A DNA stretch of 64,000 nt, from the IMG/VR virus record IMGVR_UViG_3300044625_001067, positions 62,001-126,000 of that record, one strand, 5' to 3'. Of the stretch, positions 1 to 64,000 are shown piece after piece. How positions within the stretch are numbered: the stretch's first letter is position 1; each line of letters begins with the position of its first letter. The notes under the pieces were generated by a model that did no database searches, was not told the DNA's origin, and saw nothing but the letters and a program-made list of their open reading frames with translations. A program made the position numbers and the translations under genes.

Positions 1-137
1 CCAAGTAGAAAAATTGGCACAAGGGTTGGTGAAAGCACTGTGAGCCAGGGCCAGGAAACCTGACCCGTTACTTTCATAGTCATGAATACGGTTTGCAGAA
101 CGATGCAGAGGGCACCCGGCAATTTGATCCAGATCAT
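1..137 (-). CDS. Small membrane protein, partial (runs off window start)
   Basis: ATG at 137 overlaps the stop of the upstream gene (ATGA); reads MIWIKLPGALCIVLQTVFMTMKVTGQVSWPWLTVLSP..., hydrophobic. Confidence 0.6.
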   Translation of the reverse strand, partial: MIWIKLPGALCIVLQTVFMTMKVTGQVSWPWLTVLSPTLVPIFLL

Positions 138-1612
138 GCTCCTTCAGCAAATACGGCACCGACAGCGTCGTACCTTTCAGTGTAAACAGCGTCACGCATA
201 GCCCCTACAGGCGTAATTACCCCGCCAGTAAGCACAGCTTTCAGGATTGAAGGGCTGCACCCGGAGACCAGGCAAGTTCCCGTGTCGTGCATTTTCATAG
301 GTACGTTGCCGCTAGAGTTAACATTCCAGAAGACAAGTTCCGGCAAGGAATACCCAGCTTGAGCGTACTTGATTCGCACCGCCTCAAAGTTTGTCACTGA
401 GTTGTTTCTGCAGCAGGAATCAAACTGCATGTCTGAGACAATGATGAGCTTGCGCGGCATTTCCCCCTCAGGAATATGGTTCATCGTGGCGGTAGCCAAC
501 ACAAGATTGAAGACTGCTTGCAGGTCTGTATTCGCACCCCAGTCGGCCCGGCTAAGGTTACGAACACGCTCAGCAACGTTTCTCCCTGTAACCGACTGCA
601 ACTGCGGTCTTCCGGAGAAGGTTAGGAACTTATCCTTCCATGCCCCGGTGTTACGCTCAGCGATGTACATCGCCAGCGAGATTGAAACCGCCATGGGCAT
701 GCCGCCGTTATTTCCCATTGATCCTGAGACGTCGGCAATTACCAGGCCGTTCAGCTGCTCTCCTTCCATGTAGTTGGGTAGAGCCTCCCACATTAAGTTT
801 AGAGTCTGATCGCTCCTCTCACCCCCGTAAAGGTACTTGTGCACGATCTCGTAAGGGTAGATCGTACCGGCATTGATTTTTGCCTCACCTTTCTCTACCG
901 AGTCAAGGTAGGATTGGTAGCGGTCGCCGTCGCGCTTGGCGAAAGCTTTACGATACATGAAGCCTGCCCGAGAAGGCAACTTGCTATAGTCAATGCTTTC
1001 CCACTCACGGGCACACATTGGCTGCTCAACAATCTTGACTTGTGACCTGAGGGCAGTCAGTGCCTTGCGGTACTGCCTCTCGGTCCAACCCATTGCTTCG
1101 GCAATTTTTCGGCCAATCCTCTTAGAGTCCTGGCTGGAAGCGTTAATGGAAGGCAGCCACTTTGCCAGAAGTGAAACTGACTTTCCAACTTCCGTATTTA
1201 GGTCGGCGTTCAGTTGTGCCTTAATTGCTTCGAGTGCGATGCCCCAAACTAAGGTACCGTCAAGGGCTACCACATCATCCCAGCGACCGTACTGTGGAAT
1301 CAGGCTAACTAGCCTGGCACCAATTGCAGCATCATTTCGAACCAGCTCCTTGAAAACTTCTCGAAAGATCTTTCGCTCTCCCTGGCCCCCACGAATGTCG
1401 CGTGCCCAAAACAAGATTCGAGTTGCGGTCTCAGGGTCTTCTGCGTAGGCAAGGTTGAACAGTCGAGTTGCTTCGCTGATTTTGTCACGGCAAGCTGCAA
1501 TCTTTCCAAAAAGGTCCAGGCACTTAGACTCGGTGGACTTGTATGCCTTTGCACCGTTTGCAGTGGTAGTTTGGTTAAACTCGTTTTCGAGTGCGTTTAA
1601 AAAGGTTGTCAT
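134..1612 (-). CDS. TROVE-like/vWA domain protein (DUF2828-type)
   Basis: N-terminal TxNGA and RDIRGGQGER, YGRWDD, AKWLP; C-terminal vWA MIDAS DVSGSM and SDMQFD, VFWNV. Confidence 0.85.
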   Translation of the reverse strand: MTTFLNALENEFNQTTTANGAKAYKSTESKCLDLFGKIAACRDKISEATRLFNLAYAEDPETATRILFWARDIRGGQGERKIFREVFKELVRNDAAIGARLVSLIPQYGRWDDVVALDGTLVWGIALEAIKAQLNADLNTEVGKSVSLLAKWLPSINASSQDSKRIGRKIAEAMGWTERQYRKALTALRSQVKIVEQPMCAREWESIDYSKLPSRAGFMYRKAFAKRDGDRYQSYLDSVEKGEAKINAGTIYPYEIVHKYLYGGERSDQTLNLMWEALPNYMEGEQLNGLVIADVSGSMGNNGGMPMAVSISLAMYIAERNTGAWKDKFLTFSGRPQLQSVTGRNVAERVRNLSRADWGANTDLQAVFNLVLATATMNHIPEGEMPRKLIIVSDMQFDSCCRNNSVTNFEAVRIKYAQAGYSLPELVFWNVNSSGNVPMKMHDTGTCLVSGCSPSILKAVLTGGVITPVGAMRDAVYTERYDAVGAVFAEGA

Positions 1613-1771
1613 TTTCTCAAGTTGATTGTTTGTTAAGATACAAATTAAAGCTGTATCAACTTTGCGCTATGGGTAAGGACTCGATGGTCGAATGGTGGAG
1701 GAAATCCTCAAGGGTTTCTGAGCCATCGACACCCAAGCATAGTTAAAACCTAATGCAGTAAATCCTGGGAA

Positions 1772-2275
1772 CTACCAGGAGGCCCGGTACACGAACCTCC
1801 AGCTATAGTCCTCCTCAGGAATCGCGGGGTGGTTGAGGACTTTCTCCAGGACTTTGACTGTGTGTTCAAGGTCGGCGTAGTAATTCTCACCGTAGTCTGT
1901 CGAGCCGAAGAAGAATCCCCCTTCGGTGGGTAGGATCTCCGCAGGGTTTACTGTGTTTGTTTCCGCAGGGGTGTCCCTACTTTCGAGGAGTTTTTTGCAC
2001 CGAGAGAGAAGTTCTACCAAGTCGTCTCGGCCAACATCAATGTCTTCGCATTTGTCTTCTCCCTCAGATAGATCCACAAAAAACTTGTGAATGTGGTTGG
2101 CTTTACGCCAGTAAGCAACTTCGACTCGCGTGTAAAGACTGTTGCGCCTAACGGCTGCAAAGTCGGTCATACCCAAAGCTGTTACAATCTTGTTATACGT
2201 TTCTTTTTCTTCGTCGGACGAATGGTCGTAGTTGCCAAGGTATTTCTCAGCGTAAAGGTAGGAGTCAAGTCCCAT
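1772..2275 (-). CDS. Conserved phage hypothetical protein
   Basis: MGLDSYL start, YWRKANHIH, GFFFGSTDY, terminal YRASW; start moved to ATG 2275. Confidence 0.75.
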   Translation of the reverse strand: MGLDSYLYAEKYLGNYDHSSDEEKETYNKIVTALGMTDFAAVRRNSLYTRVEVAYWRKANHIHKFFVDLSEGEDKCEDIDVGRDDLVELLSRCKKLLESRDTPAETNTVNPAEILPTEGGFFFGSTDYGENYYADLEHTVKVLEKVLNHPAIPEEDYSWRFVYRASW

Positions 2276-2530
2276 GGTTTTGCGAGGTTGGTTGATCAGG
2301 AGTTTGGGTCGGACGGCGGTGCAATCAGCGCAGGTTGTCCGTACCTGCGATCTCTTCTTGAAGACGTTCAATAGCTCCACGAGCCATACCTTCCCAGAAG
2401 GAAGGGTCAAAGGCAAGGTCAATGCCCCTATCTACCCATTCCTCAATTTTCGTTTCGTGAATGGCGTCGCGTCCGGGCTTTGTGAATCGGCCACGGGACT
2501 CGTTCCAAATCTGGCCAAAGTTGTCGAAGT

Positions 2531-2920
2531 TCATTGTTTTGTCAAGAAGTATAGTTGCGGTTGTTGGTTTTCCTCGTACCGTGAGTAGCCAATAAAGTCA
2601 CCCTCAAAGCCGTCTACCCACGGTGAAATCCATTCAAAGAACTCCTGAATTTCTCCCCGGTAGTTCTTAATGTCGCCTTTTCCTAGGAGTGCCCACTGCT
2701 TTGAGATCGTGTCTCGTTCCAGGAATTTGCAGTGTGTACGAGGAGTGTAGTAGCTGCAGTCACTGAAAAGGCAACCCCATCGGTCTGGAAGGTCCTTCAG
2801 GGCCTCTCTTTCCGAGTCTTCGTCGAGCTTTCCGCACATTGCCTTGAGAACGGTAATGACGTCGTCGGGTGTCGATGCTTTAAGGTCAACGTTGACGTAA
2901 ATCTCTGTATACATTCCCAT
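2531..2920 (-). CDS. Conserved phage hypothetical protein
   Basis: MGMYTE start, KNYRGEI and GYSRYEE; downstream of promoter element at 2977. Confidence 0.7.
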   Translation of the reverse strand: MGMYTEIYVNVDLKASTPDDVITVLKAMCGKLDEDSEREALKDLPDRWGCLFSDCSYYTPRTHCKFLERDTISKQWALLGKGDIKNYRGEIQEFFEWISPWVDGFEGDFIGYSRYEENQQPQLYFLTKQ

Positions 2921-2976
2921 GTTTTCTTTGCGGTTTTCTTTGGGTTATGGTGCCAGTGCGATGGTTTTGTAAGGGT

Positions 2977-3022
2977 ATACTAGCGTGTTTGCTACGGGGA
3001 AGCAAGGGGCGGCTTCCCGCCC
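2977..3022 (-). promoter_or_regulatory. Repeated early promoter element (degenerate copy)
   Basis: TTGCTT-17-TAGTAT with upstream GC box. Confidence 0.55.
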
Positions 3023-3039
3023 TTACCCCCGGACCACAC

Positions 3040-3858
3040 TCACTTCGTGTTAAAAACACCCTCGGATAGGGAGAGCACGTTGGCACCGTTAATCAGAATC
3101 TTCTGAATACTGCCGTTTTTCATGGCTTCACGGAGAACCTCAAGACGTTGGTACTCAAGAGACTGCGAAGTCACTGTGGACGCCAGTGCCTTGTTTTCCT
3201 CGGCCTTAAGTTGAGCCGTTTCAGTCTTAACTTGCTGCTCTTTTAGACCAGATTGGGCGGCAACTACACGATTCACCGACGCCACCAATTCGTCTGGTAA
3301 GTCAGCTTTGCCTACGATGATGGAGTCGACGGTTATTTTACCATCAAGGCCGTTCTTTCGGAGAGCTTCGGACAGGTTGGTTTTGATTGTGTCTTGAATC
3401 TGTTCCAGGCTGCTGTTTACGGCTAGTGCGGGGAACTCATCGACAGATTGATTTACGGCGGATGTAATCAGCCTGGAAATGTAGCTGGACATTAGTTGAA
3501 GCTGACCATTTTCGGCAATCCCGTGATTAGTCAGATCGTAGTTGGTGAAGAACTCGTAAAGGGAGTTAGGGTTGATGCTGTATGTTACAGTAACATCCAT
3601 CTCTTTCATGATGGTGTTGTCCTTGGTCTTCGGGCGAAGGTCGTTTGCAGTTACCGTGATCTTTCGGGTGTTGAACACCTTAATGGATCCGAACCCGTCG
3701 TACTTAATGCCTGGTGTCAGAACCTCGTTTTTCACTTGGCCGTCGAAACCGACATAGAGCCCGTTTTCACCGGTGTTGATCGTAGTGAACTGACCAGCTG
3801 TGAGGGCGAGAAGGAGAGCACCGGCACCAACGCCGATACCAATTTTTGCGAGTGACAT
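3040..3858 (-). CDS. SPFH/Band 7/prohibitin family membrane protein
   Basis: N-terminal TM anchor, GENGLYV..G.V, KTKDN, C-terminal coiled coil. Confidence 0.85.
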   Translation of the reverse strand: MSLAKIGIGVGAGALLLALTAGQFTTINTGENGLYVGFDGQVKNEVLTPGIKYDGFGSIKVFNTRKITVTANDLRPKTKDNTIMKEMDVTVTYSINPNSLYEFFTNYDLTNHGIAENGQLQLMSSYISRLITSAVNQSVDEFPALAVNSSLEQIQDTIKTNLSEALRKNGLDGKITVDSIIVGKADLPDELVASVNRVVAAQSGLKEQQVKTETAQLKAEENKALASTVTSQSLEYQRLEVLREAMKNGSIQKILINGANVLSLSEGVFNTK

Positions 3859-3903
3859 TTTGAATGTGATTTTGAATGTGAGTGGTTTGGAATTAAGGCT
3901 GGG

Positions 3904-4065
3904 CTAGTCTTTAGTTACACCGGCGTAAATAAACGCACATGCAACAAAAAGGAGGAGTGCTAGCGGTACAATTTTGAGGAAAAACACCACTGGAAGCCCC
4001 CTCAAAAAGAGAATGAACAGGAGTAAAGACACTCCAGCAGCGACACCAAGAACTCGTATTAGCAT
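3904..4065 (-). CDS. Small two-helix membrane protein (not in ORF track)
   Basis: 53-aa ORF MLIRVLGVAAGVSLLLFILFLRGLPVVFFLKIVPLALLLFVACAFIYAGVTKD. Confidence 0.6.
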   Translation of the reverse strand: MLIRVLGVAAGVSLLLFILFLRGLPVVFFLKIVPLALLLFVACAFIYAGVTKD

Positions 4066-4111
4066 GTGGGGTTACAGGGTGGAGAACTTTTGTAATTGTG
4101 TCGCACGGCAA

Positions 4112-4456
4112 CTAAGCAATTTTCCAGTCTTCAGCGTCACGAAACTCGATGGACTCAGACCCGTCGTATTCCGTAACCCTAAACATAACCCCTTCAGGTA
4201 CCCAGTAAATTGAAAGTTGTCTCGCGCCATCACCGTAAAAGTAGGACTCAGGGTAAACGGACTCAACGTACTCTGGTATGGAGTCTCGGCGGTCGTCTTC
4301 AACCATGCTCACCAAGGTAGGGTCGTACAATAGAAAGTTTTCGAGACCGTCGTCACCATTGCCATCGCGGGAGTTCCAGGTGCTCCAACCCGCGCCATAG
4401 CCTGGGCTGTATAAAACGGCGACTTCACCGCCTCGAACTACTCTGTCAGCTTTCAT
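4112..4456 (-). CDS. Conserved phage hypothetical protein
   Basis: VAVLYSPGYGAGWSTWN and EYDGSES motifs typical of a widespread phage family. Confidence 0.75.
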   Translation of the reverse strand: MKADRVVRGGEVAVLYSPGYGAGWSTWNSRDGNGDDGLENFLLYDPTLVSMVEDDRRDSIPEYVESVYPESYFYGDGARQLSIYWVPEGVMFRVTEYDGSESIEFRDAEDWKIA

Positions 4457-4688
4457 TTCGGTTAAAGTGTGTTACAAGGAAGGTTTCTTGGTTTTCGTAG
4501 GCCTGAGCGAGAGCTTCGCCCTCAGCTTGAAGGAGCCTTACAAGGTCAAACTGTCCGCGATCAAGGAGGAGATGACATTGCACGGAAAGGTCCCATAGTC
4601 GAGTCTGAATTGCATCGCCAAGGGAAAACGCCTTACCATGTAAGGCAGTGTCGTAGGGGTTGGGGTTCATAAGTTAAGGGTTGGGAGA

Positions 4689-5426
4689 CTAAGCAAACTG
4701 AACAAGGGTCTGTTCTTCCAGGTTCCACACACAGAGGCGAGCGTGCGCCGGGTCAAAACTTTTCTGAGTGCTGCCACCCATCTGACCGTCGAGAACCAGG
4801 CTCTTCTCGCTCGTGTGAACGTGGTGGTAGTGCCCTGCGACACGAACCCAGGTCCGATCGCATTCCTCTTCCCACCAATAGACGCGAGTCTCATCTTGAG
4901 GGTACACCGCGCCGGGGCGGCGAGGGCCAAACAGCATGTAGTCCTTGGCTTTTCTCGTCACCTCGTTCACACGGTACACTCCAGTGTAAGACGGTGGAAC
5001 AAGAACCCACTTCGGAAACATCGCGTGAGCACAACGGTACTCTGTCCCTCTGGAATCTCGCAAGGCAACCCCGTAGGGAAAAGTTTCCAGCCAGGCAGAG
5101 ACTTCCTCAATAGGGATACCTGCGTCTGAGAAGTCTTGTACGGTACGCTCAAAGCCCTCTTTAAGAACCACGTTGTTCCCGCGAGCGTAACGCTCCAGCT
5201 TGTTTTGATGGTTGCTTCGAAGCACAATCGCCCCTTCTTCCACGGCTTGCCGAACGGCTTTGTACACACCTGCGCTGTCGCTTGTTTCCATGCGAGAGTC
5301 AAAGAGGTCGCCGAGGAAAATTGGTGTGCAATTTGCTCCTCGGCAATAATCGAGCGCTTTGAGCAGGGGCTTTCTCTGAGAGTGTAGGTCGCCGATGAAG
5401 GCAAAATTGGAAGTAACGTTATTCAT
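4689..5426 (-). CDS. Calcineurin-like metallophosphoesterase
   Basis: GDLH, GDLFD, SNHQ, CAHA, GHYH motifs. Confidence 0.9.
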   Translation of the reverse strand: MNNVTSNFAFIGDLHSQRKPLLKALDYCRGANCTPIFLGDLFDSRMETSDSAGVYKAVRQAVEEGAIVLRSNHQNKLERYARGNNVVLKEGFERTVQDFSDAGIPIEEVSAWLETFPYGVALRDSRGTEYRCAHAMFPKWVLVPPSYTGVYRVNEVTRKAKDYMLFGPRRPGAVYPQDETRVYWWEEECDRTWVRVAGHYHHVHTSEKSLVLDGQMGGSTQKSFDPAHARLCVWNLEEQTLVQFA

Positions 5427-5432
5427 GATATT

Positions 5433-5477
5433 ACTATAGCGTTTTTCCGTCTGAAAGGCAAGGGCGGGAAACCGCCC
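5433..5477 (-). promoter_or_regulatory. Repeated early promoter element
   Basis: GGGCGGTTTCCC box, TTGCCT-17-TATAGT, ATG 6 nt after the -10. Confidence 0.8.
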
Positions 5478-5798
5478 TTAGCCACGTAGAAATCCTTTGT
5501 GTTGTGCAGGCTCGCGACGGGTGGGCCTTTTTCTGGCGACAGCAGGTGCTGAGACAACCGGGGATGGCGCAGGAGACTCTGCAAGAGCAAGGGGTTGGAC
5601 CGGTGACGGTGGCTCCTCCAGGGCATTAAGCAGTGCCTTCAGGGCAACGACAAGGTGGGGTCTTAGAGCCTTGGCAGCCTTGCCCGCAAGGCCAAAAAGG
5701 AGAACGGACCACGCAATCGTAGTCAGTGCCGCGTCCACGGCTCTGTTACCAACAACCACGTAGTTGACCCTGCGCAAGGGTTCAAGAAAGGTTTTCAT
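5478..5798 (-). CDS. Hypothetical membrane protein
   Basis: ORF with TM segment and Pro-rich tail, behind promoter at 5854. Confidence 0.6.
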   Translation of the reverse strand: MKTFLEPLRRVNYVVVGNRAVDAALTTIAWSVLLFGLAGKAAKALRPHLVVALKALLNALEEPPSPVQPLALAESPAPSPVVSAPAVARKRPTRREPAQHKGFLRG

Positions 5799-5853
5799 TT
5801 TCTTTGAGAAAGGTTTCTAGGAGTTCGTTGTAGAGGGTGAACTCCCTAAAGCT

Positions 5854-5898
5854 AGTATAGCCCATTTGCCCCGAAAAGCAAAGGGGGAAAACCGTCCC
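5854..5898 (-). promoter_or_regulatory. Repeated early promoter element
   Basis: GGGACGGTTTTCC box, TTTGCT-17-TATACT. Confidence 0.7.
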
Positions 5899-6094
5899 CT
5901 TTACCTCTGGCTTGGGCTGTTCGACGTAAAATGTGCCCTTAAGCGAGCCATAATGGCCATGTTCGCCTTAGACAGAGCCATGTCCAAGGTAGCCTTTTCT
6001 CCGACCTTGGCTTCGGTGGTGGACGATCCTCGAAGCCGTAGAGCGGAAAGGCGACGAGCAGCACACGAGGCGATGTTTAACCACTGCAGCGAGG

Positions 6095-6604
6095 TCATCG
6101 CACGTACCGTACGAGAGTGACGTCCGCAATATCGTGGCAAGACAGAGAGAAACTTTCAAGCATTTTTACTATCGTGTCTTCGTTACCGCCAGCGAGACCG
6201 CACCCAATGTATGGGAATCCTACCGCAAACTTCCCGTCTAGTGGCGCAGCTATGGCGCCGCTTCTCAAAAAAGTTTGAAAACTTTTGAGAAAGTCTCGGA
6301 AAAAGTTGTACTCGAAAATGTCTTTGCCCCTTCCGTACGAGTACTGAGTATATGCGTTGACAATGTGAAAAGTATGGTTACCGCTCCCTTGAACCTGTGC
6401 CATGGTAAAACGACCGAGTTTGCCCCGGTCCCCTTCCCGAGTGGAAAGGTCAACGCTCGCTGCTTCTGGGTGCTCACGACTTATTTGCCCTGCGATGCCT
6501 GACGCCATCTTATTAAAACAATTTGCCCCGTGGACAATAATGTCAAACTGGCCCTTGCGAGCCATTGACAACAAGTCCCCGTTGGCCCGATGAAGTGTAC
6601 TCAT
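6095..6604 (-). CDS. Macrodomain (ADP-ribose binding/hydrolase) protein
   Basis: GDLL, IVHGANCFNKMASGIA, NAYTQY, FPYIGCGLAGG. Confidence 0.9.
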   Translation of the reverse strand: MSTLHRANGDLLSMARKGQFDIIVHGANCFNKMASGIAGQISREHPEAASVDLSTREGDRGKLGRFTMAQVQGSGNHTFHIVNAYTQYSYGRGKDIFEYNFFRDFLKSFQTFLRSGAIAAPLDGKFAVGFPYIGCGLAGGNEDTIVKMLESFSLSCHDIADVTLVRYVR

Positions 6605-6608
6605 ACGG

Positions 6609-6776
6609 TTAATTGGGTTTCAGACCCAAAAATATAAGGTTGCAAAGTGCTACTACGGTGGTCAAAAAATTAAAGGAAGCCCACCCTAGTTTATTTTCCC
6701 TGTAACGTACGAGACCCAAAAATATGGACACCCACATTATAAACATCCAAATGAGCGCGGAGAGTAGTGGAGACAT
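6609..6776 (-). CDS. Small membrane protein (not in ORF track)
   Basis: 55-aa hydrophobic ORF MSPLLSALIWMFIMWVSIFLGL... filling the intergenic gap. Confidence 0.6.
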   Translation of the reverse strand: MSPLLSALIWMFIMWVSIFLGLVRYRENKLGWASFNFLTTVVALCNLIFLGLKPN

Positions 6777-7805
6777 TTTGACGAGTGATGAGTTAGCTAG
6801 AGAGGTTGGGGCAGAGTTTTGTGTTAATGCGGATACTTAGGTGAACCACCAAAGTCCTCATCGTCGTACTCGACGAAAAGGTTAACTTCCCAGAAGTCAA
6901 ACTCTTCCTCGATTTTCTCTTTAGCCCTGCAGTACTCAGGCTTTGTCATGCAGCCAGGATTTTGGTAAAGGACCTTGAGTTCTTCGAGCGCACTCTGGAG
7001 ATTGCGAATGTACTCGAACTGGTGTTTCCTTCGTTGGTACTGGGCTATGGTTTCTTGAGTCCCGTTAGGATACGTGAAAGTTTCGGTGAGAGGGTTAAAC
7101 GAGACTTGGTCTTCTGGATTTATCATTCAGGGTGGTTGTATCTATGGGGAGTTGAAATGGCTCGGTTTAGGGTGCTAGGAAACTTTCGAGTGGTCGACGG
7201 GATAAGAAATCCAAATGTAGTTGTCAGACCCGTCTTTGTATCCTCGGGAACCGTCGCTTGCGATGTCAAACTGAACCCATGGTTTACCGGAATCCCTGCA
7301 GAAGCCCCCGTTCCAGTCTCTTCGATCGCTTATATAGCCGAATGCACCGACAGCTACACTGAACAGGGCTATGGCAAGTAGTTCCATTTTTGAGATTTGC
7401 GGTTTGGACCGGGGAGTGCAACCGTAGGGTGTACTGAGCCGTATGCGAATAACGTACAGCTACAACTAAGGTTGGGTCAGGAGAGTTCGGAATAGTAGCT
7501 TTATTGTCGTGTGTAGTCGCCGAACGAGTCGTAATTTGCGGTTGCGTTTCGGAATCGCTCCAGGTCCCCAACCCTTTCATCCAAGTCGGAGAGATCGCGG
7601 GAAAGTTGCTCAAATATGGAAATCCGACCGGCAACAAACCCCTTCAGGAATATTTCAAAGACGGAGCCTAGGCGGACGTCGTCTTCAGGTGTTTGACACC
7701 ACAAGGTGCGAAAGGCTTCAATCGCGTCGGGAGTTGTGCCCGTAGGGTATTCGTACGGGGTTGAAGCGGACATTTGGGTTTAGTGCGGGGTGAACTGACT
7801 AAGTT

Positions 7806-7872
7806 AGTATAGCGTTTCTGCCGAGCAAAAACAAGCCGGGAAACCGTCCCGAAGCAAAAGGGAAACCGCCCC
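7806..7872 (-). promoter_or_regulatory. Repeated early promoter element (two boxes)
   Basis: Two GGxCGGTTTCCC boxes, TTGTTT-17-TATACT. Confidence 0.8.
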
Positions 7873-7900
7873 CAACCACTTTGGCTTTCACGAGGGAACA

Positions 7901-8143
7901 CTACCCCCGGATATCCGGCCTACCGGAATTTGGACGATGAACATACAACGTGAATGCAACACCGAGGAGTCCAAGTACCACACTCGTAACGGACAGAAAA
8001 GTTACAGGGACATGAACTCCGACAACTATCGCCAAGGACGAAATTAAGCATTGTATAGCAAAGACTGCCGCCATTGCTACGGTTGGTGTGTTATCACGGT
8101 AGTTTCGAATTACTAGATTGAAGTCACGAAAGAACTTACGCAT
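7901..8143 (-). CDS. Small membrane protein, paralog of 8143..8370
   Basis: Shared IRxYR...T.T..A.FA..CL...YxHRPN pattern. Confidence 0.65.
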   Translation of the reverse strand: MRKFFRDFNLVIRNYRDNTPTVAMAAVFAIQCLISSLAIVVGVHVPVTFLSVTSVVLGLLGVAFTLYVHRPNSGRPDIRG

Positions 8144-8370
8144 TAGGGGTCATTGTGTATGTTGGGACGATGAATGTAACATGTAATGGCAAGGAGTGAG
8201 ATACCGTATGACACTAGTAAGTGGTTCACGGGAGTTGCCAAGATCCCTAGACTTAAGGTGAAGCAGGCTACCAAACAATGAAAAGCAAATATAAGTGCTA
8301 GGGTTAGGGTAGAAGTGCCTTGTCTATAGCGGCGAATGTGCCAATTTGCGTAGCGAATTAAAGAGAGCAT
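8143..8370 (-). CDS. Small membrane protein, paralog of 7901..8143
   Basis: Shared IRxYR...T.T..A.FA..CL...YxHRPN pattern. Confidence 0.65.
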   Translation of the reverse strand: MLSLIRYANWHIRRYRQGTSTLTLALIFAFHCLVACFTLSLGILATPVNHLLVSYGISLLAITCYIHRPNIHNDP

Positions 8371-8845
8371 TTTTATTTTAGATTGGATAGACTCTTGAGT
8401 ATTTGGTCAATCTTTCGCTTGAGGGCGTCTTGGTCTATTTTAACCTCGCTCAGTAACCTCCCTAGATTTTCGTCGTCTAAGATAGCTTGAGCAGCTTTCT
8501 GCTCAGATTCAATTAGTGAAGTCCAAGGGACTTCTAGATTCACTTCAGCCATCACTTCTCCTTCTTTTTCATCGACCATTCATTACTGATGGCCTTAAAA
8601 GTGAAACCATACTCATTGGATTTGAGGACAATCTCTTCTCGCTTAACCTTGGGGTTCAGAGACGGGCCATCGGCGTAAGCTAGCAGCTCCTCTAGGGAGC
8701 CGAACCGGTCGGTCAGCACCATGGAAAGGTCCAGGACGGGTGCGTGCTCCAGGGGGGCTTTAGCGTCCCCAGGCACCAAGGGCCGTCTAGTTTTTAACTA
8801 GGCGAAGTCATTCAGGGTAAACCTTAACAAGTCGTTCTGAAACCA

Positions 8846-9979
8846 ATGAGAAATTGCTACACATACAGAGTGGGTTGGTCCCGGTTCAATAAGTACTACT
8901 ACGGAGTTAGATTCGCCAAAGGATGTCACCCTGCTGACCTTTGGGTTGCCTATTTCACCAGCTCCCGGCATGTAAAAGCATTTAGAAAAGTTCACGGGGA
9001 GCCAGATATCCTAGAAGTGAGAAAAACTTTTGGAGACGAACCTAAAAAGGCAGCCGAATGGGAACAAACTGTTTTACGAAGACTAAACATAGAGTTCAAC
9101 GAACTATACTTAAACAGAAGCCGAAAGAACGCTTTCGGGGCCAAGGGGGCGCCATGGAATGTGGGTAGAACCAAGGAGAATTGCCCCGTGACACATTTAA
9201 CTGCGGAGAAGATTAGCAAGACTAGAAAAGGTTTTAAAGCCTCAGAAGAAACTAAGAAGAAACTGTCTATGGCTGCAAAGGGAAGAGCCGAAGAAAATTC
9301 CTGGAAGCAGCTATTAAAAAGTCCAGCAATTAGAAACAGATTTCACTCCTATAAACATTTCTTAGTTGAGATAGAAAACCTATACGAGTCTTGTTGGGGT
9401 ATCGCGGAGGTCATTTCAAAAGCCCTGGGAGTAAACGTCAGAGGCGTTGCTAAAGCCCTAGAGCGCCTAAATCTGACTTCTTTGAACGACCAGCAGAGAA
9501 CTAAAGTGTATAATAAGTACGGGAACAGGTTCTCTAGTTACAGCGACTACTGCATAAGTATCTTGGTTTTACATCTCAAGGGCTACACTCCCAGTCAAAT
9601 TGGTAGTCAGTTGGATGTGAATGAATGCGGAGTGGGGAACCTTCTTCTCAGGGTTGATTTAACCCCAAACAAGGCCAAAACGGGACCGTCAAAGCCCGCT
9701 TTTAAGAAGGTACTGATTGCTGATGCTCTTGAAGCTAAAAGCACCACATTCACTCTTGAAGACAATCCCCTCCCGGAGAGTCTTATTGTTAAGTTGAGAG
9801 AAACCGTCTGCCATACCGAGGATCTCTTCCACACCCATATCCTTTATAGAGAAGCTTCCCAACACAGGGACGTGGCCCAAACCAAATTGATCGCAAAAGT
9901 TTTTCCTTTCCAGGGGGGTCATGTACCTCCCCATATCCGTAAGGTAGACATCAAAAACAAAGAACTTGAAGTCATTTAG
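8846..9979 (+). mobile_element. Free-standing GIY-YIG-like homing endonuclease gene with NUMOD3-like motif
   Basis: YTY..YYYGVR N-terminus, YFTSS, conserved E (AAEWE) and YLN, SEETKKKLSMAAKG; only large plus-strand ORF. Confidence 0.75.
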
Positions 9980-10768
9980 CTTGTAGATGTTTTGCTGGAT
10001 TTTTGGGCCTACAACTTCTCCCTGTACAGCCACATTGTCAAACCCTGCAGTCTTCAGTTTTTCTTCTAGATTGACTTTTCTAGCGACGGACCAATAAGTG
10101 TTATTATTATCCTCTTTTAGGTCTAAGTTACGGGAGCAAACTCCGAACTCTCCGTTGTTAAGGTACATCGTACAAGATGTACCCTCTAGTTTCTCCGTAA
10201 CTTCGTATACAACATTCTTGTATTCCCCCAGTTTGTCGTATAGAGATTGAACTCTCGGCTGATCCGTTTTGGTAATGTAGCTCGGGAAGTTTCCACGAAC
10301 TTGTCCCGCAAGGCAAGCGGGGACCGGAGCTTCCCACTTCTGAATGCCAAACTCTAGAGTGAAGTCTTCGCCTTCTTCCCACACACACTCGTCAACTCGG
10401 AGAGATCCCCTCCCCCCATAAGGTTCGGCTAGCGAAACAACGTAGAAGCTTGGAGAGATGTCTGAGAAGCGAAGTAGGAGACCCTGGGAGACTTGGCCAC
10501 GGAGCCGGACGGTTTTCAACCTTTCCCCCTTCACTCCATTGTACTCCCTTGGTTCCTTCCCCTTGGACAAGAACGGGGCAAGTTCATGGGGGATCCACGA
10601 GTCAATCTCGAAATAGATTGCAAGATCACCGGCTTGGAATTCCCCTCTCTTCACGACAACGGGCCAGCCACCACCCACGATGGCGCACTCAATTGCGTCG
10701 GCGTCCGGGATTGGGCGAATCTCCGTTACTTGTCGGACGGAGGCGAGTTTGCGTTCGATGTTTGCCAT
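9689..10768 (-). CDS. RNA ligase, DRB0094/Rnl5-like, with N-terminal OB domain
   Basis: RKLAS..I.PI.DADAIE N-terminus; ligase motifs EKLEG, GEVVG, FDV, EGIVF, FKSIS. Confidence 0.9.
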   Translation of the reverse strand: MANIERKLASVRQVTEIRPIPDADAIECAIVGGGWPVVVKRGEFQAGDLAIYFEIDSWIPHELAPFLSKGKEPREYNGVKGERLKTVRLRGQVSQGLLLRFSDISPSFYVVSLAEPYGGRGSLRVDECVWEEGEDFTLEFGIQKWEAPVPACLAGQVRGNFPSYITKTDQPRVQSLYDKLGEYKNVVYEVTEKLEGTSCTMYLNNGEFGVCSRNLDLKEDNNNTYWSVARKVNLEEKLKTAGFDNVAVQGEVVGPKIQQNIYKLNDFKFFVFDVYLTDMGRYMTPLERKNFCDQFGLGHVPVLGSFSIKDMGVEEILGMADGFSQLNNKTLREGIVFKSECGAFSFKSISNQYLLKSGL

Positions 10769-11214
10769 TTTGCTTAGGTTGGTTGTTGAGAAAGTGATAA
10801 ATTATTTGCGGCGGAACCTTCAGTTGGTCCGGAAACCAGAGACCCAGATGTTTTTCCAAAGGTGTAGTACCAAAACCCTACATAGAGAGATACAAGCGAA
10901 AAGTCGATGATCGATGGAAGGAGCACCAGAAGCCAGGGCCAGGACATATACCCTGTGAGTTTGAGGGCTAAAAGAGAAGAGTGAAAGGTGTCGTGAAGTC
11001 AAATGTTGTGAAGCTTACGCGATTGCTCAGCTAGCTTTTCTCTCTCCTTAGCTAACTTAACGATCAAAGTCATCTGAAGATTACCGCTGAACTGCGAGAA
11101 CGTGAAGATTTCAATTGCAGCGTCGATTAAAAGAGCATAGGGTACTAAAATCCTCATTACCCGACAGTTTAGGTTGGGTTCCTTCACAGGGTTTCTAGTA
11201 ATTTTGAATTTCAC

Positions 11215-11637
11215 TTAAGCTCCTCCCACTGGGTCACCGCCTTCGGCTGCCTCTCTGGCGAATAGCTCCACAGCCCTTCTTATGACGTCGGCTTTACTTA
11301 TACCGTCAGCCTTTGCAAGAAGGGTCACCACGTCATAAAAGTTTTGCGATACACGCAGCTCAATGGTATGTTGAGCTCCCCCTTCGGTAGGACTTTCAGT
11401 TTGTGCAGCGCCAGCAGAATCCCACTGGGTCACCGCCTTCGGCTTCACCGCCCAATCCGCCGGATCGCACTCGGTAGCAGCCGCAAAGTCAATTTCCATG
11501 ACGGAGTTCCCACGGTTGATGCGGGGCACCCCATAACGTACCTCAGACCCGCTGGGGACAGGGAGATAGTTGTCGTGAACCCATTCCCATAACTCGGGAA
11601 GGTCGATCTCGATTGTTCCTTCGGATGTGAATGCCAT
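11215..11637 (-). CDS. Hypothetical protein with C-terminal ribbon-helix-helix (CopG-like) domain
   Basis: IELRVSQNFYDVVTLLAKADGISKADVIRRAVELF; start moved downstream of the promoter. Confidence 0.65.
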   Translation of the reverse strand: MAFTSEGTIEIDLPELWEWVHDNYLPVPSGSEVRYGVPRINRGNSVMEIDFAAATECDPADWAVKPKAVTQWDSAGAAQTESPTEGGAQHTIELRVSQNFYDVVTLLAKADGISKADVIRRAVELFAREAAEGGDPVGGA

Positions 11638-11679
11638 TTTCTGGGACAAGGTGGATTGCGGGTTTTCCCGTATAAACCT

Positions 11680-11744
11680 ACTATACCGCTTTCCTGTCGG
11701 AAAGGCAAGGGTGGGACCGCCCCATGGTAACGGGGAAACCGCCC
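11680..11744 (-). promoter_or_regulatory. Repeated early promoter element (two boxes)
   Basis: TTGCCT-17-TATAGT, spacer hairpin CTTTCC-4-GGAAAG. Confidence 0.8.
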
Positions 11745-12301
11745 TAAGGCAGTACAAAGGGTGAGTCAGGGTCGTCTGTGAAAGCAGTGAAATAGGTCTC
11801 TGTGGCCGGGTTACCCAGGTTAAGGACGGGAATGTTGTGAAACCTAGCGATGCGAATCGCCTGTGAGGTTCCACCGACATCCTTACCGTTTTTTGTCCAG
11901 CAAATTACCACGTCTGTTGGGCTCTTGCAGTCTCTCCCTAGGACTTGCATCGCGTTCCTAGCCATTAACTTTCGCCCCTTGTCATAGAGCCGAGAGGGTG
12001 CGGGATGGAACCGCTCCACGCTTTCTTGAGCTAGTTCTCGCCCTGGGCACAAAAGGTAATCAAAGTGGGATTTACCGTCGTGGTACCGTCCGTTGAATCC
12101 GTTCCACGGCAAGAATATCTCCTTTCTCCTGGAGTTTGCTTCAAAAGCCGCATCGGCGCCATCAGCACCACCCGAGCGCAGTGTGAACCCTAAACGGTCC
12201 ATCTTTGCCGAAATTCGGCCCATAAGTGCCAGGATCGAACCAGGTGTCTCTTGCCTCCCAATTCCTGTGTACACTTTCATTGCCCCTTTAGCCTCAGTCA
12301 T
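11744..12301 (-). CDS. SLOG-superfamily (DprA/Smf-like) nucleotide-binding protein
   Basis: YTGIGxxETP, LRSGGADGAD, MARN, GGTSQAIRIA. Confidence 0.8.
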   Translation of the reverse strand: MTEAKGAMKVYTGIGRQETPGSILALMGRISAKMDRLGFTLRSGGADGADAAFEANSRRKEIFLPWNGFNGRYHDGKSHFDYLLCPGRELAQESVERFHPAPSRLYDKGRKLMARNAMQVLGRDCKSPTDVVICWTKNGKDVGGTSQAIRIARFHNIPVLNLGNPATETYFTAFTDDPDSPFVLP

Positions 12302-12843
12302 TGTTTCTCATTCAGCTTTTAGATCAATTTTCATAATGTCGTACTCGTGTTCGTCAATACTATCCCACCGACCTGTGTCGGTCCAAGTGAGAGCTGGAGC
12401 TGAGCCTGAGTTCATGAAGTACGGAAATAACTTGCCCATCCAACGCCAGGGCATTAAACTACCTGAAGAAGGCGAGATAACACCGGTACGAACTGAGCCA
12501 TCGCGTAGCACAACGGTGACTTCTTTGCCGAGAAACTCTGCAAGATTAAGAATTGGTGACTCAAGATTCATGGCAAATACTTCATCACAATGAGTCCTTC
12601 CGGTGTAAACCGGACCCGCTTGTTTTCTTGATCCAACTCAGTTAGTTCTGGATGGCTTTGCTCCACCACCAGCTTCCAAAGGAGGCTAGATACTGAGCGC
12701 CATCCGTCCCCTGAGTCCGTGCTGCGTTCAATCAGCCGTAACATGTTTCTTTGCGCATCTGTTATCGGTGGCTTGGGGTTGGTCATGGCTTTCCTTCAGT
12801 TTAAGGGCGTGGGTCGTTGACTCGTTGAAGTTGAGTGTGAGTG

Positions 12844-13119
12844 CTACGCACGAGCAATCATACCGAAGCCAGGCTCCAGAAAACTTTCCAAGTTGCTGTC
12901 GGGATGAACCTTCTCAGCCACAAGTAAAAGAGCCCTGTGGCAGTCCTGCCTGGATCTCCGAGCCCCGAGTTTGTAAGCAGAAAGTGCGTAGGAGTGGGCC
13001 AACTGCAGAAAAGAGTCTCGCAAACCTGCGGGCATCTTCTCAACCTTGCTTCGGGTTTCTTCGGGAAGCCCCAGCCAAAGTGCTTCGAGATCGGCTTCTA
13101 CTTGAGGGTGGAAGGCCAT
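12844..13119 (-). CDS. Hypothetical protein (single-gene cassette start)
   Basis: ORF directly behind promoter 13143; leader shared with the 13431 gene. Confidence 0.65.
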   Translation of the reverse strand: MAFHPQVEADLEALWLGLPEETRSKVEKMPAGLRDSFLQLAHSYALSAYKLGARRSRQDCHRALLLVAEKVHPDSNLESFLEPGFGMIARA

Positions 13120-13142
13120 GGTTGCGTGCGTGGACTGAAGTA

Positions 13143-13187
13143 AGTATACCGCTTTCTCTTCGAGAAAGAAAGGGGGTAAACCGCCCC
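13143..13187 (-). promoter_or_regulatory. Repeated early promoter element
   Basis: TTTCTT-17-TATACT, hairpin CTTTCTC-3-GAGAAAG. Confidence 0.75.
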
Positions 13188-13212
13188 AGGGAAAGGGATC
13201 GGTGGGTGTGCC

Positions 13213-13431
13213 TCAGCACGGGCTATGCGGGGCAGAGCAGTAGGCAGCAAGATACGCTTCGATCTGCTCACTGTTCCACCTGGGGTCCGGAAACTTTGGC
13301 CAGCCGTAGGCGCAGTGTGTAGCGCCATGCTCAGCGCAATCTCGAAGTGTTTTAGTGTGAGGTGGAATAACGTAGTACTTTTCCCAACAAAGCAGCATTG
13401 AGCGTGCTTCTGCTTGAGGGTCGAAGGTCAT
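13213..13431 (-). CDS. Hypothetical protein (single-gene cassette)
   Basis: ORF flanked by two promoter elements. Confidence 0.65.
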   Translation of the reverse strand: MTFDPQAEARSMLLCWEKYYVIPPHTKTLRDCAEHGATHCAYGWPKFPDPRWNSEQIEAYLAAYCSAPHSPC

Positions 13432-13454
13432 GGTTGCGTGCGTGGGCTGAAGTA

Positions 13455-13498
13455 ACTATACCGCTTTCCTGCCGGGAAGGCAAGGGGGGTGAACCGCC
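13455..13498 (-). promoter_or_regulatory. Repeated early promoter element
   Basis: TTGCCT-17-TATAGT. Confidence 0.8.
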
Positions 13499-14392
13499 TT
13501 AGTCCAATATCTCCCTACGAACTGAGGTCTGCAGCTTACTGATTGCGGCGAGTGCGGCAGTGTGATTGTCGCGAGAGGCTTTCATGGGTGTGGCTTTCTG
13601 TACCATGACCCAAATGGCGTCTAGATCTGATAGAACCTCCGCAGCGTTTTTCAGTGCGGGTTTCGTCCTATACTTCGCAATGTATAGTTTGATAGTATTC
13701 GTCACCCTCTTGTAAAGAGACAACTTTTCTGCTTTGCACTGGTCGAGAGTACCAATGAAAGGGGGAGACTTGGAAAAGTCCATGTCGTCAAACCCGGCGT
13801 ACTTCCCGTCGATCTTTGCAAATCGAATACCGCTGTGGGACGGGATATTGTAGTCTAAGCCATGAGCTTCGCAACAAGCTTTGAAGTCTCGGAGAGAAAT
13901 CGCATTGCGGTCTAAGGTGTATAGGTGTGCCTTGGTTGCGCATTGCGGAGAGTTCCACATAGACTGAATGTCTGGGTCGCCGGAGTTGGTACGAACCTCC
14001 ACCACCTCAAGTTTGACGGGATCCTTTTCCGTGCGAGACTCGCCGAACACCGGCTCCCACGTTTTGAGAAAACGCTTGTAGGCGAATTCGTCGTCGAGAT
14101 TCTCAAAGATGTAGCAGCTTGAGTACCCCTCTTCCGGGGTGCCTTTTGAAGCGAGATCGCTTTTCTGTTCCATGTACGACTCGACTGACAAAGTGCTACC
14201 AGTCTCGTTCTCATAATGCGTAACTGCGGGTTGAAACACGCGAACACGTAGGATGGTCGTAGGGTCCGACACAACGAAAGTGTTTGCCGTTACAGGGATT
14301 CCATCCACCTCAAGGCTGGCGGATGTGTGGCTTCTTTGAACAAGGTAGCTCCCCTCGTTCACAAGATGAGTGGCCTTCAGAGTGATTGACAC
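13499..14392 (-). CDS. Hypothetical phage protein
   Basis: 297-aa ORF exactly filling the space between two promoter elements. Confidence 0.75.
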   Translation of the reverse strand: MSITLKATHLVNEGSYLVQRSHTSASLEVDGIPVTANTFVVSDPTTILRVRVFQPAVTHYENETGSTLSVESYMEQKSDLASKGTPEEGYSSCYIFENLDDEFAYKRFLKTWEPVFGESRTEKDPVKLEVVEVRTNSGDPDIQSMWNSPQCATKAHLYTLDRNAISLRDFKACCEAHGLDYNIPSHSGIRFAKIDGKYAGFDDMDFSKSPPFIGTLDQCKAEKLSLYKRVTNTIKLYIAKYRTKPALKNAAEVLSDLDAIWVMVQKATPMKASRDNHTAALAAISKLQTSVRREILD

Positions 14393-14424
14393 TTTGGTAG
14401 GTTTCAGGTGTTTTGAACTAGTTT

Positions 14425-14468
14425 AGTTTACCGCTTTCCTCCCGGAAAGGCAAGGGGGAAAACCGCCC
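14425..14468 (-). promoter_or_regulatory. Repeated early promoter element
   Basis: TTGCCT-17-TAAACT, hairpin CTTTCC-4-GGAAAG. Confidence 0.8.
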
Positions 14469-14844
14469 TGCCTCTACGCTACGGAGAGACGACCGATAAA
14501 ACCTTGATAAGGGAGTGCCCGTCGATTTCAGGTTGATAGTTTTCACCAGTCTGCGGCAGCAGGGATCGCTTCTTCGACGGGGAGGTAAATTGTGTCGAAT
14601 TTTCATGTGATTAACTGGGGGAAATCAACCAAATAGATAAAGCACCGAAAGTAGCACGACGGGGACAAACCCTAATGAGACTTGTATTTCAATTGGCGTA
14701 ACCTCTTCGGGGGAACCTCGCTCTTTGTCAAGTTTACGAATGAGTTTCTCATTCGGGGTTAGCCTCTGCCCGTCTTTCAACCCCACCCACCTCGACCCCT
14801 TTGGGTGACGGTGTTTTCGGCTTAAGGGGTAGTTTCGTTGCATA

Positions 14845-15292
14845 CTAACCGCGAGCGATCACTTCCTTCAAGAAGGCGAGACCGTCTTCGTTGGAGTCAT
14901 AGAAGTGGAGTCTTGCTTCTGGCCCTAATAGCCTTCCACCCGCAGTTATAGGGTCAGTTGTGAAATCTAACTCTCCGCACATTAGTTGAGCAAACCCTGC
15001 GATACAGTGAACCGAGCCGCAGTTACTTGGGGGTTAAACCCCGGTAGGAGCTACGGTCTGCAGAACCTTCAAACGAGCCCGCGTAGTCAGCTTTCAGGTG
15101 GAAAGCATACATATAAAAGTTCCCCAGGTCACGCTCTACAATCCAGAGTGCAACGTGCCGTAAGTTCTCTCCTTGTTGTTTAGATGTAAGCTCAATGTCC
15201 CAACTTTCAGGAATGTGCGGGAGTCTGGGAATACCAGGTGTGGTGGGTGCTATAAGATGGGAACTGGAACGTGTTTCAGTGAAGGTAGTCAT
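14845..15292 (-). pseudogene. Frameshifted paralog of 15668..16120
   Basis: N-half NLRHVALWIVERDL ends at TAA 15023; the +1 frame continues CGSVHCIAGFAQ...HFYDSNEDGLAFL, matching the paralog; shift lies in a C5 run (15029-15033). Confidence 0.8.
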
Positions 15293-15667
15293 TTTGTTTC
15301 GGGGTTTGGTGTTTTGAGGCGAGCGGGGTCTTACGGGTCGTAGTTTACACCCGTAGTTTAACGTGGGAGGGTTGTTGCCCTGTAGCAATCACCGTCGTCC
15401 TGGAGATTGATGCCGCACAGATAGTCGAAAAACGCATTCTTTGCCCTGCGAAGAAAGCCAACTTTCTTAGGAAAGTTGTCTCCTGGAGCAGGGTCCTCAG
15501 CCAGTGCTGCATCCACACGGCGGTCGAGGTCGTCGAGTGTTGGCTCCCAATTCTCAAGTACAAGGTGGCCCGTCTGTGATTTGCACATTGACCGCAGTAC
15601 TGCCAGTGCAATTTGTTGCTTGCGACACAGAGACCGCAGGTTCAGGTTCTCGGTTTCCATTCTTGCT

Positions 15668-16120
15668 TCATGCACTAGGGGAATTACGTGAAATGACACG
15701 CTGAAGGAAGGCAAGGCCATCTTCGTTGCTGTCCCGAAAGTGGCATGCGGCTTCTTCACCAAGCAACCGAGCCCCAGCGAGAGAGGGGGTAATCTCAAAC
15801 CCCTTCTGACCAGCCATCACCTGGCTGAAACCGGCGATGCAGTGAACAGTTCCACATGCGTTGAGCATGTGCAGGGAACCCTTGCGAGATATCCCAAACA
15901 AGTGAACCCAGGCAGCATGCCACTGACCCATATCAAAGTTGTGCAAATCGCGTTCGACCACCCACAAGGCCACATGTAACAGGTTAGCTTCCTGCTGAGC
16001 AGGAGAAAGCCGGTCAGCGGGGAGCCAAGTAACAGGAATGAAAGGTAAGGCGGGAAGGCCAGGGTTGGTATCTAACGCGATTTCCTGGGCGGTCCGAATC
16101 GCTTGTGCCGTGAGAGTCAT
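15668..16120 (-). CDS. Hypothetical protein with CGTxHCIAG motif
   Basis: FDMGQWH...CGTVHCIAG; intact paralog of 14845..15292. Confidence 0.75.
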   Translation of the reverse strand: MTLTAQAIRTAQEIALDTNPGLPALPFIPVTWLPADRLSPAQQEANLLHVALWVVERDLHNFDMGQWHAAWVHLFGISRKGSLHMLNACGTVHCIAGFSQVMAGQKGFEITPSLAGARLLGEEAACHFRDSNEDGLAFLQRVISRNSPSA

Positions 16121-16282
16121 TTTGTTTGGTATGACATGTAATTTGTAAAGGGAGTCAGGCTCGGGTTTGGGCTCGATTCAGAACTCGGACCAAGAGCACC
16201 AAACCAGTTACCGTGAAGAGAGTGCTGTGAAGGGCAGAAAGGTCGTTCAGAGGAAACATAGTTGCTCAATTGGACTGTAATA

Positions 16283-16327
16283 ACTATACCGCTTTCCTGT
16301 CGGAAAGGTAAGGGGGTAAACCGCCCC
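16283..16327 (-). promoter_or_regulatory. Repeated early promoter element
   Basis: TTACCT-17-TATAGT, hairpin CTTTCC-4-GGAAAG. Confidence 0.8.
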
Positions 16328-16596
16328 CTTTCAGAGTCTTACAGGAACAAGAGTGGCAGCCTCAGAGCGAGTGCGAGCTATCTCGTTGCAGTCGGCCTCA
16401 CTTAGGCCCGTCATACTCTGCAGTTCGTGGTCTTGCACTCCATCCAAAACGGTTACGAGTGCGCGAGCAAAACGTTCGGCTTTCACCTCTGCTTCCCCTC
16501 GCTTCTCGTTCTCGTACAAGACACGGTTTTCAAGCGTTGTAAGGAAATCGGATGCGTTAGTGGAATCCATTGTTTTTGGAGGAACTCAACTCATTT

Positions 16597-16660
16597 GGTA
16601 TACCGTTTCTGCCCCGCAGAAACAAGACGGAAAACAGAACGTTTAGGGCGGTTAACCCCC
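16597..16660 (-). promoter_or_regulatory. Repeated early promoter element
   Basis: TTGTTT-17-TATACC, hairpin GTTTCTGC-3-GCAGAAAC, distal GGTTAACC box. Confidence 0.7.
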
Positions 16661-16699
16661 TGAGACTTTCCCCCTCGCCCCAACAACTCGAAAGGTCGC

Positions 16700-17275
16700 T
16701 TACCCTGCGAATGGCTTTTCGAGGGCATCCTCCAACTTTTGCAGTCTTAGCTCAATGCTCTGCAACCTGTCCTCCGCTTCCCTTTCCCTTTTTATCCTCC
16801 GCTCACGGCGCTGAATCTGCTCAAGGCGAACCTCCTCCCGCAGTCTTGAATTTTCTTCCTTAAGCCGTTCTGTTTCCTCCCGAAACTGGGCGGTCTCCTT
16901 TTCAATTATTGCTGTTTCCTCACGAATTCGAGCCGTTTCTTCTCTCGTATCTCTCGTCATTTGCTCTAGTCTCGAAATGTTATCTTCCATCACTCTGCTC
17001 AGACTTGTATTAAGGGGCAGCCCTTCCTCTCCCCGTCTAGTGAAAGGTGCGTCAAGCAGTGCCGTGTGCGGGGCTCCCGTGGCACTCAGAAAAACCCGGT
17101 GATGTTTAAGCCCATTAACACAGTGAATCGTTGACTCTCCCGTTTTCCACCAATGTAGTGTTTCTTCAATCCACACGGATAAGCGAAAGGGTCGCCTTCC
17201 GCCACGGGCACTGTCCTCCCAGCCAACTCTTAATACCTTATCAGTAATTGATCTTAGTTTGTTCATTTGTTCCAC
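16700..17275 (-). CDS. Hypothetical protein with heptad coiled-coil C-terminus
   Basis: Repeated REETARI/KETAQF/REETERL heptads. Confidence 0.65.
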   Translation of the reverse strand: MEQMNKLRSITDKVLRVGWEDSARGGRRPFRLSVWIEETLHWWKTGESTIHCVNGLKHHRVFLSATGAPHTALLDAPFTRRGEEGLPLNTSLSRVMEDNISRLEQMTRDTREETARIREETAIIEKETAQFREETERLKEENSRLREEVRLEQIQRRERRIKREREAEDRLQSIELRLQKLEDALEKPFAG

Positions 17276-17661
17276 TAAAGTAGTCGTCTAATCCGTTATT
17301 GTGCAAGTCTGCGCATAATAGTCAATTAGAGCAATTGACCTGGCTTGTTTTTCATCGTTCGCCCAACAGTGCGTCGTGCTTATGAGCTCCCCTTTAGAAC
17401 TGATACGGAGTTCGCTCGGGGGTGGAATAGCGCCGCAACAAGCGCCCACAGAGTAACACTCTTTAACCTCACCAGACACTACTTTCACAAACCAGAACTC
17501 TTGCCCAGGGGGGTTTTCCGTAAGAGGATCCAAGAAGTACTCTTTGATTTCCGAGTAGGGAAGTTCCTTTTTCAGGTCCTCAGCGAGTTTCATGGTTGAG
17601 AATAAGCCTATTACTTCAGCTTCTTCTGTCCCGTAGAAGTCTATAACAGCGTAGATGATTG

Positions 17662-18072
17662 TCATTTGATTGTTTTTTGAGTAGGTTGTGCTAGAACTTC
17701 TCGTAGCTTCCCGACCCATTCCCGGTCCGCAGGGTCATCCAAATCAACGTAAAGATCAAAGTAACCTCCGGGAGAAGACGGGTCAATCATGTGAAACCAT
17801 GCCTGCTGTTTTTTAGTTACAAAGTCAGGCTCGATATCGAGAGACGGGCACAGACCAAAGGTTAACCACTCAAGTTCAAGTCCGCCATCGAAGCTTGAGA
17901 AGGCACTCGGGTACGAATCGGGAGGAAAGTTCTTGTCGAAAAAATCAAACACCCAGCTTTCGAACCAGTCCAAGAGCTCCTTTGAAGGGGCTTTGCACTC
18001 TCCATCGAGCCAGCCGTCCTCCAGCACCCTGAGCTTACCTAGATTTTCACGGAATTGGGTCTAGGTTTGCAT
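17662..18072 (-). pseudogene. Hypothetical protein with in-frame TAG at codon 4
   Basis: ATG 18072 MQT*TQFRENLGKLRVLEDGWLDGE...; TAG at 18061-18063; a GTG restart at 18027 is possible. Confidence 0.5.
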
Positions 18073-19163
18073 GATTAGCGTGCTGAGGGATCAGGGGTAA
18101 GGGGGCCAGGGAACAACCACGTAGTTACGTGCAAAGTCCTAAGGCTCTTTTCTCCTCCTTAGTCAACTTGGCCAAGGCAATTTCCTTAACTACCTTCATT
18201 CGCTCAGCATCTCGTAACTTGTGATTGGCCCACCATTCCTGGTAAACAGGGAGAATAGTGTTTAAACTCCACTTATCAAAGGCATCCCGTGCCAGTTCAA
18301 GCTCAGTGAACGCATAGCATGCAATTTCCATGAGCGCTCCCGGAAGTTCCGCGTCGCTTACGGACACACCGTACAGGCGCAAGTTGTCCTTTGCTTGCTC
18401 GGTCGGAAGCAGATAACGAACTGGAGCTAGCACAGGATTCCCGGCACTCTCGCTCTTAGGAGAGCGGAAGTCGTGGTGAGGCACATCATAAAAAGGGTCT
18501 CGGCAGGGTATTTTACTCGGGGTGTGGTTAGGGTTGTAAGAGGTTGGGCTACTTGAAGTTTGACTCCGCAGTTATCTGCTCTACGGCGTCTTTCGCAAGA
18601 GCACGGCAGTTGCTTCGGCGATAGAGACCGACTACTGCCCAGTGGGGGAAGCCGTAAGCTCCTCCAGTATAGCTGTTGTCTCCGGTTTGGAAACCCCAAG
18701 AGAAGGAACCGTCATCGTTCAAATCGGCGCCAACCGTTACCAAAATCCCTGGAATGCTGTCTTCTTCGTAAGCACGATAGTCATTTTGAATGTCTTTTTT
18801 CAGAGATTTTAAGAGGGACTCAATTTTAGTCTGAAGAACTTTTTTGGGATTAGACGTCATTTGGATAACTTGGGGGGACTCTTTAGGTTGGCGACCGCGT
18901 TCGGGACTCCGAGGAGCCAAGTTAAGCGAAAAGCGCAGCCCCAGCGATCACAAATATACTCAAGGCTTGACTCGATGCTTTCCAGACTGGTGTAGCCATA
19001 GGTCTCCTCGCCGCTCCTTCTGTCTGGGTCGTACGAAAAGGAAAAAGACCGGAGCGCCTGAATGGCTCTCCTATTCTTCTCAATTTTGCGTACCACTTTA
19101 CCCAGGTCCAGAGGGTGCGAGAAGTCGAAAACTTCACGTTGGATGCGCGTCTGGATCCGCTTT

Positions 19164-19865
19164 TTAACTTTCTTTTTCATGGGGTAAGTTTAGCTCGTTT
19201 GATCCACGGAGGCAAGGGGGGGAAACCGTCTGCCCCGGCACGGTTAACCGTTTTCTGCTTACCCAGTCTCCGTAGCTTCCTTCAAAGTCCAACGGGTAAG
19301 GCTTCAGCACACTAAATCGCGCAGCTTCGTCCAAAGCGTCAAGTGCTTCAGTCCTGGCTAGGAAGATGACTGTATTCCACCCAGGGGATGTAATTTTTCC
19401 CTCAATATACTTTGCTCTTTTGTACACCCCTCTGTGAACGACTCCCCAGCATCTTCCGGAGCCTTCGCAAACTTTTGCATGAGACACCCACTTACGCCCC
19501 CGAAGACTAACCCCTCGTCTGGCGTCTGCAGGGACATCTAGTCCAATCAAGCCAGAGTCGGCTATCGTATAGGCCAGAAATGCGCCTTGGCTGGGAATAC
19601 CCTCTAGCAGGTGAGGTAGGGTGGTACCCTCAAAAGAAGATTTGAGTGCCCCGAATCTACACCTATCAAACAAAGCACCTTTGAGTATAGCACCATTAAA
19701 GTTGCAACGGCGAATGAGGGAGTGCCTAAAGTCAGCACCAGTTAAGTCAGTGAAGCTGAAATCAACACGCCAGAGTTTGGACCCGAAGAAAGTGCTGTAA
19801 GGCATATCGGACCCCGAAAAGTCCTTAGAAACAAGGTGTTTCCGGTGGAAATTAGACTCCCTCAT
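19164..19865 (-). CDS. Pentapeptide-repeat protein
   Basis: DFSGSDM/DFSFTDLTGADFRHS/NFNGAILKGALF repeats in the N-half. Confidence 0.8.
   Translation of the reverse strand: MRESNFHRKHLVSKDFSGSDMPYSTFFGSKLWRVDFSFTDLTGADFRHSLIRRCNFNGAILKGALFDRCRFGALKSSFEGTTLPHLLEGIPSQGAFLAYTIADSGLIGLDVPADARRGVSLRGRKWVSHAKVCEGSGRCWGVVHRGVYKRAKYIEGKITSPGWNTVIFLARTEALDALDEAARFSVLKPYPLDFEGSYGDWVSRKRLTVPGQTVSPPCLRGSNELNLPHEKES
19187..19250 (-). promoter_or_regulatory. Repeated early promoter element (two boxes)
   Basis: CGGTTAACCG and GACGGTTTCC boxes, TTGCCT-17-TAAACT, ATG 6 nt after the -10. Confidence 0.75.
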
Positions 19866-20959
19866 CCTTCTCCCCTGGTAGCTGCTTGCTCAACTTGTTG
19901 CTGCAGCACGTCGGCGGCTCGGATGAGCGAGGTAGACAGGCGCGGTCACCGCGTGCCAAGGATTGAAGAAACCTCGTTTAGGTCAATCACCAGCCCTTGC
20001 ATTTCCTCAGACATCGGCGCTGGCAGGGGGGTGGTGCGGCTCCAACGGGCTAGGACGGCGCAAGCGAATGACACTGCTTCGCCATACAAAGCAAAGTACT
20101 CCGCCACTTTGTCCCAAAGGTCGTATAGCTGTTTACCGCTCGGTCCCTCTCCCTCCGGATAAACCTTCAGGGCAGCCAGCTCGGCTTCCTGCTGCTGGAG
20201 CAGGGTGACGACAGAACGCAGAACACCACGGTGCAAATAATCTGCGATGCCATCCCCGTAATACAGGCGTGTCCCGTATGGCTGTTGTTCCCAGAAAGCG
20301 TCTGCACTGAGTAATCCCTCAATTCCGTGAGATCCCTTGAATACACCGTTATTGGTGAGCAACTCCCCCACTTCCATCGGCTCCGGCGCTGGCGGGGCGC
20401 ATTGCTGCTGGAGCAGGGTGGCTGGCGCTGGTGCTGGTACCGCAGCCGGCCATTCCGATGTTCGAATCCCGTGCTCCTTCATCACCGGGCGGATGGCGGC
20501 AAGGGCTTCGGTGCAGCGCAGCTCGGCCCATGTGACCTTTTCAGTGGCAGAGCACAAACGCCCAATTTCCCCCTCGGCAACATCCGCCAGGGCGGCCTCG
20601 GCCTGAAGCAAGGCATTGGCAACCGGGCTGTCCTTTACCGGGGCTTCTGGTGCTGGCGGGGTGGATTGGCCCCATCGGGCAAGAACAGCCAGCATCAGAT
20701 CAGACAGCTCAAGGTGAGCCGATTCCAGGGAGCCGCCAGATTTCAGCCATGTTGCCCAGGGCTCACGGCCACATGCGAAAGCGAGCATGCTCGCATGGTT
20801 TGGAATTGGCACATTCTCACTAGGCTCGGCATCTAGTGCAGCGGTAGCCTCATCAATGGCTTCGTTCATTAAGCCGACACTGAAGGAGTCAGCTGTGGCT
20901 TCAGCCACCTCGGTTAGCCTAACTAGAGCAGTGCGAATGTCAGGTGCAGGATTAGTCAT
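19862..20959 (-). CDS. Mosaic multi-module hypothetical protein with premature TGA near the C-terminus
   Basis: TGA at 19946-19948 is followed in frame by ...IRAADVLQQQ... and a TGA overlapping the next ATG (19862-19865). Confidence 0.65.
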
Positions 20960-21010
20960 GTTCCGGAGTGAAGGTGAGATTGAGGGGGTTATAGGGATGC
21001 TCACACCCAT

Positions 21011-21053
21011 ACTATATCTTTTTATTACGAAAAGGGTAAGGGGGAAACCGCCC
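21011..21053 (-). promoter_or_regulatory. Repeated early promoter element
   Basis: GGGCGGTTTCCC box, TTACCC-17-TATAGT. Confidence 0.7.
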
Positions 21054-21419
21054 TATAGGTCCTCAGGACCATGCAAGGGGGCGGAGGAAAGCTCAAGTAG
21101 TCTCTTCACAGTGTCTCCGTGACAACGCTTTGGCGCACAAAAGCAAATTAGCTCCAGGGACTTCACGCTCGGATCTTGAACAATCGCGAGAAACTCTTGA
21201 AACTGCGCAAGTTCGGCACCTTTCTGAAGTAGCCTTGGAGGCAACCACTCTTCGTAACCATCGCAGACGCGGTCTCTCTCGACCTGGCTAGAGTCCTTCA
21301 TCGGCAGCGGATTTCCAAGGGCAGTCCCTCGGTGAATAGCTCGGCGTACGACACCCTCGGGGGGGGGGCTTCGTCTCTCGCCCCAAGTGGTACTTGTTTA
21401 CAACTTTGATTTTTGACAC
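21053..21419 (-). pseudogene. DUF4326-family protein, frameshifted in a C10 tract
   Basis: IKVVNKYH N-terminus; removing one C from 21359-21368 gives IHRGTALGNPL...RDRVCDGY...LICFCAPKRCHGD. Confidence 0.8.
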
Positions 21420-21438
21420 TTTTCTTGGGAGTTGGATA

Positions 21439-22074
21439 TTAAAGGAGAGGCCACTCGCACTTGGAGCGAGCTTCAAACCCTCCCGTTTTAAAAGGGTTTA
21501 TGTAGAAAAAGGTGTTTTCAGGGCAGGGTTCTCCAGAGACTTTTTCTCTGAGTCGCAAGTATCTTGTGTACTGATTGTGCTGCTCATAGAAGTCATTCCA
21601 GGAAGCAAACTTTCCCTCGCTTACCGCAAAAACTGCCCCGTCTTTATACGCCTCCATTAACGCCCAACCGTACCACAAGGGGAGGAATCGAAAAAGCCTG
21701 AAGTCGTCGCAGCGGTGCGTTAAACTTCTTAGCAGCCTCTTCGTTGCGGTTTTCATATCGAGTCTCCCTAACTCTGCCTTAATGTTGTACAAGTCTAGAT
21801 CATCATGGTCGCTACTAGAAAACTCATCGAAGTGGTTCTTGAGCCCCAGGTAAAGGTCCAACTGAGCTAGAGACAAGAGCTTTCCACGTGAAAGGGCAAA
21901 AACAGCGCCAGCCTCAAACGCCTCCTTCAGCGCCCAGCTCCCGTACAGGAAGTACGGGACATAGTCAACTCTTTTGTCGCAGCGGCTTTTCAGAGTAGTC
22001 GTGTACTCTCTTGCAGCCGCAAAGAGGCCAAGACCCCATAAGCTGTTGACTTTGTTGGAAAGTTGCGGGTTCAT
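21439..22074 (-). CDS. Hypothetical protein with internal domain duplication
   Basis: RCD...WALKEAFEAGAVFALSRGK and RCD...WALMEAYKDGAVFAVSEGK. Confidence 0.7.
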   Translation of the reverse strand: MNPQLSNKVNSLWGLGLFAAAREYTTTLKSRCDKRVDYVPYFLYGSWALKEAFEAGAVFALSRGKLLSLAQLDLYLGLKNHFDEFSSSDHDDLDLYNIKAELGRLDMKTATKRLLRSLTHRCDDFRLFRFLPLWYGWALMEAYKDGAVFAVSEGKFASWNDFYEQHNQYTRYLRLREKVSGEPCPENTFFYINPFKTGGFEARSKCEWPLL

Positions 22075-22316
22075 CTCGCTTTGGGCTTTCGGATGGCTAG
22101 GTGGAGGTGATCGCTTCAATCTGCGAAAGATCTATGCTCTCAACAACAAGTTTTGGATGCGGTAGCAAGTTTGCTAGCCACCCCTTAGTAATACTCAGGT
22201 ACGTGATCTTCCCGCCCGTAGTGCGAATCTTCCAGTCTTGGATGTGGGGAAGGCGCAGTTGGTTGCCGCTTCTCAGATAGATTGTTAGAGTCGTCATTTT
22301 TGTGGAAAGGGGGGGT

Positions 22317-22559
22317 TGTACTAGTCAACAATTGCTAAGAAAAGCTTGCGTGAAACGAAGACTAACGCAGCTAACGGCCATACCAAGCCAACCCAAAGTG
22401 AGTCGTTGGATGGCCAGCCCTTAGCAAGGAGCGCACAGTAGGCTCCCGCGTAAATAGCGTTGTACGCTAGTGCAAAAGTTAGAACAGCAAGCATTGATTT
22501 GTGGTGAGTGAACTGTACTAGTCAACAATTGCTAAGAAAAGCTTGCGTGAAACGAAGAC
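22317..22559. repeat. 46-bp perfect direct repeat (22317-22362, 22514-22559) forming the 3' ends of two tandem membrane-protein paralogs
   Basis: TGTACTAGTCAACAATTGCTAAGAAAAGCTTGCGTGAAACGAAGAC twice; ORFs 22321..22494 and 22518..~22686 both end VFVSRKLFLAIVD. Confidence 0.9.
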
Positions 22560-23068
22560 CAATGCGGTTATCGGCCACACCCATGCTAACAAAGCTGAAC
22601 TGCCGGATAGGTACTTCCTTTCAAGAAGCGCACAGTAGGCTCCACAGCAGGTGCTGGCGTATGCTGCGGTAAAGAGAAAGAACATTGAGCTGGGGTGGGT
22701 AGGGGTAGACAAGGAAAGGGGGACCCTAGTAGCTGTTTTCGAAGCGGATTTTGTGCACCCCCTTTGGAATTTCGCTCACTACAACCTCGTATCCGTGTAC
22801 ACCCTCAATCGGATGAACTTGTCGAAACGGTACAAACGGTACTTCAACCTCCAAGGTTCTGTCGGGATCGATACACTCTAGTTTGTATGGCCCAAAGTAC
22901 TCAGCGGTTTCTTCTGGTAGAGAAACTCCTACCTCGCGACAGACCCTCAAGACTTTAAGGTGCTTTTGGTGCTCAGGGTCTTCGGGACTCCGGTAGCCTT
23001 TAACGCTGGTTCGCATTGACATTTTGGATCGAGAAATGTTTGGAGAGGGTTTGCCCCTGTACGAACCT

Positions 23069-23131
23069 ATTATAGCGTTGTTTTCCGAAGAAAACAAGGG
23101 TGGAAACCGCCGTTTTCCGGGGCGGTTTCCC
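23069..23131 (-). promoter_or_regulatory. Repeated early promoter element (distal box inverted)
   Basis: TTGTTT-17-TATAAT, hairpin TTGTTTTC-4-GAAAACAA. Confidence 0.8.
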
Positions 23132-23183
23132 CTCAACCCCCTGGAATGTGTTGAACTGAAGTGGGGGACACGACCATAAGTCC

Positions 23184-23609
23184 CTAAAACTCGCGATTGG
23201 GTGGGCAATATCGCTTTGTCAAGTCTGTGGCCTTTCCTTCGTTGTAGCAAGTTATTTTATTTCCGTCATTATCTAGAAGTTGTTCGAGAAAAACGTGACC
23301 ATTGCGTACGCTCTGGATAAGGTAAACAGAGTGAGTTTGAATGAATACCTTCTTAAGGTTAGGAAAGCACACTAGCATACGGTCAGGAAGGGCTCTTAGC
23401 TCCAGCAAGTTCGCCCATCGCTCAGGGTACTCAAGGTCAAATTCTTCTACGGAAGGGTCAACTTCGCACTTGTCAAACATCTGCTCAAGAATGGACTTTC
23501 CACGGTAGACGAACATAGTGCCGTCTCGGAGGTTTGGTCGGGTAGCGACTTGTACAGTGAAGTCGATTTCCTCTCCTTTAGAATTGACGTAGTTATGGGA
23601 CTTTGCCAT
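23184..23609 (-). CDS. Hypothetical protein resembling the C-terminal half of an ABC/AAA_15-type ATPase
   Basis: FDLEYPE (Walker B/D-loop-like) and FIQTHSVYLI (H-loop-like); no Walker A. Confidence 0.5.
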   Translation of the reverse strand: MAKSHNYVNSKGEEIDFTVQVATRPNLRDGTMFVYRGKSILEQMFDKCEVDPSVEEFDLEYPERWANLLELRALPDRMLVCFPNLKKVFIQTHSVYLIQSVRNGHVFLEQLLDNDGNKITCYNEGKATDLTKRYCPPNREF

Positions 23610-23669
23610 TTTGACTCAGGTTGGTTGGGGCGTAAACCCCACTTTCGGGGTGGGGGTAAGGGGGAATGC

Positions 23670-24782
23670 TCAGGCAATCCCGAGCAAAACGTCGAGCTTT
23701 TTCGGGGTTAAACCTTCGAGCCACTCTGCAAAGGATCCGACTTTGCCGGATCGAATCGCAAAGCATGCTCCAGAAAGTTCTTTTGACTCGGCAAGTACGG
23801 CTTGAGCGAAATCCTTCTGGTTAAGATGGTTGTGAGCCCTCATGTTCTCGCTCACCGCACTCTCCATCACTTCGATGGAACGCAGGTGAACGTCAAAACC
23901 CCCACGATACTCGGGAAAGTGAAGCAGAAACTCTTCCAAGTCGTCGTTCAGGAAAAGCTCGGAGAAATCCGGTTCGCCGTTTCCTTTAACCCTGTGCAAC
24001 TGGCAATATACGTTGGACTTGTCTTTCTGCCGGTTTCCCTTCCCATCGACAATAATCACTCCTTCAGCGGTACCACGAGAAGAGTCGTTTACAAACTGGG
24101 TTACAGCTTCATGTGAGCGCAGGTCGTAGGTCTGAGCGATATTGAATCGGTTCTCAAAGTACTTGAGATCCTTTTCGTTCAGGTCATCTATTACGCTACG
24201 GACCGTTAAGAGAGGTAAAAGGGGAGTCTCGTAGTCTACAACAATTTTGTTGTCTTTGTGGCACAACTCGTAGACGTAGACAAAATAAGGGTCGAGGTCA
24301 GCCCGGTCATATTCAACTTCATTAAAAACGTGCCAAAACAAGTCGGAGAAGGAGCGGCCCGTGGTCCCGACTTCTGAAGAACCAGCGACTGAACCTGATG
24401 TTGATACCAACCACTCTCCTTTATAGTTGAACAACTTGATCAGAGACCCGTCGTACTTCTCAGCTACACGGGCAGTGGACCAATCAATCTCTGCGGCGTA
24501 ACCCTCCCCGACGTTGAAGAAACGGTCGAAGGCGTACGCAACCAGCCGAAAGTACGGGGAGCCCGTACCATCGTCAACGAGTTCGACTACGGCACCACGG
24601 CAGGCACGAACGATCGGCAGTGCCTTGTCCGCCATCACACTGCCGTACTTTAAGTTGTAGAGAGCAGGGTAACGTTCGTCGCGAGCAACACGAATGTCGT
24701 GCTCGGCAAGTGCTTCAAAAGCAGTCTCGACCCGGTAGTTTAACCAGTCGATTAGAAAGTGGCGCAGGTTTAAAGGTTCCAT
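23670..24782 (-). CDS. T4 Rnl1-like RNA ligase
   Basis: CRGAV, FDRFFN, motif I EKYDGS, YEL, EGVII. Confidence 0.9.
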   Translation of the reverse strand: MEPLNLRHFLIDWLNYRVETAFEALAEHDIRVARDERYPALYNLKYGSVMADKALPIVRACRGAVVELVDDGTGSPYFRLVAYAFDRFFNVGEGYAAEIDWSTARVAEKYDGSLIKLFNYKGEWLVSTSGSVAGSSEVGTTGRSFSDLFWHVFNEVEYDRADLDPYFVYVYELCHKDNKIVVDYETPLLPLLTVRSVIDDLNEKDLKYFENRFNIAQTYDLRSHEAVTQFVNDSSRGTAEGVIIVDGKGNRQKDKSNVYCQLHRVKGNGEPDFSELFLNDDLEEFLLHFPEYRGGFDVHLRSIEVMESAVSENMRAHNHLNQKDFAQAVLAESKELSGACFAIRSGKVGSFAEWLEGLTPKKLDVLLGIA

Positions 24783-24837
24783 GGCAGCTTTAGGTGGGTG
24801 GGACCGTTGAGTTTTGTTTATCTGGGCAAGGTTGGGA

Positions 24838-25467
24838 CTAGCGATTTCGTTTCCCACTGTCCCAGGCTGGCGCTGATCTCCGCTTTGGAAAGTCATGTCC
24901 AAGATCGCCTTTTACTTCCCCGTTAGCGAGGACAACAAGGTGGTCTGTGCCGTAATCGTCCCAGTCGTCGGAGAACTTCGTGTCTACTGACAGAGTAACC
25001 TTGTGCTTGTAAAGAACTTGGCCGAGATCCTTTCTAAACTCGTCCATGTCGAACTTTTCGCCAGGGGTGTACGCGTAGGACGTAACTACTTGGTCTCGAA
25101 GGAGCTGGTCCCAGTCGAGGCAGTTGTACGGGAGTTTTGTCTCTGACATGTCTTCCGGGGAGAAGCAGCTTCGTAGTGTTCTGTGATTACGCCGTTCATT
25201 CGTCCAGGTTCGATCCTCACGGACTCTTACCAGAGTGTAGCAGTATGAGGATGGAACGTTCGGGTTCGTTGCTTTCGGGTGCATCCAGATGTCGGACACA
25301 ACGTAGAGACCGTCTTTTACTGGACTCTTCCGAAAGTGAAGGTAAGGAACTTCAGTGCCCCAGGTTCGACCGTCGGGTGAATTTTTAAGTATTTTTCCAG
25401 GAACAAACACACTGTCCCCTGGCTTCAGCAAAAGTTTTCCTGTAACTGATTCAGGGGGAGACTTCAT
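24838..25467 (-). CDS. Hypothetical protein
   Basis: ORF behind promoter 25495; start moved to ATG 25467. Confidence 0.65.
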   Translation of the reverse strand: MKSPPESVTGKLLLKPGDSVFVPGKILKNSPDGRTWGTEVPYLHFRKSPVKDGLYVVSDIWMHPKATNPNVPSSYCYTLVRVREDRTWTNERRNHRTLRSCFSPEDMSETKLPYNCLDWDQLLRDQVVTSYAYTPGEKFDMDEFRKDLGQVLYKHKVTLSVDTKFSDDWDDYGTDHLVVLANGEVKGDLGHDFPKRRSAPAWDSGKRNR

Positions 25468-25494
25468 GGGTTGGGGTGCTTTGGTCACGAACCA

Positions 25495-25556
25495 ACTATA
25501 CCGGTTTTGCCTGAGCAAAACAAGCCGGGAAACCGGTCAAAGCAGGGCGGTTTCCC
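25495..25556 (-). promoter_or_regulatory. Repeated early promoter element
   Basis: TTGTTT-17-TATAGT, hairpin GTTTTGC-4-GCAAAAC. Confidence 0.8.
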
Positions 25557-26471
25557 AAATGACCTCAGACACAGGTCAGGGATGAAACAAGGGGAAACCG
25601 CAAAAGATGTGTTTCGTCTGCTTGTCTACGTGTTGAATTGAGTGCTTCGGTCCAAAAACTACAAGTCAATCCGGACCCCTTAACGTGGCATTCTGTGTCC
25701 CACTCACCTTTTCTCTTGCTGATCCAGCATTGGGCCTCAACTTCGTCTTCCGTTTTGTAGCACGCTATCGGGGGAACACCTCTTCCCCTCCAGTAAGCTG
25801 GGCAGTTCCGGCTTCCGTCATCCCCCATCTTAAACAGTTGGTGGTAGAAGAGAGACGGCATAAAATAAAAGTTTGGGCAGTGGGGAACTAACCACGCAAA
25901 TTCATCCATAACACAATAATAAGGCGGCCTTGAAGGAATTAGGTTAAACGATGTGTGGCCTTACGGGGCTTCGAGGCAACAACGTAGTAGTCGGGAACAC
26001 GGTCTGTGGGGTTCCCCGCATTCACTTCTGTAAACCTGTCGTTTGCCTCGCCGTAAGTTGTGTAAAACTCGGACCAGGACTCGCTTCCCCATCCTCGCTC
26101 AGACTCATGCAAGTCAACAATCCAAACATCTTGAGCTAAGCTTAAACCTTGTTCTTCGGTGATTCTTGCCATTTTACACTAGTGGGATGAATGTGAAGTT
26201 TAGGGGTAACAGGTCAGTTGCGGGTCTTAGCCCGAGGGACATGCTCTCGACGTGCCAGCTCTTCCTTGATTGCGGCTTTTTGGTGCTCAAACCGCTTAGT
26301 TGCGGAACCCTCTTCGTCTTCGTCGTAGGCGAAGCTGGAAAAGTTTGCTCGAAAGTATGTTAGCAACCTGTGAGTTGGCAATTTGAGAAGGGTTTCGAGT
26401 GAGTTGCGATTCGGGTCCATGCGAGTCTCAGGGGTTGGGTGATTTAGGTTGGGGTTGGGAGTGCGGGGCAA

Positions 26472-26783
26472 CTAATCATTCTCAAATTCCTTCCTTAACG
26501 TTTCATACCTTTGTCGCCGCACTTCCTTTGCGATTCCTTCCTTTTGCGCTTTTTTACTAATGGCACTTAGCCTTTTGTCCCGCTCTTCGTTTGTTTCTGG
26601 GCGGTGCTTGTAGAGATCTTACACATCAGACCCAAACCGACAAGTATACTCAATACCCTCCCAACCCTCTTTCTCGAGCTTGTCAAGGGCTCTCTTAATG
26701 TCGCTGAATTTCCCACAGAAAGCGGTCTCAGGGTCGAGATAAGAGGTCTCTTTAATTGTGATGTTCTTTGGGAGGTTTGTCAT
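26472..26783 (-). pseudogene. Hypothetical phage protein interrupted by in-frame TAA
   Basis: MTNLPKN...FGSDV*DLYKHRPETNEERDKR...RRQRYETLRKEFEND; TAA at 26619-26621. Confidence 0.75.
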
Positions 26784-26806
26784 TGCGGGGTCTATTCAAC
26801 TCATTT

Positions 26807-26850
26807 AGTATACCGTTTCTGCCGAGCAAAGACAAGGGTGGAAACCGCCC
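26807..26850 (-). promoter_or_regulatory. Repeated early promoter element
   Basis: TTGTCT-17-TATACT. Confidence 0.8.
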
Positions 26851-27987
26851 TTGGCGGCCCATAGTGTCAAATCTTCGGGAAAAGCAGACTGTACGTGAGA
26901 ATTCCATCCGTTATCTTGTCCACGGTGTGGCCAACGGCTGAAAGGGCGTCGAGCTTTGCGGAAAGCTGTTGAATTGCCTCAATAAGTTGCTGAATTTGCT
27001 GCGGGTCTAGCGTGGGGGTTGCCATAGGCTTGCAAGTTTGTCTCTCTGGGTTAGTGGGAGATGCCCACTGTTGGTACGCTGTTTCTAGATCTTTGACTTT
27101 GTTTGGGTTGGCTACAGGGTAATACCCGTGGATAGTATGGCCTGTGGACTCGAGCCATTCTGGTGGTGTCTTGACCCGCTCTCGCCTTATCTCTCCCGGA
27201 CTTACTCTGCGGTAAAAGTTTCCGTCGTCGAAGAGAAAGTCGTCTCTTAGTGGGTTCGAGTCGTGTCTTCTCTGGTGGGTTAGGAGTTTCATTCGGTGGC
27301 TGTGTACCTTGGAGTCTCGTTGAAGGTTTCTCTAGCTATGTTGAACAATTTTGTGTGGGTTTAAGGTAACCGCCCTTGGATCGCCTTCTGCACTTCAATC
27401 GGTCGTTGGCATCAGACAGAGCTCGGGACTTTAGACGATTTTGTTCCTGGGCCATTGCCATTACGAGGGACACTGTTCCTGAGCTCTCTTTGTAGGAATA
27501 TCCGGTTAAACGTTCGGCGGCATCAAGGGGGTCGAAACTTAGGATCTTGTCGAAGGATTCGCTAGTTGGGTTGGGCATTTTCTTGTAGTAGGTTACCAGA
27601 GCAAAGGTCAGACCTTAGGTTGTTTCGACGCCCATTCCAAAACTGCGTCTTTCTCCACTGAGGAAAGCTTAGACAAGGCAAGTCCTACAAGTTGCTCTGC
27701 TTCTTTCTCACGAAGACGGTCCCCTTCGGTACGCTTGAGCCATTCGCCGCAGGTTTCGTGAACCCAAGTGCGGGATCTAGCATCGCACGGGTTCCATTTA
27801 AACCCCTCTTGTTCGGGAGACATCTCTGTGATCTCAGTCACAGTTTTTGTCGGGTCGCTGTCCCCGAACTCAAAGTCTCTGGCCTGTTTTGCGTCGTCCG
27901 CCAGCACAAAGTCAAATTCGTACCGCTCAACTTTGAAAAGTTTCTGTGCCATTTGAAGAGTCTTTTGGGGGGGGGGGTCACAAGTTA

Positions 27988-28054
27988 AGTATACCGCTTT
28001 CCTCTCGGAAAGGCAAGGCGGGGAAACCGCCCCCAGAGCAAACGGTTAACCGCC
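27988..28054 (-). promoter_or_regulatory. Repeated early promoter element (type copy)
   Basis: GGCGGTTAACCG-9-GGGGCGGTTTCCCCGCC-TTGCCT-17-TATACT. Confidence 0.85.
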
Positions 28055-28755
28055 TCAACGCGGAGCCCGAAGCTCTTAGAGTCTTTTTCTTCTCGTGGAT
28101 CGTGGAATTCGACCTGGTACAACAAAGAGGGACCATCGCTCCGCCCAAATAACTCTCCCCCAAGGGCAAACCTTTGAGGAAGGGTTTGAGTTTACCCACC
28201 GAAAGTTCCCCAGCCCACCCGATCTCGAGTTGACGTGGATAAACCGGCAGTCAGCATGTGGCGGTAAGGCTGACTCACTGTGATCATAATTGCTAGGAAG
28301 CTCTAAGACATCAAAAGAGTTTTTTACTAGGTAGTAAAAGCGAAGCCATGCGGTTCGAAAGTTCATGGTGAAGTCAGGAGTAGTATTCGTCAAGATCAAA
28401 GTCCTGAAGCAACCCGTCAAAAGGTTCTTTGCAGCCGGTGTAAGCGTAAAGCTTATCGTTCATGGCATACCACGAAACATTCAGCAGGTACCAGAAAGTT
28501 GCGTGGTGGCCGTCGTGCCAGAAAAGACCTTCAGTGTCACAATCGAGGGCCCAAAAGGTAGTTTCCTGTGGTACCGAAATCCAATTCTTCCAGTAGTTAA
28601 ATGTTTTTAGTGTGAGTTGAAGAGAATTTGGTATCATTCTGCTTTAGGTCTCCCGCTCGCGTCGTAAGGGCTAGACTTGTTTGAACGCACTACGGGTGGT
28701 GTCGGTAAAACTGGTTTCCGGGGTGTGTACGGTGACTGATTACCGTTATTACTGG

Positions 28756-29229
28756 TCATTTGGGGGCCTCGTGATTACCGGTCCTTAAGGTTGGGTTGAT
28801 GAGTGTAACGTTCACCACACCATTGCCGATATCTTGCGGAGAGTTGTTTGAATCGTCGCAAAAAACTTTCCAGTTTAGTACTGGCACAGACGGTAGTGGG
28901 ATGTACTTTACAATCACGTCTCGTAGAGAGTCCTTGGGGGTTTCCACGTTAGACGCGTCTAAGCATTTACCATTAAAGGGCTCAAAAGCGTCTTTTAGAT
29001 CGTTGCGAACTCTCTCCAAACACTTGCTTGCGTAAATTTTACGTGCGGACCCCTCAGCTTCTTTGAGGCTACCCCAAAAACCCGAGTGTTCTTCCTCGTT
29101 CAACCAGCACCACTCACAGTGATCGTACTCGTATATTTCTACGTGATTGCATCCCTCCTCCTCTCCAGGTAGGGGTGGAAAGTCAATAAAGTAGCTACCA
29201 CCGGATTTATACAGAGGGAAAGGTGTCAT
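28756..29229 (-). CDS. Small protein ending in a tail-sheath C-terminal-like domain
   Basis: KVFCDDSNNSPQDIGNGVVNVTLINP resembles the CDxxNN-P signature of contractile sheath C-termini. Confidence 0.55.
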   Translation of the reverse strand: MTPFPLYKSGGSYFIDFPPLPGEEEGCNHVEIYEYDHCEWCWLNEEEHSGFWGSLKEAEGSARKIYASKCLERVRNDLKDAFEPFNGKCLDASNVETPKDSLRDVIVKYIPLPSVPVLNWKVFCDDSNNSPQDIGNGVVNVTLINPTLRTGNHEAPK

Positions 29230-29256
29230 TTTTGTATGGGTCTTGGCTACTTGGTT

Positions 29257-29319
29257 ATTTTACCGCTTTTTCGGAGCATAAACAAGGCGGAGAACCGCCC
29301 CAAAGCAAGCGGTTAACCG
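29257..29319 (-). promoter_or_regulatory. Repeated early promoter element (two boxes)
   Basis: TTGTTT-17-TAAAAT, distal CGGTTAACCG. Confidence 0.75.
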
Positions 29320-30177
29320 AATAGGCGGGCTAGTGGCCATCTGCGTCTAAAACTAAGTAAGTCCAACCACCGGCAATTACTGACACCGCTAGAATTTCAG
29401 GGGGCCAGCCCTGTCTCAAGGCACCATAAGCTGATCCGCACGCCACGGCAAAGTACAGGGTGAGTTCAGCCAGCAACTTTAATCCCTTCCTCACCGATTT
29501 GACTTTTTCACTTGGTACGGGCTAACCCTCTAAAACTATGACTCTCTTCGTTACCATAGGAATTTCAAGGTTAACAAGTTCACCCTTAACTTCGTCTCTA
29601 TACTCGCATTTAGTATTCACGAAGGAGTAGTGATCGATGTTACTCTGCCACTTTGTAGTGTAGTTACAATGATTAACTTCCATGTTATCAATGGAGAACT
29701 CGTTCTCAAAGCAATAGCTGTGTTTTCTGCGAGTAACCAGAATAACCTCTGTGTCATCAGGGTACTGGCTTAAAAGTTCTTGTAGGCGTTTATTTAACAT
29801 GGTGAGCTCAGTCGTAAAGGTCCCAAAGATTACTATAGGTGATATCTTGTGTTGTAGAATCCAGTCTAACCTGCCCTTCCCCAATAAGGTCTACAATTCT
29901 CTGTAATTCTCCAAGTATTTTGTGCCCATGGGCGGAGTCGTCCAGTGAGGTTTGCAGTGTCTCGCTATTTGTCTGGTTTGGTAACCTGTAGTTCCCTTTC
30001 AGTGCATCTGTAGCCGTCTCTAGGCACCTTTTGCAAGGAACTTGGAAACTCTCGCCCATTTGAGCGCACGCAGCATGGTCTAAACTCTGAAACACCCAGT
30101 CAGAGCTACAAAGGGTTCTCCCGCACCAGGACGTTCCCTTCATGTCCTCGTGGGTGTGTCATATACACTGCCCAGAG

Positions 30178-30768
30178 TCAGACATAGACGTACTCACGCC
30201 ACTCTTCAACTTCTGCTGTACTGATTGTAACAGACATCTTGCTATAGGGTGCCTTCGGCTTTGAGGCGAGAGTGGTGCCACGTCGAGTGACGCGGGTTTC
30301 CATCATCCCAATCTGAAAGCTGTCCCAGCTGAATGGTAGCGGAGAAACATTCGTGGTTTCCTTTGCAAACACCTTCTTTAGGGCAACCGCCCACTCTTCC
30401 GGGGTGCGATTGTCCTTGCAGTTGTTGCACTCAAGGCAGCTGGTGACAAGGTTTTGCCAAGTGTCCTGCCCTCCTCTTGACTTCGGTATCACATGGTCCA
30501 AGGTTAGTTTCGGACCGGAGTACTCGCAATACTGGCAGGTGTGATTGTCCCGTTTTAGAATCAAGGTGCGAGAGGGCTTCGCCGCTGCCATCTTGGCTTG
30601 GGGAACCTTAACGTATGTCTTTAGGCGAATGGTGCGGCTGGACACGACATGGGCCTTGTCCTTCAATACAAGCACTCTAGCCCTCCGCCACGAGGTCTGG
30701 TTCAAGGGTTCGTACGTGGCATTTAAAACCAGAATGGTTTTCTTGTATGCGATTGTCTTGTAGTCCAT
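30178..30768 (-). CDS. HNH endonuclease (McrA-like, LVLNA family)
   Basis: LVLNATYEP, RDNHTCQYC, TLDHVIPKSRGG, NLVTSCLECN. Confidence 0.9.
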   Translation of the reverse strand: MDYKTIAYKKTILVLNATYEPLNQTSWRRARVLVLKDKAHVVSSRTIRLKTYVKVPQAKMAAAKPSRTLILKRDNHTCQYCEYSGPKLTLDHVIPKSRGGQDTWQNLVTSCLECNNCKDNRTPEEWAVALKKVFAKETTNVSPLPFSWDSFQIGMMETRVTRRGTTLASKPKAPYSKMSVTISTAEVEEWREYVYV

Positions 30769-30867
30769 GACCTTGGTGATTTAAGTGTTTCCCCATCGCA
30801 CGAGGGAACGTCAGTTCTTTCAGAATTATACCCCGGAACAGGGGGTGTAAACCCCCTTGTACCAAGC

Positions 30868-32382
30868 CTAAGCTGCGGGGTTAAGAAGTCGAGTACGAAT
30901 GTTAGGCAGTGAGTTTACATCCTCCCCGTAAACCACGCTGTTTAAGAACACGGTGCGAAGCTCGCCTCGCTGCTCTTGCTCACGAGTCTGCTGTTGATGA
31001 AGAACAAAGTTCTCCCCATCCTTTTCAACTCGCAGTAGACCCAACGCCGACTTTTTCGTGCCGCGATCCGTAATGGGATCCTTCATGGTTTCGACGGCGA
31101 GACCGTTAATTTGCCCCCAGGTTGTTTTGTAAGCAATACCGAACGTGTCTCGTGTATGGTATTGGTAGGTGTAAGAACCGATACCAAACACAATGTTTTC
31201 GGACGCCCACCCAAGCTGCCTCATGTGCTCTAGGATGGCCCTGGCCCGTGGAAGAGTGATTGAGTCGCCGTAAATTAGGCCAACTCGAGGGTTCAGTACC
31301 TTGAAACCCTTCTCGTTTATCGTTCCTCCGAAGACCTCCCAGAGAAGCTCAAGCGAGCCTTTGTACTCTCGGCTACCTAGCTCAGCGTCAGCGTCACCGC
31401 AGATGATTTTCTCAGGGTTACCGCTGTCGGGACGGAAGACGACCTTAGCGATGCCCTGAGAATTCGGACAACGATTTAAGATGTCTTCCTTAAGTGCGGG
31501 TGCAATAACAGTCAGTGCATCCCAGTAGTTCCAAGTGTCAAAAACTACACTGACCGGCCCAGTTGGGTATACTTTTGTAATAATTCGACGAATTGTCTCT
31601 AATTCGTTTCTTTGACCGCCAAGGCAGGTCACACTGTGTTCCGTAGCGGGAATACTACCACCAATGAAATTGGACCCACAATCGTAGTAATCTTCCAAGT
31701 AGTCAATGGAAAGGATTGTATCCGTGCCCTTGAAAGAAAAAAGGTGTCCGATATTGTGTGCAGCGGCATCGTAAATGCCTCCGACTCCGCGAGCGGAGAA
31801 GTCGTGCCCCTGAAAGTCAACAAACTGCGGATTACTCCCTGTGATTTCAGCGTAGTGGTCGAGAAGACGGCGAAACTCGTAGGCGATGGTTGCCACGTTG
31901 ATGGCCTTCCACAGCTCAGACGACTTGGCGGTTTCGACATAGTTGGTTAGCCACGGGGCCAGCCACTTGAAGTCATTGTGAGTGTTTTGCGCCGTCAAAA
32001 ACGGCACTCCAATGTTAACACGGCTACCCTCGGGCAGTGCCTTCACATGTAGCGGCATGTAGCCCAGGTCGTGAAGCTCAGCAATGTGGTCAGTGCCGAC
32101 AACACCTTCTCCGAGCGAGGAGTCCATTCGCCGCTTGTATTTGTCCAACACCTTGGCCTTGGGTTGCTGAAAAAAGGTCTCATTCCAAAGATCCCTCAGC
32201 ATCCATTTCATTGTCCCCTGGATGTTGGCCACGACGATCTTGTGGTCGAAGTCAGCGGGCATGTTCGCCAGACGGTCGGACCTTGCCGTCATGTTGGCGT
32301 AGATTACTTCGGTGCCTTCAGGGTTTTGCGAAGGGTGTCCTGTCTTGTAAAAGTCGGTTGCGTGGGGCGCAAAAATTTTCAT
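30868..32382 (-). CDS. Nicotinamide phosphoribosyltransferase-family protein (Nampt/NadV; Namat candidate)
   Basis: TDFYKTGH, HDFSARG, GTDT, PATEHSV, RPDSG, IYGDSIT, FGIGS, KDPITD. Confidence 0.92.
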   Translation of the reverse strand: MKIFAPHATDFYKTGHPSQNPEGTEVIYANMTARSDRLANMPADFDHKIVVANIQGTMKWMLRDLWNETFFQQPKAKVLDKYKRRMDSSLGEGVVGTDHIAELHDLGYMPLHVKALPEGSRVNIGVPFLTAQNTHNDFKWLAPWLTNYVETAKSSELWKAINVATIAYEFRRLLDHYAEITGSNPQFVDFQGHDFSARGVGGIYDAAAHNIGHLFSFKGTDTILSIDYLEDYYDCGSNFIGGSIPATEHSVTCLGGQRNELETIRRIITKVYPTGPVSVVFDTWNYWDALTVIAPALKEDILNRCPNSQGIAKVVFRPDSGNPEKIICGDADAELGSREYKGSLELLWEVFGGTINEKGFKVLNPRVGLIYGDSITLPRARAILEHMRQLGWASENIVFGIGSYTYQYHTRDTFGIAYKTTWGQINGLAVETMKDPITDRGTKKSALGLLRVEKDGENFVLHQQQTREQEQRGELRTVFLNSVVYGEDVNSLPNIRTRLLNPAA

Positions 32383-33320
32383 GGTTGGTTGCGTGGGGTG
32401 GGGTAGTTTTCGGTACGAAGGTAGGTCAAGTACGAGGGTAACTCTTGGTAAAAGGCTTTATACGGGAGCAAGTTCGCAACGAAAAAGTTGTCGATTAAGC
32501 TCCCAAACACCTTAAAACCCTTGGAGAAAATTCCGTGAGTTACATAGAGGTCAATTCGAGACGGGTCGAACTGACGTAGCACCTTGGCGAGTTCGATAAA
32601 GGTGCGACCGCCATCGCAGATGTCGTCCACAATCAGAAGGTTTTTGCCCTTGTAACTGACGTCTTCTGGAACTTCCGTCCTTAGGATTTGCCCGTCTTCA
32701 GGGTTGCGAACTTTCGTAGCGTACACTACAGAGTGGAGCCCCAGTGTTTGTTGTACGAGGGTTGCTCTTTCGACTGCACCTTTATCCGGAGCAATCACAA
32801 TTGTCTCAGCACTAAACTCTTGCCCCCGGTCTTTGAACTTCTGGAGAAACAGTTGGGGTTGTAGGTTGTTGAACTCGCAGCCGATTTCGGTTCGAAAGAG
32901 CTCATTTGCAACGTGGCTGTGCACGTCCCATGTGTACACCCGGTCGCACACTCCCTTAAGATAAGGGGCGAGAGCTTTTACAAAAGTTCTTAGCGAAAAC
33001 GCTTCCCCTTCAGCGCACTGGCGGTCTTGGCGGCTATAAGGTAAGTACGGGATGTCCAATTGTAGACTTCGCAGCACAGGAAGGTCTTTGATGGCCGACA
33101 GAGTCAGAAGAAGTTCTGCGAAACTTTCTCCGCTGTGTATGTCTGCGTCTACGATAATGTCAGTCGAATTTGTTGGAGTGTCGTGCAACCGGACCTGCCT
33201 TTCACCGGCACTGAACGTAAAGGAGGTCTTTGAAATCTTGTACAGGTTTTGTCCGTCGCGATTCGAGTAAACCTCAATCGGCTCTGTTTTCTGATACTCT
33301 TTAGTTTCGGTCACGTGCAT
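32379..33320 (-). CDS. Ribose-phosphate pyrophosphokinase-like protein (Prs family; Adps candidate)
   Basis: FSAGE, PYLPYSRQDR, DVHS, APDKGA, IVDDICDGGRTF, VTHGIFS; ATGA-coupled to the Nampt-like gene. Confidence 0.92.
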   Translation of the reverse strand: MHVTETKEYQKTEPIEVYSNRDGQNLYKISKTSFTFSAGERQVRLHDTPTNSTDIIVDADIHSGESFAELLLTLSAIKDLPVLRSLQLDIPYLPYSRQDRQCAEGEAFSLRTFVKALAPYLKGVCDRVYTWDVHSHVANELFRTEIGCEFNNLQPQLFLQKFKDRGQEFSAETIVIAPDKGAVERATLVQQTLGLHSVVYATKVRNPEDGQILRTEVPEDVSYKGKNLLIVDDICDGGRTFIELAKVLRQFDPSRIDLYVTHGIFSKGFKVFGSLIDNFFVANLLPYKAFYQELPSYLTYLRTENYPTPRNQP

Positions 33321-33342
33321 TGTTGTTTTACGGTGTGAGCTT

Positions 33343-33386
33343 ACTATAGCTTGTTTAGGGGCGAGGGTAAAGGACGGTTTCCCGCC
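33343..33386 (-). promoter_or_regulatory. Repeated early promoter element (variant, box inverted)
   Basis: TTTACC-17-TATAGT, GGCGGGAAACCGTCC. Confidence 0.65.
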
Positions 33387-33667
33387 GCGTACGGGGGGGT
33401 GAAACTAGACCGTGTACCCACTTCCGCTGCACTCGTACGGTAAGTCCTGCAGTACTCGGTAGTAAAGCTCACGATACGCATCGTAGGCAATCATCTCCAT
33501 CCACAAAACAAGAGAATAATCTACCCCCATGAACTCGTCAAAGTCTTCCGCTGTGGAGCGAAGGTAGCAGTCTCCAATCTCCCCGTCTCTCTCAAACTGT
33601 TCGTAGTCTTCGGTTAGTTGTTGGAGGTTTTGCTTGGTAAGTGCTTGGATTCTGTCTCTGAGGGTTT

Positions 33668-34036
33668 TCATTGGGTTTGCTCCGGCGAGTGGGTTAACGG
33701 GGAGGTGCGAGTGCGAAAGGGCAGGACATACTGAGTCTCTTCGGACAAATCGAGACTTTCTTGCGCGAGTTGCTCGTATGAGAGCAGCTTAATTGAGAGA
33801 GCACAGTCAAAAGCTTTGGCCACTTTCACCAGGAGATCTATGCTGTGGTCGTTTATCTCGGGGTCTTCTAACCACTCTACGACTCTCAATTTGACCCCAA
33901 CCTTGTCTGCAAGTTGTTGTTTTGTCAGACCTCGCTTTAGTCTGTTTATTTTTACTTGCCAGGAAATCGCTTGCTCAATGGAGGCTTCCATGTAAGCTTC
34001 TCGGTACTCTTTGTCGTCCCACTGCGGGTTTGTCAT
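33668..34036 (-). CDS. XRE-family HTH protein (antitoxin-like)
   Basis: RLKRGLTKQQLADKVGV...WLE...SIDLLVKVAKAF. Confidence 0.8.
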   Translation of the reverse strand: MTNPQWDDKEYREAYMEASIEQAISWQVKINRLKRGLTKQQLADKVGVKLRVVEWLEDPEINDHSIDLLVKVAKAFDCALSIKLLSYEQLAQESLDLSEETQYVLPFRTRTSPLTHSPEQTQ

Positions 34037-34059
34037 TGCGGGTGTCCTTCAACTGATTT

Positions 34060-34105
34060 AGTATAGCGTTTCTGCGATGCAGAAACAAGGGCGGGAAACC
34101 GCCCC
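34060..34105 (-). promoter_or_regulatory. Repeated early promoter element
   Basis: TTGTTT-17-TATACT, hairpin GTTTCTGC-3-GCAGAAAC. Confidence 0.8.
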
Positions 34106-34240
34106 CCTTGACCCACCGTATGTTTAATCGGGGGCAACCCGTGAGGGTTCCTCTGCTGCCGCCCTAAAAATCTCGTCTATTTTCCTGTGCGCCCTAGTGC
34201 TTCACATATCAGAAACAGCCTAAGTCATTTTAAGTAAAGA

Positions 34241-34263
34241 GGGGGGGGGGTTCACCCCCCCCC
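34241..34263 (-). terminator. Probable intrinsic terminator hairpin
   Basis: G10-TTCA-C9 inverted repeat 16 nt after the stop of the beta-barrel gene, followed by TCTTTACTT on the minus strand. Confidence 0.6.
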
Positions 34264-34279
34264 GTTCTTCTGACGGTAA

Positions 34280-34846
34280 TCAGAACTTGAAACCGAGGCC
34301 AACGGTGCCGACAGGTGCGTAGGCCGTCCCCGAAACACCATTCGTTTGAGTGGGGAACTTCACGTCAGCGAACCCGACGAGAGACGGCGAGAAGGAACGC
34401 TCAACACCTGCAACGAAGAGGAACTGGGATCCTTGTCCTACACTTGTCTGGTAGTTGGCTTGTCCGTTGTTCGTCAACGCCCATTGACCACCTACACCAA
34501 CGTAAACGTTCGTGTCACTCATATACGAATCAGCAACTTCGCGTCCGGTTAAGGAGAAATCAACGGTGCCAAGGACACCAGCGGCAGAGCCAATTTGGCT
34601 GTCGGGGCCAGCCGCAAAGTTAAAGAAAGGGCGAACAGAGGCGGATACATTGGAAGGCTCGCTCAGACGGAACCGCGACTGAACCGCGACTCCAGCGACG
34701 GTGCGGTTCGAAGTGTACTCAGTACCGTCAACTCCTTGGCGGTTAAGATTCACTCCAACTCCGACGTAGTTTCCAACCTCGGACGCCACTACCGGAGTTG
34801 ACAGGAAGGAAGCAACTGCTAACGCGGGAATAAGTTTAAAAGTCAT
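34280..34846 (-). CDS. Outer-membrane beta-barrel protein
   Basis: Signal peptide, alternating amphipathic strands (NYVGVG, VYVGVG), terminal GLGFKF. Confidence 0.8.
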   Translation of the reverse strand: MTFKLIPALAVASFLSTPVVASEVGNYVGVGVNLNRQGVDGTEYTSNRTVAGVAVQSRFRLSEPSNVSASVRPFFNFAAGPDSQIGSAAGVLGTVDFSLTGREVADSYMSDTNVYVGVGGQWALTNNGQANYQTSVGQGSQFLFVAGVERSFSPSLVGFADVKFPTQTNGVSGTAYAPVGTVGLGFKF

Positions 34847-34969
34847 GTTTGTTTTTGTGTGTGTTTTTCTGTACAGAACCGGGTTACATATCCCGGAAGG
34901 TAGTTGTAAGGGTGCGAACCTTTGCAAAACTTTGCTAACCCTCTTAGAGTTACAACTACGGTGGTTGCG

Positions 34970-35215
34970 TTAGTTCTCAGGGCTTATGGAGCCATGGCCA
35001 GGGCCATAAGTACAAAGGGCGACAGGGCTGCCGTTCTCCGTGCCTTCGGTCCAGTTTCCCCCAGATCGAACACAGTCACTCATTCTGTACGGACTTTTAC
35101 CAAAGAGTAAACTCGATGAGACAGAAAGGAGTATGACAGTGATAGACACGAAAATTAAGAGTTCTATGAGAGTGAAGCCGTTAGGTGCTTTCGGTTTAAG
35201 ATGTAACATTTTCAT
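34970..35215 (-). CDS. Type IV pilin-like protein
   Basis: Class III signal peptide G/FTLIEL with E5, hydrophobic helix, C-terminal Cys pair. Confidence 0.8.
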   Translation of the reverse strand: MKMLHLKPKAPNGFTLIELLIFVSITVILLSVSSSLLFGKSPYRMSDCVRSGGNWTEGTENGSPVALCTYGPGHGSISPEN

Positions 35216-35478
35216 GGACTAACCTCAAGAGAATTACATTCAATGGTGAAAAACGGTGTTGAACGGGTAGGCAATATTGTGAATACAATCCCGAGCACTC
35301 TTGCAACATCTGCCACAAATCCCACGTCTACCTCGGAGCCACGCTCAATCTTTCGAAGAAGTTCTACGGGTATTTGTGCAGCAAACGCAATGTCCTGCTT
35401 GGACCATCCCTGAGAAAGCCGTGCTTCGCACAATTGAGTCCCAAATCGTTGGGCGTGGGTTGAGTCGTAGAAAATCAT
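35212..35478 (-). CDS. XRE-family HTH protein
   Basis: ARLSQGWSKQDIAFAAQI...KIERG...VARVLG. Confidence 0.8.
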   Translation of the reverse strand: MIFYDSTHAQRFGTQLCEARLSQGWSKQDIAFAAQIPVELLRKIERGSEVDVGFVADVARVLGIVFTILPTRSTPFFTIECNSLEVSP

Positions 35479-35530
35479 TGGGCAAGATGGCTAAGGAAAG
35501 GGTGACAACCAGGGTCATCACCCGAAGGGG

Positions 35531-35884
35531 CTAAATGCGAGTGATGCAAACGTTAGCGAGTCCACTCTCAGTTACTCGGAGACGCTGAGCAGATCCGTGC
35601 CCCAGGTCGATGATTCGTCCACCGACATAGGGTCCTCGGTCGTTAATGCGAACGTCGGCAATAAGCCCGTTGTCGCGATTGACAACTCGCACCCAAGACC
35701 CGAGGGGGAGGTACGGGTGAGCAGCGGTCATGGTTCCGGGTCGGAAAGTCTCTCCGTTGGCAGTTTTATTTCCGTAGAGGCCTGGACCGTACCAGCTGGC
35801 TTGACCGCACTGCCTTGCTTGAGCGGGTGCTCCGGAGAGAAGTCCGGCGGCGAGAAAGAATGAAGCGAGTCTTGTAAGACGCAT
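35531..35884 (-). CDS. rlpA: RlpA-like double-psi beta-barrel lytic transglycosylase
   Basis: Signal peptide, GQASWYG, TANGE, TAAHPYLPLG, VRINDRGPY, RIIDL; start moved to ATG 35884. Confidence 0.9.
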   Translation of the reverse strand: MRLTRLASFFLAAGLLSGAPAQARQCGQASWYGPGLYGNKTANGETFRPGTMTAAHPYLPLGSWVRVVNRDNGLIADVRINDRGPYVGGRIIDLGHGSAQRLRVTESGLANVCITRI

Positions 35885-35993
35885 GAAAAAAGTAGAGTTC
35901 AACATCCGTGTTTGTTGCATTGCGCAACCACGGCTCAGTGCCCGTTGGCCCAGCGAAGGTGTACCTAGCTGAAGCCGTTTCGGGCTGGACTCA

Positions 35994-36038
35994 AGCTTAG
36001 CTCGTAAAAGGCCCAAGGTAAAGTTCGGGAAACCGCCC
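35994..36038 (-). promoter_or_regulatory. Repeated early promoter element (variant)
   Basis: GGGCGGTTTCCC box, TTTACC-17-TAAGCT. Confidence 0.6.
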
Positions 36039-36039
36039 A

Positions 36040-36678
36040 TCAACCTTCCTCCTGGCGCAGCATCGCCAAGTTGTTTTCGTAGAAGAGGCGAAGGTTGTCG
36101 TAGGTTTTGACCGGCTGATCGTAGTAACTGCTTCCATTGTAAGTTGGAAGGGAAGCCCATTCTGGTGCGAGTCTTGCGAGTAGAGTTGGGGTAATCTTCC
36201 CAGAGTCAGCGAGGTGCAAAGCGTCGCGTCGCTCTATTAAGTACAAGGCAGCCTGATCCTGGTTAGTGGGACCGAAATCGCTTAGGTTGAGCTTTCGGGC
36301 TGCCTCATACCAAGTACTTGGCAGAAACTGGTAGGCCCCCGCTGCTGCGCTAGCATAACGCAGCGAGTAACGTACTTGATTTGGATGTCTGTCTAGCGTG
36401 GACACCGTTCCACCCCCAAATACAACCCGGTAGCCATCATTATGGCCGTCTTTCCAAGTTCCTTCAGCGAAGCGAATGGTGTTTAAAAGGGCTCGACGCT
36501 CTGGGGTGAGTTTGTAAGCGTGAGTCGGCAGAGAATTGATTGGACCGCAGCCTGTGCAAATGAAGCGCGATTCGAAAGTTGTTTCTGGGGCAATGTCCCT
36601 AGCGGCAACGGTGTTGCTGAAAGGGGTTGCAGCAGTTCCAACGAGGGAGACGGCCATAAGTGTAGCAAGGTTGAGCAT
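36040..36678 (-). CDS. Lambda-R-like muramidase/lytic transglycosylase (GH104-type) with signal peptide
   Basis: ALLNTIRFAEGT, AAGAYQFL, DFGPTNQD, EWASLP. Confidence 0.9.
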   Translation of the reverse strand: MLNLATLMAVSLVGTAATPFSNTVAARDIAPETTFESRFICTGCGPINSLPTHAYKLTPERRALLNTIRFAEGTWKDGHNDGYRVVFGGGTVSTLDRHPNQVRYSLRYASAAAGAYQFLPSTWYEAARKLNLSDFGPTNQDQAALYLIERRDALHLADSGKITPTLLARLAPEWASLPTYNGSSYYDQPVKTYDNLRLFYENNLAMLRQEEG

Positions 36679-37203
36679 TTATTGAAGAGAATTCGGCATC
36701 CGTATAGGAAACGGTCACTCACCTGTTTCAAGGTGCGTTTTCCCACGGCACATTTGATTTAAGAGCGCAATGTTAGGCTCCGAGTCCTACCTTGTCTGCG
36801 AAGACAGGGAACCCACTCATAACGGGCGACGTATTTACGTCTCAGGACTTTCACAGTATATCGCTTTCTCGAATTGGTAAACTACCCGGCGTTGAAGGCG
36901 ATAGGTATGTGTTCCACGCAATATTCACGGAATAATTCTTTCGTTTCTTCCCAGCTTTCCTCGCTCGCTGGCTTCCCGAGTGCGGCTGCGGCTTGAGGAA
37001 TGTTTCACTGGGCTGTGAAGAGCTTTTCCATTGCCCAAGTATGATCAATGTCTTTCACTACCCTTCTTGGGATTCCTTAACCGTGGTCTTTCACTCGGAG
37101 GTGAAACCTCAAAGTAAACATCTTGCATCCTCTCTTTCAAGCCTGACTCAGGCTTGGGGGGTGTTTTCTCAATGTCCTTCATAGTAAGTGTTTAAGGTGA
37201 AAA

Positions 37204-38124
37204 CTAGTCGAGTTCAACGACAAGAACGCCGTCTTCTCTTTTTGTAACTTTGCGAACGGTTTGTTCGGTGTTTCGAGGTAAGATAGCCTCATTTTCATAA
37301 GGTACATCAGAATACATGTTTACCGGAGTTAAACTTCTATTCTTTGAGACAAACAAGACACTTCTAGACGTTCTGGAAGCACCAAGGAAACCATTTGCAG
37401 TCTTTTCGTCTAAGGAATAGGACCCGAAACCGGGGTCTTTTAGAACGGACCCAGGGGTCAGTTTTTCCACTTGGGCGTACAAGTCAGCGGATTTTAACGG
37501 GAAATTAACCCCACGATAGAATGAGATACCTTCATTGTTTTTCGGGAGCTTACCTAGAGCTGAATCAAATTCTTTTACAAACTCCTTAGTGATCTCAGGT
37601 TTTTTGCAAGTGGGAGGGTTTCTTAAACAGGCGTTAGTCTTTTTGTGCGGGCGGTCAGACATGTCTGAGGGGGCTGTGTAGTCATAAACGGATTTAGCCT
37701 CCGCGCTACTTAGCTTAACCTTTCTTTGTGCTTCGTTTATCCTTGTAAGGACTTCTTCATGTGTGTCTTTCTTTGACACCTTTTGTTGGTTGTCCTGTGC
37801 TAGCTTATCTGTAAGCTTTTCGAGAGAGGAGTTCAGTTCAATGGGTATCTTTTTACTTGGCTTAACCTTCGCCCCGGTACTCTTTGTTTTTCTCGGCGTC
37901 TTAGTGGCTTTCGCACGCTTAGGCTTTTTAGTTGCCACCTCTTTCGCTTGCTTTGTACCTTTCCTGCACTTTCCAGAAGTCCCGTACGCAGTACCGTCCT
38001 CTCGAACACAACGAGTGTAGTCGTACGGCTCTAAGCCTAGCTCAGAGAAGTTACAGGACGATAGTGCTCCAACCATCTCTTCGCACTTCCTTAGCGATTG
38101 CTCTGAAAAAGACCCTTGGCTCAT
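37204..38124 (-). CDS. Tag-fused ADP-ribosyltransferase (R-S-E clade, VIP2/Alt-like)
   Basis: N-terminal RCVREDGTAYGTSGKCRKG tag; C-terminal FYRG, GFGSYS, ENEAILPR. Confidence 0.85.
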   Translation of the reverse strand: MSQGSFSEQSLRKCEEMVGALSSCNFSELGLEPYDYTRCVREDGTAYGTSGKCRKGTKQAKEVATKKPKRAKATKTPRKTKSTGAKVKPSKKIPIELNSSLEKLTDKLAQDNQQKVSKKDTHEEVLTRINEAQRKVKLSSAEAKSVYDYTAPSDMSDRPHKKTNACLRNPPTCKKPEITKEFVKEFDSALGKLPKNNEGISFYRGVNFPLKSADLYAQVEKLTPGSVLKDPGFGSYSLDEKTANGFLGASRTSRSVLFVSKNRSLTPVNMYSDVPYENEAILPRNTEQTVRKVTKREDGVLVVELD

Positions 38125-38195
38125 AACTGCGACTACTCTTATAAACAAACTTACCCCTAATGCACCCACGACGGGGGTGAGTTTTCAATGAGGAC

Positions 38196-38351
38196 TCACA
38201 GAGTCGATTTGTATCGGTTCAACCCTTTCAGAAAGGTTTTCATGTCTGGGGCCTGCGCAGCATCCTGTCGAAATTGCTCGCGGGAATCAGCTGCAATATT
38301 CTGAATGAGTGCCGCGAGAGTGCGACTGGTTGTGGGGTCGTTAAGGTTCAT
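38196..38351 (-). CDS. 51-aa helical protein coupled to the upstream ART-like gene (not in ORF track)
   Basis: MNLNDPTTSRTLAALIQNIAADSREQFRQDAAQAPDMKTFLKGLNRYKSTL; ATG 1 nt after the upstream stop. Confidence 0.65.
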   Translation of the reverse strand: MNLNDPTTSRTLAALIQNIAADSREQFRQDAAQAPDMKTFLKGLNRYKSTL

Positions 38352-38352
38352 T

Positions 38353-39552
38353 TTAGTCCGGTGTTAATTCAGGGTCGTTCGCTACGATGATTGCTCCACG
38401 GTTGAGAACAACCCAGAAGTCTTGGCCATCGGTCTGTGGAACTCTATACGCATGTATTCCCAGAGATGCAGCGGCTGACCCCACATCGTGATGGTCGTAC
38501 CCCGTAATCTCTCTTGCTTTCTGCAGGGTCTCTCCTTCCCACTGCCTAAACTGCTTCCCGTCTCCCTCAAACTGTACGAGTCGAGCGTCGGACCGGAATG
38601 CAAACGCTGAAACCCTTAGTGTTTTATTTCCACTTTCCCCAGAGTAGTCTTTCGCTGTATCTTGGGCCCATCTATCATGCTTAACCTTGCCAGATAAAGG
38701 GGAAGAAGCAGAGTAACTCCCACTCCCGTAAATCCCGCCACCAGGAAAGTGCTTGTCTCCGTCTGGACCACCACCTTTGAACTGCAAGGAAAACTCATTT
38801 GAACCTACGCCGCGATAAGCCACAATTGGCCTTCCGTCGGGGTTCCGGGCTATATCTTTTCTTGATTCCAGTTCCGATCGTGTTGCAACAACCTCCGGTC
38901 GAGCATGAAAACCTTGCCGTTCGTACACAGAAGTGAGAATCGGCGGTAACAAGGTGCCCTTGCGAGCACTCGAAAGTGTTCGACCGAGCTCCATACCTTC
39001 CTTTTGCAGATGTAAAAGCTTCTCTCTTGACACGTCGTCGGTAGGCTCTCCTATTGCTCGGACTCTTTTCTTCAGTGCTTCAAGTTCCTTTTCGAGAAGC
39101 TCAACCTCTTTCTCAACCGTGGCTTTCAGTAAAGGTTTGCTCGATCCAGGTGTTTGCGTGTACTTCGGCGAGTTTCTCACCAATTCGTCGTATTGATCCT
39201 GAAGGGCACCCTTTTGTTGTGTTTGCTCTGCCTTCTTCGCCAAGTGAGTCTTTAGGCGAAGATACCGTAAGGCGGTAAGGGCACTCTCTGTGAGGGGTGT
39301 GCGGTACCCTGGCTTTGACAAAAGCATTCCCTCAAGAGTCCTTAGATTCTTGTTTAGAGCGTCAGGATCATTCTTTTCGTAAATCTTGACATTTTTGAGA
39401 ACAGACTCTCTTCGAGTGCTACGGTCTTCTTTTGCGGACTCCACTCCCTTGCGACATTGTCCTGCTGTACCGTACACCCCACCGTCCGGTTTCACACAAC
39501 GTGTAAAGTCGTGCACAAACGCTAGGGTATCGGGGGAAATTTCTCCGTACAT
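38353..39552 (-). CDS. Tag-fused protein with C-terminal ART-like fold
   Basis: N-terminal RCVKPDGGVYGTAGQCRKG tag, coiled coil, then AYRG...GGGIYGSGSY...AKDY...WVVLNR. Confidence 0.65.
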   Translation of the reverse strand: MYGEISPDTLAFVHDFTRCVKPDGGVYGTAGQCRKGVESAKEDRSTRRESVLKNVKIYEKNDPDALNKNLRTLEGMLLSKPGYRTPLTESALTALRYLRLKTHLAKKAEQTQQKGALQDQYDELVRNSPKYTQTPGSSKPLLKATVEKEVELLEKELEALKKRVRAIGEPTDDVSREKLLHLQKEGMELGRTLSSARKGTLLPPILTSVYERQGFHARPEVVATRSELESRKDIARNPDGRPIVAYRGVGSNEFSLQFKGGGPDGDKHFPGGGIYGSGSYSASSPLSGKVKHDRWAQDTAKDYSGESGNKTLRVSAFAFRSDARLVQFEGDGKQFRQWEGETLQKAREITGYDHHDVGSAAASLGIHAYRVPQTDGQDFWVVLNRGAIIVANDPELTPD

Positions 39553-39582
39553 TCGTACAACCGAACTAAGCACCAGGGTACT

Positions 39583-39990
39583 TTACCCCTCCGCGTGGTT
39601 CACCAAGCGGCCTTCCCGCATTAGTGAGAAAAAATGTGAAGCTACCGTTTGCCCCTTGATGTCCACCGGCGTAGCCCTGAGGGGAACCCACAGAGGGAAC
39701 TCAGAGAGCACATAGCGGTGGTCTTCGTCGACCAGGCACGCTAGGGCACTGGGGTCAAACCCCTTGTAGTCTGGATCGTGAAATTCTACCACCGAGAGTC
39801 CGTAACTCCGAAGAACACACGAGAGTTGCAAAAGCTCCCATTTGCTCTCAACCGACAGCCACACAAAGGGTGGGTGTTCCTTGGCTAAAGACTCAGGGTG
39901 CAACCTCGCAAACTCGACTTGTGCGTGAGCCGCCTGAATAGCTTGCTGAGCAGGGTCAAGGTCGCGGCGTGTGATCGCGTAGAAATGCAT
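39583..39990 (-). CDS. Peptidyl-tRNA hydrolase 2-like protein
   Basis: YAITRRDL...QAIQAAHA, F.DPD...ALA, L..FPL. Confidence 0.65.
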   Translation of the reverse strand: MHFYAITRRDLDPAQQAIQAAHAQVEFARLHPESLAKEHPPFVWLSVESKWELLQLSCVLRSYGLSVVEFHDPDYKGFDPSALACLVDEDHRYVLSEFPLWVPLRATPVDIKGQTVASHFFSLMREGRLVNHAEG

Positions 39991-40018
39991 TTGCGGTTTC
40001 GAGAGCTTAAGTAAGGGT

Positions 40019-40062
40019 ATTATACGTTATTTCAGAGTAGAAACAAGGGGGGAAACCGTCCC
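40019..40062 (-). promoter_or_regulatory. Repeated early promoter element
   Basis: TTGTTT-16-TATAAT, GGGACGGTTTCCC box. Confidence 0.7.
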
Positions 40063-40887
40063 AAACGAAAGGTCGTACAAAGTGCTCGCTATGAGCAAAA
40101 GTCTTTCGCTGTCGTGCAACCCCGAAACCCATCGCTTAGGAATAGCCTTGTAACCGTAGTAAGCACCTGCTAGCTGCCCCGTAATCGCAGCAACCGTGTC
40201 TGAGTCGTCCCCGTAGTTCACAGCCTGCAGGATGGCCTCTTCAAAGGACGAAGTTGACCCAAAGTGGTAGAGTGCGGCGTTTAAGGACTTCGGTGCGTAC
40301 CCGGAATTTTCAATTCCCTCCGGCGAGACTTCAGGTTTTCCCCCCGTGCCATTTAAGTATTGGTGCAGCAAACGACCGAGATCTTTGCATAGGTCGGATG
40401 CCAAGTGGCCATGGGTTGTTGATGATGACGCGTCACACGCTGCTACAGCGTCCTGCTCACTTGACTTGTGGTACACAATAGAAACGGGGGATAAACGCAT
40501 CAAAGACCCGTTTCCTTTCGAATTCTCCGGATAGAGACTCAAAGACCCCTCAACGAGAAAAGTCTCAATTGCACGAAGTGTTCCATTGCCGATGTCAAAA
40601 CAGACACCTGTTGAGCTGTTCCTTCCGTACTCGTACCAGTTGGAGTACCGACGCATTTGGTCTCCAAGATTGATCTGCCCATTGCAATGAATAAAAGACT
40701 CGGCAAGGCAAACAGCCTGCGATGTGTCGTCCGTCCAGTAGCCTGACGGCAGATTAAAGGGCCCCCCTGCTCGGTAACCTGTGACGGTCTCAAAGGTCCC
40801 CGGTGGAGAGAACTCCACTGGCGCACCCATCGCGTCACCGATCGCAAGGCCAATAAAGGCTCCGAGGCATTTGTCGAAAGTTGTCAT
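40027..40887 (-). CDS. ADP-ribosylglycohydrolase (DraG/ARH family)
   Basis: GLAIGDAMG, WTDDT, GNGSLMR, TTH, GDDSDTVAAITGQLAGA. Confidence 0.93.
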   Translation of the reverse strand: MTTFDKCLGAFIGLAIGDAMGAPVEFSPPGTFETVTGYRAGGPFNLPSGYWTDDTSQAVCLAESFIHCNGQINLGDQMRRYSNWYEYGRNSSTGVCFDIGNGTLRAIETFLVEGSLSLYPENSKGNGSLMRLSPVSIVYHKSSEQDAVAACDASSSTTHGHLASDLCKDLGRLLHQYLNGTGGKPEVSPEGIENSGYAPKSLNAALYHFGSTSSFEEAILQAVNYGDDSDTVAAITGQLAGAYYGYKAIPKRWVSGLHDSERLLLIASTLYDLSFGTVSPLVSTLK

Positions 40888-40977
40888 TTTTCCTTGTATG
40901 GTTCTTGTTTGAGCGGGCTTGCTTGGGTGGATATAAGACCCAAGGTAAGGGTTAGAGTCTCGCACCATGGGCAAGGG

Positions 40978-41673
40978 CTATGCACGGGGGAACTTTCCTC
41001 GAAAAGATATCTTAGCGTCAAACCCCTTCTGCACGAGTCGATCCTTGTCCGATACACTCACAGGCGGAACACTGTCTGGGCTATCCCTCAGCGAGGCCAT
41101 AAACATTGATATATTTTGGTACATTTGCTCAGCCGGAATTGCTGAGGCGAATCCCAACTTCCCAAGGATTGGGATCTCGCGACTTACGGCCACTTGAGGC
41201 GACTTTTTGAGTCCGCTGAACCTCGGAGTGGGCTCTATCACGAATACGGGAACCTGAAGTTGTCTTGAGATATCGACACAACTTTTGTTCGGAACTCCCC
41301 ATATTTCGTCCATCCTAATTTCTTCGAACCATCTTCGGTGGCTGCTGTGTACCATGCGCAGAGAGGGGTGGTCTTCTGTAATTAGTCTCCAATCAGGAGT
41401 AAAACTTATCTTTGAGACAAGAAGGTACAGCTCTCCGCAAACTGAGCACCACTTAAACGCCCACGGAAGGATCTCCCCGTAGTAGTCTCTTCTGGTGGGT
41501 ACTTCTGGTATGCGTTCGGTTTCGTTGACGTTTACGTACACATTCGAAGAGTCCGGTTGGTCAGGCTGTGACAGCTCTTTGCGAACGTAAGTGTTCGAGG
41601 GGTCACCACCTTCTTGAGAGTACAAATACTCCACATAGTCGTAGTAGTCCTTGAATTTTGATTGGATCTTCAT
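40978..41673 (-). CDS. Conserved phage hypothetical protein
   Basis: MKIQSKFKDYYD start and KGFDAKISFR end. Confidence 0.75.
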   Translation of the reverse strand: MKIQSKFKDYYDYVEYLYSQEGGDPSNTYVRKELSQPDQPDSSNVYVNVNETERIPEVPTRRDYYGEILPWAFKWCSVCGELYLLVSKISFTPDWRLITEDHPSLRMVHSSHRRWFEEIRMDEIWGVPNKSCVDISRQLQVPVFVIEPTPRFSGLKKSPQVAVSREIPILGKLGFASAIPAEQMYQNISMFMASLRDSPDSVPPVSVSDKDRLVQKGFDAKISFRGKFPRA

Positions 41674-41727
41674 TTTCCTACTGATTTAGGCCCCTGCCTG
41701 GTTCTGATGGGTTAACGTGTCGGAGTC

Positions 41728-42328
41728 TTAGTGGGATGCTAGTATGGCAAACGCATCAAGATTGTCGTAAGTTTGAGAACGTCCCCAGTGGTTTATGGCG
41801 TCCTTGTCCCACCAATCTGAAGGCAACACATCGGAACCAATTCTAGGACCAAACTCAGTTACTAACCAACTTTCTCTGTCGTAGTCCCAAACTGAGTTCG
41901 AAAGCTCTATTTGTTCGGCTATATACCTTCTTCCGTCTGGCCCCTCAGCAACAACAACTTCATACTCGGTCCAACCTCCGTGAAACTCCTCTCGCCGCTT
42001 CTTCAGCGTTTTCCACTTTCTGCCTTAGGTCAAGGACGATGCAGGCAAAGTTCTTAAATACTTTCTCTTGAGACTCGGACAAGTTCGTCCAGTTAATTCC
42101 CGCGTCGCTCGTCGGATTCGGGGTGACCTCTTCGGTGTTCAAACCAGACAAGATCTCCCGCATGACCTGGTGTGTGTCCCACTCCACCTTAAACCGGTAG
42201 AAGTCTTCTGAACTTTTGAAATCTGCCCAGTTAAATACACCGTAGTTTCGTATTTCTACGGGGTCCAACATTAGTTTCTTGGCCTTTTTCTTTCCTGAAG
42301 GACTAAGGGCCTTTAGTTCAAGGTTCAC
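41728..42328 (-). pseudogene. Hypothetical protein, probably frameshifted
   Basis: ORF 41960..42328 overlaps a ~100-codon open +1 frame with no early start codon (WKTLKKRREEFHGGWTEYEVV...ILASH) ending at 41728. Confidence 0.5.
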
Positions 42329-42384
42329 AGTGTTTCAGCGTGGGTTGGAGTGTAGGGTGCTGTTTTGGCTAGGAAAGTTGGCGG

Positions 42385-42715
42385 TGTAAGGGGGCCGAAA
42401 CCCCCGAGTTATGAGTCAGAGTGCGGTTGCTCAAACGGCAACGGCAATCCTCTCGAATTTGACGATGTTGTTAGCGTCTATTTTGTGCTTATGCAAGCGG
42501 CTTTCACTCAGGCGACATCTTTACCCTAGCGAGACCATGGCACCCCCTTGACTAGAGGTGGGAGTTTAACCCACAGTGACCCTGCCTTCTCAGTAAGTCG
42601 GAAGGTTGAAGAAGGGACGGTCACGTTCTCAAATGGAGGTGAGGGGATTCGAACCCCTGTATAGGGCACTATCTTCCAGAGCTACACCCAGTTTAATGTC
42701 GTGTGGTAGGACTGT
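42385..42715 (-). ncRNA. ssrA: Permuted two-piece tmRNA (outer ends approximate)
   Basis: T-arm AGGGGTTCGAATCCCCT plus CACCTCCA (ends 42634) precedes the 5' strand GGGGGTG (starts 42547), giving G3.U70; tag ORF 42431-42475 ANNIVKFERIAVAV*. Confidence 0.9.
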
Positions 42716-44358
42716 CCGCCTAATAAACTTCTATGCTTAGCCCACTCGTTTCAGGGGTGGGTGTTGACCAGGAGCCTATCCCTATGCAAGCTCCGGACGG
42801 TAAAATGAGTTGCAGGTATTCTCCGCCATGTGAACCCTGGCAGCCTTTAACCTCCGAGTAAGAGTAGCTCAGAATGTCTCTATTTTCTACCAACTTTTCA
42901 AGGTCCCCTTCAATCATGAGCGGCAAGCCCCGTAAGTATCGGTTTCACGTCGTATTTTCGTACTAAAAGCGCCAAAAGCTCTTTCTTCAGCCCCTCAAAC
43001 CCACCTACAATTTGGTCCTGGGGAACAGCGTAGCAGGGTCCAACCTTCGTACCCGCCCAAGGGATAACCTGCTTCGTTTCGAGTATCTCTTTTCGGTACT
43101 TCATAAGCAGGTCATCAACTTCGATCATCAGAGTGAGCTGGGGGTCGGGTTGGCTGGATTGCCTCATTTTAACAGTGTAGTTAGTGCTAAGTGAAAGTAA
43201 ACCGGAGCATGCCGTCAAAACTCCTTCAGTAGAGCCGATGTGGAGAAATCTTGGCCAGCTTGAGAGTTTATCAGCACACACTCTGCTTGCACAGAAGGGT
43301 GCCAGAATCCTTTTATCTCAGAAAACGGGACGTAGTTTTCCCTGGCCCAGCTACGAAAAGAGTCCTCTTCTTCAGCTGTGAGACTACGATAGAGTTCCAT
43401 GGACTTTGAGGGAGTTACCGGAGAGTGTTTTTAGTGTAGTCAAAACCGGGACTTCTGGCGAAAGACCCTGCTTCGGGAGACCCTGAATAGAGCAGAGAGG
43501 GATAGTGCCAAAATTATCAGGATCCAGAGGCCATCCACAACTGTGCTACTCAGGGCTATGGGGTCTCCCAAGGTCTGCGAGGGGACTTCAGTCTGAGTCT
43601 GGTGACGCTTTTCCATTTGATGAGAAGGGCGGAGTAAGCAGTGTGGGGTTGAATGGAATGAGAACCTCGGACCAGAAGGAGTCACCGTTGGGGCACTTGT
43701 AGAGAAACTCCCAAGTTTGTGTCCCAACACTTTGTGCTCCAGCGATTAACTTGCAGCTTTCCTCTGTGACTTTCTGAGCGTCCTTTGACCAGAAAGGTCT
43801 CCACCCCTCCGGGTGGTATGCGAAAGCAGGTTGTGCCGAAGAAAACGAGCATAGGGCGCAGAGGGTTAAACTCAGTATAAACTTCATGGGGCAGGATTAA
43901 AGGACAAGATCCCAGTTCGGGTCTCCCGAAAGGTCGACCCACACGCAGTACCCACTCTTGGAAGAGACAAGTACTTTGTTGCCAGTGCGTTTTTCCAGCC
44001 GAACGGCGCTGTCACCGCCCATAGACTTTTCCAGGGCTGCCCTGGCTTTGTTTGACCGGGGGACTAAGCGCATTCCTCCATCTCAGGGTGGTACAGCGGA
44101 GTGGTAAGACTCCCCCAGTTATCGCCCAGGAAGGCCAGGAACCCTGGGACAAGAGTGTCGTTGTAGAAGGGGTCTAGGTCCTCTGGGACTCGGCTATAAG
44201 CCGTGGGGCTCAGCTTCATGAGCTGGTTAACAAGGTGCTGACCCCACCGAATACCCTGGGTCTGAGGCTGGTTAGAAGCCCATTCGACAAATTCCTGAAA
44301 GTCCATTGGATCTCCTGAGTTGAGGGCTAAGTGTCTGAGCACCGCTGCTCATGTAAAT

Positions 44359-44423
44359 ACTATACCGTTTCTGCCGAGCAGAAGCAAGCCGGGAAACCGC
44401 CCCGGAGCAAGCGGTTAACCGCC
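44359..44423 (-). promoter_or_regulatory. Repeated early promoter element (two boxes)
   Basis: GGCGGTTAACCG and GGGGCGGTTTCCC, TTGCTT-17-TATAGT. Confidence 0.85.
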
Positions 44424-44450
44424 TCTGGTTTAGCCAAGAAATTGCAGGAG

Positions 44451-44918
44451 TCAGGCGAAGGAAGGCTCAAGGAGTAACGATAGCATTTCCTGTATGGTCG
44501 CGTAGATGGGATCTTCAACTGTAAAGGCGAACTTTTCGGTTGCCTTGTCGTCAATCCACTCTCTCACTCCTGTTCCGAACTCGGTGGACCTTGCGTACCA
44601 ATCGCAAACCATCTCCGCGACGTAAACTTTGGGCATGTCGTGAATGCTCCCCCAGTATTCAGGGTGGTGCGGGTTCACTGACTGATGGTGTTTTACGACT
44701 TCGGACAGCAAGGGGTCTGAATGAAAAAGGTGTGCAAACTCAATTCCCTTAAACTTTGAATTGTCATGGATCTGCCCGTTTGCGATTAAGTTGCGCCCCA
44801 GCTCAATGTCGCCGCGTTTCATTAGCTTCAGGCCAAGCTTGTAACAGCTCCTTTGCACGTTTTTTATGTGCGAGAAAACCAACTCAATTTTTTCGACGGC
44901 TTCGGTCTCAATTGTCAT
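44451..44918 (-). CDS. HD-superfamily hydrolase (DUF5662-like)
   Basis: HIKNV, HDNSKF, HHQSVNPHHPEYW, EMVCDW. Confidence 0.8.
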   Translation of the reverse strand: MTIETEAVEKIELVFSHIKNVQRSCYKLGLKLMKRGDIELGRNLIANGQIHDNSKFKGIEFAHLFHSDPLLSEVVKHHQSVNPHHPEYWGSIHDMPKVYVAEMVCDWYARSTEFGTGVREWIDDKATEKFAFTVEDPIYATIQEMLSLLLEPSFA

Positions 44919-44959
44919 GGGAGTAGTATGCATTCGCACAGAAAATGTTACCCTTGCGC

Positions 44960-46102
44960 TCACCGGTTCTCAATACAACCGAGACTTTGAAATTTTTCCA
45001 CAGTCTCAGCACAGAGAGTGTTGATGAGTTGGTCATCTACCGTGTTCGGCAAGACGCACTCGTTCTTCCCCACGTGCTCAGCCTCCTTAAAGAGCTGAGT
45101 TACAATTGTGCTTAGTTCGTCATACGTAATCCTGCCGTACTTAATGTCCAGAAGAAAATCTGCGTCCCCAACCAACTTTCTATTCACAAGAAGCTCTCCG
45201 GTTCGCATTCCCTCAATGGCCATTTTCATAAGTCGAACACAGTGGCTGGCGTTCTTCCCGTCGTACCCACAGGCCCGCTCAATTTCGGATCGCTTCACAT
45301 TCCGATTAGTCAACCAATCTTGGTAATTACTCCACCGTTTTAAATCTGACCGGTACTGTTGGCTTGAGTGGAGAAGGGCCATGTACTCATCGCTTGCTCT
45401 CGTGATTTTCTGTGTTTCATTGAAGCACTCCTCCGGTAAGACACTCTGCTTCAAAATTCCTTTCCAATCAACACGGTCGTTGAGAAGCTCGTACAGCTCG
45501 ACTGAAGGTTGGTAGTACTCGATTCTGTCTTTAATCAGCAAGTACAAGTACTCGATGAAAGACTCGATTTGAGACGGGGTTAAGCTCGGGGAAGAGACAC
45601 CGTAGTCCTCCCACTCCGGTCGCCGTGTTGGAGGGTTTAAGAGCCATTTGCGGTGAGTCTCCATTTTCTTGATCTGGGACCTTGCGTACTGAACGAATGT
45701 GCCAGAGATTCTCCTGGAAATTAGCTTCCTCCGGTTGTCAATTAGCGACTGCCCCAGAAAGTCAAGGTACAGGTAGCTGTCGGGAGTCTGCCAGAGCATC
45801 TCCAAAATGTTGGGGTTTTGCGACCGCAACAAGCTCAGGTACCTGCGAATGCCGTACACCACTGAATCCGAGTTATCTAACTCAGGGAATCTAGAGTTGA
45901 ACTCACCCTCGTCTTGTTGCTCCCCTACCCACCCCTTATCCTTTTGCTCAAATGTTTCGAGAGTGGTGTAAAACCGCTGTGGCGCCACACAGATTCCCTT
46001 AAAGTCCAAGTCGGACATCTCGGTGTTGAGGCCATAGGCGTGGCTGCCTGACTTGCAAAACAGGATCATCCCGTCTTCAATTTCTTTTCGTGTAATTGTC
46101 AT
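44960..46102 (-). CDS. Pol-beta-superfamily nucleotidyltransferase (RlaP/YcgL-like)
   Basis: GSHAYGLNTEMSDLDFKG, NPNILEML, GYDGKNASHCVRL. Confidence 0.88.
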   Translation of the reverse strand: MTITRKEIEDGMILFCKSGSHAYGLNTEMSDLDFKGICVAPQRFYTTLETFEQKDKGWVGEQQDEGEFNSRFPELDNSDSVVYGIRRYLSLLRSQNPNILEMLWQTPDSYLYLDFLGQSLIDNRRKLISRRISGTFVQYARSQIKKMETHRKWLLNPPTRRPEWEDYGVSSPSLTPSQIESFIEYLYLLIKDRIEYYQPSVELYELLNDRVDWKGILKQSVLPEECFNETQKITRASDEYMALLHSSQQYRSDLKRWSNYQDWLTNRNVKRSEIERACGYDGKNASHCVRLMKMAIEGMRTGELLVNRKLVGDADFLLDIKYGRITYDELSTIVTQLFKEAEHVGKNECVLPNTVDDQLINTLCAETVEKFQSLGCIENR

Positions 46103-46438
46103 TTTTCCAGTTACTGGTTTGTCTACGTGTGTTACTAGCGGTTTTCAATCCCAGTCCCTTACGTCAACAATCTCGTACCAGTCGTACTCCCGGTCTGGGT
46201 CTTTGCTGCACTTAATTCGGTAGGTTATGTTGTTGCTTTTTAGTTGGCCTTTCATGGGGCCAGACTTGAAGAATCGTGGACAATCAACGTACTCGATTTG
46301 CTCTCTAGCCTCGCTCACAGTTTCAAAACGAGCTATCCAATCTTCTGACCCTTGTGAAGGGTAGTAATGATCGCCGGCAATCAAGAGGAAAGGCTTGTCC
46401 ATGCTTAAGCTCAGGTTGTTTTCGGAGTATGATAACTA

Positions 46439-46496
46439 AGTGTAGCGGGTGTTTGTAACGTGAACAAGACAGGGAACCCCGCTAAGGGTTAATCGG
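46439..46496 (-). promoter_or_regulatory. Repeated early promoter element (degenerate)
   Basis: TTGTTC-17-TACACT with degenerate boxes. Confidence 0.55.
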
Positions 46497-46986
46497 TCAA
46501 ACCTTTACTAAATCGGCAGGGTCACAAGCCCGAGACGTGGCCCCGTCCCATCCGAATCGAGACACTGCCTCGTTGAACTTTACGAAAACATTCTTGCCAT
46601 TGTGAGAGGACACCGTGCCGTGCTCAACGTCAAAGTGGTCTAGGCATCCTGAGGCATGAAGTGGGACGTAGGCTACTCGTGTTCCAGGTGTTGCAAGTTC
46701 GATGTTCATTGTTTTCGGGGTTGTTTTAACTTGTTTAACTCGTTTAACTCAATTTTAAGCCCCAGCTCTTTAAGGGCCAGGGTCTGGGCTCTTAGCCTCA
46801 GCTCTTCGGCTCTTAGCCTCAGTGTGTCTTCTCGGCAGGAAAGTTCTTCCTCCTTCAGGGAAAGTTCTTCCTCCTTCAGGGCGAGGGTCTCAGCTCGAAG
46901 CTCTTCGAGTCTTTTGCCCCTTGGGGGCAGGGGCATTCGCATCCACAATGGTAAAAAGGCTGGGCACCACATTTGTTTAAGGGGAC

Positions 46987-47595
46987 TCAGGAGCTGCCGA
47001 GGACAAAACGTACGAATCGCTTCACAACTATGTTTTCGCCAACTATTGCAGCGAAGTTCTTCACGTATGTTTCGATACTCATTGAGTTGTCTTTGATGTA
47101 GGGCTGGTCCATGAGAGACAGCTCTCTGAATCGCTTTGCCACACGACCCTCAACGATCTTGTTTTGAATTGCCTCGGGCTTCTTCACAAGGTCTGCCTTT
47201 CCGGACTCAATCCGAGTCTCCTCAAGGAGAGTCTCCTCAGGGATATCAAAGATTGAAACGTGGCACACAGAGGGGCACGCTGCAATTTGCATCGAAAGAT
47301 TTCGAACAAGTTCCTGAAAGGGTTCGGACTTGGCCACAAAGTCCGTTTCGCAGTTGACCTCGATAAGGACTCCAACCTTACCGCCAGTGTGAATGTAGCT
47401 ACCCACAGTACCTTCTCGTGCGCTCCGACCGATCTTTCCGTCAGCCAGGGCGACTCCTTTCTGCCGCAGCCACGTGATCGCACCGGCCTCATCACTGTCA
47501 GACAAAATAAGTGCTTCTTTGCAGAGAATCAGGCCCGCACCGGTCTTCTCTCGCAGGGACTTAACTTGTAGGATTGTTGGAGGGGTGGAAGCCAT
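46987..47595 (-). CDS. tsf: Translation elongation factor Ts (short cyanobacterial-type)
   Basis: VKSLREKTGAG..CKEAL, SYIHTGGKVGVLIEVNCETDFVA, GENIVVKRFVRF. Confidence 0.95.
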   Translation of the reverse strand: MASTPPTILQVKSLREKTGAGLILCKEALILSDSDEAGAITWLRQKGVALADGKIGRSAREGTVGSYIHTGGKVGVLIEVNCETDFVAKSEPFQELVRNLSMQIAACPSVCHVSIFDIPEETLLEETRIESGKADLVKKPEAIQNKIVEGRVAKRFRELSLMDQPYIKDNSMSIETYVKNFAAIVGENIVVKRFVRFVLGSS

Positions 47596-47636
47596 GTTAC
47601 TTAGGTGTGGTAGAGGGGGTTATTCAGGCTGTAAAT

Positions 47637-47701
47637 ACTATAACGCTTTCTCTTCGAGAAACCAAGCCGGGAAACCGTCCCCGAGCAAACGGTTAACCGC
47701 C
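47637..47701 (-). promoter_or_regulatory. Repeated early promoter element (two boxes)
   Basis: TTGGTT-17-TATAGT, hairpin TTTCTC-3-GAGAAA. Confidence 0.8.
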
Positions 47702-48037
47702 TAGAAGCGCAGGAATGTGGAGAGAGAAAGGTAATCCCTTTAGCTGTGCGAAAGAGATCTCGGACTGAACTCCAGTGGACTCACACCAACCAGGTAAGGT
47801 TAAGACGTAGAGCTCGTCGGACTTACTCAGCAGCGTTAGGCACTGGTTTTCCCAGAATTTGTAGTCGGTAGGCAAGTCGATACCTGAACTCAGGGCAAAG
47901 TGCATAAGCAACGGCGAGAATGCCACTAACCCTTTCGATGCAAGGTGTGCGAGTTCGTAAGTCACCGCGTTCATACGAAACTTTACAACAGTAGGGTCGC
48001 GGTCGTTGTAAGGTGCCGCGACGTAAATTAAGGGCAT
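47693..48037 (-). CDS. DUF1937 / nucleoside deoxyribosyltransferase-like protein
   Basis: IYVAAPY, FSPLLMH, LPGWCESTGVQSEI. Confidence 0.8.
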   Translation of the reverse strand: MPLIYVAAPYNDRDPTVVKFRMNAVTYELAHLASKGLVAFSPLLMHFALSSGIDLPTDYKFWENQCLTLLSKSDELYVLTLPGWCESTGVQSEISFAQLKGLPFSLHIPALLGG

Positions 48038-49029
48038 TTGCCTGGCACCTTTTCATAGGAAGTCACTGTTTTCTCCTGCATTTCAAAGAATTGATACACG
48101 AAGCTAGCGTCTTCGACACTGTCGTTTTCGTTCTTCATATGGGTAACTTGGCGTATTCCAAGGAAAGACCCGTGAATCTTGATCACTTCTGTGGAAATTT
48201 CGTACCACCTGTGCCTATCAAGGTCTAAGTCCCTAGCCACAACTTCGTAGTTGGTGTCGTAGAAGAAGTTTTCGTAGATGTCTTCCGGAAGGTCGTCAAC
48301 CCAGTAACCAGTTTGCTTGAGGCTAAGCCCTTGAAGTTTGCTTAAGAGATTGCTGAAGGTTGTTTGGGGTTTGCTCATTGGAGTCAGTAGGTCAGTCGTC
48401 GGGCTCAATTGTGTACTCGATGCGTAGCAGTGAGCAAAGTTCTCGTGCAAAATAAATCTCTCCGACTCTGCATCCACTGTCAAAGGCGTCGTCCACCCTG
48501 TCTATGTCGCTAAAGTCGTACTCTTCTTGTCCGGGTGATCTATCAAAAACGGTACGCTTTGAAGCTACGAACCTTAGCTTGTCAATCAGTTTGGTGTTGA
48601 TTAGTTCCACGGGAGTCCCTCAGCGGCGATCAAGAGCCTGTAAAGAAGCCTCAATTTCTTGCCTCTTTTCCTCGGATACTCCAACGGTGTAGTCCTCGGC
48701 ACCCTCTTCTTCGAAGTAACTAAGCGGGTTAATGCCCGTTGCCATCTCGTGAATCTCGAAGAAGTTTACAATTTCTTCCTCATCTGTTACGAAGATGAAA
48801 TTTTCCACGGAGACAACTCCGGAAATTTCGCTGTGCTTTCCGAGAACTTCACCGAAGTAAAGTTCTTTCCCGCTATCGATCAACCTTTTGACTTCTTGAG
48901 GTTCGGCAACGAAAATTCCCTCAAGCTCGCCCATTCGTCCGCAATCGAAGAAGAACTTGTAAATAGCTTTTTTCATCTGTTTTGTGTCGGTTGGAGTTGG
49001 TTGTGTGTTTTGCTGCTTCATTCAGGATA

Positions 49030-49075
49030 ACTTTAGCGTATCCGCAGCGCAGAAACAAGGGCGGAAAACCGTCCC
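49030..49075 (-). promoter_or_regulatory. Repeated early promoter element
   Basis: TTGTTT-17-TAAAGT. Confidence 0.7.
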
Positions 49076-49076
49076 T

Positions 49077-49973
49077 TCACTTGGACAAACTTTGGAAGTA
49101 AGTGAGTAGGTCCGTGCTATCGAACGGAGTGCGTTCGCTGCTCCTGCTTGTTTTTGCGTACGTGCCTTCGACAGCGTCGATGTACATTGTGAAGCTACCG
49201 TCGTCTCCCATGTAAAACTTTGACCAACCCTCGTTCGTGAGCAATCTTCTGATGTTTAGTTGTTCCACAGCAAGGTTGTCGAACGATAAGTGAATCTTTC
49301 CAAGGAAAGTTGGGATGGCCCGGTACCATTCGGAAAGAAGCTTCTTGGTCTTGTTACCGTAGAACTGGATACCACGGCCAAAGGTTTTGTACCCAAGCAC
49401 AAGAGTTTTGCTGTTCGGGAGGGTGCTTAGGTCTGATAGAACTCTGGGCGAGTGCACACCAGCAATCACATGAAACACGGTGTGCGGGTTGTTTTTCAGG
49501 AATTGTCTTACCAGGGGCAGGTTTGCACCGGTCACAGAAACTCCGACCCCTTTTACCAAGTCCTTCCTTCTCAGATACCCTAAAAGAAACTGGTAAGGTT
49601 CCAGGTGCCGTTCATTCACAGTCAAATTGGCTACCAAACCCTTATTGCGAACTTCTCGAAGGAAGGGGATAAGGTCAGGGTGGGATAGCGGGTTCCCGCC
49701 CCCAATCGCCAGCTCTACGCCCGGTGGTAAAGGCTCCAAAACTGTAAGTAAGCGGTTCAGATCCCCGTGCTTTCCTTCGAGAGTGGAGTTTTCGTGGCAG
49801 TAAGGGCACGCAAGGTCGCAAAAATTTGTAACCTTGATGTCAATGCTTTCCGGGTGTTCTGCCCAAGGGTGGTCTGCGTCCAGAGTCTCTCGAGTCTTGG
49901 TGCCGCCAGACCACAAAGTAACGTTGCAGTTACCGTTTTTGTACGCGTGAAGGACTGTCTCAGTAGTTGTCAT
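49077..49973 (-). CDS. Radical SAM protein
   Basis: YKNGN N-terminus, CDLACPYC (CxxxCxxC), AIGGGNP. Confidence 0.92.
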   Translation of the reverse strand: MTTTETVLHAYKNGNCNVTLWSGGTKTRETLDADHPWAEHPESIDIKVTNFCDLACPYCHENSTLEGKHGDLNRLLTVLEPLPPGVELAIGGGNPLSHPDLIPFLREVRNKGLVANLTVNERHLEPYQFLLGYLRRKDLVKGVGVSVTGANLPLVRQFLKNNPHTVFHVIAGVHSPRVLSDLSTLPNSKTLVLGYKTFGRGIQFYGNKTKKLLSEWYRAIPTFLGKIHLSFDNLAVEQLNIRRLLTNEGWSKFYMGDDGSFTMYIDAVEGTYAKTSRSSERTPFDSTDLLTYFQSLSK

Positions 49974-50418
49974 TGTCGGTATGAAGGACACTGCGAGGGT
50001 TAAAGATAAACTGTCGCAAAAGTTCTGGGTCTTCGAACAAGTAGTCTAGCTGACCCCCTTCAACAGACTGGTGGTCGATGTACGATGTTTCCCGTGGGTG
50101 AGACCAGTCTGTAGATAAATCGTATACAACGTTTGAGCAACCCGTTTGCTGCTTGATCACTGTGTCAAGAACTTCCTTGAACTCCGCACTCTTTTCCCCG
50201 GACCACTCGGAAACGTAAATGGCCGCGTAACTCGCCTTAGTGCCCGCATCGGAGTAGTCTTCCACTTCCCAGCCAAACTGGCCCCCATTGAGGACCACTT
50301 CCCCCTGTTCGTTCAAGGGCAAAGTATCAAGGAGATCTGTGGAACTTGAAGAGATACTGAGTGAGTGAGTGCTTGAACTGTTGGTTTCAAAAACTGCTTG
50401 TCTTGTTTGAATGGTCAT
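49960..50418 (-). CDS. FETNSSS-motif protein coupled to the radical SAM gene
   Basis: R..VFETNSSSTHS, GQFGWE, YIDHQS, FIFN...TDNDN; overlaps the radical SAM start. Confidence 0.8.
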   Translation of the reverse strand: MTIQTRQAVFETNSSSTHSLSISSSSTDLLDTLPLNEQGEVVLNGGQFGWEVEDYSDAGTKASYAAIYVSEWSGEKSAEFKEVLDTVIKQQTGCSNVVYDLSTDWSHPRETSYIDHQSVEGGQLDYLFEDPELLRQFIFNPRSVLHTDNDNY

Positions 50419-51472
50419 CGTTTGTGAGTGGGTCTGAGAGATTAAGTACTGAAAAATTTGTGTCGTAAGCTTGGGGGAAACGCTCGTGAAAAGAGGAGTG
50501 GGACGCTCAAGCCACCCACTTTTCTGAGAACTTTTAGAAAGTTCGCATACTTTTTAGGTGGAGTCGGTCTGCTTGCCGTCTGATTTGTGACCCGTGCCAG
50601 TTTAGAGCTTGGGGCGAGCAGGTACCACAGGAAGTGCGTAGTAGGGCAACCAGTGGCTGCCGTCCCCAACCCTGGCAGAGTATTTCCAGCAACTACAGGA
50701 AAACACCGGGTGCGAACTTCCAGCTATGGCTTCATTACCCCACCAGCAGTACCCCTTCGAGTCACAATCTTCAGCTCCAGGTAACCTTTCGGTCTTAGGG
50801 ACAGGGTTCAACGAGTTGTACGGAAGGAGGTCCAAGGGATTTCCGTCGTAGTCACCGGTGCTGGCGGCGGACAAAGCGTCAAGTACCTCTACGCTCGCGT
50901 TGAGAACTCCGCAAACTTGGTAGATAGCTGCGCAGAGGTCGCGAAGTTTTCTAATTTCCCGCAAGGACTGAGACGCTTGGTAACGCACCAACCGTTCGAA
51001 CCCGATTTTCGTTAGATCTTGCATGGAAGGGTGTTCAGGTGAATTTATGGGACCCATTGTGTGTCGTACGGGGAACTTATTTGATTACTCTTTCCAGCAA
51101 ATTCCGGAGTAGAAACAAGGGCCAAAGCAACGCACCCTTCGCAGGGTGAACCGGAGACTTATATGTGCCCCACTGAAGAGAGCCTAAAAACAAATCCACC
51201 TGAAAAAGAAGGGCAACTAGCACAACACCTGAAATATAGGTCGTTGCCAGAATCTGAAGTACTAAGAGTGTCATGGGGTTAAGCTGGAATCAGCTTGTAA
51301 AGAAGGCGAACAGCACTCAGCAAGTCCTTGTCTGTAAGGTTAATCAAGTCGGGTTGTTCGGCGGCAATACACTCAGCGTCGCCTTCAAAGAGAGTCACCA
51401 GTCGGCTAATCTCGGTCTGGTCTTGGACGGTGAGGGATGTGGATGACATTGGTTGCTCTTGTTTACCCTTTC

Positions 51473-51517
51473 ACTATAGCGTGTTTAACCAAGGAAGGCA
51501 AGCCGGGAAACCGTCCC
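51473..51517 (-). promoter_or_regulatory. Repeated early promoter element
   Basis: TTGCCT-17-TATAGT. Confidence 0.8.
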
Positions 51518-52040
51518 TCCCTCCTAGTCTTAGGGGACCAGTGTGCAAGGGCTTCTTCTACTATAAGAGCCACTCGGCCAAGGTAGTCGTCTGAGCCCCA
51601 AGATGATCGGTCTTCTATCCAACTCAGGATTTCTGAGCGTGCGGGTTTGTTACTTTGCTCTTCAAACACTTCCTGATCGGTTTTCTTGTCTCTAAAGTAA
51701 ACACTCCACACACCACCTTCTTCTTCCAGGTCGCAGTAGAAACCAGGGTGGTCTATGTAGTAGCCTAAAGTGTTACCGTCTTCGTCAACCCTTTGCTTAA
51801 ACAGCATCTCTCCGCCTTTATGTTCGGCCTCGCAGTCAGTTTCCCCCAACGCAAGAGAAACGTCTTGCATACTTTTGTTCAGTCGCTCCGCTCTTTGGCT
51901 TGCCGTAGTTGTATGGGTGTCGGTGAATAGCAAGTAAGAGTTGCAGGCGAACAAGAGTTCGGTGCACAGTTTACGAAAGTTATGTTCCAACATGTTTATC
52001 TAGGAGTTACGACGGGTTTGTTAGTGGGAGTGTTCCAGTT

Positions 52041-52676
52041 TTAGGGTTGTACTCCGCTTTTCAATAAATTCTCTAGTTCGGCAATTCTAGCAGCCTGCTG
52101 TTGTTCTACGGTGAGAGGCCGGGGTATGTTGTAGTAAGCAGAACTAGCTTCTTTTGCTGTTGACCAACTAAACTTCTTGAAAAATTCCACACAGGTAACA
52201 GAATTAGGCTTTTCCCACATACCCTCTTTGTTCAGATAGTGGCTACCAACCCTTACTACCCAATGCTTACGCAGACGGTCACACGCTTCCACGTAAGTCC
52301 CACTGGCAGGGTGTTTGAGCGGAAACCTAAAAGGTACTGGTTCTGGTATAGGCCCTAAAAAAGAAGGTTCTCGAATCCAACGGACTAGGCCCAAAATAGT
52401 GTCTGTGGCATCCATTTTCTCCCAGTCGTCGTCCCCGTCGTACCTATTGAGTTCACGACTGTAGGCCCAGCGTAGTGTGCCGTCTTCGTTTTGTTCTAGT
52501 TCCCCGTCAATAAACCCCTGATTGTCCAAAAAGCGCAGGATTTCATCGTCAGTCCTGGTGTCTTGTTCCTGGGAGTCAAGTTCTTTCAATAGAGCAGAGC
52601 GATACTGACCAAGAGTCTGAAAACTAATGGCATAGGAATCATCGGCGATTAGGTCTCGGAGAATGCTGAGTGACAT
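52041..52676 (-). CDS. Hypothetical mosaic protein
   Basis: LIADDSYAISFQTLGQYRSALL N-terminal module, C-terminal QQQAARIAELE. Confidence 0.7.
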   Translation of the reverse strand: MSLSILRDLIADDSYAISFQTLGQYRSALLKELDSQEQDTRTDDEILRFLDNQGFIDGELEQNEDGTLRWAYSRELNRYDGDDDWEKMDATDTILGLVRWIREPSFLGPIPEPVPFRFPLKHPASGTYVEACDRLRKHWVVRVGSHYLNKEGMWEKPNSVTCVEFFKKFSWSTAKEASSAYYNIPRPLTVEQQQAARIAELENLLKSGVQP

Positions 52677-52721
52677 GCGTAGCTCTTGTGGTGTGATGGG
52701 GGAATACTAGTTCTTTTGATA

Positions 52722-52786
52722 ACTATAGCGTGTAACTCATCAGAAAACAAGCCGGGAAACCGTCCCAGGGCAAACGGTTAACCGCC
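52722..52786 (-). promoter_or_regulatory. Repeated early promoter element (two boxes)
   Basis: GGCGGTTAACCG and GGGACGGTTTCCC, TTGTTT-17-TATAGT. Confidence 0.8.
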
Positions 52787-52807
52787 CCCTTTAGAGTGTA
52801 ACAACTA

Positions 52808-54484
52808 CTAACCAAGCTTGTGCACTGTGGAATTTCCTATCGCAACTCCCAAGAGAAAAGAATCCTCGCATGCTTCTCGAACGTGAACGCCAACATAAAC
52901 ACGTCCTATGGCATTTTCCAAGCCAGCTTCAAAGAAGCTGTTATCTTTCCACAGGCTAGAGCTTGTCACGGAGCTTATATCACCTAGACTCCCGTTTGCA
53001 ATGCGACCGTCAAAAGATCGAGACTTTCCGGGCAGGTCCTGCGAAGTTGTTGACCATATGAGGTTGTCGCCGAAAAAGTGTGTCATTACACTCGCAAACA
53101 CTCCGCCCATCACTGAGTGACCGGATATAAAGTCAGGGAACGGTGGAGATTGTACTCCGTTTATGGAGGAAAGCAACGACTTCCACTCTGTGTCTCGGAC
53201 AGTGAGGTCTGAGCCGTCTTCATCGGAAAAACTGCCAGTGATTACGTCCCACGGTCGAGGCTGAACATTGTCGTATTTTTCTCTCCATGCCACGGTTACG
53301 GCGTCTGCCATGGCGACGCTTAAGCTAGCGAATAACCTAGCGTTGTTAGCTGGGGTTGTTGCTTGGTTCGTTGCTATTTCAGTTGCAATATCAAACAACT
53401 GACCATACGGCCTATAGGTGTCAGGCCGATCGTAAGCCCAAAAAAGAGCAATGTCCGTCTGATCAGCATTTCGGCGCGAGGTGGTGGTTGCAGTGTTTGT
53501 TAGTCCGCCGTACAAACGCACTTCAGCTAAGTCTCTGGCGTACAGGTCCAAATTCACGTCTGGCTTGCCCTGTAGACCGTTGGTCCTATGTGTAACTTCA
53601 CTGCCTAAACCCCACGGTTTTACTGTGCCCCAATTGGGGCCTAGAGCAGCCCCTGCAGTGGGTCCGCTTGAGGCTGGCATCCAGGTATATCCCGGCAAGC
53701 TATTAGTAGGGGGTTGATAAGGTGTATTATTCGTTGATCCGTCGTTGGATCTTAGTGAGCGGATTTGATCAGCTATTCCGGACCCCAGGGCTAAGCCAGA
53801 GTGAATGCTCTGCGAGGTTCCCGTCAGATTGGCCAGACTTGATTTGTAGTGCTTTTGGAGTATTTCTTGTTCTCCAGGAAGCTCCAACGAAAGAATGCGG
53901 TAGGCCGCACCAATCAACGCGGCATCTACGCTAGCAGCAGCGGGTGCGTTTTGGTCGATCTTGTAGAAGGCCACTTGATCACCGAACGCTGCCCGAGTGT
54001 CCAACATTGCCGTGGAAAGCATTGCCATCAGACGACTACCTGTGGTAGGAGGCACTCCAGGTTTTCCATTGCTGCCCGCTGATTGGATTGCTTCCAGAGC
54101 ACAGCTAATCCAGGACAGAACTTGGTCGGGACCAGGCTGATTGACCGGTGGCGTGATGTTAGCGGCCTTTTGGTTGCGAAAGAAGATGGCCTTTTCATTG
54201 GTGCTGAGAGAGCGAATGTCGCCGTAACCGATCTTGTCGAATCTGTTGACGCTGGTATAAGTGACAGCGACGGTGTCTGTGGCGAGGACCGCTGAGGCAA
54301 GATTTAAGCGAACGGTTTTTCCACCGTCAATTAGCGTTGCGGGTCCAATGACAGTGCGGCGAACCCCGTTCACTGTTACTTGAAAGCGGCTGAAGCTAGG
54401 GAGAGTACTGCTTAGGACATCGCTGTAGCGCAGCTCGACGAACGACTCTTTTGCAATTAGCTCAACCAGGGTCAATGATTTCAT
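52808..54484 (-). CDS. Vanadium-dependent haloperoxidase / PAP2-superfamily protein with N-terminal SwmB-like domain
   Basis: KYDNVQPRP, PFPDFISGHS, RVYVGVH vanadate/phosphate-binding motifs; N-terminal FQVTVNG...VRLNLA...DTVAVTY. Confidence 0.85.
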   Translation of the reverse strand: MKSLTLVELIAKESFVELRYSDVLSSTLPSFSRFQVTVNGVRRTVIGPATLIDGGKTVRLNLASAVLATDTVAVTYTSVNRFDKIGYGDIRSLSTNEKAIFFRNQKAANITPPVNQPGPDQVLSWISCALEAIQSAGSNGKPGVPPTTGSRLMAMLSTAMLDTRAAFGDQVAFYKIDQNAPAAASVDAALIGAAYRILSLELPGEQEILQKHYKSSLANLTGTSQSIHSGLALGSGIADQIRSLRSNDGSTNNTPYQPPTNSLPGYTWMPASSGPTAGAALGPNWGTVKPWGLGSEVTHRTNGLQGKPDVNLDLYARDLAEVRLYGGLTNTATTTSRRNADQTDIALFWAYDRPDTYRPYGQLFDIATEIATNQATTPANNARLFASLSVAMADAVTVAWREKYDNVQPRPWDVITGSFSDEDGSDLTVRDTEWKSLLSSINGVQSPPFPDFISGHSVMGGVFASVMTHFFGDNLIWSTTSQDLPGKSRSFDGRIANGSLGDISSVTSSSLWKDNSFFEAGLENAIGRVYVGVHVREACEDSFLLGVAIGNSTVHKLG

Positions 54485-54629
54485 AGACTAGAACTGAGTT
54501 TAGAAAACGGATGAAGAATTTCCTGTGGTACGACCAGAGAACATTCGTTTTAAAGGGGTTTAGCACCCCCTTAGTCTTGGTAGCACTCGGTTAAAGTAAA
54601 CCCGTAACCCCTGGGTCATTTTGCGCTAG

Positions 54630-55523
54630 CTACCAACCTACCCGTCCAAGTTCAACATTTTGCGCCTCAAGCTCTGCTATCCTGGCTTCCTGCTCCTGTA
54701 CTAAAATCGCAGCGCAAGCGAGTCGTTCTGCCATGCCAATCCTCCCTTCGTAGGAGGCTTCTCTCAACTCATCCTGTAGCCATTCCACCACCTTTTTCAC
54801 GTTTCGGGTCTTAGGTGATGGCGGCCTTCTGTTGGGTTGCTCCGACAGCTGAAAGGCAACGTTTTCAGCACCCCAGCGGTCCTCACTCCCTGGATCCATA
54901 CACTCGGCAGTATTGTTAAGTGTATGAATCAAGGCGTCCACGTCTACCATGGGTGTGCAATCCGGTAAAATGCTTTGACCATTCTGATGTAGCATCATGG
55001 CAAAGTTTGCAACATCCACGGGGTCCCCTTTGCGAATGTGTTCGCATAGAAGACGAGACAGGTGCTCAGCGGATGCCCCTTTCCACCCCTGCCTGCCTTC
55101 TTTGCTCTTTCGGGAAAGTTTAAGTTTCATTGCAGCGGCAAACTGATCAACGGCGATCCGGTCTTCTTCAACTAAGCCCGGTGTTTTGGATTGAGCAGGT
55201 AATGCGGAGTTAAGCAACGGTGCAGTCGCGGGGTGCGTCAGCAGATGACGAGCAAGGTCCTCCAGCGTGAAACCAGCTGCAATTGGGTTAAGTGTGTCAC
55301 CACGCATTACGTCTGCAAGATCCTCAACCGTGAGGGGGCGGGTAGCTATAGGCATAGGGTGCGTGTACAGCGCTATAAGATAATGGACTTGATCTCGAAG
55401 GTAGTCCACAACTTTTTCTGGAGTCGGAGTAATTCCGGCCCACTGCCAAAGAGAAGGGCCATCGCCTCCGATTTCGTCAACAAAATTTGTGAGAGCTTTC
55501 GCCCAATCGTCCGGTGTTGTCAT
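54630..55523 (-). CDS. Mosaic protein containing a KGDPVDVANF module
   Basis: FAAAMKLKL...GW...HIRKGDPVDVANFAMML; C-terminal VVEWL...ARIAELE. Confidence 0.7.
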   Translation of the reverse strand: MTTPDDWAKALTNFVDEIGGDGPSLWQWAGITPTPEKVVDYLRDQVHYLIALYTHPMPIATRPLTVEDLADVMRGDTLNPIAAGFTLEDLARHLLTHPATAPLLNSALPAQSKTPGLVEEDRIAVDQFAAAMKLKLSRKSKEGRQGWKGASAEHLSRLLCEHIRKGDPVDVANFAMMLHQNGQSILPDCTPMVDVDALIHTLNNTAECMDPGSEDRWGAENVAFQLSEQPNRRPPSPKTRNVKKVVEWLQDELREASYEGRIGMAERLACAAILVQEQEARIAELEAQNVELGRVGW

Positions 55524-56416
55524 AGCTGTTCGGTTTGTAGTTGTTGGAGTAGGGTGGCGGCGCGGAAGAGAAAGTGAGCATCACCAAACTGAAGAGCATC
55601 TGCGGCACGCTTGGTCATCAGTTCCAGTTCTTCCGCCAACTCCCCCACCCCCTCTACTCGTTTCGGCGCTGGCGGGGTTGAAACCTGCTGGAGCAGGGCG
55701 GGGGTGCAGATGATTCGGTCAGCAATCTTCGAAGCCCACCACAACGGATCACCTATAACTGTGCCCTCGGGCATTTCCCCTTCAAGCCACTCAGCAAAGT
55801 CGGGATACCACTGGTCCACTCCCGTGATCAGGGGTGGTAAAGCTACCCTACGGGCAAGTGCGGTGCGAACGATCTCTAGAATTGCGACAACAACGGTGTC
55901 AAAATCGTTTGAGCCAACAAACATTGAAATTTCGTTGTCTGCGCACAGTTGTCTAACATCGGCTAGGCTCGGCCCCGGCTCTGATGGGGCACTGCGCTGT
56001 AGCAGGTGCTGGGCCCAACGAATTGCATCGCAAAGGGGAATGGATCCAAAATAGGGGGAGCCGTGGGTAATTTCGTACCAGTTCCGGAAGTTGCCCTCCA
56101 AGACGGCGTCGCTCTGCCCCTGCTTCGGTGAAGGTATGGACCCGCCGAACTCGGCCAACGCCTCTGGCCCGAACACTTCAGCTACAACCCACGGGTCAAT
56201 GTAACGGGATTCAAAGGGGCCAGGCCGAAACTTGTCAAAGCAGAACGCAATACCTTGCTCGACTAGGCGCAACTGCTCCTCTTCTGGTTCTGCCCTTAAG
56301 GCAGCACGAGCATCGGCGATAGCGTCAGTCCAGGCATTTGCGATTGCCGGGGCAGGTCCTTTGCGGTCTTCAAGTTGTATCAGGCGTTGTAGGGCGGTTC
56401 TTGTAGATAGAGTCAT
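55520..56416 (-). CDS. Mosaic multi-module hypothetical protein
   Basis: Modules shared with the 19862 and 57351 proteins (RTALxRL, GPS, LLQQ..PPAP, VGEL, RAATLLQQ). Confidence 0.7.
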   Translation of the reverse strand: MTLSTRTALQRLIQLEDRKGPAPAIANAWTDAIADARAALRAEPEEEQLRLVEQGIAFCFDKFRPGPFESRYIDPWVVAEVFGPEALAEFGGSIPSPKQGQSDAVLEGNFRNWYEITHGSPYFGSIPLCDAIRWAQHLLQRSAPSEPGPSLADVRQLCADNEISMFVGSNDFDTVVVAILEIVRTALARRVALPPLITGVDQWYPDFAEWLEGEMPEGTVIGDPLWWASKIADRIICTPALLQQVSTPPAPKRVEGVGELAEELELMTKRAADALQFGDAHFLFRAATLLQQLQTEQL

Positions 56417-56566
56417 TGGTGGTATGCGCATTGCGACCAGTAGCCAGGTTGAGAGCCGGATCGAGCCGGGACCCAAACAACTCGTGGCAGGAACACCGGA
56501 GTGTCTGCCCCCGAATGAGGATAACAAAATGGCTTCTTGTCTAAAACAGGGATGTATGCTATCATT

Positions 56567-57019
56567 TTATTGGGGAAAAAGGTCTAAGGCCACCGCAATT
56601 TCCCAACATAAGAGCATAGTTTGGAAAGCAGTTACAAGGGTCCAGACTGTATTTTGTGCAGACATTCGAAACGGGGTAGAGCGAGTGTGGGGGGTTTGAC
56701 TCATGGCGCATTCATGCTCTTGTCTCTCTTCTCCAGGGTAGGGGTAGCAGGTCTCCAGCCGTGCACAGGTTGCTGTAGCTTGTGCAACAACGTCTGACCA
56801 GGAGATCCCATTGGCCTCTGTAATTGACATCAAGACAAGCAGAACATCTGCGGCTTCCGACTTCGGGTCACCACGCTTCCCACGAAGCGCCTCAATTAGT
56901 TCTGATGACTCAAGGTGTAGGTATGCACCACGAGCCGACCAGTGCAGTGACCAACCACGCCTCTTGCACATTGCTAGTATACGTGGTGCTAAGCTCTGAT
57001 CATCAGTTTCCTTACTCAT
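56567..57019 (-). CDS. MazG-like NTP pyrophosphohydrolase
   Basis: LESSELIEA...SEAADVLLVL (ExxE...ExxD). Confidence 0.7.
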   Translation of the reverse strand: MSKETDDQSLAPRILAMCKRRGWSLHWSARGAYLHLESSELIEALRGKRGDPKSEAADVLLVLMSITEANGISWSDVVAQATATCARLETCYPYPGEERQEHECAMSQTPHTRSTPFRMSAQNTVWTLVTAFQTMLLCWEIAVALDLFPQ

Positions 57020-57268
57020 TTCACACCAAGTTCGGTTTAGGGGGTCAGCTCTTTCACTGTGCTTACTTATCAAGTAAGTAGTAGAATTCGGAGTCGGGTT
57101 CAGGTGGAAAATAACCACCACAAAGTGTGGCCATTGAGTCTAGTGCCTCTCGAACAATCTCAGCTTCTTTGCCATACAAACAATCACGTTCCAGAAAGTT
57201 CAACCTACTGTAGATTGTTTCAAAGGCTTCGAGGGGGGTCATTGGACTTGAGGGTTTGCACTGAAGTA

Positions 57269-57332
57269 AGTATACCGTTTCTGCAGAGCAGAAACAAGGG
57301 TGTAAACCGCCCTGGTGCAGCCGGTTATCCGG
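57269..57332 (-). promoter_or_regulatory. Repeated early promoter element
   Basis: TTGTTT-17-TATACT, hairpin GTTTCTGC-3-GCAGAAAC. Confidence 0.8.
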
Positions 57333-57784
57333 CACGGTGAAACGTGGGCATCAATCCTGAACATTTAGCTCTGTACGAACCCACTGAAGAAGAAGTAAGC
57401 ATGCGCCGCTGTGGTCTCCCGCACCTTCTGCAAAGGTCACCGCGTTCCTTAGCACATCTTGTACGTTCCTTACACACCAGTCGTTTTGCTCTAGTAGGGT
57501 TGCAGAGCGGTCTAAAAAGTCTGCTGCCTCAACAGTTCCACCATTTTCAGTATCTCTCTCGTCTTTTGCGTTGTCCCTCAGCCATTGTACAAGCTCAACC
57601 ACTTCCCCTTCTCTCTGGGGTTTTACTCGGAGTGCGGTGGCGGCGATAGCCGAGACTGACTGAAGTGCCTGGAGCTGACCGGCACGGTAGGGTCCGGTGC
57701 TACCCATTATGGGGCGAAAAGACTGGATCCGTTCTAGTGCCTCTGTCGGAGTTATCATGGCAGTGAGTTTCTGGGGTCTATCTA

Positions 57785-57829
57785 ATTTTACCGTTTCTGC
57801 GCCGCAGAAACAAGCCGGGAAACCGCCCC
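57785..57829 (-). promoter_or_regulatory. Repeated early promoter element
   Basis: TTGTTT-17-TAAAAT, hairpin GTTTCTGC-3-GCAGAAAC. Confidence 0.8.
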
Positions 57830-58704
57830 AGAGCAAGACGGCTGCACTACCGCTGTGCTACGTGGGTGAGTTCTCTCCGGCCCTACCTTAGCATCTTTCT
57901 CGATCGAGTCGAAACTCGGCCTGAATTTGCTTGTAGACGCTTCGCTTCCACTCGGGCTCTCTCACTACGGGAATTTGATACGGGATCTCACTCAGCAAGC
58001 GCACCTCAACGGTGTTATCTTTCACGTTTGACGCCATGACAGTATCCCTCAGGTGTTGTTTTTTGGACAAGCTTTGCTCAGCGCACGAATCGCCGAGAGT
58101 GCGCTTCGAACTTCGGATGGTGTTCGGCACCACTCTAAAGCGTTGGATACCTGTCTACGGTTTGAGCACATTTCTTGCGCCCAAAATCGGAACAGTTCCG
58201 CGTCTTCCCCGTCTTTTTCAGTTCCCATGAAGACTCCCGACGTTTTCACAAACTTTCCGAATTTCCCCTTGAGTGATCTTGGTTACACCGAAGTCACACA
58301 TGTTCGGGGGACTACCCGCAGCGTGAAGGGCGATTAACTCAGCTTCCAACGTCGGAGTGTGTCGAGATCGAGTGCGCAAGTACCACACGTCTTGAGCGCA
58401 ACTCACAGAAACTCCGAGTTCGGCTGCAAGGTCTCTCATGTACTGCTCCAGCTCATCGTAGTACTCTTGTTGTTCATTCATGAGAGTTTGCTGAGATGGA
58501 TGTAGGGGTTAAACATTTCCATGGAAGTTCATCTTCGTAGTTCCCCATTAGTAGTCTCACCCAGAGTTTTCCGTGAGAGTCGAGAGCAACTACATGTTCG
58601 GTTACAACAGTAGTTATTTTACTGTCGTCCGGGGTGGTGTAAACTGAAACGCTCTGAGGGACTACCTTAAAGGAGACAATTTTCTCAGGGAAGTTGTTCA
58701 TGGG

Positions 58705-59097
58705 TCAGGGAAAGGGTACAAACTCGCAAACGAGGGGAAAACTAAAGTTCTCTCTTTGAATTGAAAGTGGAGACTGAAGCATCACATTCGACTCAACCGG
58801 TCGTACACCGGGAAGCATCGAAATTGTCATGTGAGGGTTCTTGTTCAAGCAAACACTCCGGATTCCGTTCGGAAGCTCAACTCGCAGGGCATGAATGCGG
58901 TCGCCAAAGCAGTTCTCAGTGGCACGAACCGTGAAAGTTCTCCCTAAGATCCCGTCTGGAATCTCGTTCTCCACCACACCAAACTGCAAAGTAACGTGAA
59001 AGTGCTAAGCAGCTTGGTTGAAGATTGGGTGAACTGGGGATTTTTGCTCCGGGAGGGACAACCAGAGAATCCCACGGCGAGGGGCGGTGTTTTCCAT
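58705..59097 (-). pseudogene. 2H phosphoesterase-like protein interrupted by in-frame TAG
   Basis: HVTL and HMTI (two HxT motifs); ATG 59097, TAG at 59005-59007 three codons before the first HxT. Confidence 0.75.
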
Positions 59098-59103
59098 ACT
59101 TTA

Positions 59104-59165
59104 ACTATACCGCTTTTGCTCTGTGAGGGAAAGCGGGGAAACCGTCCGAGTTAGGGCGGTTATCC
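59104..59165 (-). promoter_or_regulatory. Repeated early promoter element
   Basis: TTTCCC-17-TATAGT, ATG 6 nt after the -10. Confidence 0.7.
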
Positions 59166-59331
59166 TCGTTTAAGTTGAAGAAAACAGTGCCACTCCAATG
59201 GCACCTCCGCCTAACATTGATGACAAGAGGCCCAGTGGGGTGGTATAGCGAGCCCAGCGACGAAGAAAAAGAGTCCGATGAGTAGGAGGGGTTTGTCCAT
59301 AGCGGGTACAATCGGTGGGGACAAGGGTAAA

Positions 59332-59405
59332 CGCCCTGTGCAGGATTTGAACCTGCGACATTCTCTTTAGGAAAGAGATGTTCTAATCCACTGAACTAAC
59401 AGGGC
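59332..59405 (-). tRNA. tRNA-Arg(CCT)
   Basis: Cloverleaf; anticodon arm TCTCT-TTCCTAA-AGAGA; T loop GTTCAAATC; no encoded CCA. Confidence 0.92.
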
Positions 59406-59477
59406 TTTTGGCTTAAGTCCGTATGCTTCTTGCAAAGGGCAAACCGGACTCAGTACGATGGTAACCTTATGGGGTTA

Positions 59478-59551
59478 CGCCCCCTAGAGGATTCGAACCT
59501 CTGACACCACGGGCCGAAACCGTGTGCTCTAATCCGCTGAGCTAAGGGGGC
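59478..59551 (-). tRNA. tRNA-Arg(TCG)
   Basis: Cloverleaf; anticodon arm CACGG-TTTCGGC-CCGTG; GTTCGAATC. Confidence 0.92.
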
Positions 59552-59837
59552 TTGGCTGCATAATGTGCCGGGGGTGACTACCCCATTTGACGTGCAAATC
59601 TTCCGGCGGAACTCACCTTTACCCCTGGGTGGGAATAGACGGGGAAGTGAATTTGCCCATCCAAGAAAACTAACCTGTAGTGGTTCTTAACAAGGAAGTT
59701 TTCGAAGTTTGTAGCGTTCAGAGTCTCAATTCGCCTTAGCGTCTCAAGGGTTTTGCAATGATTTTGTAGCAGAGTAACTTGCCTCTGCAACGCCACGTTT
59801 TTGTTGTGCAATTCCACGTTTTGTTTTCTCATGTGCG

Positions 59838-60371
59838 TCACCACCGACTTGTAGTTGGTTTGGGTGCAAGTCCCAGGATTTCAAGATCGTCCTTGCTTAA
59901 GGAAGCCAAAAGTTCGGCTTTCCGCTCCCGAACTCGTTTCTCCTCGTCCTTTGCTCGTTGAACCTCGCTCAGGAACTCATTTGCGTCCCAGAGGTCGGAA
60001 TTAAGGGAATTCAGCTCTTGTTGTGACTGAGGACCCTGCCGAGAGAATTTCACACCACATTCACCCATTGGGCGTGAAGTGTCAAGTGTAAGGGCGAATC
60101 GATCCGGTGTTACAGCCTCACCGAACTCACTGTAGGTGATTCGTTCAAGGATGGGCTCCACCCCAAGCTCTCTGGCTTTAGCCATAAGGCTCAGGATGGT
60201 CCACGGCAACTCTGCTGTCGCCGCAGCCAAATTCGCCTCAAGATCCTTTTGCTGCTGCGCAGCTTTCTCAGCCTTTAGTTGAGCTTTTCGTTCTGCTCGG
60301 TCTTTACTAGCTGCCCACTGGGCAACTGTTTGAGTGGTTTCTTCGTCAGAAATTTGGATGGGGTTGGTCAT
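59838..60371 (-). CDS. Hypothetical protein
   Basis: ORF behind promoter 60397; ends with A.LS..DL..LGL. Confidence 0.7.
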   Translation of the reverse strand: MTNPIQISDEETTQTVAQWAASKDRAERKAQLKAEKAAQQQKDLEANLAAATAELPWTILSLMAKARELGVEPILERITYSEFGEAVTPDRFALTLDTSRPMGECGVKFSRQGPQSQQELNSLNSDLWDANEFLSEVQRAKDEEKRVRERKAELLASLSKDDLEILGLAPKPTTSRW

Positions 60372-60396
60372 TGGTTCGACTGGCTCGACTGAATTA

Positions 60397-60461
60397 ATCA
60401 TACCGTTTCTGCAGAGCGAAAACAAGCGGGGAAACCGTCCCAGATGAAACGGTTTACCGCC
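60397..60461 (-). promoter_or_regulatory. Repeated early promoter element (two boxes)
   Basis: TTGTTT-17-TATGAT. Confidence 0.8.
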
Positions 60462-60845
60462 CTCTCACCCCCGAAGCTACTCAGGAAGCAACCGCAACGG
60501 TAGGAACTAAGGAAGTGTCCCGACCCGCTTGAGCCTTCATTGCAGAGCGAGCACGAAGCATCGCCTGAGCCTGCAGAGCTGCGTCGTTGACGGTTAGCTG
60601 CAGGGCGGAATGGCGACTGGTGTAGGAGCCGTATGAGCGCCCGTACTTGCGGTTCCACTCATCTTGGCGTTCTTGCGGCCAGACGTAAGAGAACACAGGA
60701 AGCTCTTCAATGCTTCTTTGAGACTCTTTAATTTCCATTTTACGAGTGCGCTGACGCTCGCTGAGCTGAGCGTAGGTAGCTTGCCATTCGGCAACTTCAC
60801 GCAGGTATGTGTCGCGGTCTTGCATTGTTTTGTAAGGTTGGTTAA

Positions 60846-60918
60846 CACCGGCAGAGGGATTTGAACCCCCGACATCAAGCTTAGAAGGCTCGCGTTCTGT
60901 CCGCTGAACTATGCCGGT
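60846..60918 (-). tRNA. tRNA-Arg(TCT)
   Basis: Cloverleaf; anticodon arm CGAGC-CTTCTAA-GCTTG. Confidence 0.9.
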
Positions 60919-61275
60919 TTGCTCGAGGTGGGTTACACGGTGTCCCCCACCTGATTGGTTCTAACTTAGCGCATTATGCACCGGGGTACTCTTCAAGGTA
61001 GCCCTTGTACCAGTCCTGGGCAGCCCCTGAAATAACCCCTCAACCATATTCTTTAGGATCCAGAGCTGGCGTTCAGGAAACGCTGTCATTTTCAGATGAG
61101 TGTATCTGAGTGAGCCCCAGCTCCTCAGGAACTTGGGGTTTTGCTCTGGGAACAAAGTCAGGAGCAAGGAGTCCACCAGGGGGCGTTTCTCGAACCCGCG
61201 AGTCATGCTCGAAAGAGTTTCTTCGATGGCGGTGAGCTGGGTGGGGCTGAGGCTGAGGTTGTTTTCCATGAACTA

Positions 61276-61342
61276 ACTATACCGCTTTTGCCCCGTAGAA
61301 ACAAGGGGGTAAACCGCCCTCGAATAGGAGGGTAAACCGCCC
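61276..61342 (-). promoter_or_regulatory. Repeated early promoter element (two boxes)
   Basis: Two GGGCGGTTTACC boxes, TTGTTT-17-TATAGT, ATG 6 nt after the -10. Confidence 0.8.
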
Positions 61343-61810
61343 TAGTTCAGTCGTTGCCAGTGGGGAGAGTGGTAGGGGACCTCGGAGAGCCGGGTGCCTC
61401 TTAGGTGAAAGCAGAGCCAAAGAGAACCGCCATCATCCACTGCAAGAATGTACGGGTCGTACCCTAAGTGTGAATTACCGGGAACAAGCTCGTAACTAAC
61501 GATACTATCTGGTGCTAGGGGACGTGGGATAGTATGGATTTCTGGAGTATGAGGGTTGTCAAAGTCCATAGTGACCTGGGGCAGGTGTACGGCGCAGTAT
61601 AGCCTATTCAAGGGTCCGTAAAGCCCTTGCTAGACGTCGTCGAGTGCGAGATATCTGTCTTTTTATGTAGGGTAGAGACCGCAGGTGGCTCTTCCACCTA
61701 CGCTTTCCTCGCTGCCATAGTAGGATTGACTCCTGTTTTGACTCAGGTTTTGCCATGCTTCTTTAGGGTGTCAGGATGCTGGTAGGTTTTGTAGGCGTGC
61801 AAGCCTATTC

Positions 61811-62608
61811 TCAGCCAAGGTGATCCTTTGGGGTTCCCCTTGAGGGAAGTTCCCCGAATAGAACAACGTACCAGTCTCTCAAACTTCCAGGGTTCTCGGA
61901 GAAGGAATGCGGTGGTTCAACGCCACCACCTTTGCGAACCTGGCCGACCAGTTGTCCATCCCCCTTGTCTACAAAGCCTATGCGCTCGTATGCTTTCTTG
62001 CGTTTGTCTCCTCTGCCGTCCTCGTCGTAGGCGTAACAATGAATGACATCACCGGGGCTAAGAGACTGCGTGAGGAGCCCAAACATACGTCTTACGGTGA
62101 GTGCCGCTTTGACTTTGTCGCGAGGGTCTTCTATACTACCGTAGTCGTACTCGCCATTTACAAGAAAATCAACTTCCTTCGTGTTCCCCTTGAACTTTAG
62201 GGAAACTTCGTCAAAGTCGTTCAGTCTTCTCTTTAAGGATACAAAAGTCTGGTTCGACACGACAACTGTGGACCCATCGTCTAAGTTTCGTATGTTGTTG
62301 GCCTTGTCACGATTTAGGTTAAACCTCTTGATAGCAATATCTCGTCTTTCGGGCTCATCAACTAGCTTTTCATTAATCTGTTTGGTCCACCAGCGATCTT
62401 CGTACTCTTGTTCCTGTTTCTCCTCGTCGGACCTCTTCACCGCCCTGCGCAGGATTTCCTTCGCCTGCTCTACACCTTTACGGCACTTTCCCGATGTCCC
62501 GTACGCAGTACCGTCCTTCCTAACGCAACGTGCGAAGTCGAGCGTGTAACCCTCAGGCAAAAGTTGCGAGAGTTTTTGAAAACTTTCGTGAGAAAAAGAA
62601 CTTTGCAC
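61811..62608 (-). CDS. Tag-fused protein with possible GNAT-like C-terminus
   Basis: N-terminal RCVRKDGTAYGTSGKCRKG tag; C-terminal R.KAYERIGF. Confidence 0.7.
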   Translation of the reverse strand: MQSSFSHESFQKLSQLLPEGYTLDFARCVRKDGTAYGTSGKCRKGVEQAKEILRRAVKRSDEEKQEQEYEDRWWTKQINEKLVDEPERRDIAIKRFNLNRDKANNIRNLDDGSTVVVSNQTFVSLKRRLNDFDEVSLKFKGNTKEVDFLVNGEYDYGSIEDPRDKVKAALTVRRMFGLLTQSLSPGDVIHCYAYDEDGRGDKRKKAYERIGFVDKGDGQLVGQVRKGGGVEPPHSFSENPGSLRDWYVVLFGELPSRGTPKDHLG

Positions 62609-62660
62609 TTGAAGATGGCACTCTTACAAATTTACCCTCTTACCTGGAAATCATCCGTAA

Positions 62661-62732
62661 AAGCTGTAGCAGGAATCGAACCTGCGACCCACTCCGTATG
62701 AAAGAGCTGTTCTACCGCTGAACTATACAGCC
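62661..62732 (-). tRNA. tRNA with CAT anticodon (Met or lysidine-Ile), atypical
   Basis: Cloverleaf; arm GCTCT-TTCATAC-GGAGT; G1.U72 pair and U73 discriminator. Confidence 0.8.
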
Positions 62733-62978
62733 TTGTTCCCGCCGTGTGGCGGGGTTTTGAACCAAGGTTTATTGTACCCTCAGCTAAGATTCGTAAACGC
62801 ACTGAGCTGCTTCAGGAGCCAAATAGAGTGAACAATTCCGCTCACGAACGCAACGCCAATGAGACCACTTACCCAACCGACTCTGCGTTCGTGCCGCATT
62901 ATTTTTTCATCAGCAATCTCGCTGGCGATACGGGTTATTTCTGCCAGGGTGGGCGGGTCGAGGAGTGTCATTGTTTGC

Positions 62979-63251
62979 TCAACATTTCATCCTGGTGGTC
63001 GATGTACGATGTTCTCCGTGCGCCGTAGGGTGTCCCGACTCTGGACACGTGGATTCACTCTGTGGCAACCCTGAGTGAAGCCTATTTAGGGCTTCTTGTT
63101 CTTTCGGGCCACCAAAGGAAGGGTCAATCTCGTGGTGGAAAACCATGCTCAAGTGGTTTCGAATCATTTGAACTCGCGTCGGTGTGAGTGTGACCGGTTC
63201 GGCAAGCTCGAAGAACCCTTGAAGCCAGTAGCAAAAGTCGCGTGATTTCAT
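62979..63251 (-). CDS. Conserved hypothetical protein (F.YWLQG family)
   Basis: MKSRDFCYWLQGFFE...IRNHLSMVF; tandem paralog at 63291..63503. Confidence 0.75.
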   Translation of the reverse strand: MKSRDFCYWLQGFFELAEPVTLTPTRVQMIRNHLSMVFHHEIDPSFGGPKEQEALNRLHSGLPQSESTCPESGHPTAHGEHRTSTTRMKC

Positions 63252-63290
63252 TTTGGTTTAGTACTGCAATAAGTTGTGTGAAGGTTCAAG

Positions 63291-63503
63291 TCAGCAGCGG
63301 TAAATTTCACCGTTCGGGCCGGTGCCGCCAGGACTCCACGGGGTCGTACCCGTGAGTGTCTCTGTGACGGGGGTATTGGCCGTGTCAGACTTCACCTTGT
63401 TCAGGTTACTCTTAATGAGACTCACTTGGGCCTCGTTCAGTTCTACACCTGTTACCCCAAGGATAAACCCTTGGAGCCATGTTGAAAATTCGTCTTTGTT
63501 CAT
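63291..63503 (-). CDS. Conserved hypothetical protein, paralog of 62979..63251
   Basis: MNKDEFSTWLQGF...QVSLIKSNL.KV; terminal Cys. Confidence 0.7.
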   Translation of the reverse strand: MNKDEFSTWLQGFILGVTGVELNEAQVSLIKSNLNKVKSDTANTPVTETLTGTTPWSPGGTGPNGEIYRC

Positions 63504-63534
63504 TTTGTATGAAGATGTGAGTGAAGTGAAGAAG

Positions 63535-63915
63535 TTAGATTGAAGTGAGCCACCTCTCCCTCTCGTCGGACCTGAGAATGACTTGTTCGCCATCTTTGAC
63601 AGCTTCCTTTGCAATTTTGTAGAGGCCAATGGCGCGACGAAACACTTCAGCCGCATTCAGTCCAGTAATTTCCTGAATCTCGTGAAACTCTTGTGCGAGT
63701 TCGTCGCTCATTCTTACCTCAAAGTGGTTGCATGGAGTTGTAGGGCTGAGCAAAGATTCTTGGTCATACAGGGGCCACTCCTCCTTTTCTATATTGTCTT
63801 CTTCGGTGCGAACAACATCTTGGACAACTGAGAGAAGAATCTTGTGTCCGTCCAAGTCAGTGTTCTGGCTACCCTCGTGTCCCCCCGGAGTCCACAGCTT
63901 TCGGGTCTTGTCCAT
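63535..63915 (-). CDS. Ribbon-helix-helix (CopG-like) regulator
   Basis: FEVRMSDELAQEFHEIQEITGLNAAEVFRRAIGLY. Confidence 0.7.
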   Translation of the reverse strand: MDKTRKLWTPGGHEGSQNTDLDGHKILLSVVQDVVRTEEDNIEKEEWPLYDQESLLSPTTPCNHFEVRMSDELAQEFHEIQEITGLNAAEVFRRAIGLYKIAKEAVKDGEQVILRSDERERWLTSI

Positions 63916-64000
63916 GAAAGTATCAAGGATAATCCCCTTTAGGCAGTCTGAGAGAAACTCTTTCAGGTTGCACAGTCTTTCTTCCTGGCTAAGGCTCTCT

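What the first reader, a model, noticed from the sequence alone, without database searches (positions are those of the whole stretch)
42385..42715. Phage-borne permuted two-piece tmRNA with a tag ending AVAV
Seen: the acceptor piece precedes the coding piece with an 86-nt intervening segment (42548-42633), G3.U70 is intact, CCA is not encoded, and the tag is ANNIVKFERIAVAV. Established: permuted tmRNA with ANNIV-type tags characterises the Synechococcus/Prochlorococcus lineage, and ClpX recognises terminal Ala-Ala. Inference: host-lineage marker. The altered terminus may rescue ribosomes while changing or weakening degradation of tagged proteins.
Basis: partly seen in the sequence, partly recalled or inferred. 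Interest (0 to 1): 0.6.

Follow-up and report, generated by a model that had tools for sequence, protein, structure and literature searches.

The report
Cyanophage tmRNA with an altered tag
A 277-kb lake cyanophage carries its own two-piece ribosome-rescue RNA (tmRNA) from a lineage found here only on phage contigs, and its tag ends in a conserved Ala-Val-Ala-Val instead of the host family's almost invariant Val-Ala-Ala degradation signal.

Summary
It lies on the minus strand. ARAGORN and Rfam both call a permuted tmRNA. G3·U70 and A73 are intact, CCA is not encoded, the intervening segment is 86 nt (42548-42633), and the tag is ANNIVKFERIAVAV.

The record is a jumbo cyanomyovirus. It has sheath, portal and TerL genes, psbA and 49 tRNA genes, but no SmpB. 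It recurs in lake-water metagenomes.

The gene is not a recent host copy:
- It scores 54.7 bits on the cyanobacterial model, against 274-327 bits in 138 host-family species.
- It carries a hairpin signature found on 100 viral contigs and in no cyanobacterial species genome.
- One tree split separates all 138 host sequences from all 78 phage-type sequences.

Covariation shows that the RNA fold is under selection: 19 base pairs carry changes on both sides, and G3·U70 is kept in 13 of 13 sequences.

Host tags end in AA in 137 of 138 species, and none ends in AV. Phage-type tags end in AA in only 15 of 78. AVAV is kept in 12 coding variants, with synonymous changes only.

Best reading: a working phage tmRNA that uses host SmpB and carries a retuned, probably weaker, degron. 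Processing, charging and tag stability remain untested. Phage permuted tmRNAs were already listed in the literature; the shift in tag ending appears to be undescribed.

The parts
42385..42717 (-). Whole permuted tmRNA gene (precursor): acceptor piece, intervening segment, coding piece
   Evidence: ARAGORN 42340-42723; RF04321 42431-42689 at 67.9 bits; RF01851 42390-42714 at 54.7 bits
42698..42717 (-). Conserved 5' leader (GGACAGUCCUACCACACGAC) upstream of the acceptor piece; its role is unknown
   Evidence: Nearly identical in S-CBWM1 and L160
42662..42682 (-). 5' strand of helix P2, which pairs with the coding piece and holds the two pieces together
   Evidence: Rfam alignment. Its 7-pair core (helix 4) is 100% paired with 6 covarying pairs; the two short flanking segments (helices 2 and 3) are paired in only 59% and 76.5% of cells
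42642..42658 (-). T arm AGGGG-UUCGAAU-CCCCU
   Evidence: 100% paired, 4 covarying pairs in 13 phage sequences
42634..42641 (-). Acceptor 3' strand CACCUCC plus discriminator A73 (42634); followed by UUU, so there is no encoded CCA
   Evidence: Sequence; U70 invariant in 13 of 13
42548..42633 (-). 86-nt intervening segment, expected to be removed on maturation; folds into two hairpins
   Evidence: Fold -26.8 kcal/mol, z -2.1. Unique in the genome and found only in near-identical L130 and L187. Lengths of 4-90 nt occur in other phage and host copies. In a ~95% relative, 7 of the listed differences fall here, against 3 in the acceptor piece and 2 in the coding piece; 36 further differences over the 2-kb stretch were not shown
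42541..42547 (-). Acceptor 5' strand GGGGGUG (mature 5' end, expected RNase P site); G3 at 42545
   Evidence: acceptor helix 100% paired with 3 covarying pairs
42529..42540 (-). D-loop analogue CCAUGGUCUCGC; departs from the host consensus cAAUGGUUUCGA at 3 positions
   Evidence: Rfam alignment; alignment A4
42506..42528 (-). 3' strand of helix P2
42487..42498 (-). Hairpin GCUUGCAUAAGC just 5' of the resume codon; part of the phage-lineage signature TGAAANCNGCTTGNATAAGCA
   Evidence: 100 viral contigs match. There were 23 matches in 185,579 species genomes, none cyanobacterial, and none in 138 host tmRNAs
42431..42475 (-). Tag reading frame GCU...GUU UGA = ANNIVKFERIAVAV*
   Evidence: codon comparison
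42418..42453 (-). Helix 5 analogue: a stem-loop holding the last tag codons, with the stop codon in its loop
   Evidence: the Val codon GUU/GUC/GUA is compensated on the 3' strand (pair 262-274)
42390..42405 (-). Terminal hairpin GGGGGUUUCGGCCCCC, the likely 3' end of the coding piece

Best explanation
It is a working, phage-encoded two-piece tmRNA, inherited within cyanophage lineages rather than recently copied from a host.

Inferred pathway:
1. The precursor is transcribed with the surrounding minus-strand genes.
2. The coding piece is cut at G1 (42547), presumably by RNase P.
3. The acceptor piece is trimmed after A73 (42634), and the 86-nt spacer is discarded.
4. CCA is added, by the host enzyme or by the phage's own PolyA_pol-family nucleotidyltransferase.
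5. Host AlaRS charges the RNA through G3·U70 and A73.
6. With host SmpB and EF-Tu, the RNA enters ribosomes stalled on broken mRNAs during infection. It frees them and adds ANNIVKFERIAVAV to the nascent chain.

Shown: the gene's anatomy, selection on the RNA fold, selection on the peptide end, the separation from host tmRNAs, and the absence of SmpB in the phage.

Inferred: processing, charging and use in infection. I put these together at about 0.8.

Also inferred: the conserved AVAV end retunes the fate of tagged proteins relative to the host's ...PVAA. The most likely effect is slower ClpXP-type degradation, so that ribosome recycling is kept while less protease capacity or phage protein is lost. 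I put this step at about 0.45.
For: - Detection and anatomy.
- Fold under selection in 13 phage sequences: 93.8% of cells paired, against 43-50% when partners are slid. 19 pairs carry changes on both sides. Acceptor stem, T arm and the 7-pair core of P2 are 100% paired. G3·U70 is kept in 13 of 13.
- Peptide under selection: 12 distinct coding variants ending AVAV show at least 7 third-position changes and none at first or second positions in the last four codons, (1/3)^7 = 5e-4. One Val-codon change is compensated in helix 5.
- Host contrast: 137 of 138 host-family tags end AA, against 15 of 78 phage-type tags, Fisher p = 1e-38.
- Phage-lineage gene: the hairpin signature occurs on 100 viral contigs and in no cyanobacterial species genome. 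RF01851 gives 54.7 bits here, against 274-327 bits in hosts. One split, support 0.93, separates all hosts from all phage-type sequences. TerL and the tmRNA both point to S-CBWM1 as the nearest isolate.
- Translation and RNA-repair setting: 49 tRNA genes, 44 of them without CCA; a PolyA_pol-family enzyme; EF-Ts; an RNA ligase; RlaP.
- The phage has no SmpB, EF-Tu or ClpP, so it depends on the host for these.
- A terminal Val weakens an ssrA-type tag in a cyanobacterium (PMC2860132).
Against: - There is no direct evidence of expression as two pieces. Contigs from four RNA libraries cover the gene and run across the spacer without any joint. They could be precursor RNA or contaminating DNA.
- The score is below the curated cut-off of the cyanobacterial family.
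- The D-loop analogue departs from the host UUUCGA motif in this subgroup, and one post-tag element of the host model is missing. Either could impair SmpB or ribosome use.
- No promoter-like or terminator-like site was found.
- AVAV is still a small, non-polar C-terminus and may be as good a degron as VAA in the real host.
- The viral set was collected with the hairpin pattern itself. Viral contigs that carry host-like tmRNAs without that hairpin would therefore have been missed.
Confidence: 0.6

Rival explanations
1. The RNA works as a tmRNA, but the AVAV end changes nothing. It is as good a degron as VAA for the host proteases. On this view the variety of phage tag ends reflects tolerance of any small non-polar C-terminus, or constraints from the helix that overlaps the last codons.
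For: All phage-type ends stay small and non-polar: A or V at the last position and T, A, V, L or C before it. The last tag codons lie in helix 5, which does covary. AAV- and ASV-tagged EYFP is still reduced relative to untagged EYFP in Synechocystis.
Against: Hosts spanning GC 31-70% keep AA in 137 of 138 species, so the end is not freely tolerant in cells. AVAV itself is held by purifying selection at the amino-acid level while the nucleotides change. That argues for a specific requirement, not drift.
Confidence: 0.25
2. The RNA is a decoy. It titrates host SmpB, AlaRS or EF-Tu and blocks host trans-translation instead of rescuing ribosomes. This has been proposed for the tRNA-like-domain-only tmRNA of mycobacteriophage DS6A.
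For: The phage has no SmpB of its own. The D-loop analogue is atypical. A truncated phage tmRNA-like molecule was reported to inhibit tmRNA (PMC4131195 and PMC11915505).
Against: A decoy needs no reading frame. Here the frame, the resume context, the stop codon and helix 5 are all conserved, and the peptide end is under amino-acid-level selection.
Confidence: 0.07
3. The gene is a recent passenger picked up from the host chromosome, for example by imprecise excision at the tmRNA attachment site. It would then be a host marker without a phage-specific role, possibly decaying.
For: tmRNA genes are common integration sites. Elements with a P4-type primase sit next to some host-type tmRNAs. The tag is of the host ANNIV type.
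Against: It lies outside the clade of 138 host sequences. It scores 220 bits or more below any host copy. It carries the phage-only hairpin. It shows compensatory evolution among phage relatives. No record in 50,697 phage genomes has a host-like copy above about 78% identity.
Confidence: 0.05

Closest known systems
Two-piece (circularly permuted) tmRNA of marine and freshwater picocyanobacteria (Rfam RF01851 cyano_tmRNA; Gaudin et al. 2002, cited in PMC1242208)
   Same: Gene order: acceptor piece, spacer, coding piece. A 7-pair acceptor stem with G3·U70 and A73. No encoded CCA. Helix P2 joins the pieces. The resume codon is GCN and the tag opens with ANNIV.F.R. The stop codon sits in the loop of a helix-5-like stem-loop.
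   Different: 54.7 bits against 274-327 bits in hosts. The tag has 14 residues rather than 16 and ends AVAV, not PVAA. The hairpin before the resume codon is GCUUGCAUAAGC rather than the host GCUCGGUUAGAGC type. One post-tag element is missing. The D-loop analogue is altered. The gene sits in a phage that lacks SmpB.
Permuted tmRNA of Synechococcus phage S-CBWM1 (NC_048106; listed as 'Permuted' in Table S1 of PMC9004378; not annotated in the record)
   Same: Nearest isolate for both the tmRNA (79% identity over the core; same clade, support 0.97) and TerL (60.5%). It shares the leader and the hairpin signature, and its tag end is also not AA.
   Different: The S-CBWM1 tag is ANKIVAFHRQAVSCA. 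It keeps the host-like post-tag structure (123 bits on RF01851). Its spacer is shorter, and its genome is 139 kb.
Permuted tmRNAs of T4-like marine cyanomyoviruses (S-SSM7, S-CAM1, S-CAM3, Sf-FS3)
   Same: The same phage hairpin signature and the ANNIVAF core. Most ends are not AA...ELVTA in S-SSM7 and ...ELATA in Sf-FS3. All are unannotated in GenBank.
   Different: They carry about 30 extra nt before the ANNIV codons, and ARAGORN reads these as a longer tag (AKTSDTA-ANNIV...). S-CAM1 keeps ...TVAA. They belong to another phage family, Kyanoviridae.
Two-piece tmRNA of OM43 phage Melnitz and the pelagimyophages (PMC9004378)
   Same: A phage-borne permuted tmRNA in an aquatic myovirus. The authors proposed that it maintains translation or tags host proteins.
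   Different: It is of alphaproteobacterial type and is linked to a glutamine riboswitch. No riboswitch or other Rfam family was found here.
One-piece tmRNAs of mycobacteriophages (Bxz1 group) and the tRNA-like-domain-only form of DS6A (PMC4131195)
   Same: tmRNA genes carried by large phages that lack SmpB.
   Different: They have the standard, non-permuted gene form and other host phyla. The DS6A form has no tag frame.

Membership tests
tmRNA (general) | tRNA-Ala-like acceptor stem with G3·U70 and discriminator A73 | tested here: met
   GGGGGUG (42541-42547) pairs with CACCUCC (42635-42641); A73 is at 42634. G3·U70 is kept in 13 of 13 relatives.
tmRNA (general) | T arm with a canonical T loop | tested here: met
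   AGGGG-UUCGAAU-CCCCU at 42642-42658; 4 covarying pairs.
tmRNA (general) | Short reading frame that starts at an Ala resume codon and ends at a stop codon | tested here: met
   GCU...UGA at 42431-42475, aligned codon for codon with host tags.
tmRNA (general) | Tag ends in the Ala-Ala degron | tested here: not met
   The tag ends Ala-Val. Hosts end AA in 137 of 138 species.
tmRNA (general) | Works with SmpB encoded in the same genome | tested here: not met
   PF01668 was not found in the 277-kb record; the control genomes were positive. Host SmpB would be needed.
Permuted two-piece tmRNA (RF04321) | Acceptor 3' half lies upstream of the 5' half and coding part, separated by a spacer; score over the gathering threshold | tested here: met
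   67.9 bits against 47; 86-nt spacer.
Cyanobacterial two-piece tmRNA (RF01851) | Score over the family's gathering threshold (70 bits) | tested here: not met
   54.7 bits. The post-tag helices of the model are not matched. 138 host species score 274-327 bits.
Cyanobacterial two-piece tmRNA (RF01851) | Tag of the ANNIV.F.R type | tested here: met
   ANNIVKFER....
Permuted two-piece tmRNA | Precursor is cut into two RNAs, receives CCA and is charged with alanine | tested here: inconclusive
   Contigs from RNA libraries span the spacer without joints. Contigs cannot show RNA ends, and DNA carry-over is possible. Charging cannot be tested with these tools.
Phage-lineage cyanophage tmRNA (group defined here) | Hairpin signature TGAAANCNGCTTGNATAAGCA 5' of the resume codon; placement outside the host clade | tested here: met
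   The window matches the pattern at 42487-42507; tree split with support 0.93.

The most novel reading that the evidence does not exclude
Cyanophages of at least three unrelated groups keep a private tmRNA lineage that was captured long ago: T4-like Kyanoviridae, S-CBWM1-like phages, and this 277-kb lake phage. In about four fifths of these sequences the host's invariant Ala-Ala degron has been replaced by clade-specific ends that are themselves conserved (AVAV, ATA, ATV, VAV, SCA). On this reading, phages rewire trans-translation during infection. Ribosomes are rescued, but the tagged products are spared, degraded more slowly, or sent to a different protease.
Probability: 0.35. Interest if true: 0.75.

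Novelty: new variant of a known kind. Interest (0 to 1): 0.58.

Why it matters
tmRNA couples ribosome rescue to destruction of the unfinished protein, and the C-terminal Ala-Ala is the best-conserved part of that signal. Here a whole family of viral tmRNAs keeps the rescue machinery under clear selection but replaces the signal with other conserved endings.

If the endings change the fate of tagged proteins, that is a natural experiment separating the two halves of trans-translation, and a new way for viruses to manage host translation and proteolysis. It is directly testable with cultured pairs such as S-CBWM1 with CBW1002, or S-SSM7 with WH8109.

There are two practical points. These genes are missing from the GenBank annotation of several well-known cyanophages. 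The phage hairpin signature also separates viral from cellular tmRNA in metagenomes.

Tried and rejected
- Promoter and terminator scan of 42150-43050: nothing found.
- Rfam at a permissive threshold over 42200-42900: only the two tmRNA families matched, so there is no riboswitch or other family in the spacer.
- The spacer as a repeat or mobile element: it is unique in the genome and in all loci except the near-identical L130 and L187.
- Unusual spacer length: rejected. Spacers of 4-90 nt occur in phage copies and 5-83 nt in host-type copies.
- Expression: contigs from four RNA libraries cover the gene, the spacer and the flanking genes alike, with no joints. No conclusion on processing is possible.
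- Relatives of a virus record cannot be drawn, and 'of' takes no taxon name.
- Two attempts to reach a cyanobacterial genome handle failed: through EF-Ts, then through the psbA of Synechococcus UW140. The third attempt succeeded, through the RNA methyltransferase gene next to a host-type tmRNA.
- Gaudin et al. 2002 is not held in the library.
- Mentions of tmRNA in three cyanophage papers were only ARAGORN citations or similar reference entries. The S-CREM1 paper does not mention tmRNA.
- Megablast of 24 kb of the window against phage genomes found no match.
- The first viral pattern scan and the metagenome pattern scan returned many unrelated tRNA-Ala genes and standard tmRNAs. Among them were bacterial contigs from gut metagenomes. 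These went through ARAGORN only and were not studied further. I took none of them for human DNA.
- Secondary weak RF01851 hits in three host genomes (G012, G007, G029) gave no credible second tag and were not pursued.

Full report
**1. The observation**

ARAGORN finds a permuted tmRNA at 42340-42723 on the minus strand, with tag ANNIVKFERIAVAV*. Rfam's merged permuted-tmRNA model RF04321 matches 42431-42689(-) at 67.9 bits (gathering score 47, E 6e-11).

- The T arm AGGGG-UUCGAAU-CCCCU lies at 42642-42658.
- It is followed by the acceptor 3' strand CACCUCC (42635-42641) and discriminator A (42634).
- The next bases are UUU, so CCA is not encoded.
- After exactly 86 nt (42548-42633) comes GGGGGUG (42541-42547). 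It pairs with the 3' strand over seven pairs, including G3·U70.
- The reading frame GCU AAC AAC AUC GUC AAA UUC GAG AGG AUU GCC GUU GCC GUU UGA occupies 42431-42475.

The only omission was the strand.

**2. The carrier is a phage**

The window is bases 62001-126000 of a 277,244-bp IMG/VR virus record estimated 98% complete.

- The record encodes tail sheath, portal, head-maturation protease, large terminase, a baseplate wedge protein, a tape-measure-like protein, DNA polymerase and topoisomerase II.
- It carries 49 tRNA genes besides the tmRNA.
- It has a psbA gene at genome position 272129-273208. The closest named relative of that gene is in Synechococcus sp. UW140, at 80% identity.
- Its large terminase is closest to that of Synechococcus phage S-CBWM1 (60.5%), followed by TIM5-like cyanophages at 32%.
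- The 2-kb stretch around the tmRNA is held nearly intact by lake-water and freshwater metagenome runs, with holders from 19 studies in all.

So this is a jumbo cyanomyovirus of lake picocyanobacteria.

**3. The gene is not a recent host copy**

Several independent results agree.

- The cyanobacterial model RF01851 gives only 54.7 bits here, below its cut-off of 70. The long spacer and unmatched post-tag helices account for much of the loss. S-CBWM1's copy scores 123 bits.
- In 151 species genomes of the family of Synechococcus KORDI-52, 138 have a match, at 274-327 bits.
- The window and S-CBWM1 share a hairpin just 5' of the resume codon (GCUUGCAUAAGC).
  - The pattern TGAAANCNGCTTGNATAAGCA hits 100 viral contigs.
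  - In 185,579 species genomes it hits 23 stretches, none cyanobacterial. Two of those (L226, L234) look like misbinned phage contigs: L226 carries a phage-type tmRNA, and L234 has the same length and match position as a viral contig.
  - None of the 138 host tmRNAs has the pattern.
- A joint tree of 138 host sequences, 25 sequences from metagenomes and 78 phage-type sequences has one split, support 0.93. It puts all hosts and 21 host-type metagenome sequences on one side and every phage-type sequence on the other.
- In the smaller tree, the window groups with L187, L160, L184, L125 and L172 (support 0.96), and then with S-CBWM1 (0.97). This matches the terminase result.
- No record among 50,697 phage genomes holds a host-like tmRNA above about 78% identity.

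The host-type metagenome contigs are cellular. The tmRNA there lies next to SMC and a THUMP-domain RNA methyltransferase, and the methyltransferase is 91% identical to proteins of named marine Synechococcus.

**4. The RNA is under selection as a tmRNA**

I mapped the window's helices onto an alignment of 13 phage sequences: the window clade, S-CBWM1 and the SFRRTAVAV clade.

- 93.8% of cells form standard pairs, against 43-50% when the partners are slid by 1-3 columns.
- 19 of 46 pairs have changes on both sides.
- The acceptor stem, the T arm and the 7-pair core of P2 are 100% paired, with 3, 4 and 6 covarying pairs. Two short outer segments of P2 pair less well, at 59% and 76.5% of cells.
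- G3·U70 is present in all 13.
- The stem-loop that holds the last tag codons and the stop codon also covaries. A GUU to GUC or GUA change in the third-last codon is matched on the opposite strand.

Spacers vary from 4 to 90 nt among phage copies and from 5 to 83 nt among host-type copies, so 86 nt is long but not exceptional. The spacer here is unique sequence with two hairpins. In a relative about 95% identical, seven of the listed differences over the 2-kb stretch fall in the spacer, against three in the acceptor piece and two in the coding piece. A further 36 differences were not shown.

**5. The tag ending**

| Set | Sequences | End AA | Other endings |
|---|---|---|---|
| Host-family species genomes | 138 | 137 (133 PVAA, 4 LVAA) | 1 PVLA; none AV |
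| Host-type sequences from the metagenome scan | 23 | 23 (all PVAA) | none |
| Distinct phage-type sequences | 78 | 15 | TA 29, AV 19, TV 10, LA 3, VA 1, CA 1 |

Fisher's test for the first and third rows gives p = 1e-38.

AVAV occurs in the window clade (KFER[I/T]AVAV), in a second clade (SFRRTAVAV) and once in the marine clade. The first two share the 3' part of the tag and helix 5, so the AVAV module is homologous there.

Among 12 distinct coding variants ending AVAV, the four last codons use GCC/GCT/GCA/GCG, GUU/GUC/GUA, GCC/GCU and GUU/GUC. That is at least seven third-position changes and none at first or second positions. The peptide end is therefore selected as a peptide, which also implies that the frame is translated.

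Cultured phages show the same trend:
- S-CBWM1 ends ...AVSCA.
- S-SSM7 ends ...ELVTA.
- Sf-FS3 ends ...ELATA.
- S-CAM1 keeps ...STVAA.

No isolate in the collection has the AVAV type.

**6. How it most likely works**

The phage has no SmpB, EF-Tu or ClpP, so the RNA must use host factors.

The phage does carry several translation and RNA-repair genes:
- a PolyA_pol-family nucleotidyltransferase, which may add CCA; 44 of its 49 tRNA genes, like the tmRNA, lack CCA;
- EF-Ts (46987-47595), an RNA ligase, and an RlaP-family nucleotidyltransferase.

This fits a phage that invests in keeping translation running while host and phage nucleases produce broken mRNAs.

I infer the standard two-piece pathway:
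1. RNase P cuts at G1.
2. The acceptor piece is trimmed at its 3' end and CCA is added.
3. AlaRS charges the RNA through G3·U70.
4. The RNA enters the ribosome with SmpB and EF-Tu.
5. The nascent chain is tagged and the ribosome is released at UGA.

The altered ending most likely retunes proteolysis. In Synechocystis, EYFP with E. coli-type tags ending AAV or ASV accumulates more than EYFP with LVA (PMC2860132). A terminal Val thus weakens, but does not abolish, such a tag in a cyanobacterium. That AVAV does so in the real host is inference.

**7. What is not shown**

- Processing and charging are untested. RNA-library contigs span the spacer and flanking genes without joints, and they may be precursor RNA or DNA.
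- The D-loop analogue (CCAUGGUCUCGC) differs from the host motif at three positions in this subgroup, and one post-tag element is missing. Function could be impaired.
- The viral set was gathered with the hairpin pattern, so phage copies lacking it are under-sampled.
- The tree is unrooted and built from about 310 columns.

**8. Comparison with what is known**

- Two-piece tmRNA in Prochlorococcus and marine Synechococcus is established, with northern evidence in PMC1242208.
- In 2014 the tmRNA Website listed phage tmRNAs only in mycobacteriophages and Bacillus phage G (PMC4131195).
- In 2022 Buchholz et al. found 53 two-piece tmRNAs in isolated phages, 50 of them aquatic. Their supplementary table lists S-CBWM1, S-SSM7 and S-CRM01, and their tree shows that cyanophage copies group with the cyanobacterial lineage (PMC9004378).
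- I found no paper in the held library that analyses the tag endings of cyanophage tmRNAs or their separation from host copies.

The gene type is therefore known. This copy is a new variant: a phage lineage with a conserved non-AA ending and a reduced 3' domain.

**9. Verdict**

The window's feature on its own is a member of a documented class. The pattern it led to, conserved non-canonical degron ends across a phage-only tmRNA lineage, is the part worth following up.

Noticed in passing
window 30868-33320 (-): Two overlapping genes: a nicotinamide phosphoribosyltransferase-like gene (30868-32382, phrog_448) and a ribose-phosphate pyrophosphokinase-like gene (32379-33320, phrog_619). From memory, this pair resembles the phage NAD+ reconstitution pathway NARP1 (Adps plus Namat), which counters NAD-depleting defences. 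In S-CBWM1, an NMN adenylyltransferase lies about 3 kb from its tmRNA.
   Followed up: partly
window 37204-39573 (-) and 40027-40974 (-): An ADP-ribosyltransferase (37204-38169; PF03496 and PF01129) sits next to a 406-aa protein with no family match (38353-39573). Both share an N-terminal motif, RCV.(P/E)DG..YGT.G.CRKG. An ADP-ribosylglycohydrolase follows (PF03747, E 3.5e-61). The set may form a writer/eraser pair acting on host proteins.
   Followed up: partly
window 46987-47595 (-): A phage-encoded elongation factor Ts (202 aa; PF00889, E 9e-30). The closest named relatives are cyanobacterial at about 61% identity. Unnamed relatives at 73-95% identity occur in metagenome assemblies, including a 282-kb contig and the 33-kb contig of L125, which also carries an AVAV-type tmRNA.
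   Followed up: partly
window 134-1612, 23670-24902, 44451-46102 (-): RNA-handling genes: phrog_850 'RNA-binding protein' (492 aa), an RNA ligase-like protein (phrog_562), an RlaP-family nucleotidyltransferase (PF10127), and DUF5662 next to it, about 1.7 kb upstream of the tmRNA.
   Followed up: no
genome G000:C1:30395-30814 (+), outside the window (locus L371): A PolyA_pol-family nucleotidyltransferase (PF01743, 68 bits; 273-aa frame), a possible phage CCA-adding enzyme. 44 of the phage's 49 tRNA genes, and the tmRNA, lack an encoded CCA.
   Followed up: partly
L184:1360-1669, L125:552-862, L172:72-382: Three relatives in the window's clade have a non-canonical T loop (GGCAGUA instead of UUCGAAU) together with a changed D-loop analogue (AAUCUAGUUUCG or AAGCUAGUUUCG). 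Their acceptor stem, G3·U70 and the AVAV tag are intact. The T loop and D loop may have co-varied.
   Followed up: no
L368 (S-SSM7, NC_015287 about 20967-21318), L369 (S-CAM1), L370 (Sf-FS3), L002 (S-CBWM1): The permuted tmRNA genes of these cultured cyanophages are not annotated in the records. In S-SSM7 the region is annotated as hypothetical protein SSSM7_025.
   Followed up: yes
L011, L068, L126 and most marine viral loci: Marine phage tmRNAs carry about 30 extra nt before the ANNIV codons. ARAGORN reads these in frame as a longer tag (AKTDTPA-ANNIV..., AKTSDTA-ANNIV...). It is unresolved which GCN is the true resume codon.
   Followed up: no
G012:C8:15487-15781, G007:C11:308429-308665, G029:C1:926930-927148: Three host genomes have a second, weaker cyano_tmRNA match (168, 94 and 66 bits). 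One lies 3 kb from the main copy. They may be remnants of island integration at the tmRNA gene. ARAGORN gave no credible tag for them.
   Followed up: partly
L248, L291 (metagenome contigs, GC about 0.40): Permuted tmRNAs with tag ANNIVSFSRQRVPVAA have an 83-nt spacer in L248 and no phage hairpin. They fall outside the host side of the tree, and their 405-409-aa neighbour ORFs gave no NCBIfam match. Their origin is unclear: a low-light Prochlorococcus, a genomic island or a phage.
   Followed up: no
window 8846-9979 (+): One of the few plus-strand ORFs in a minus-strand region has a weak homing-endonuclease match (phrog_314, E 6e-9).
   Followed up: no
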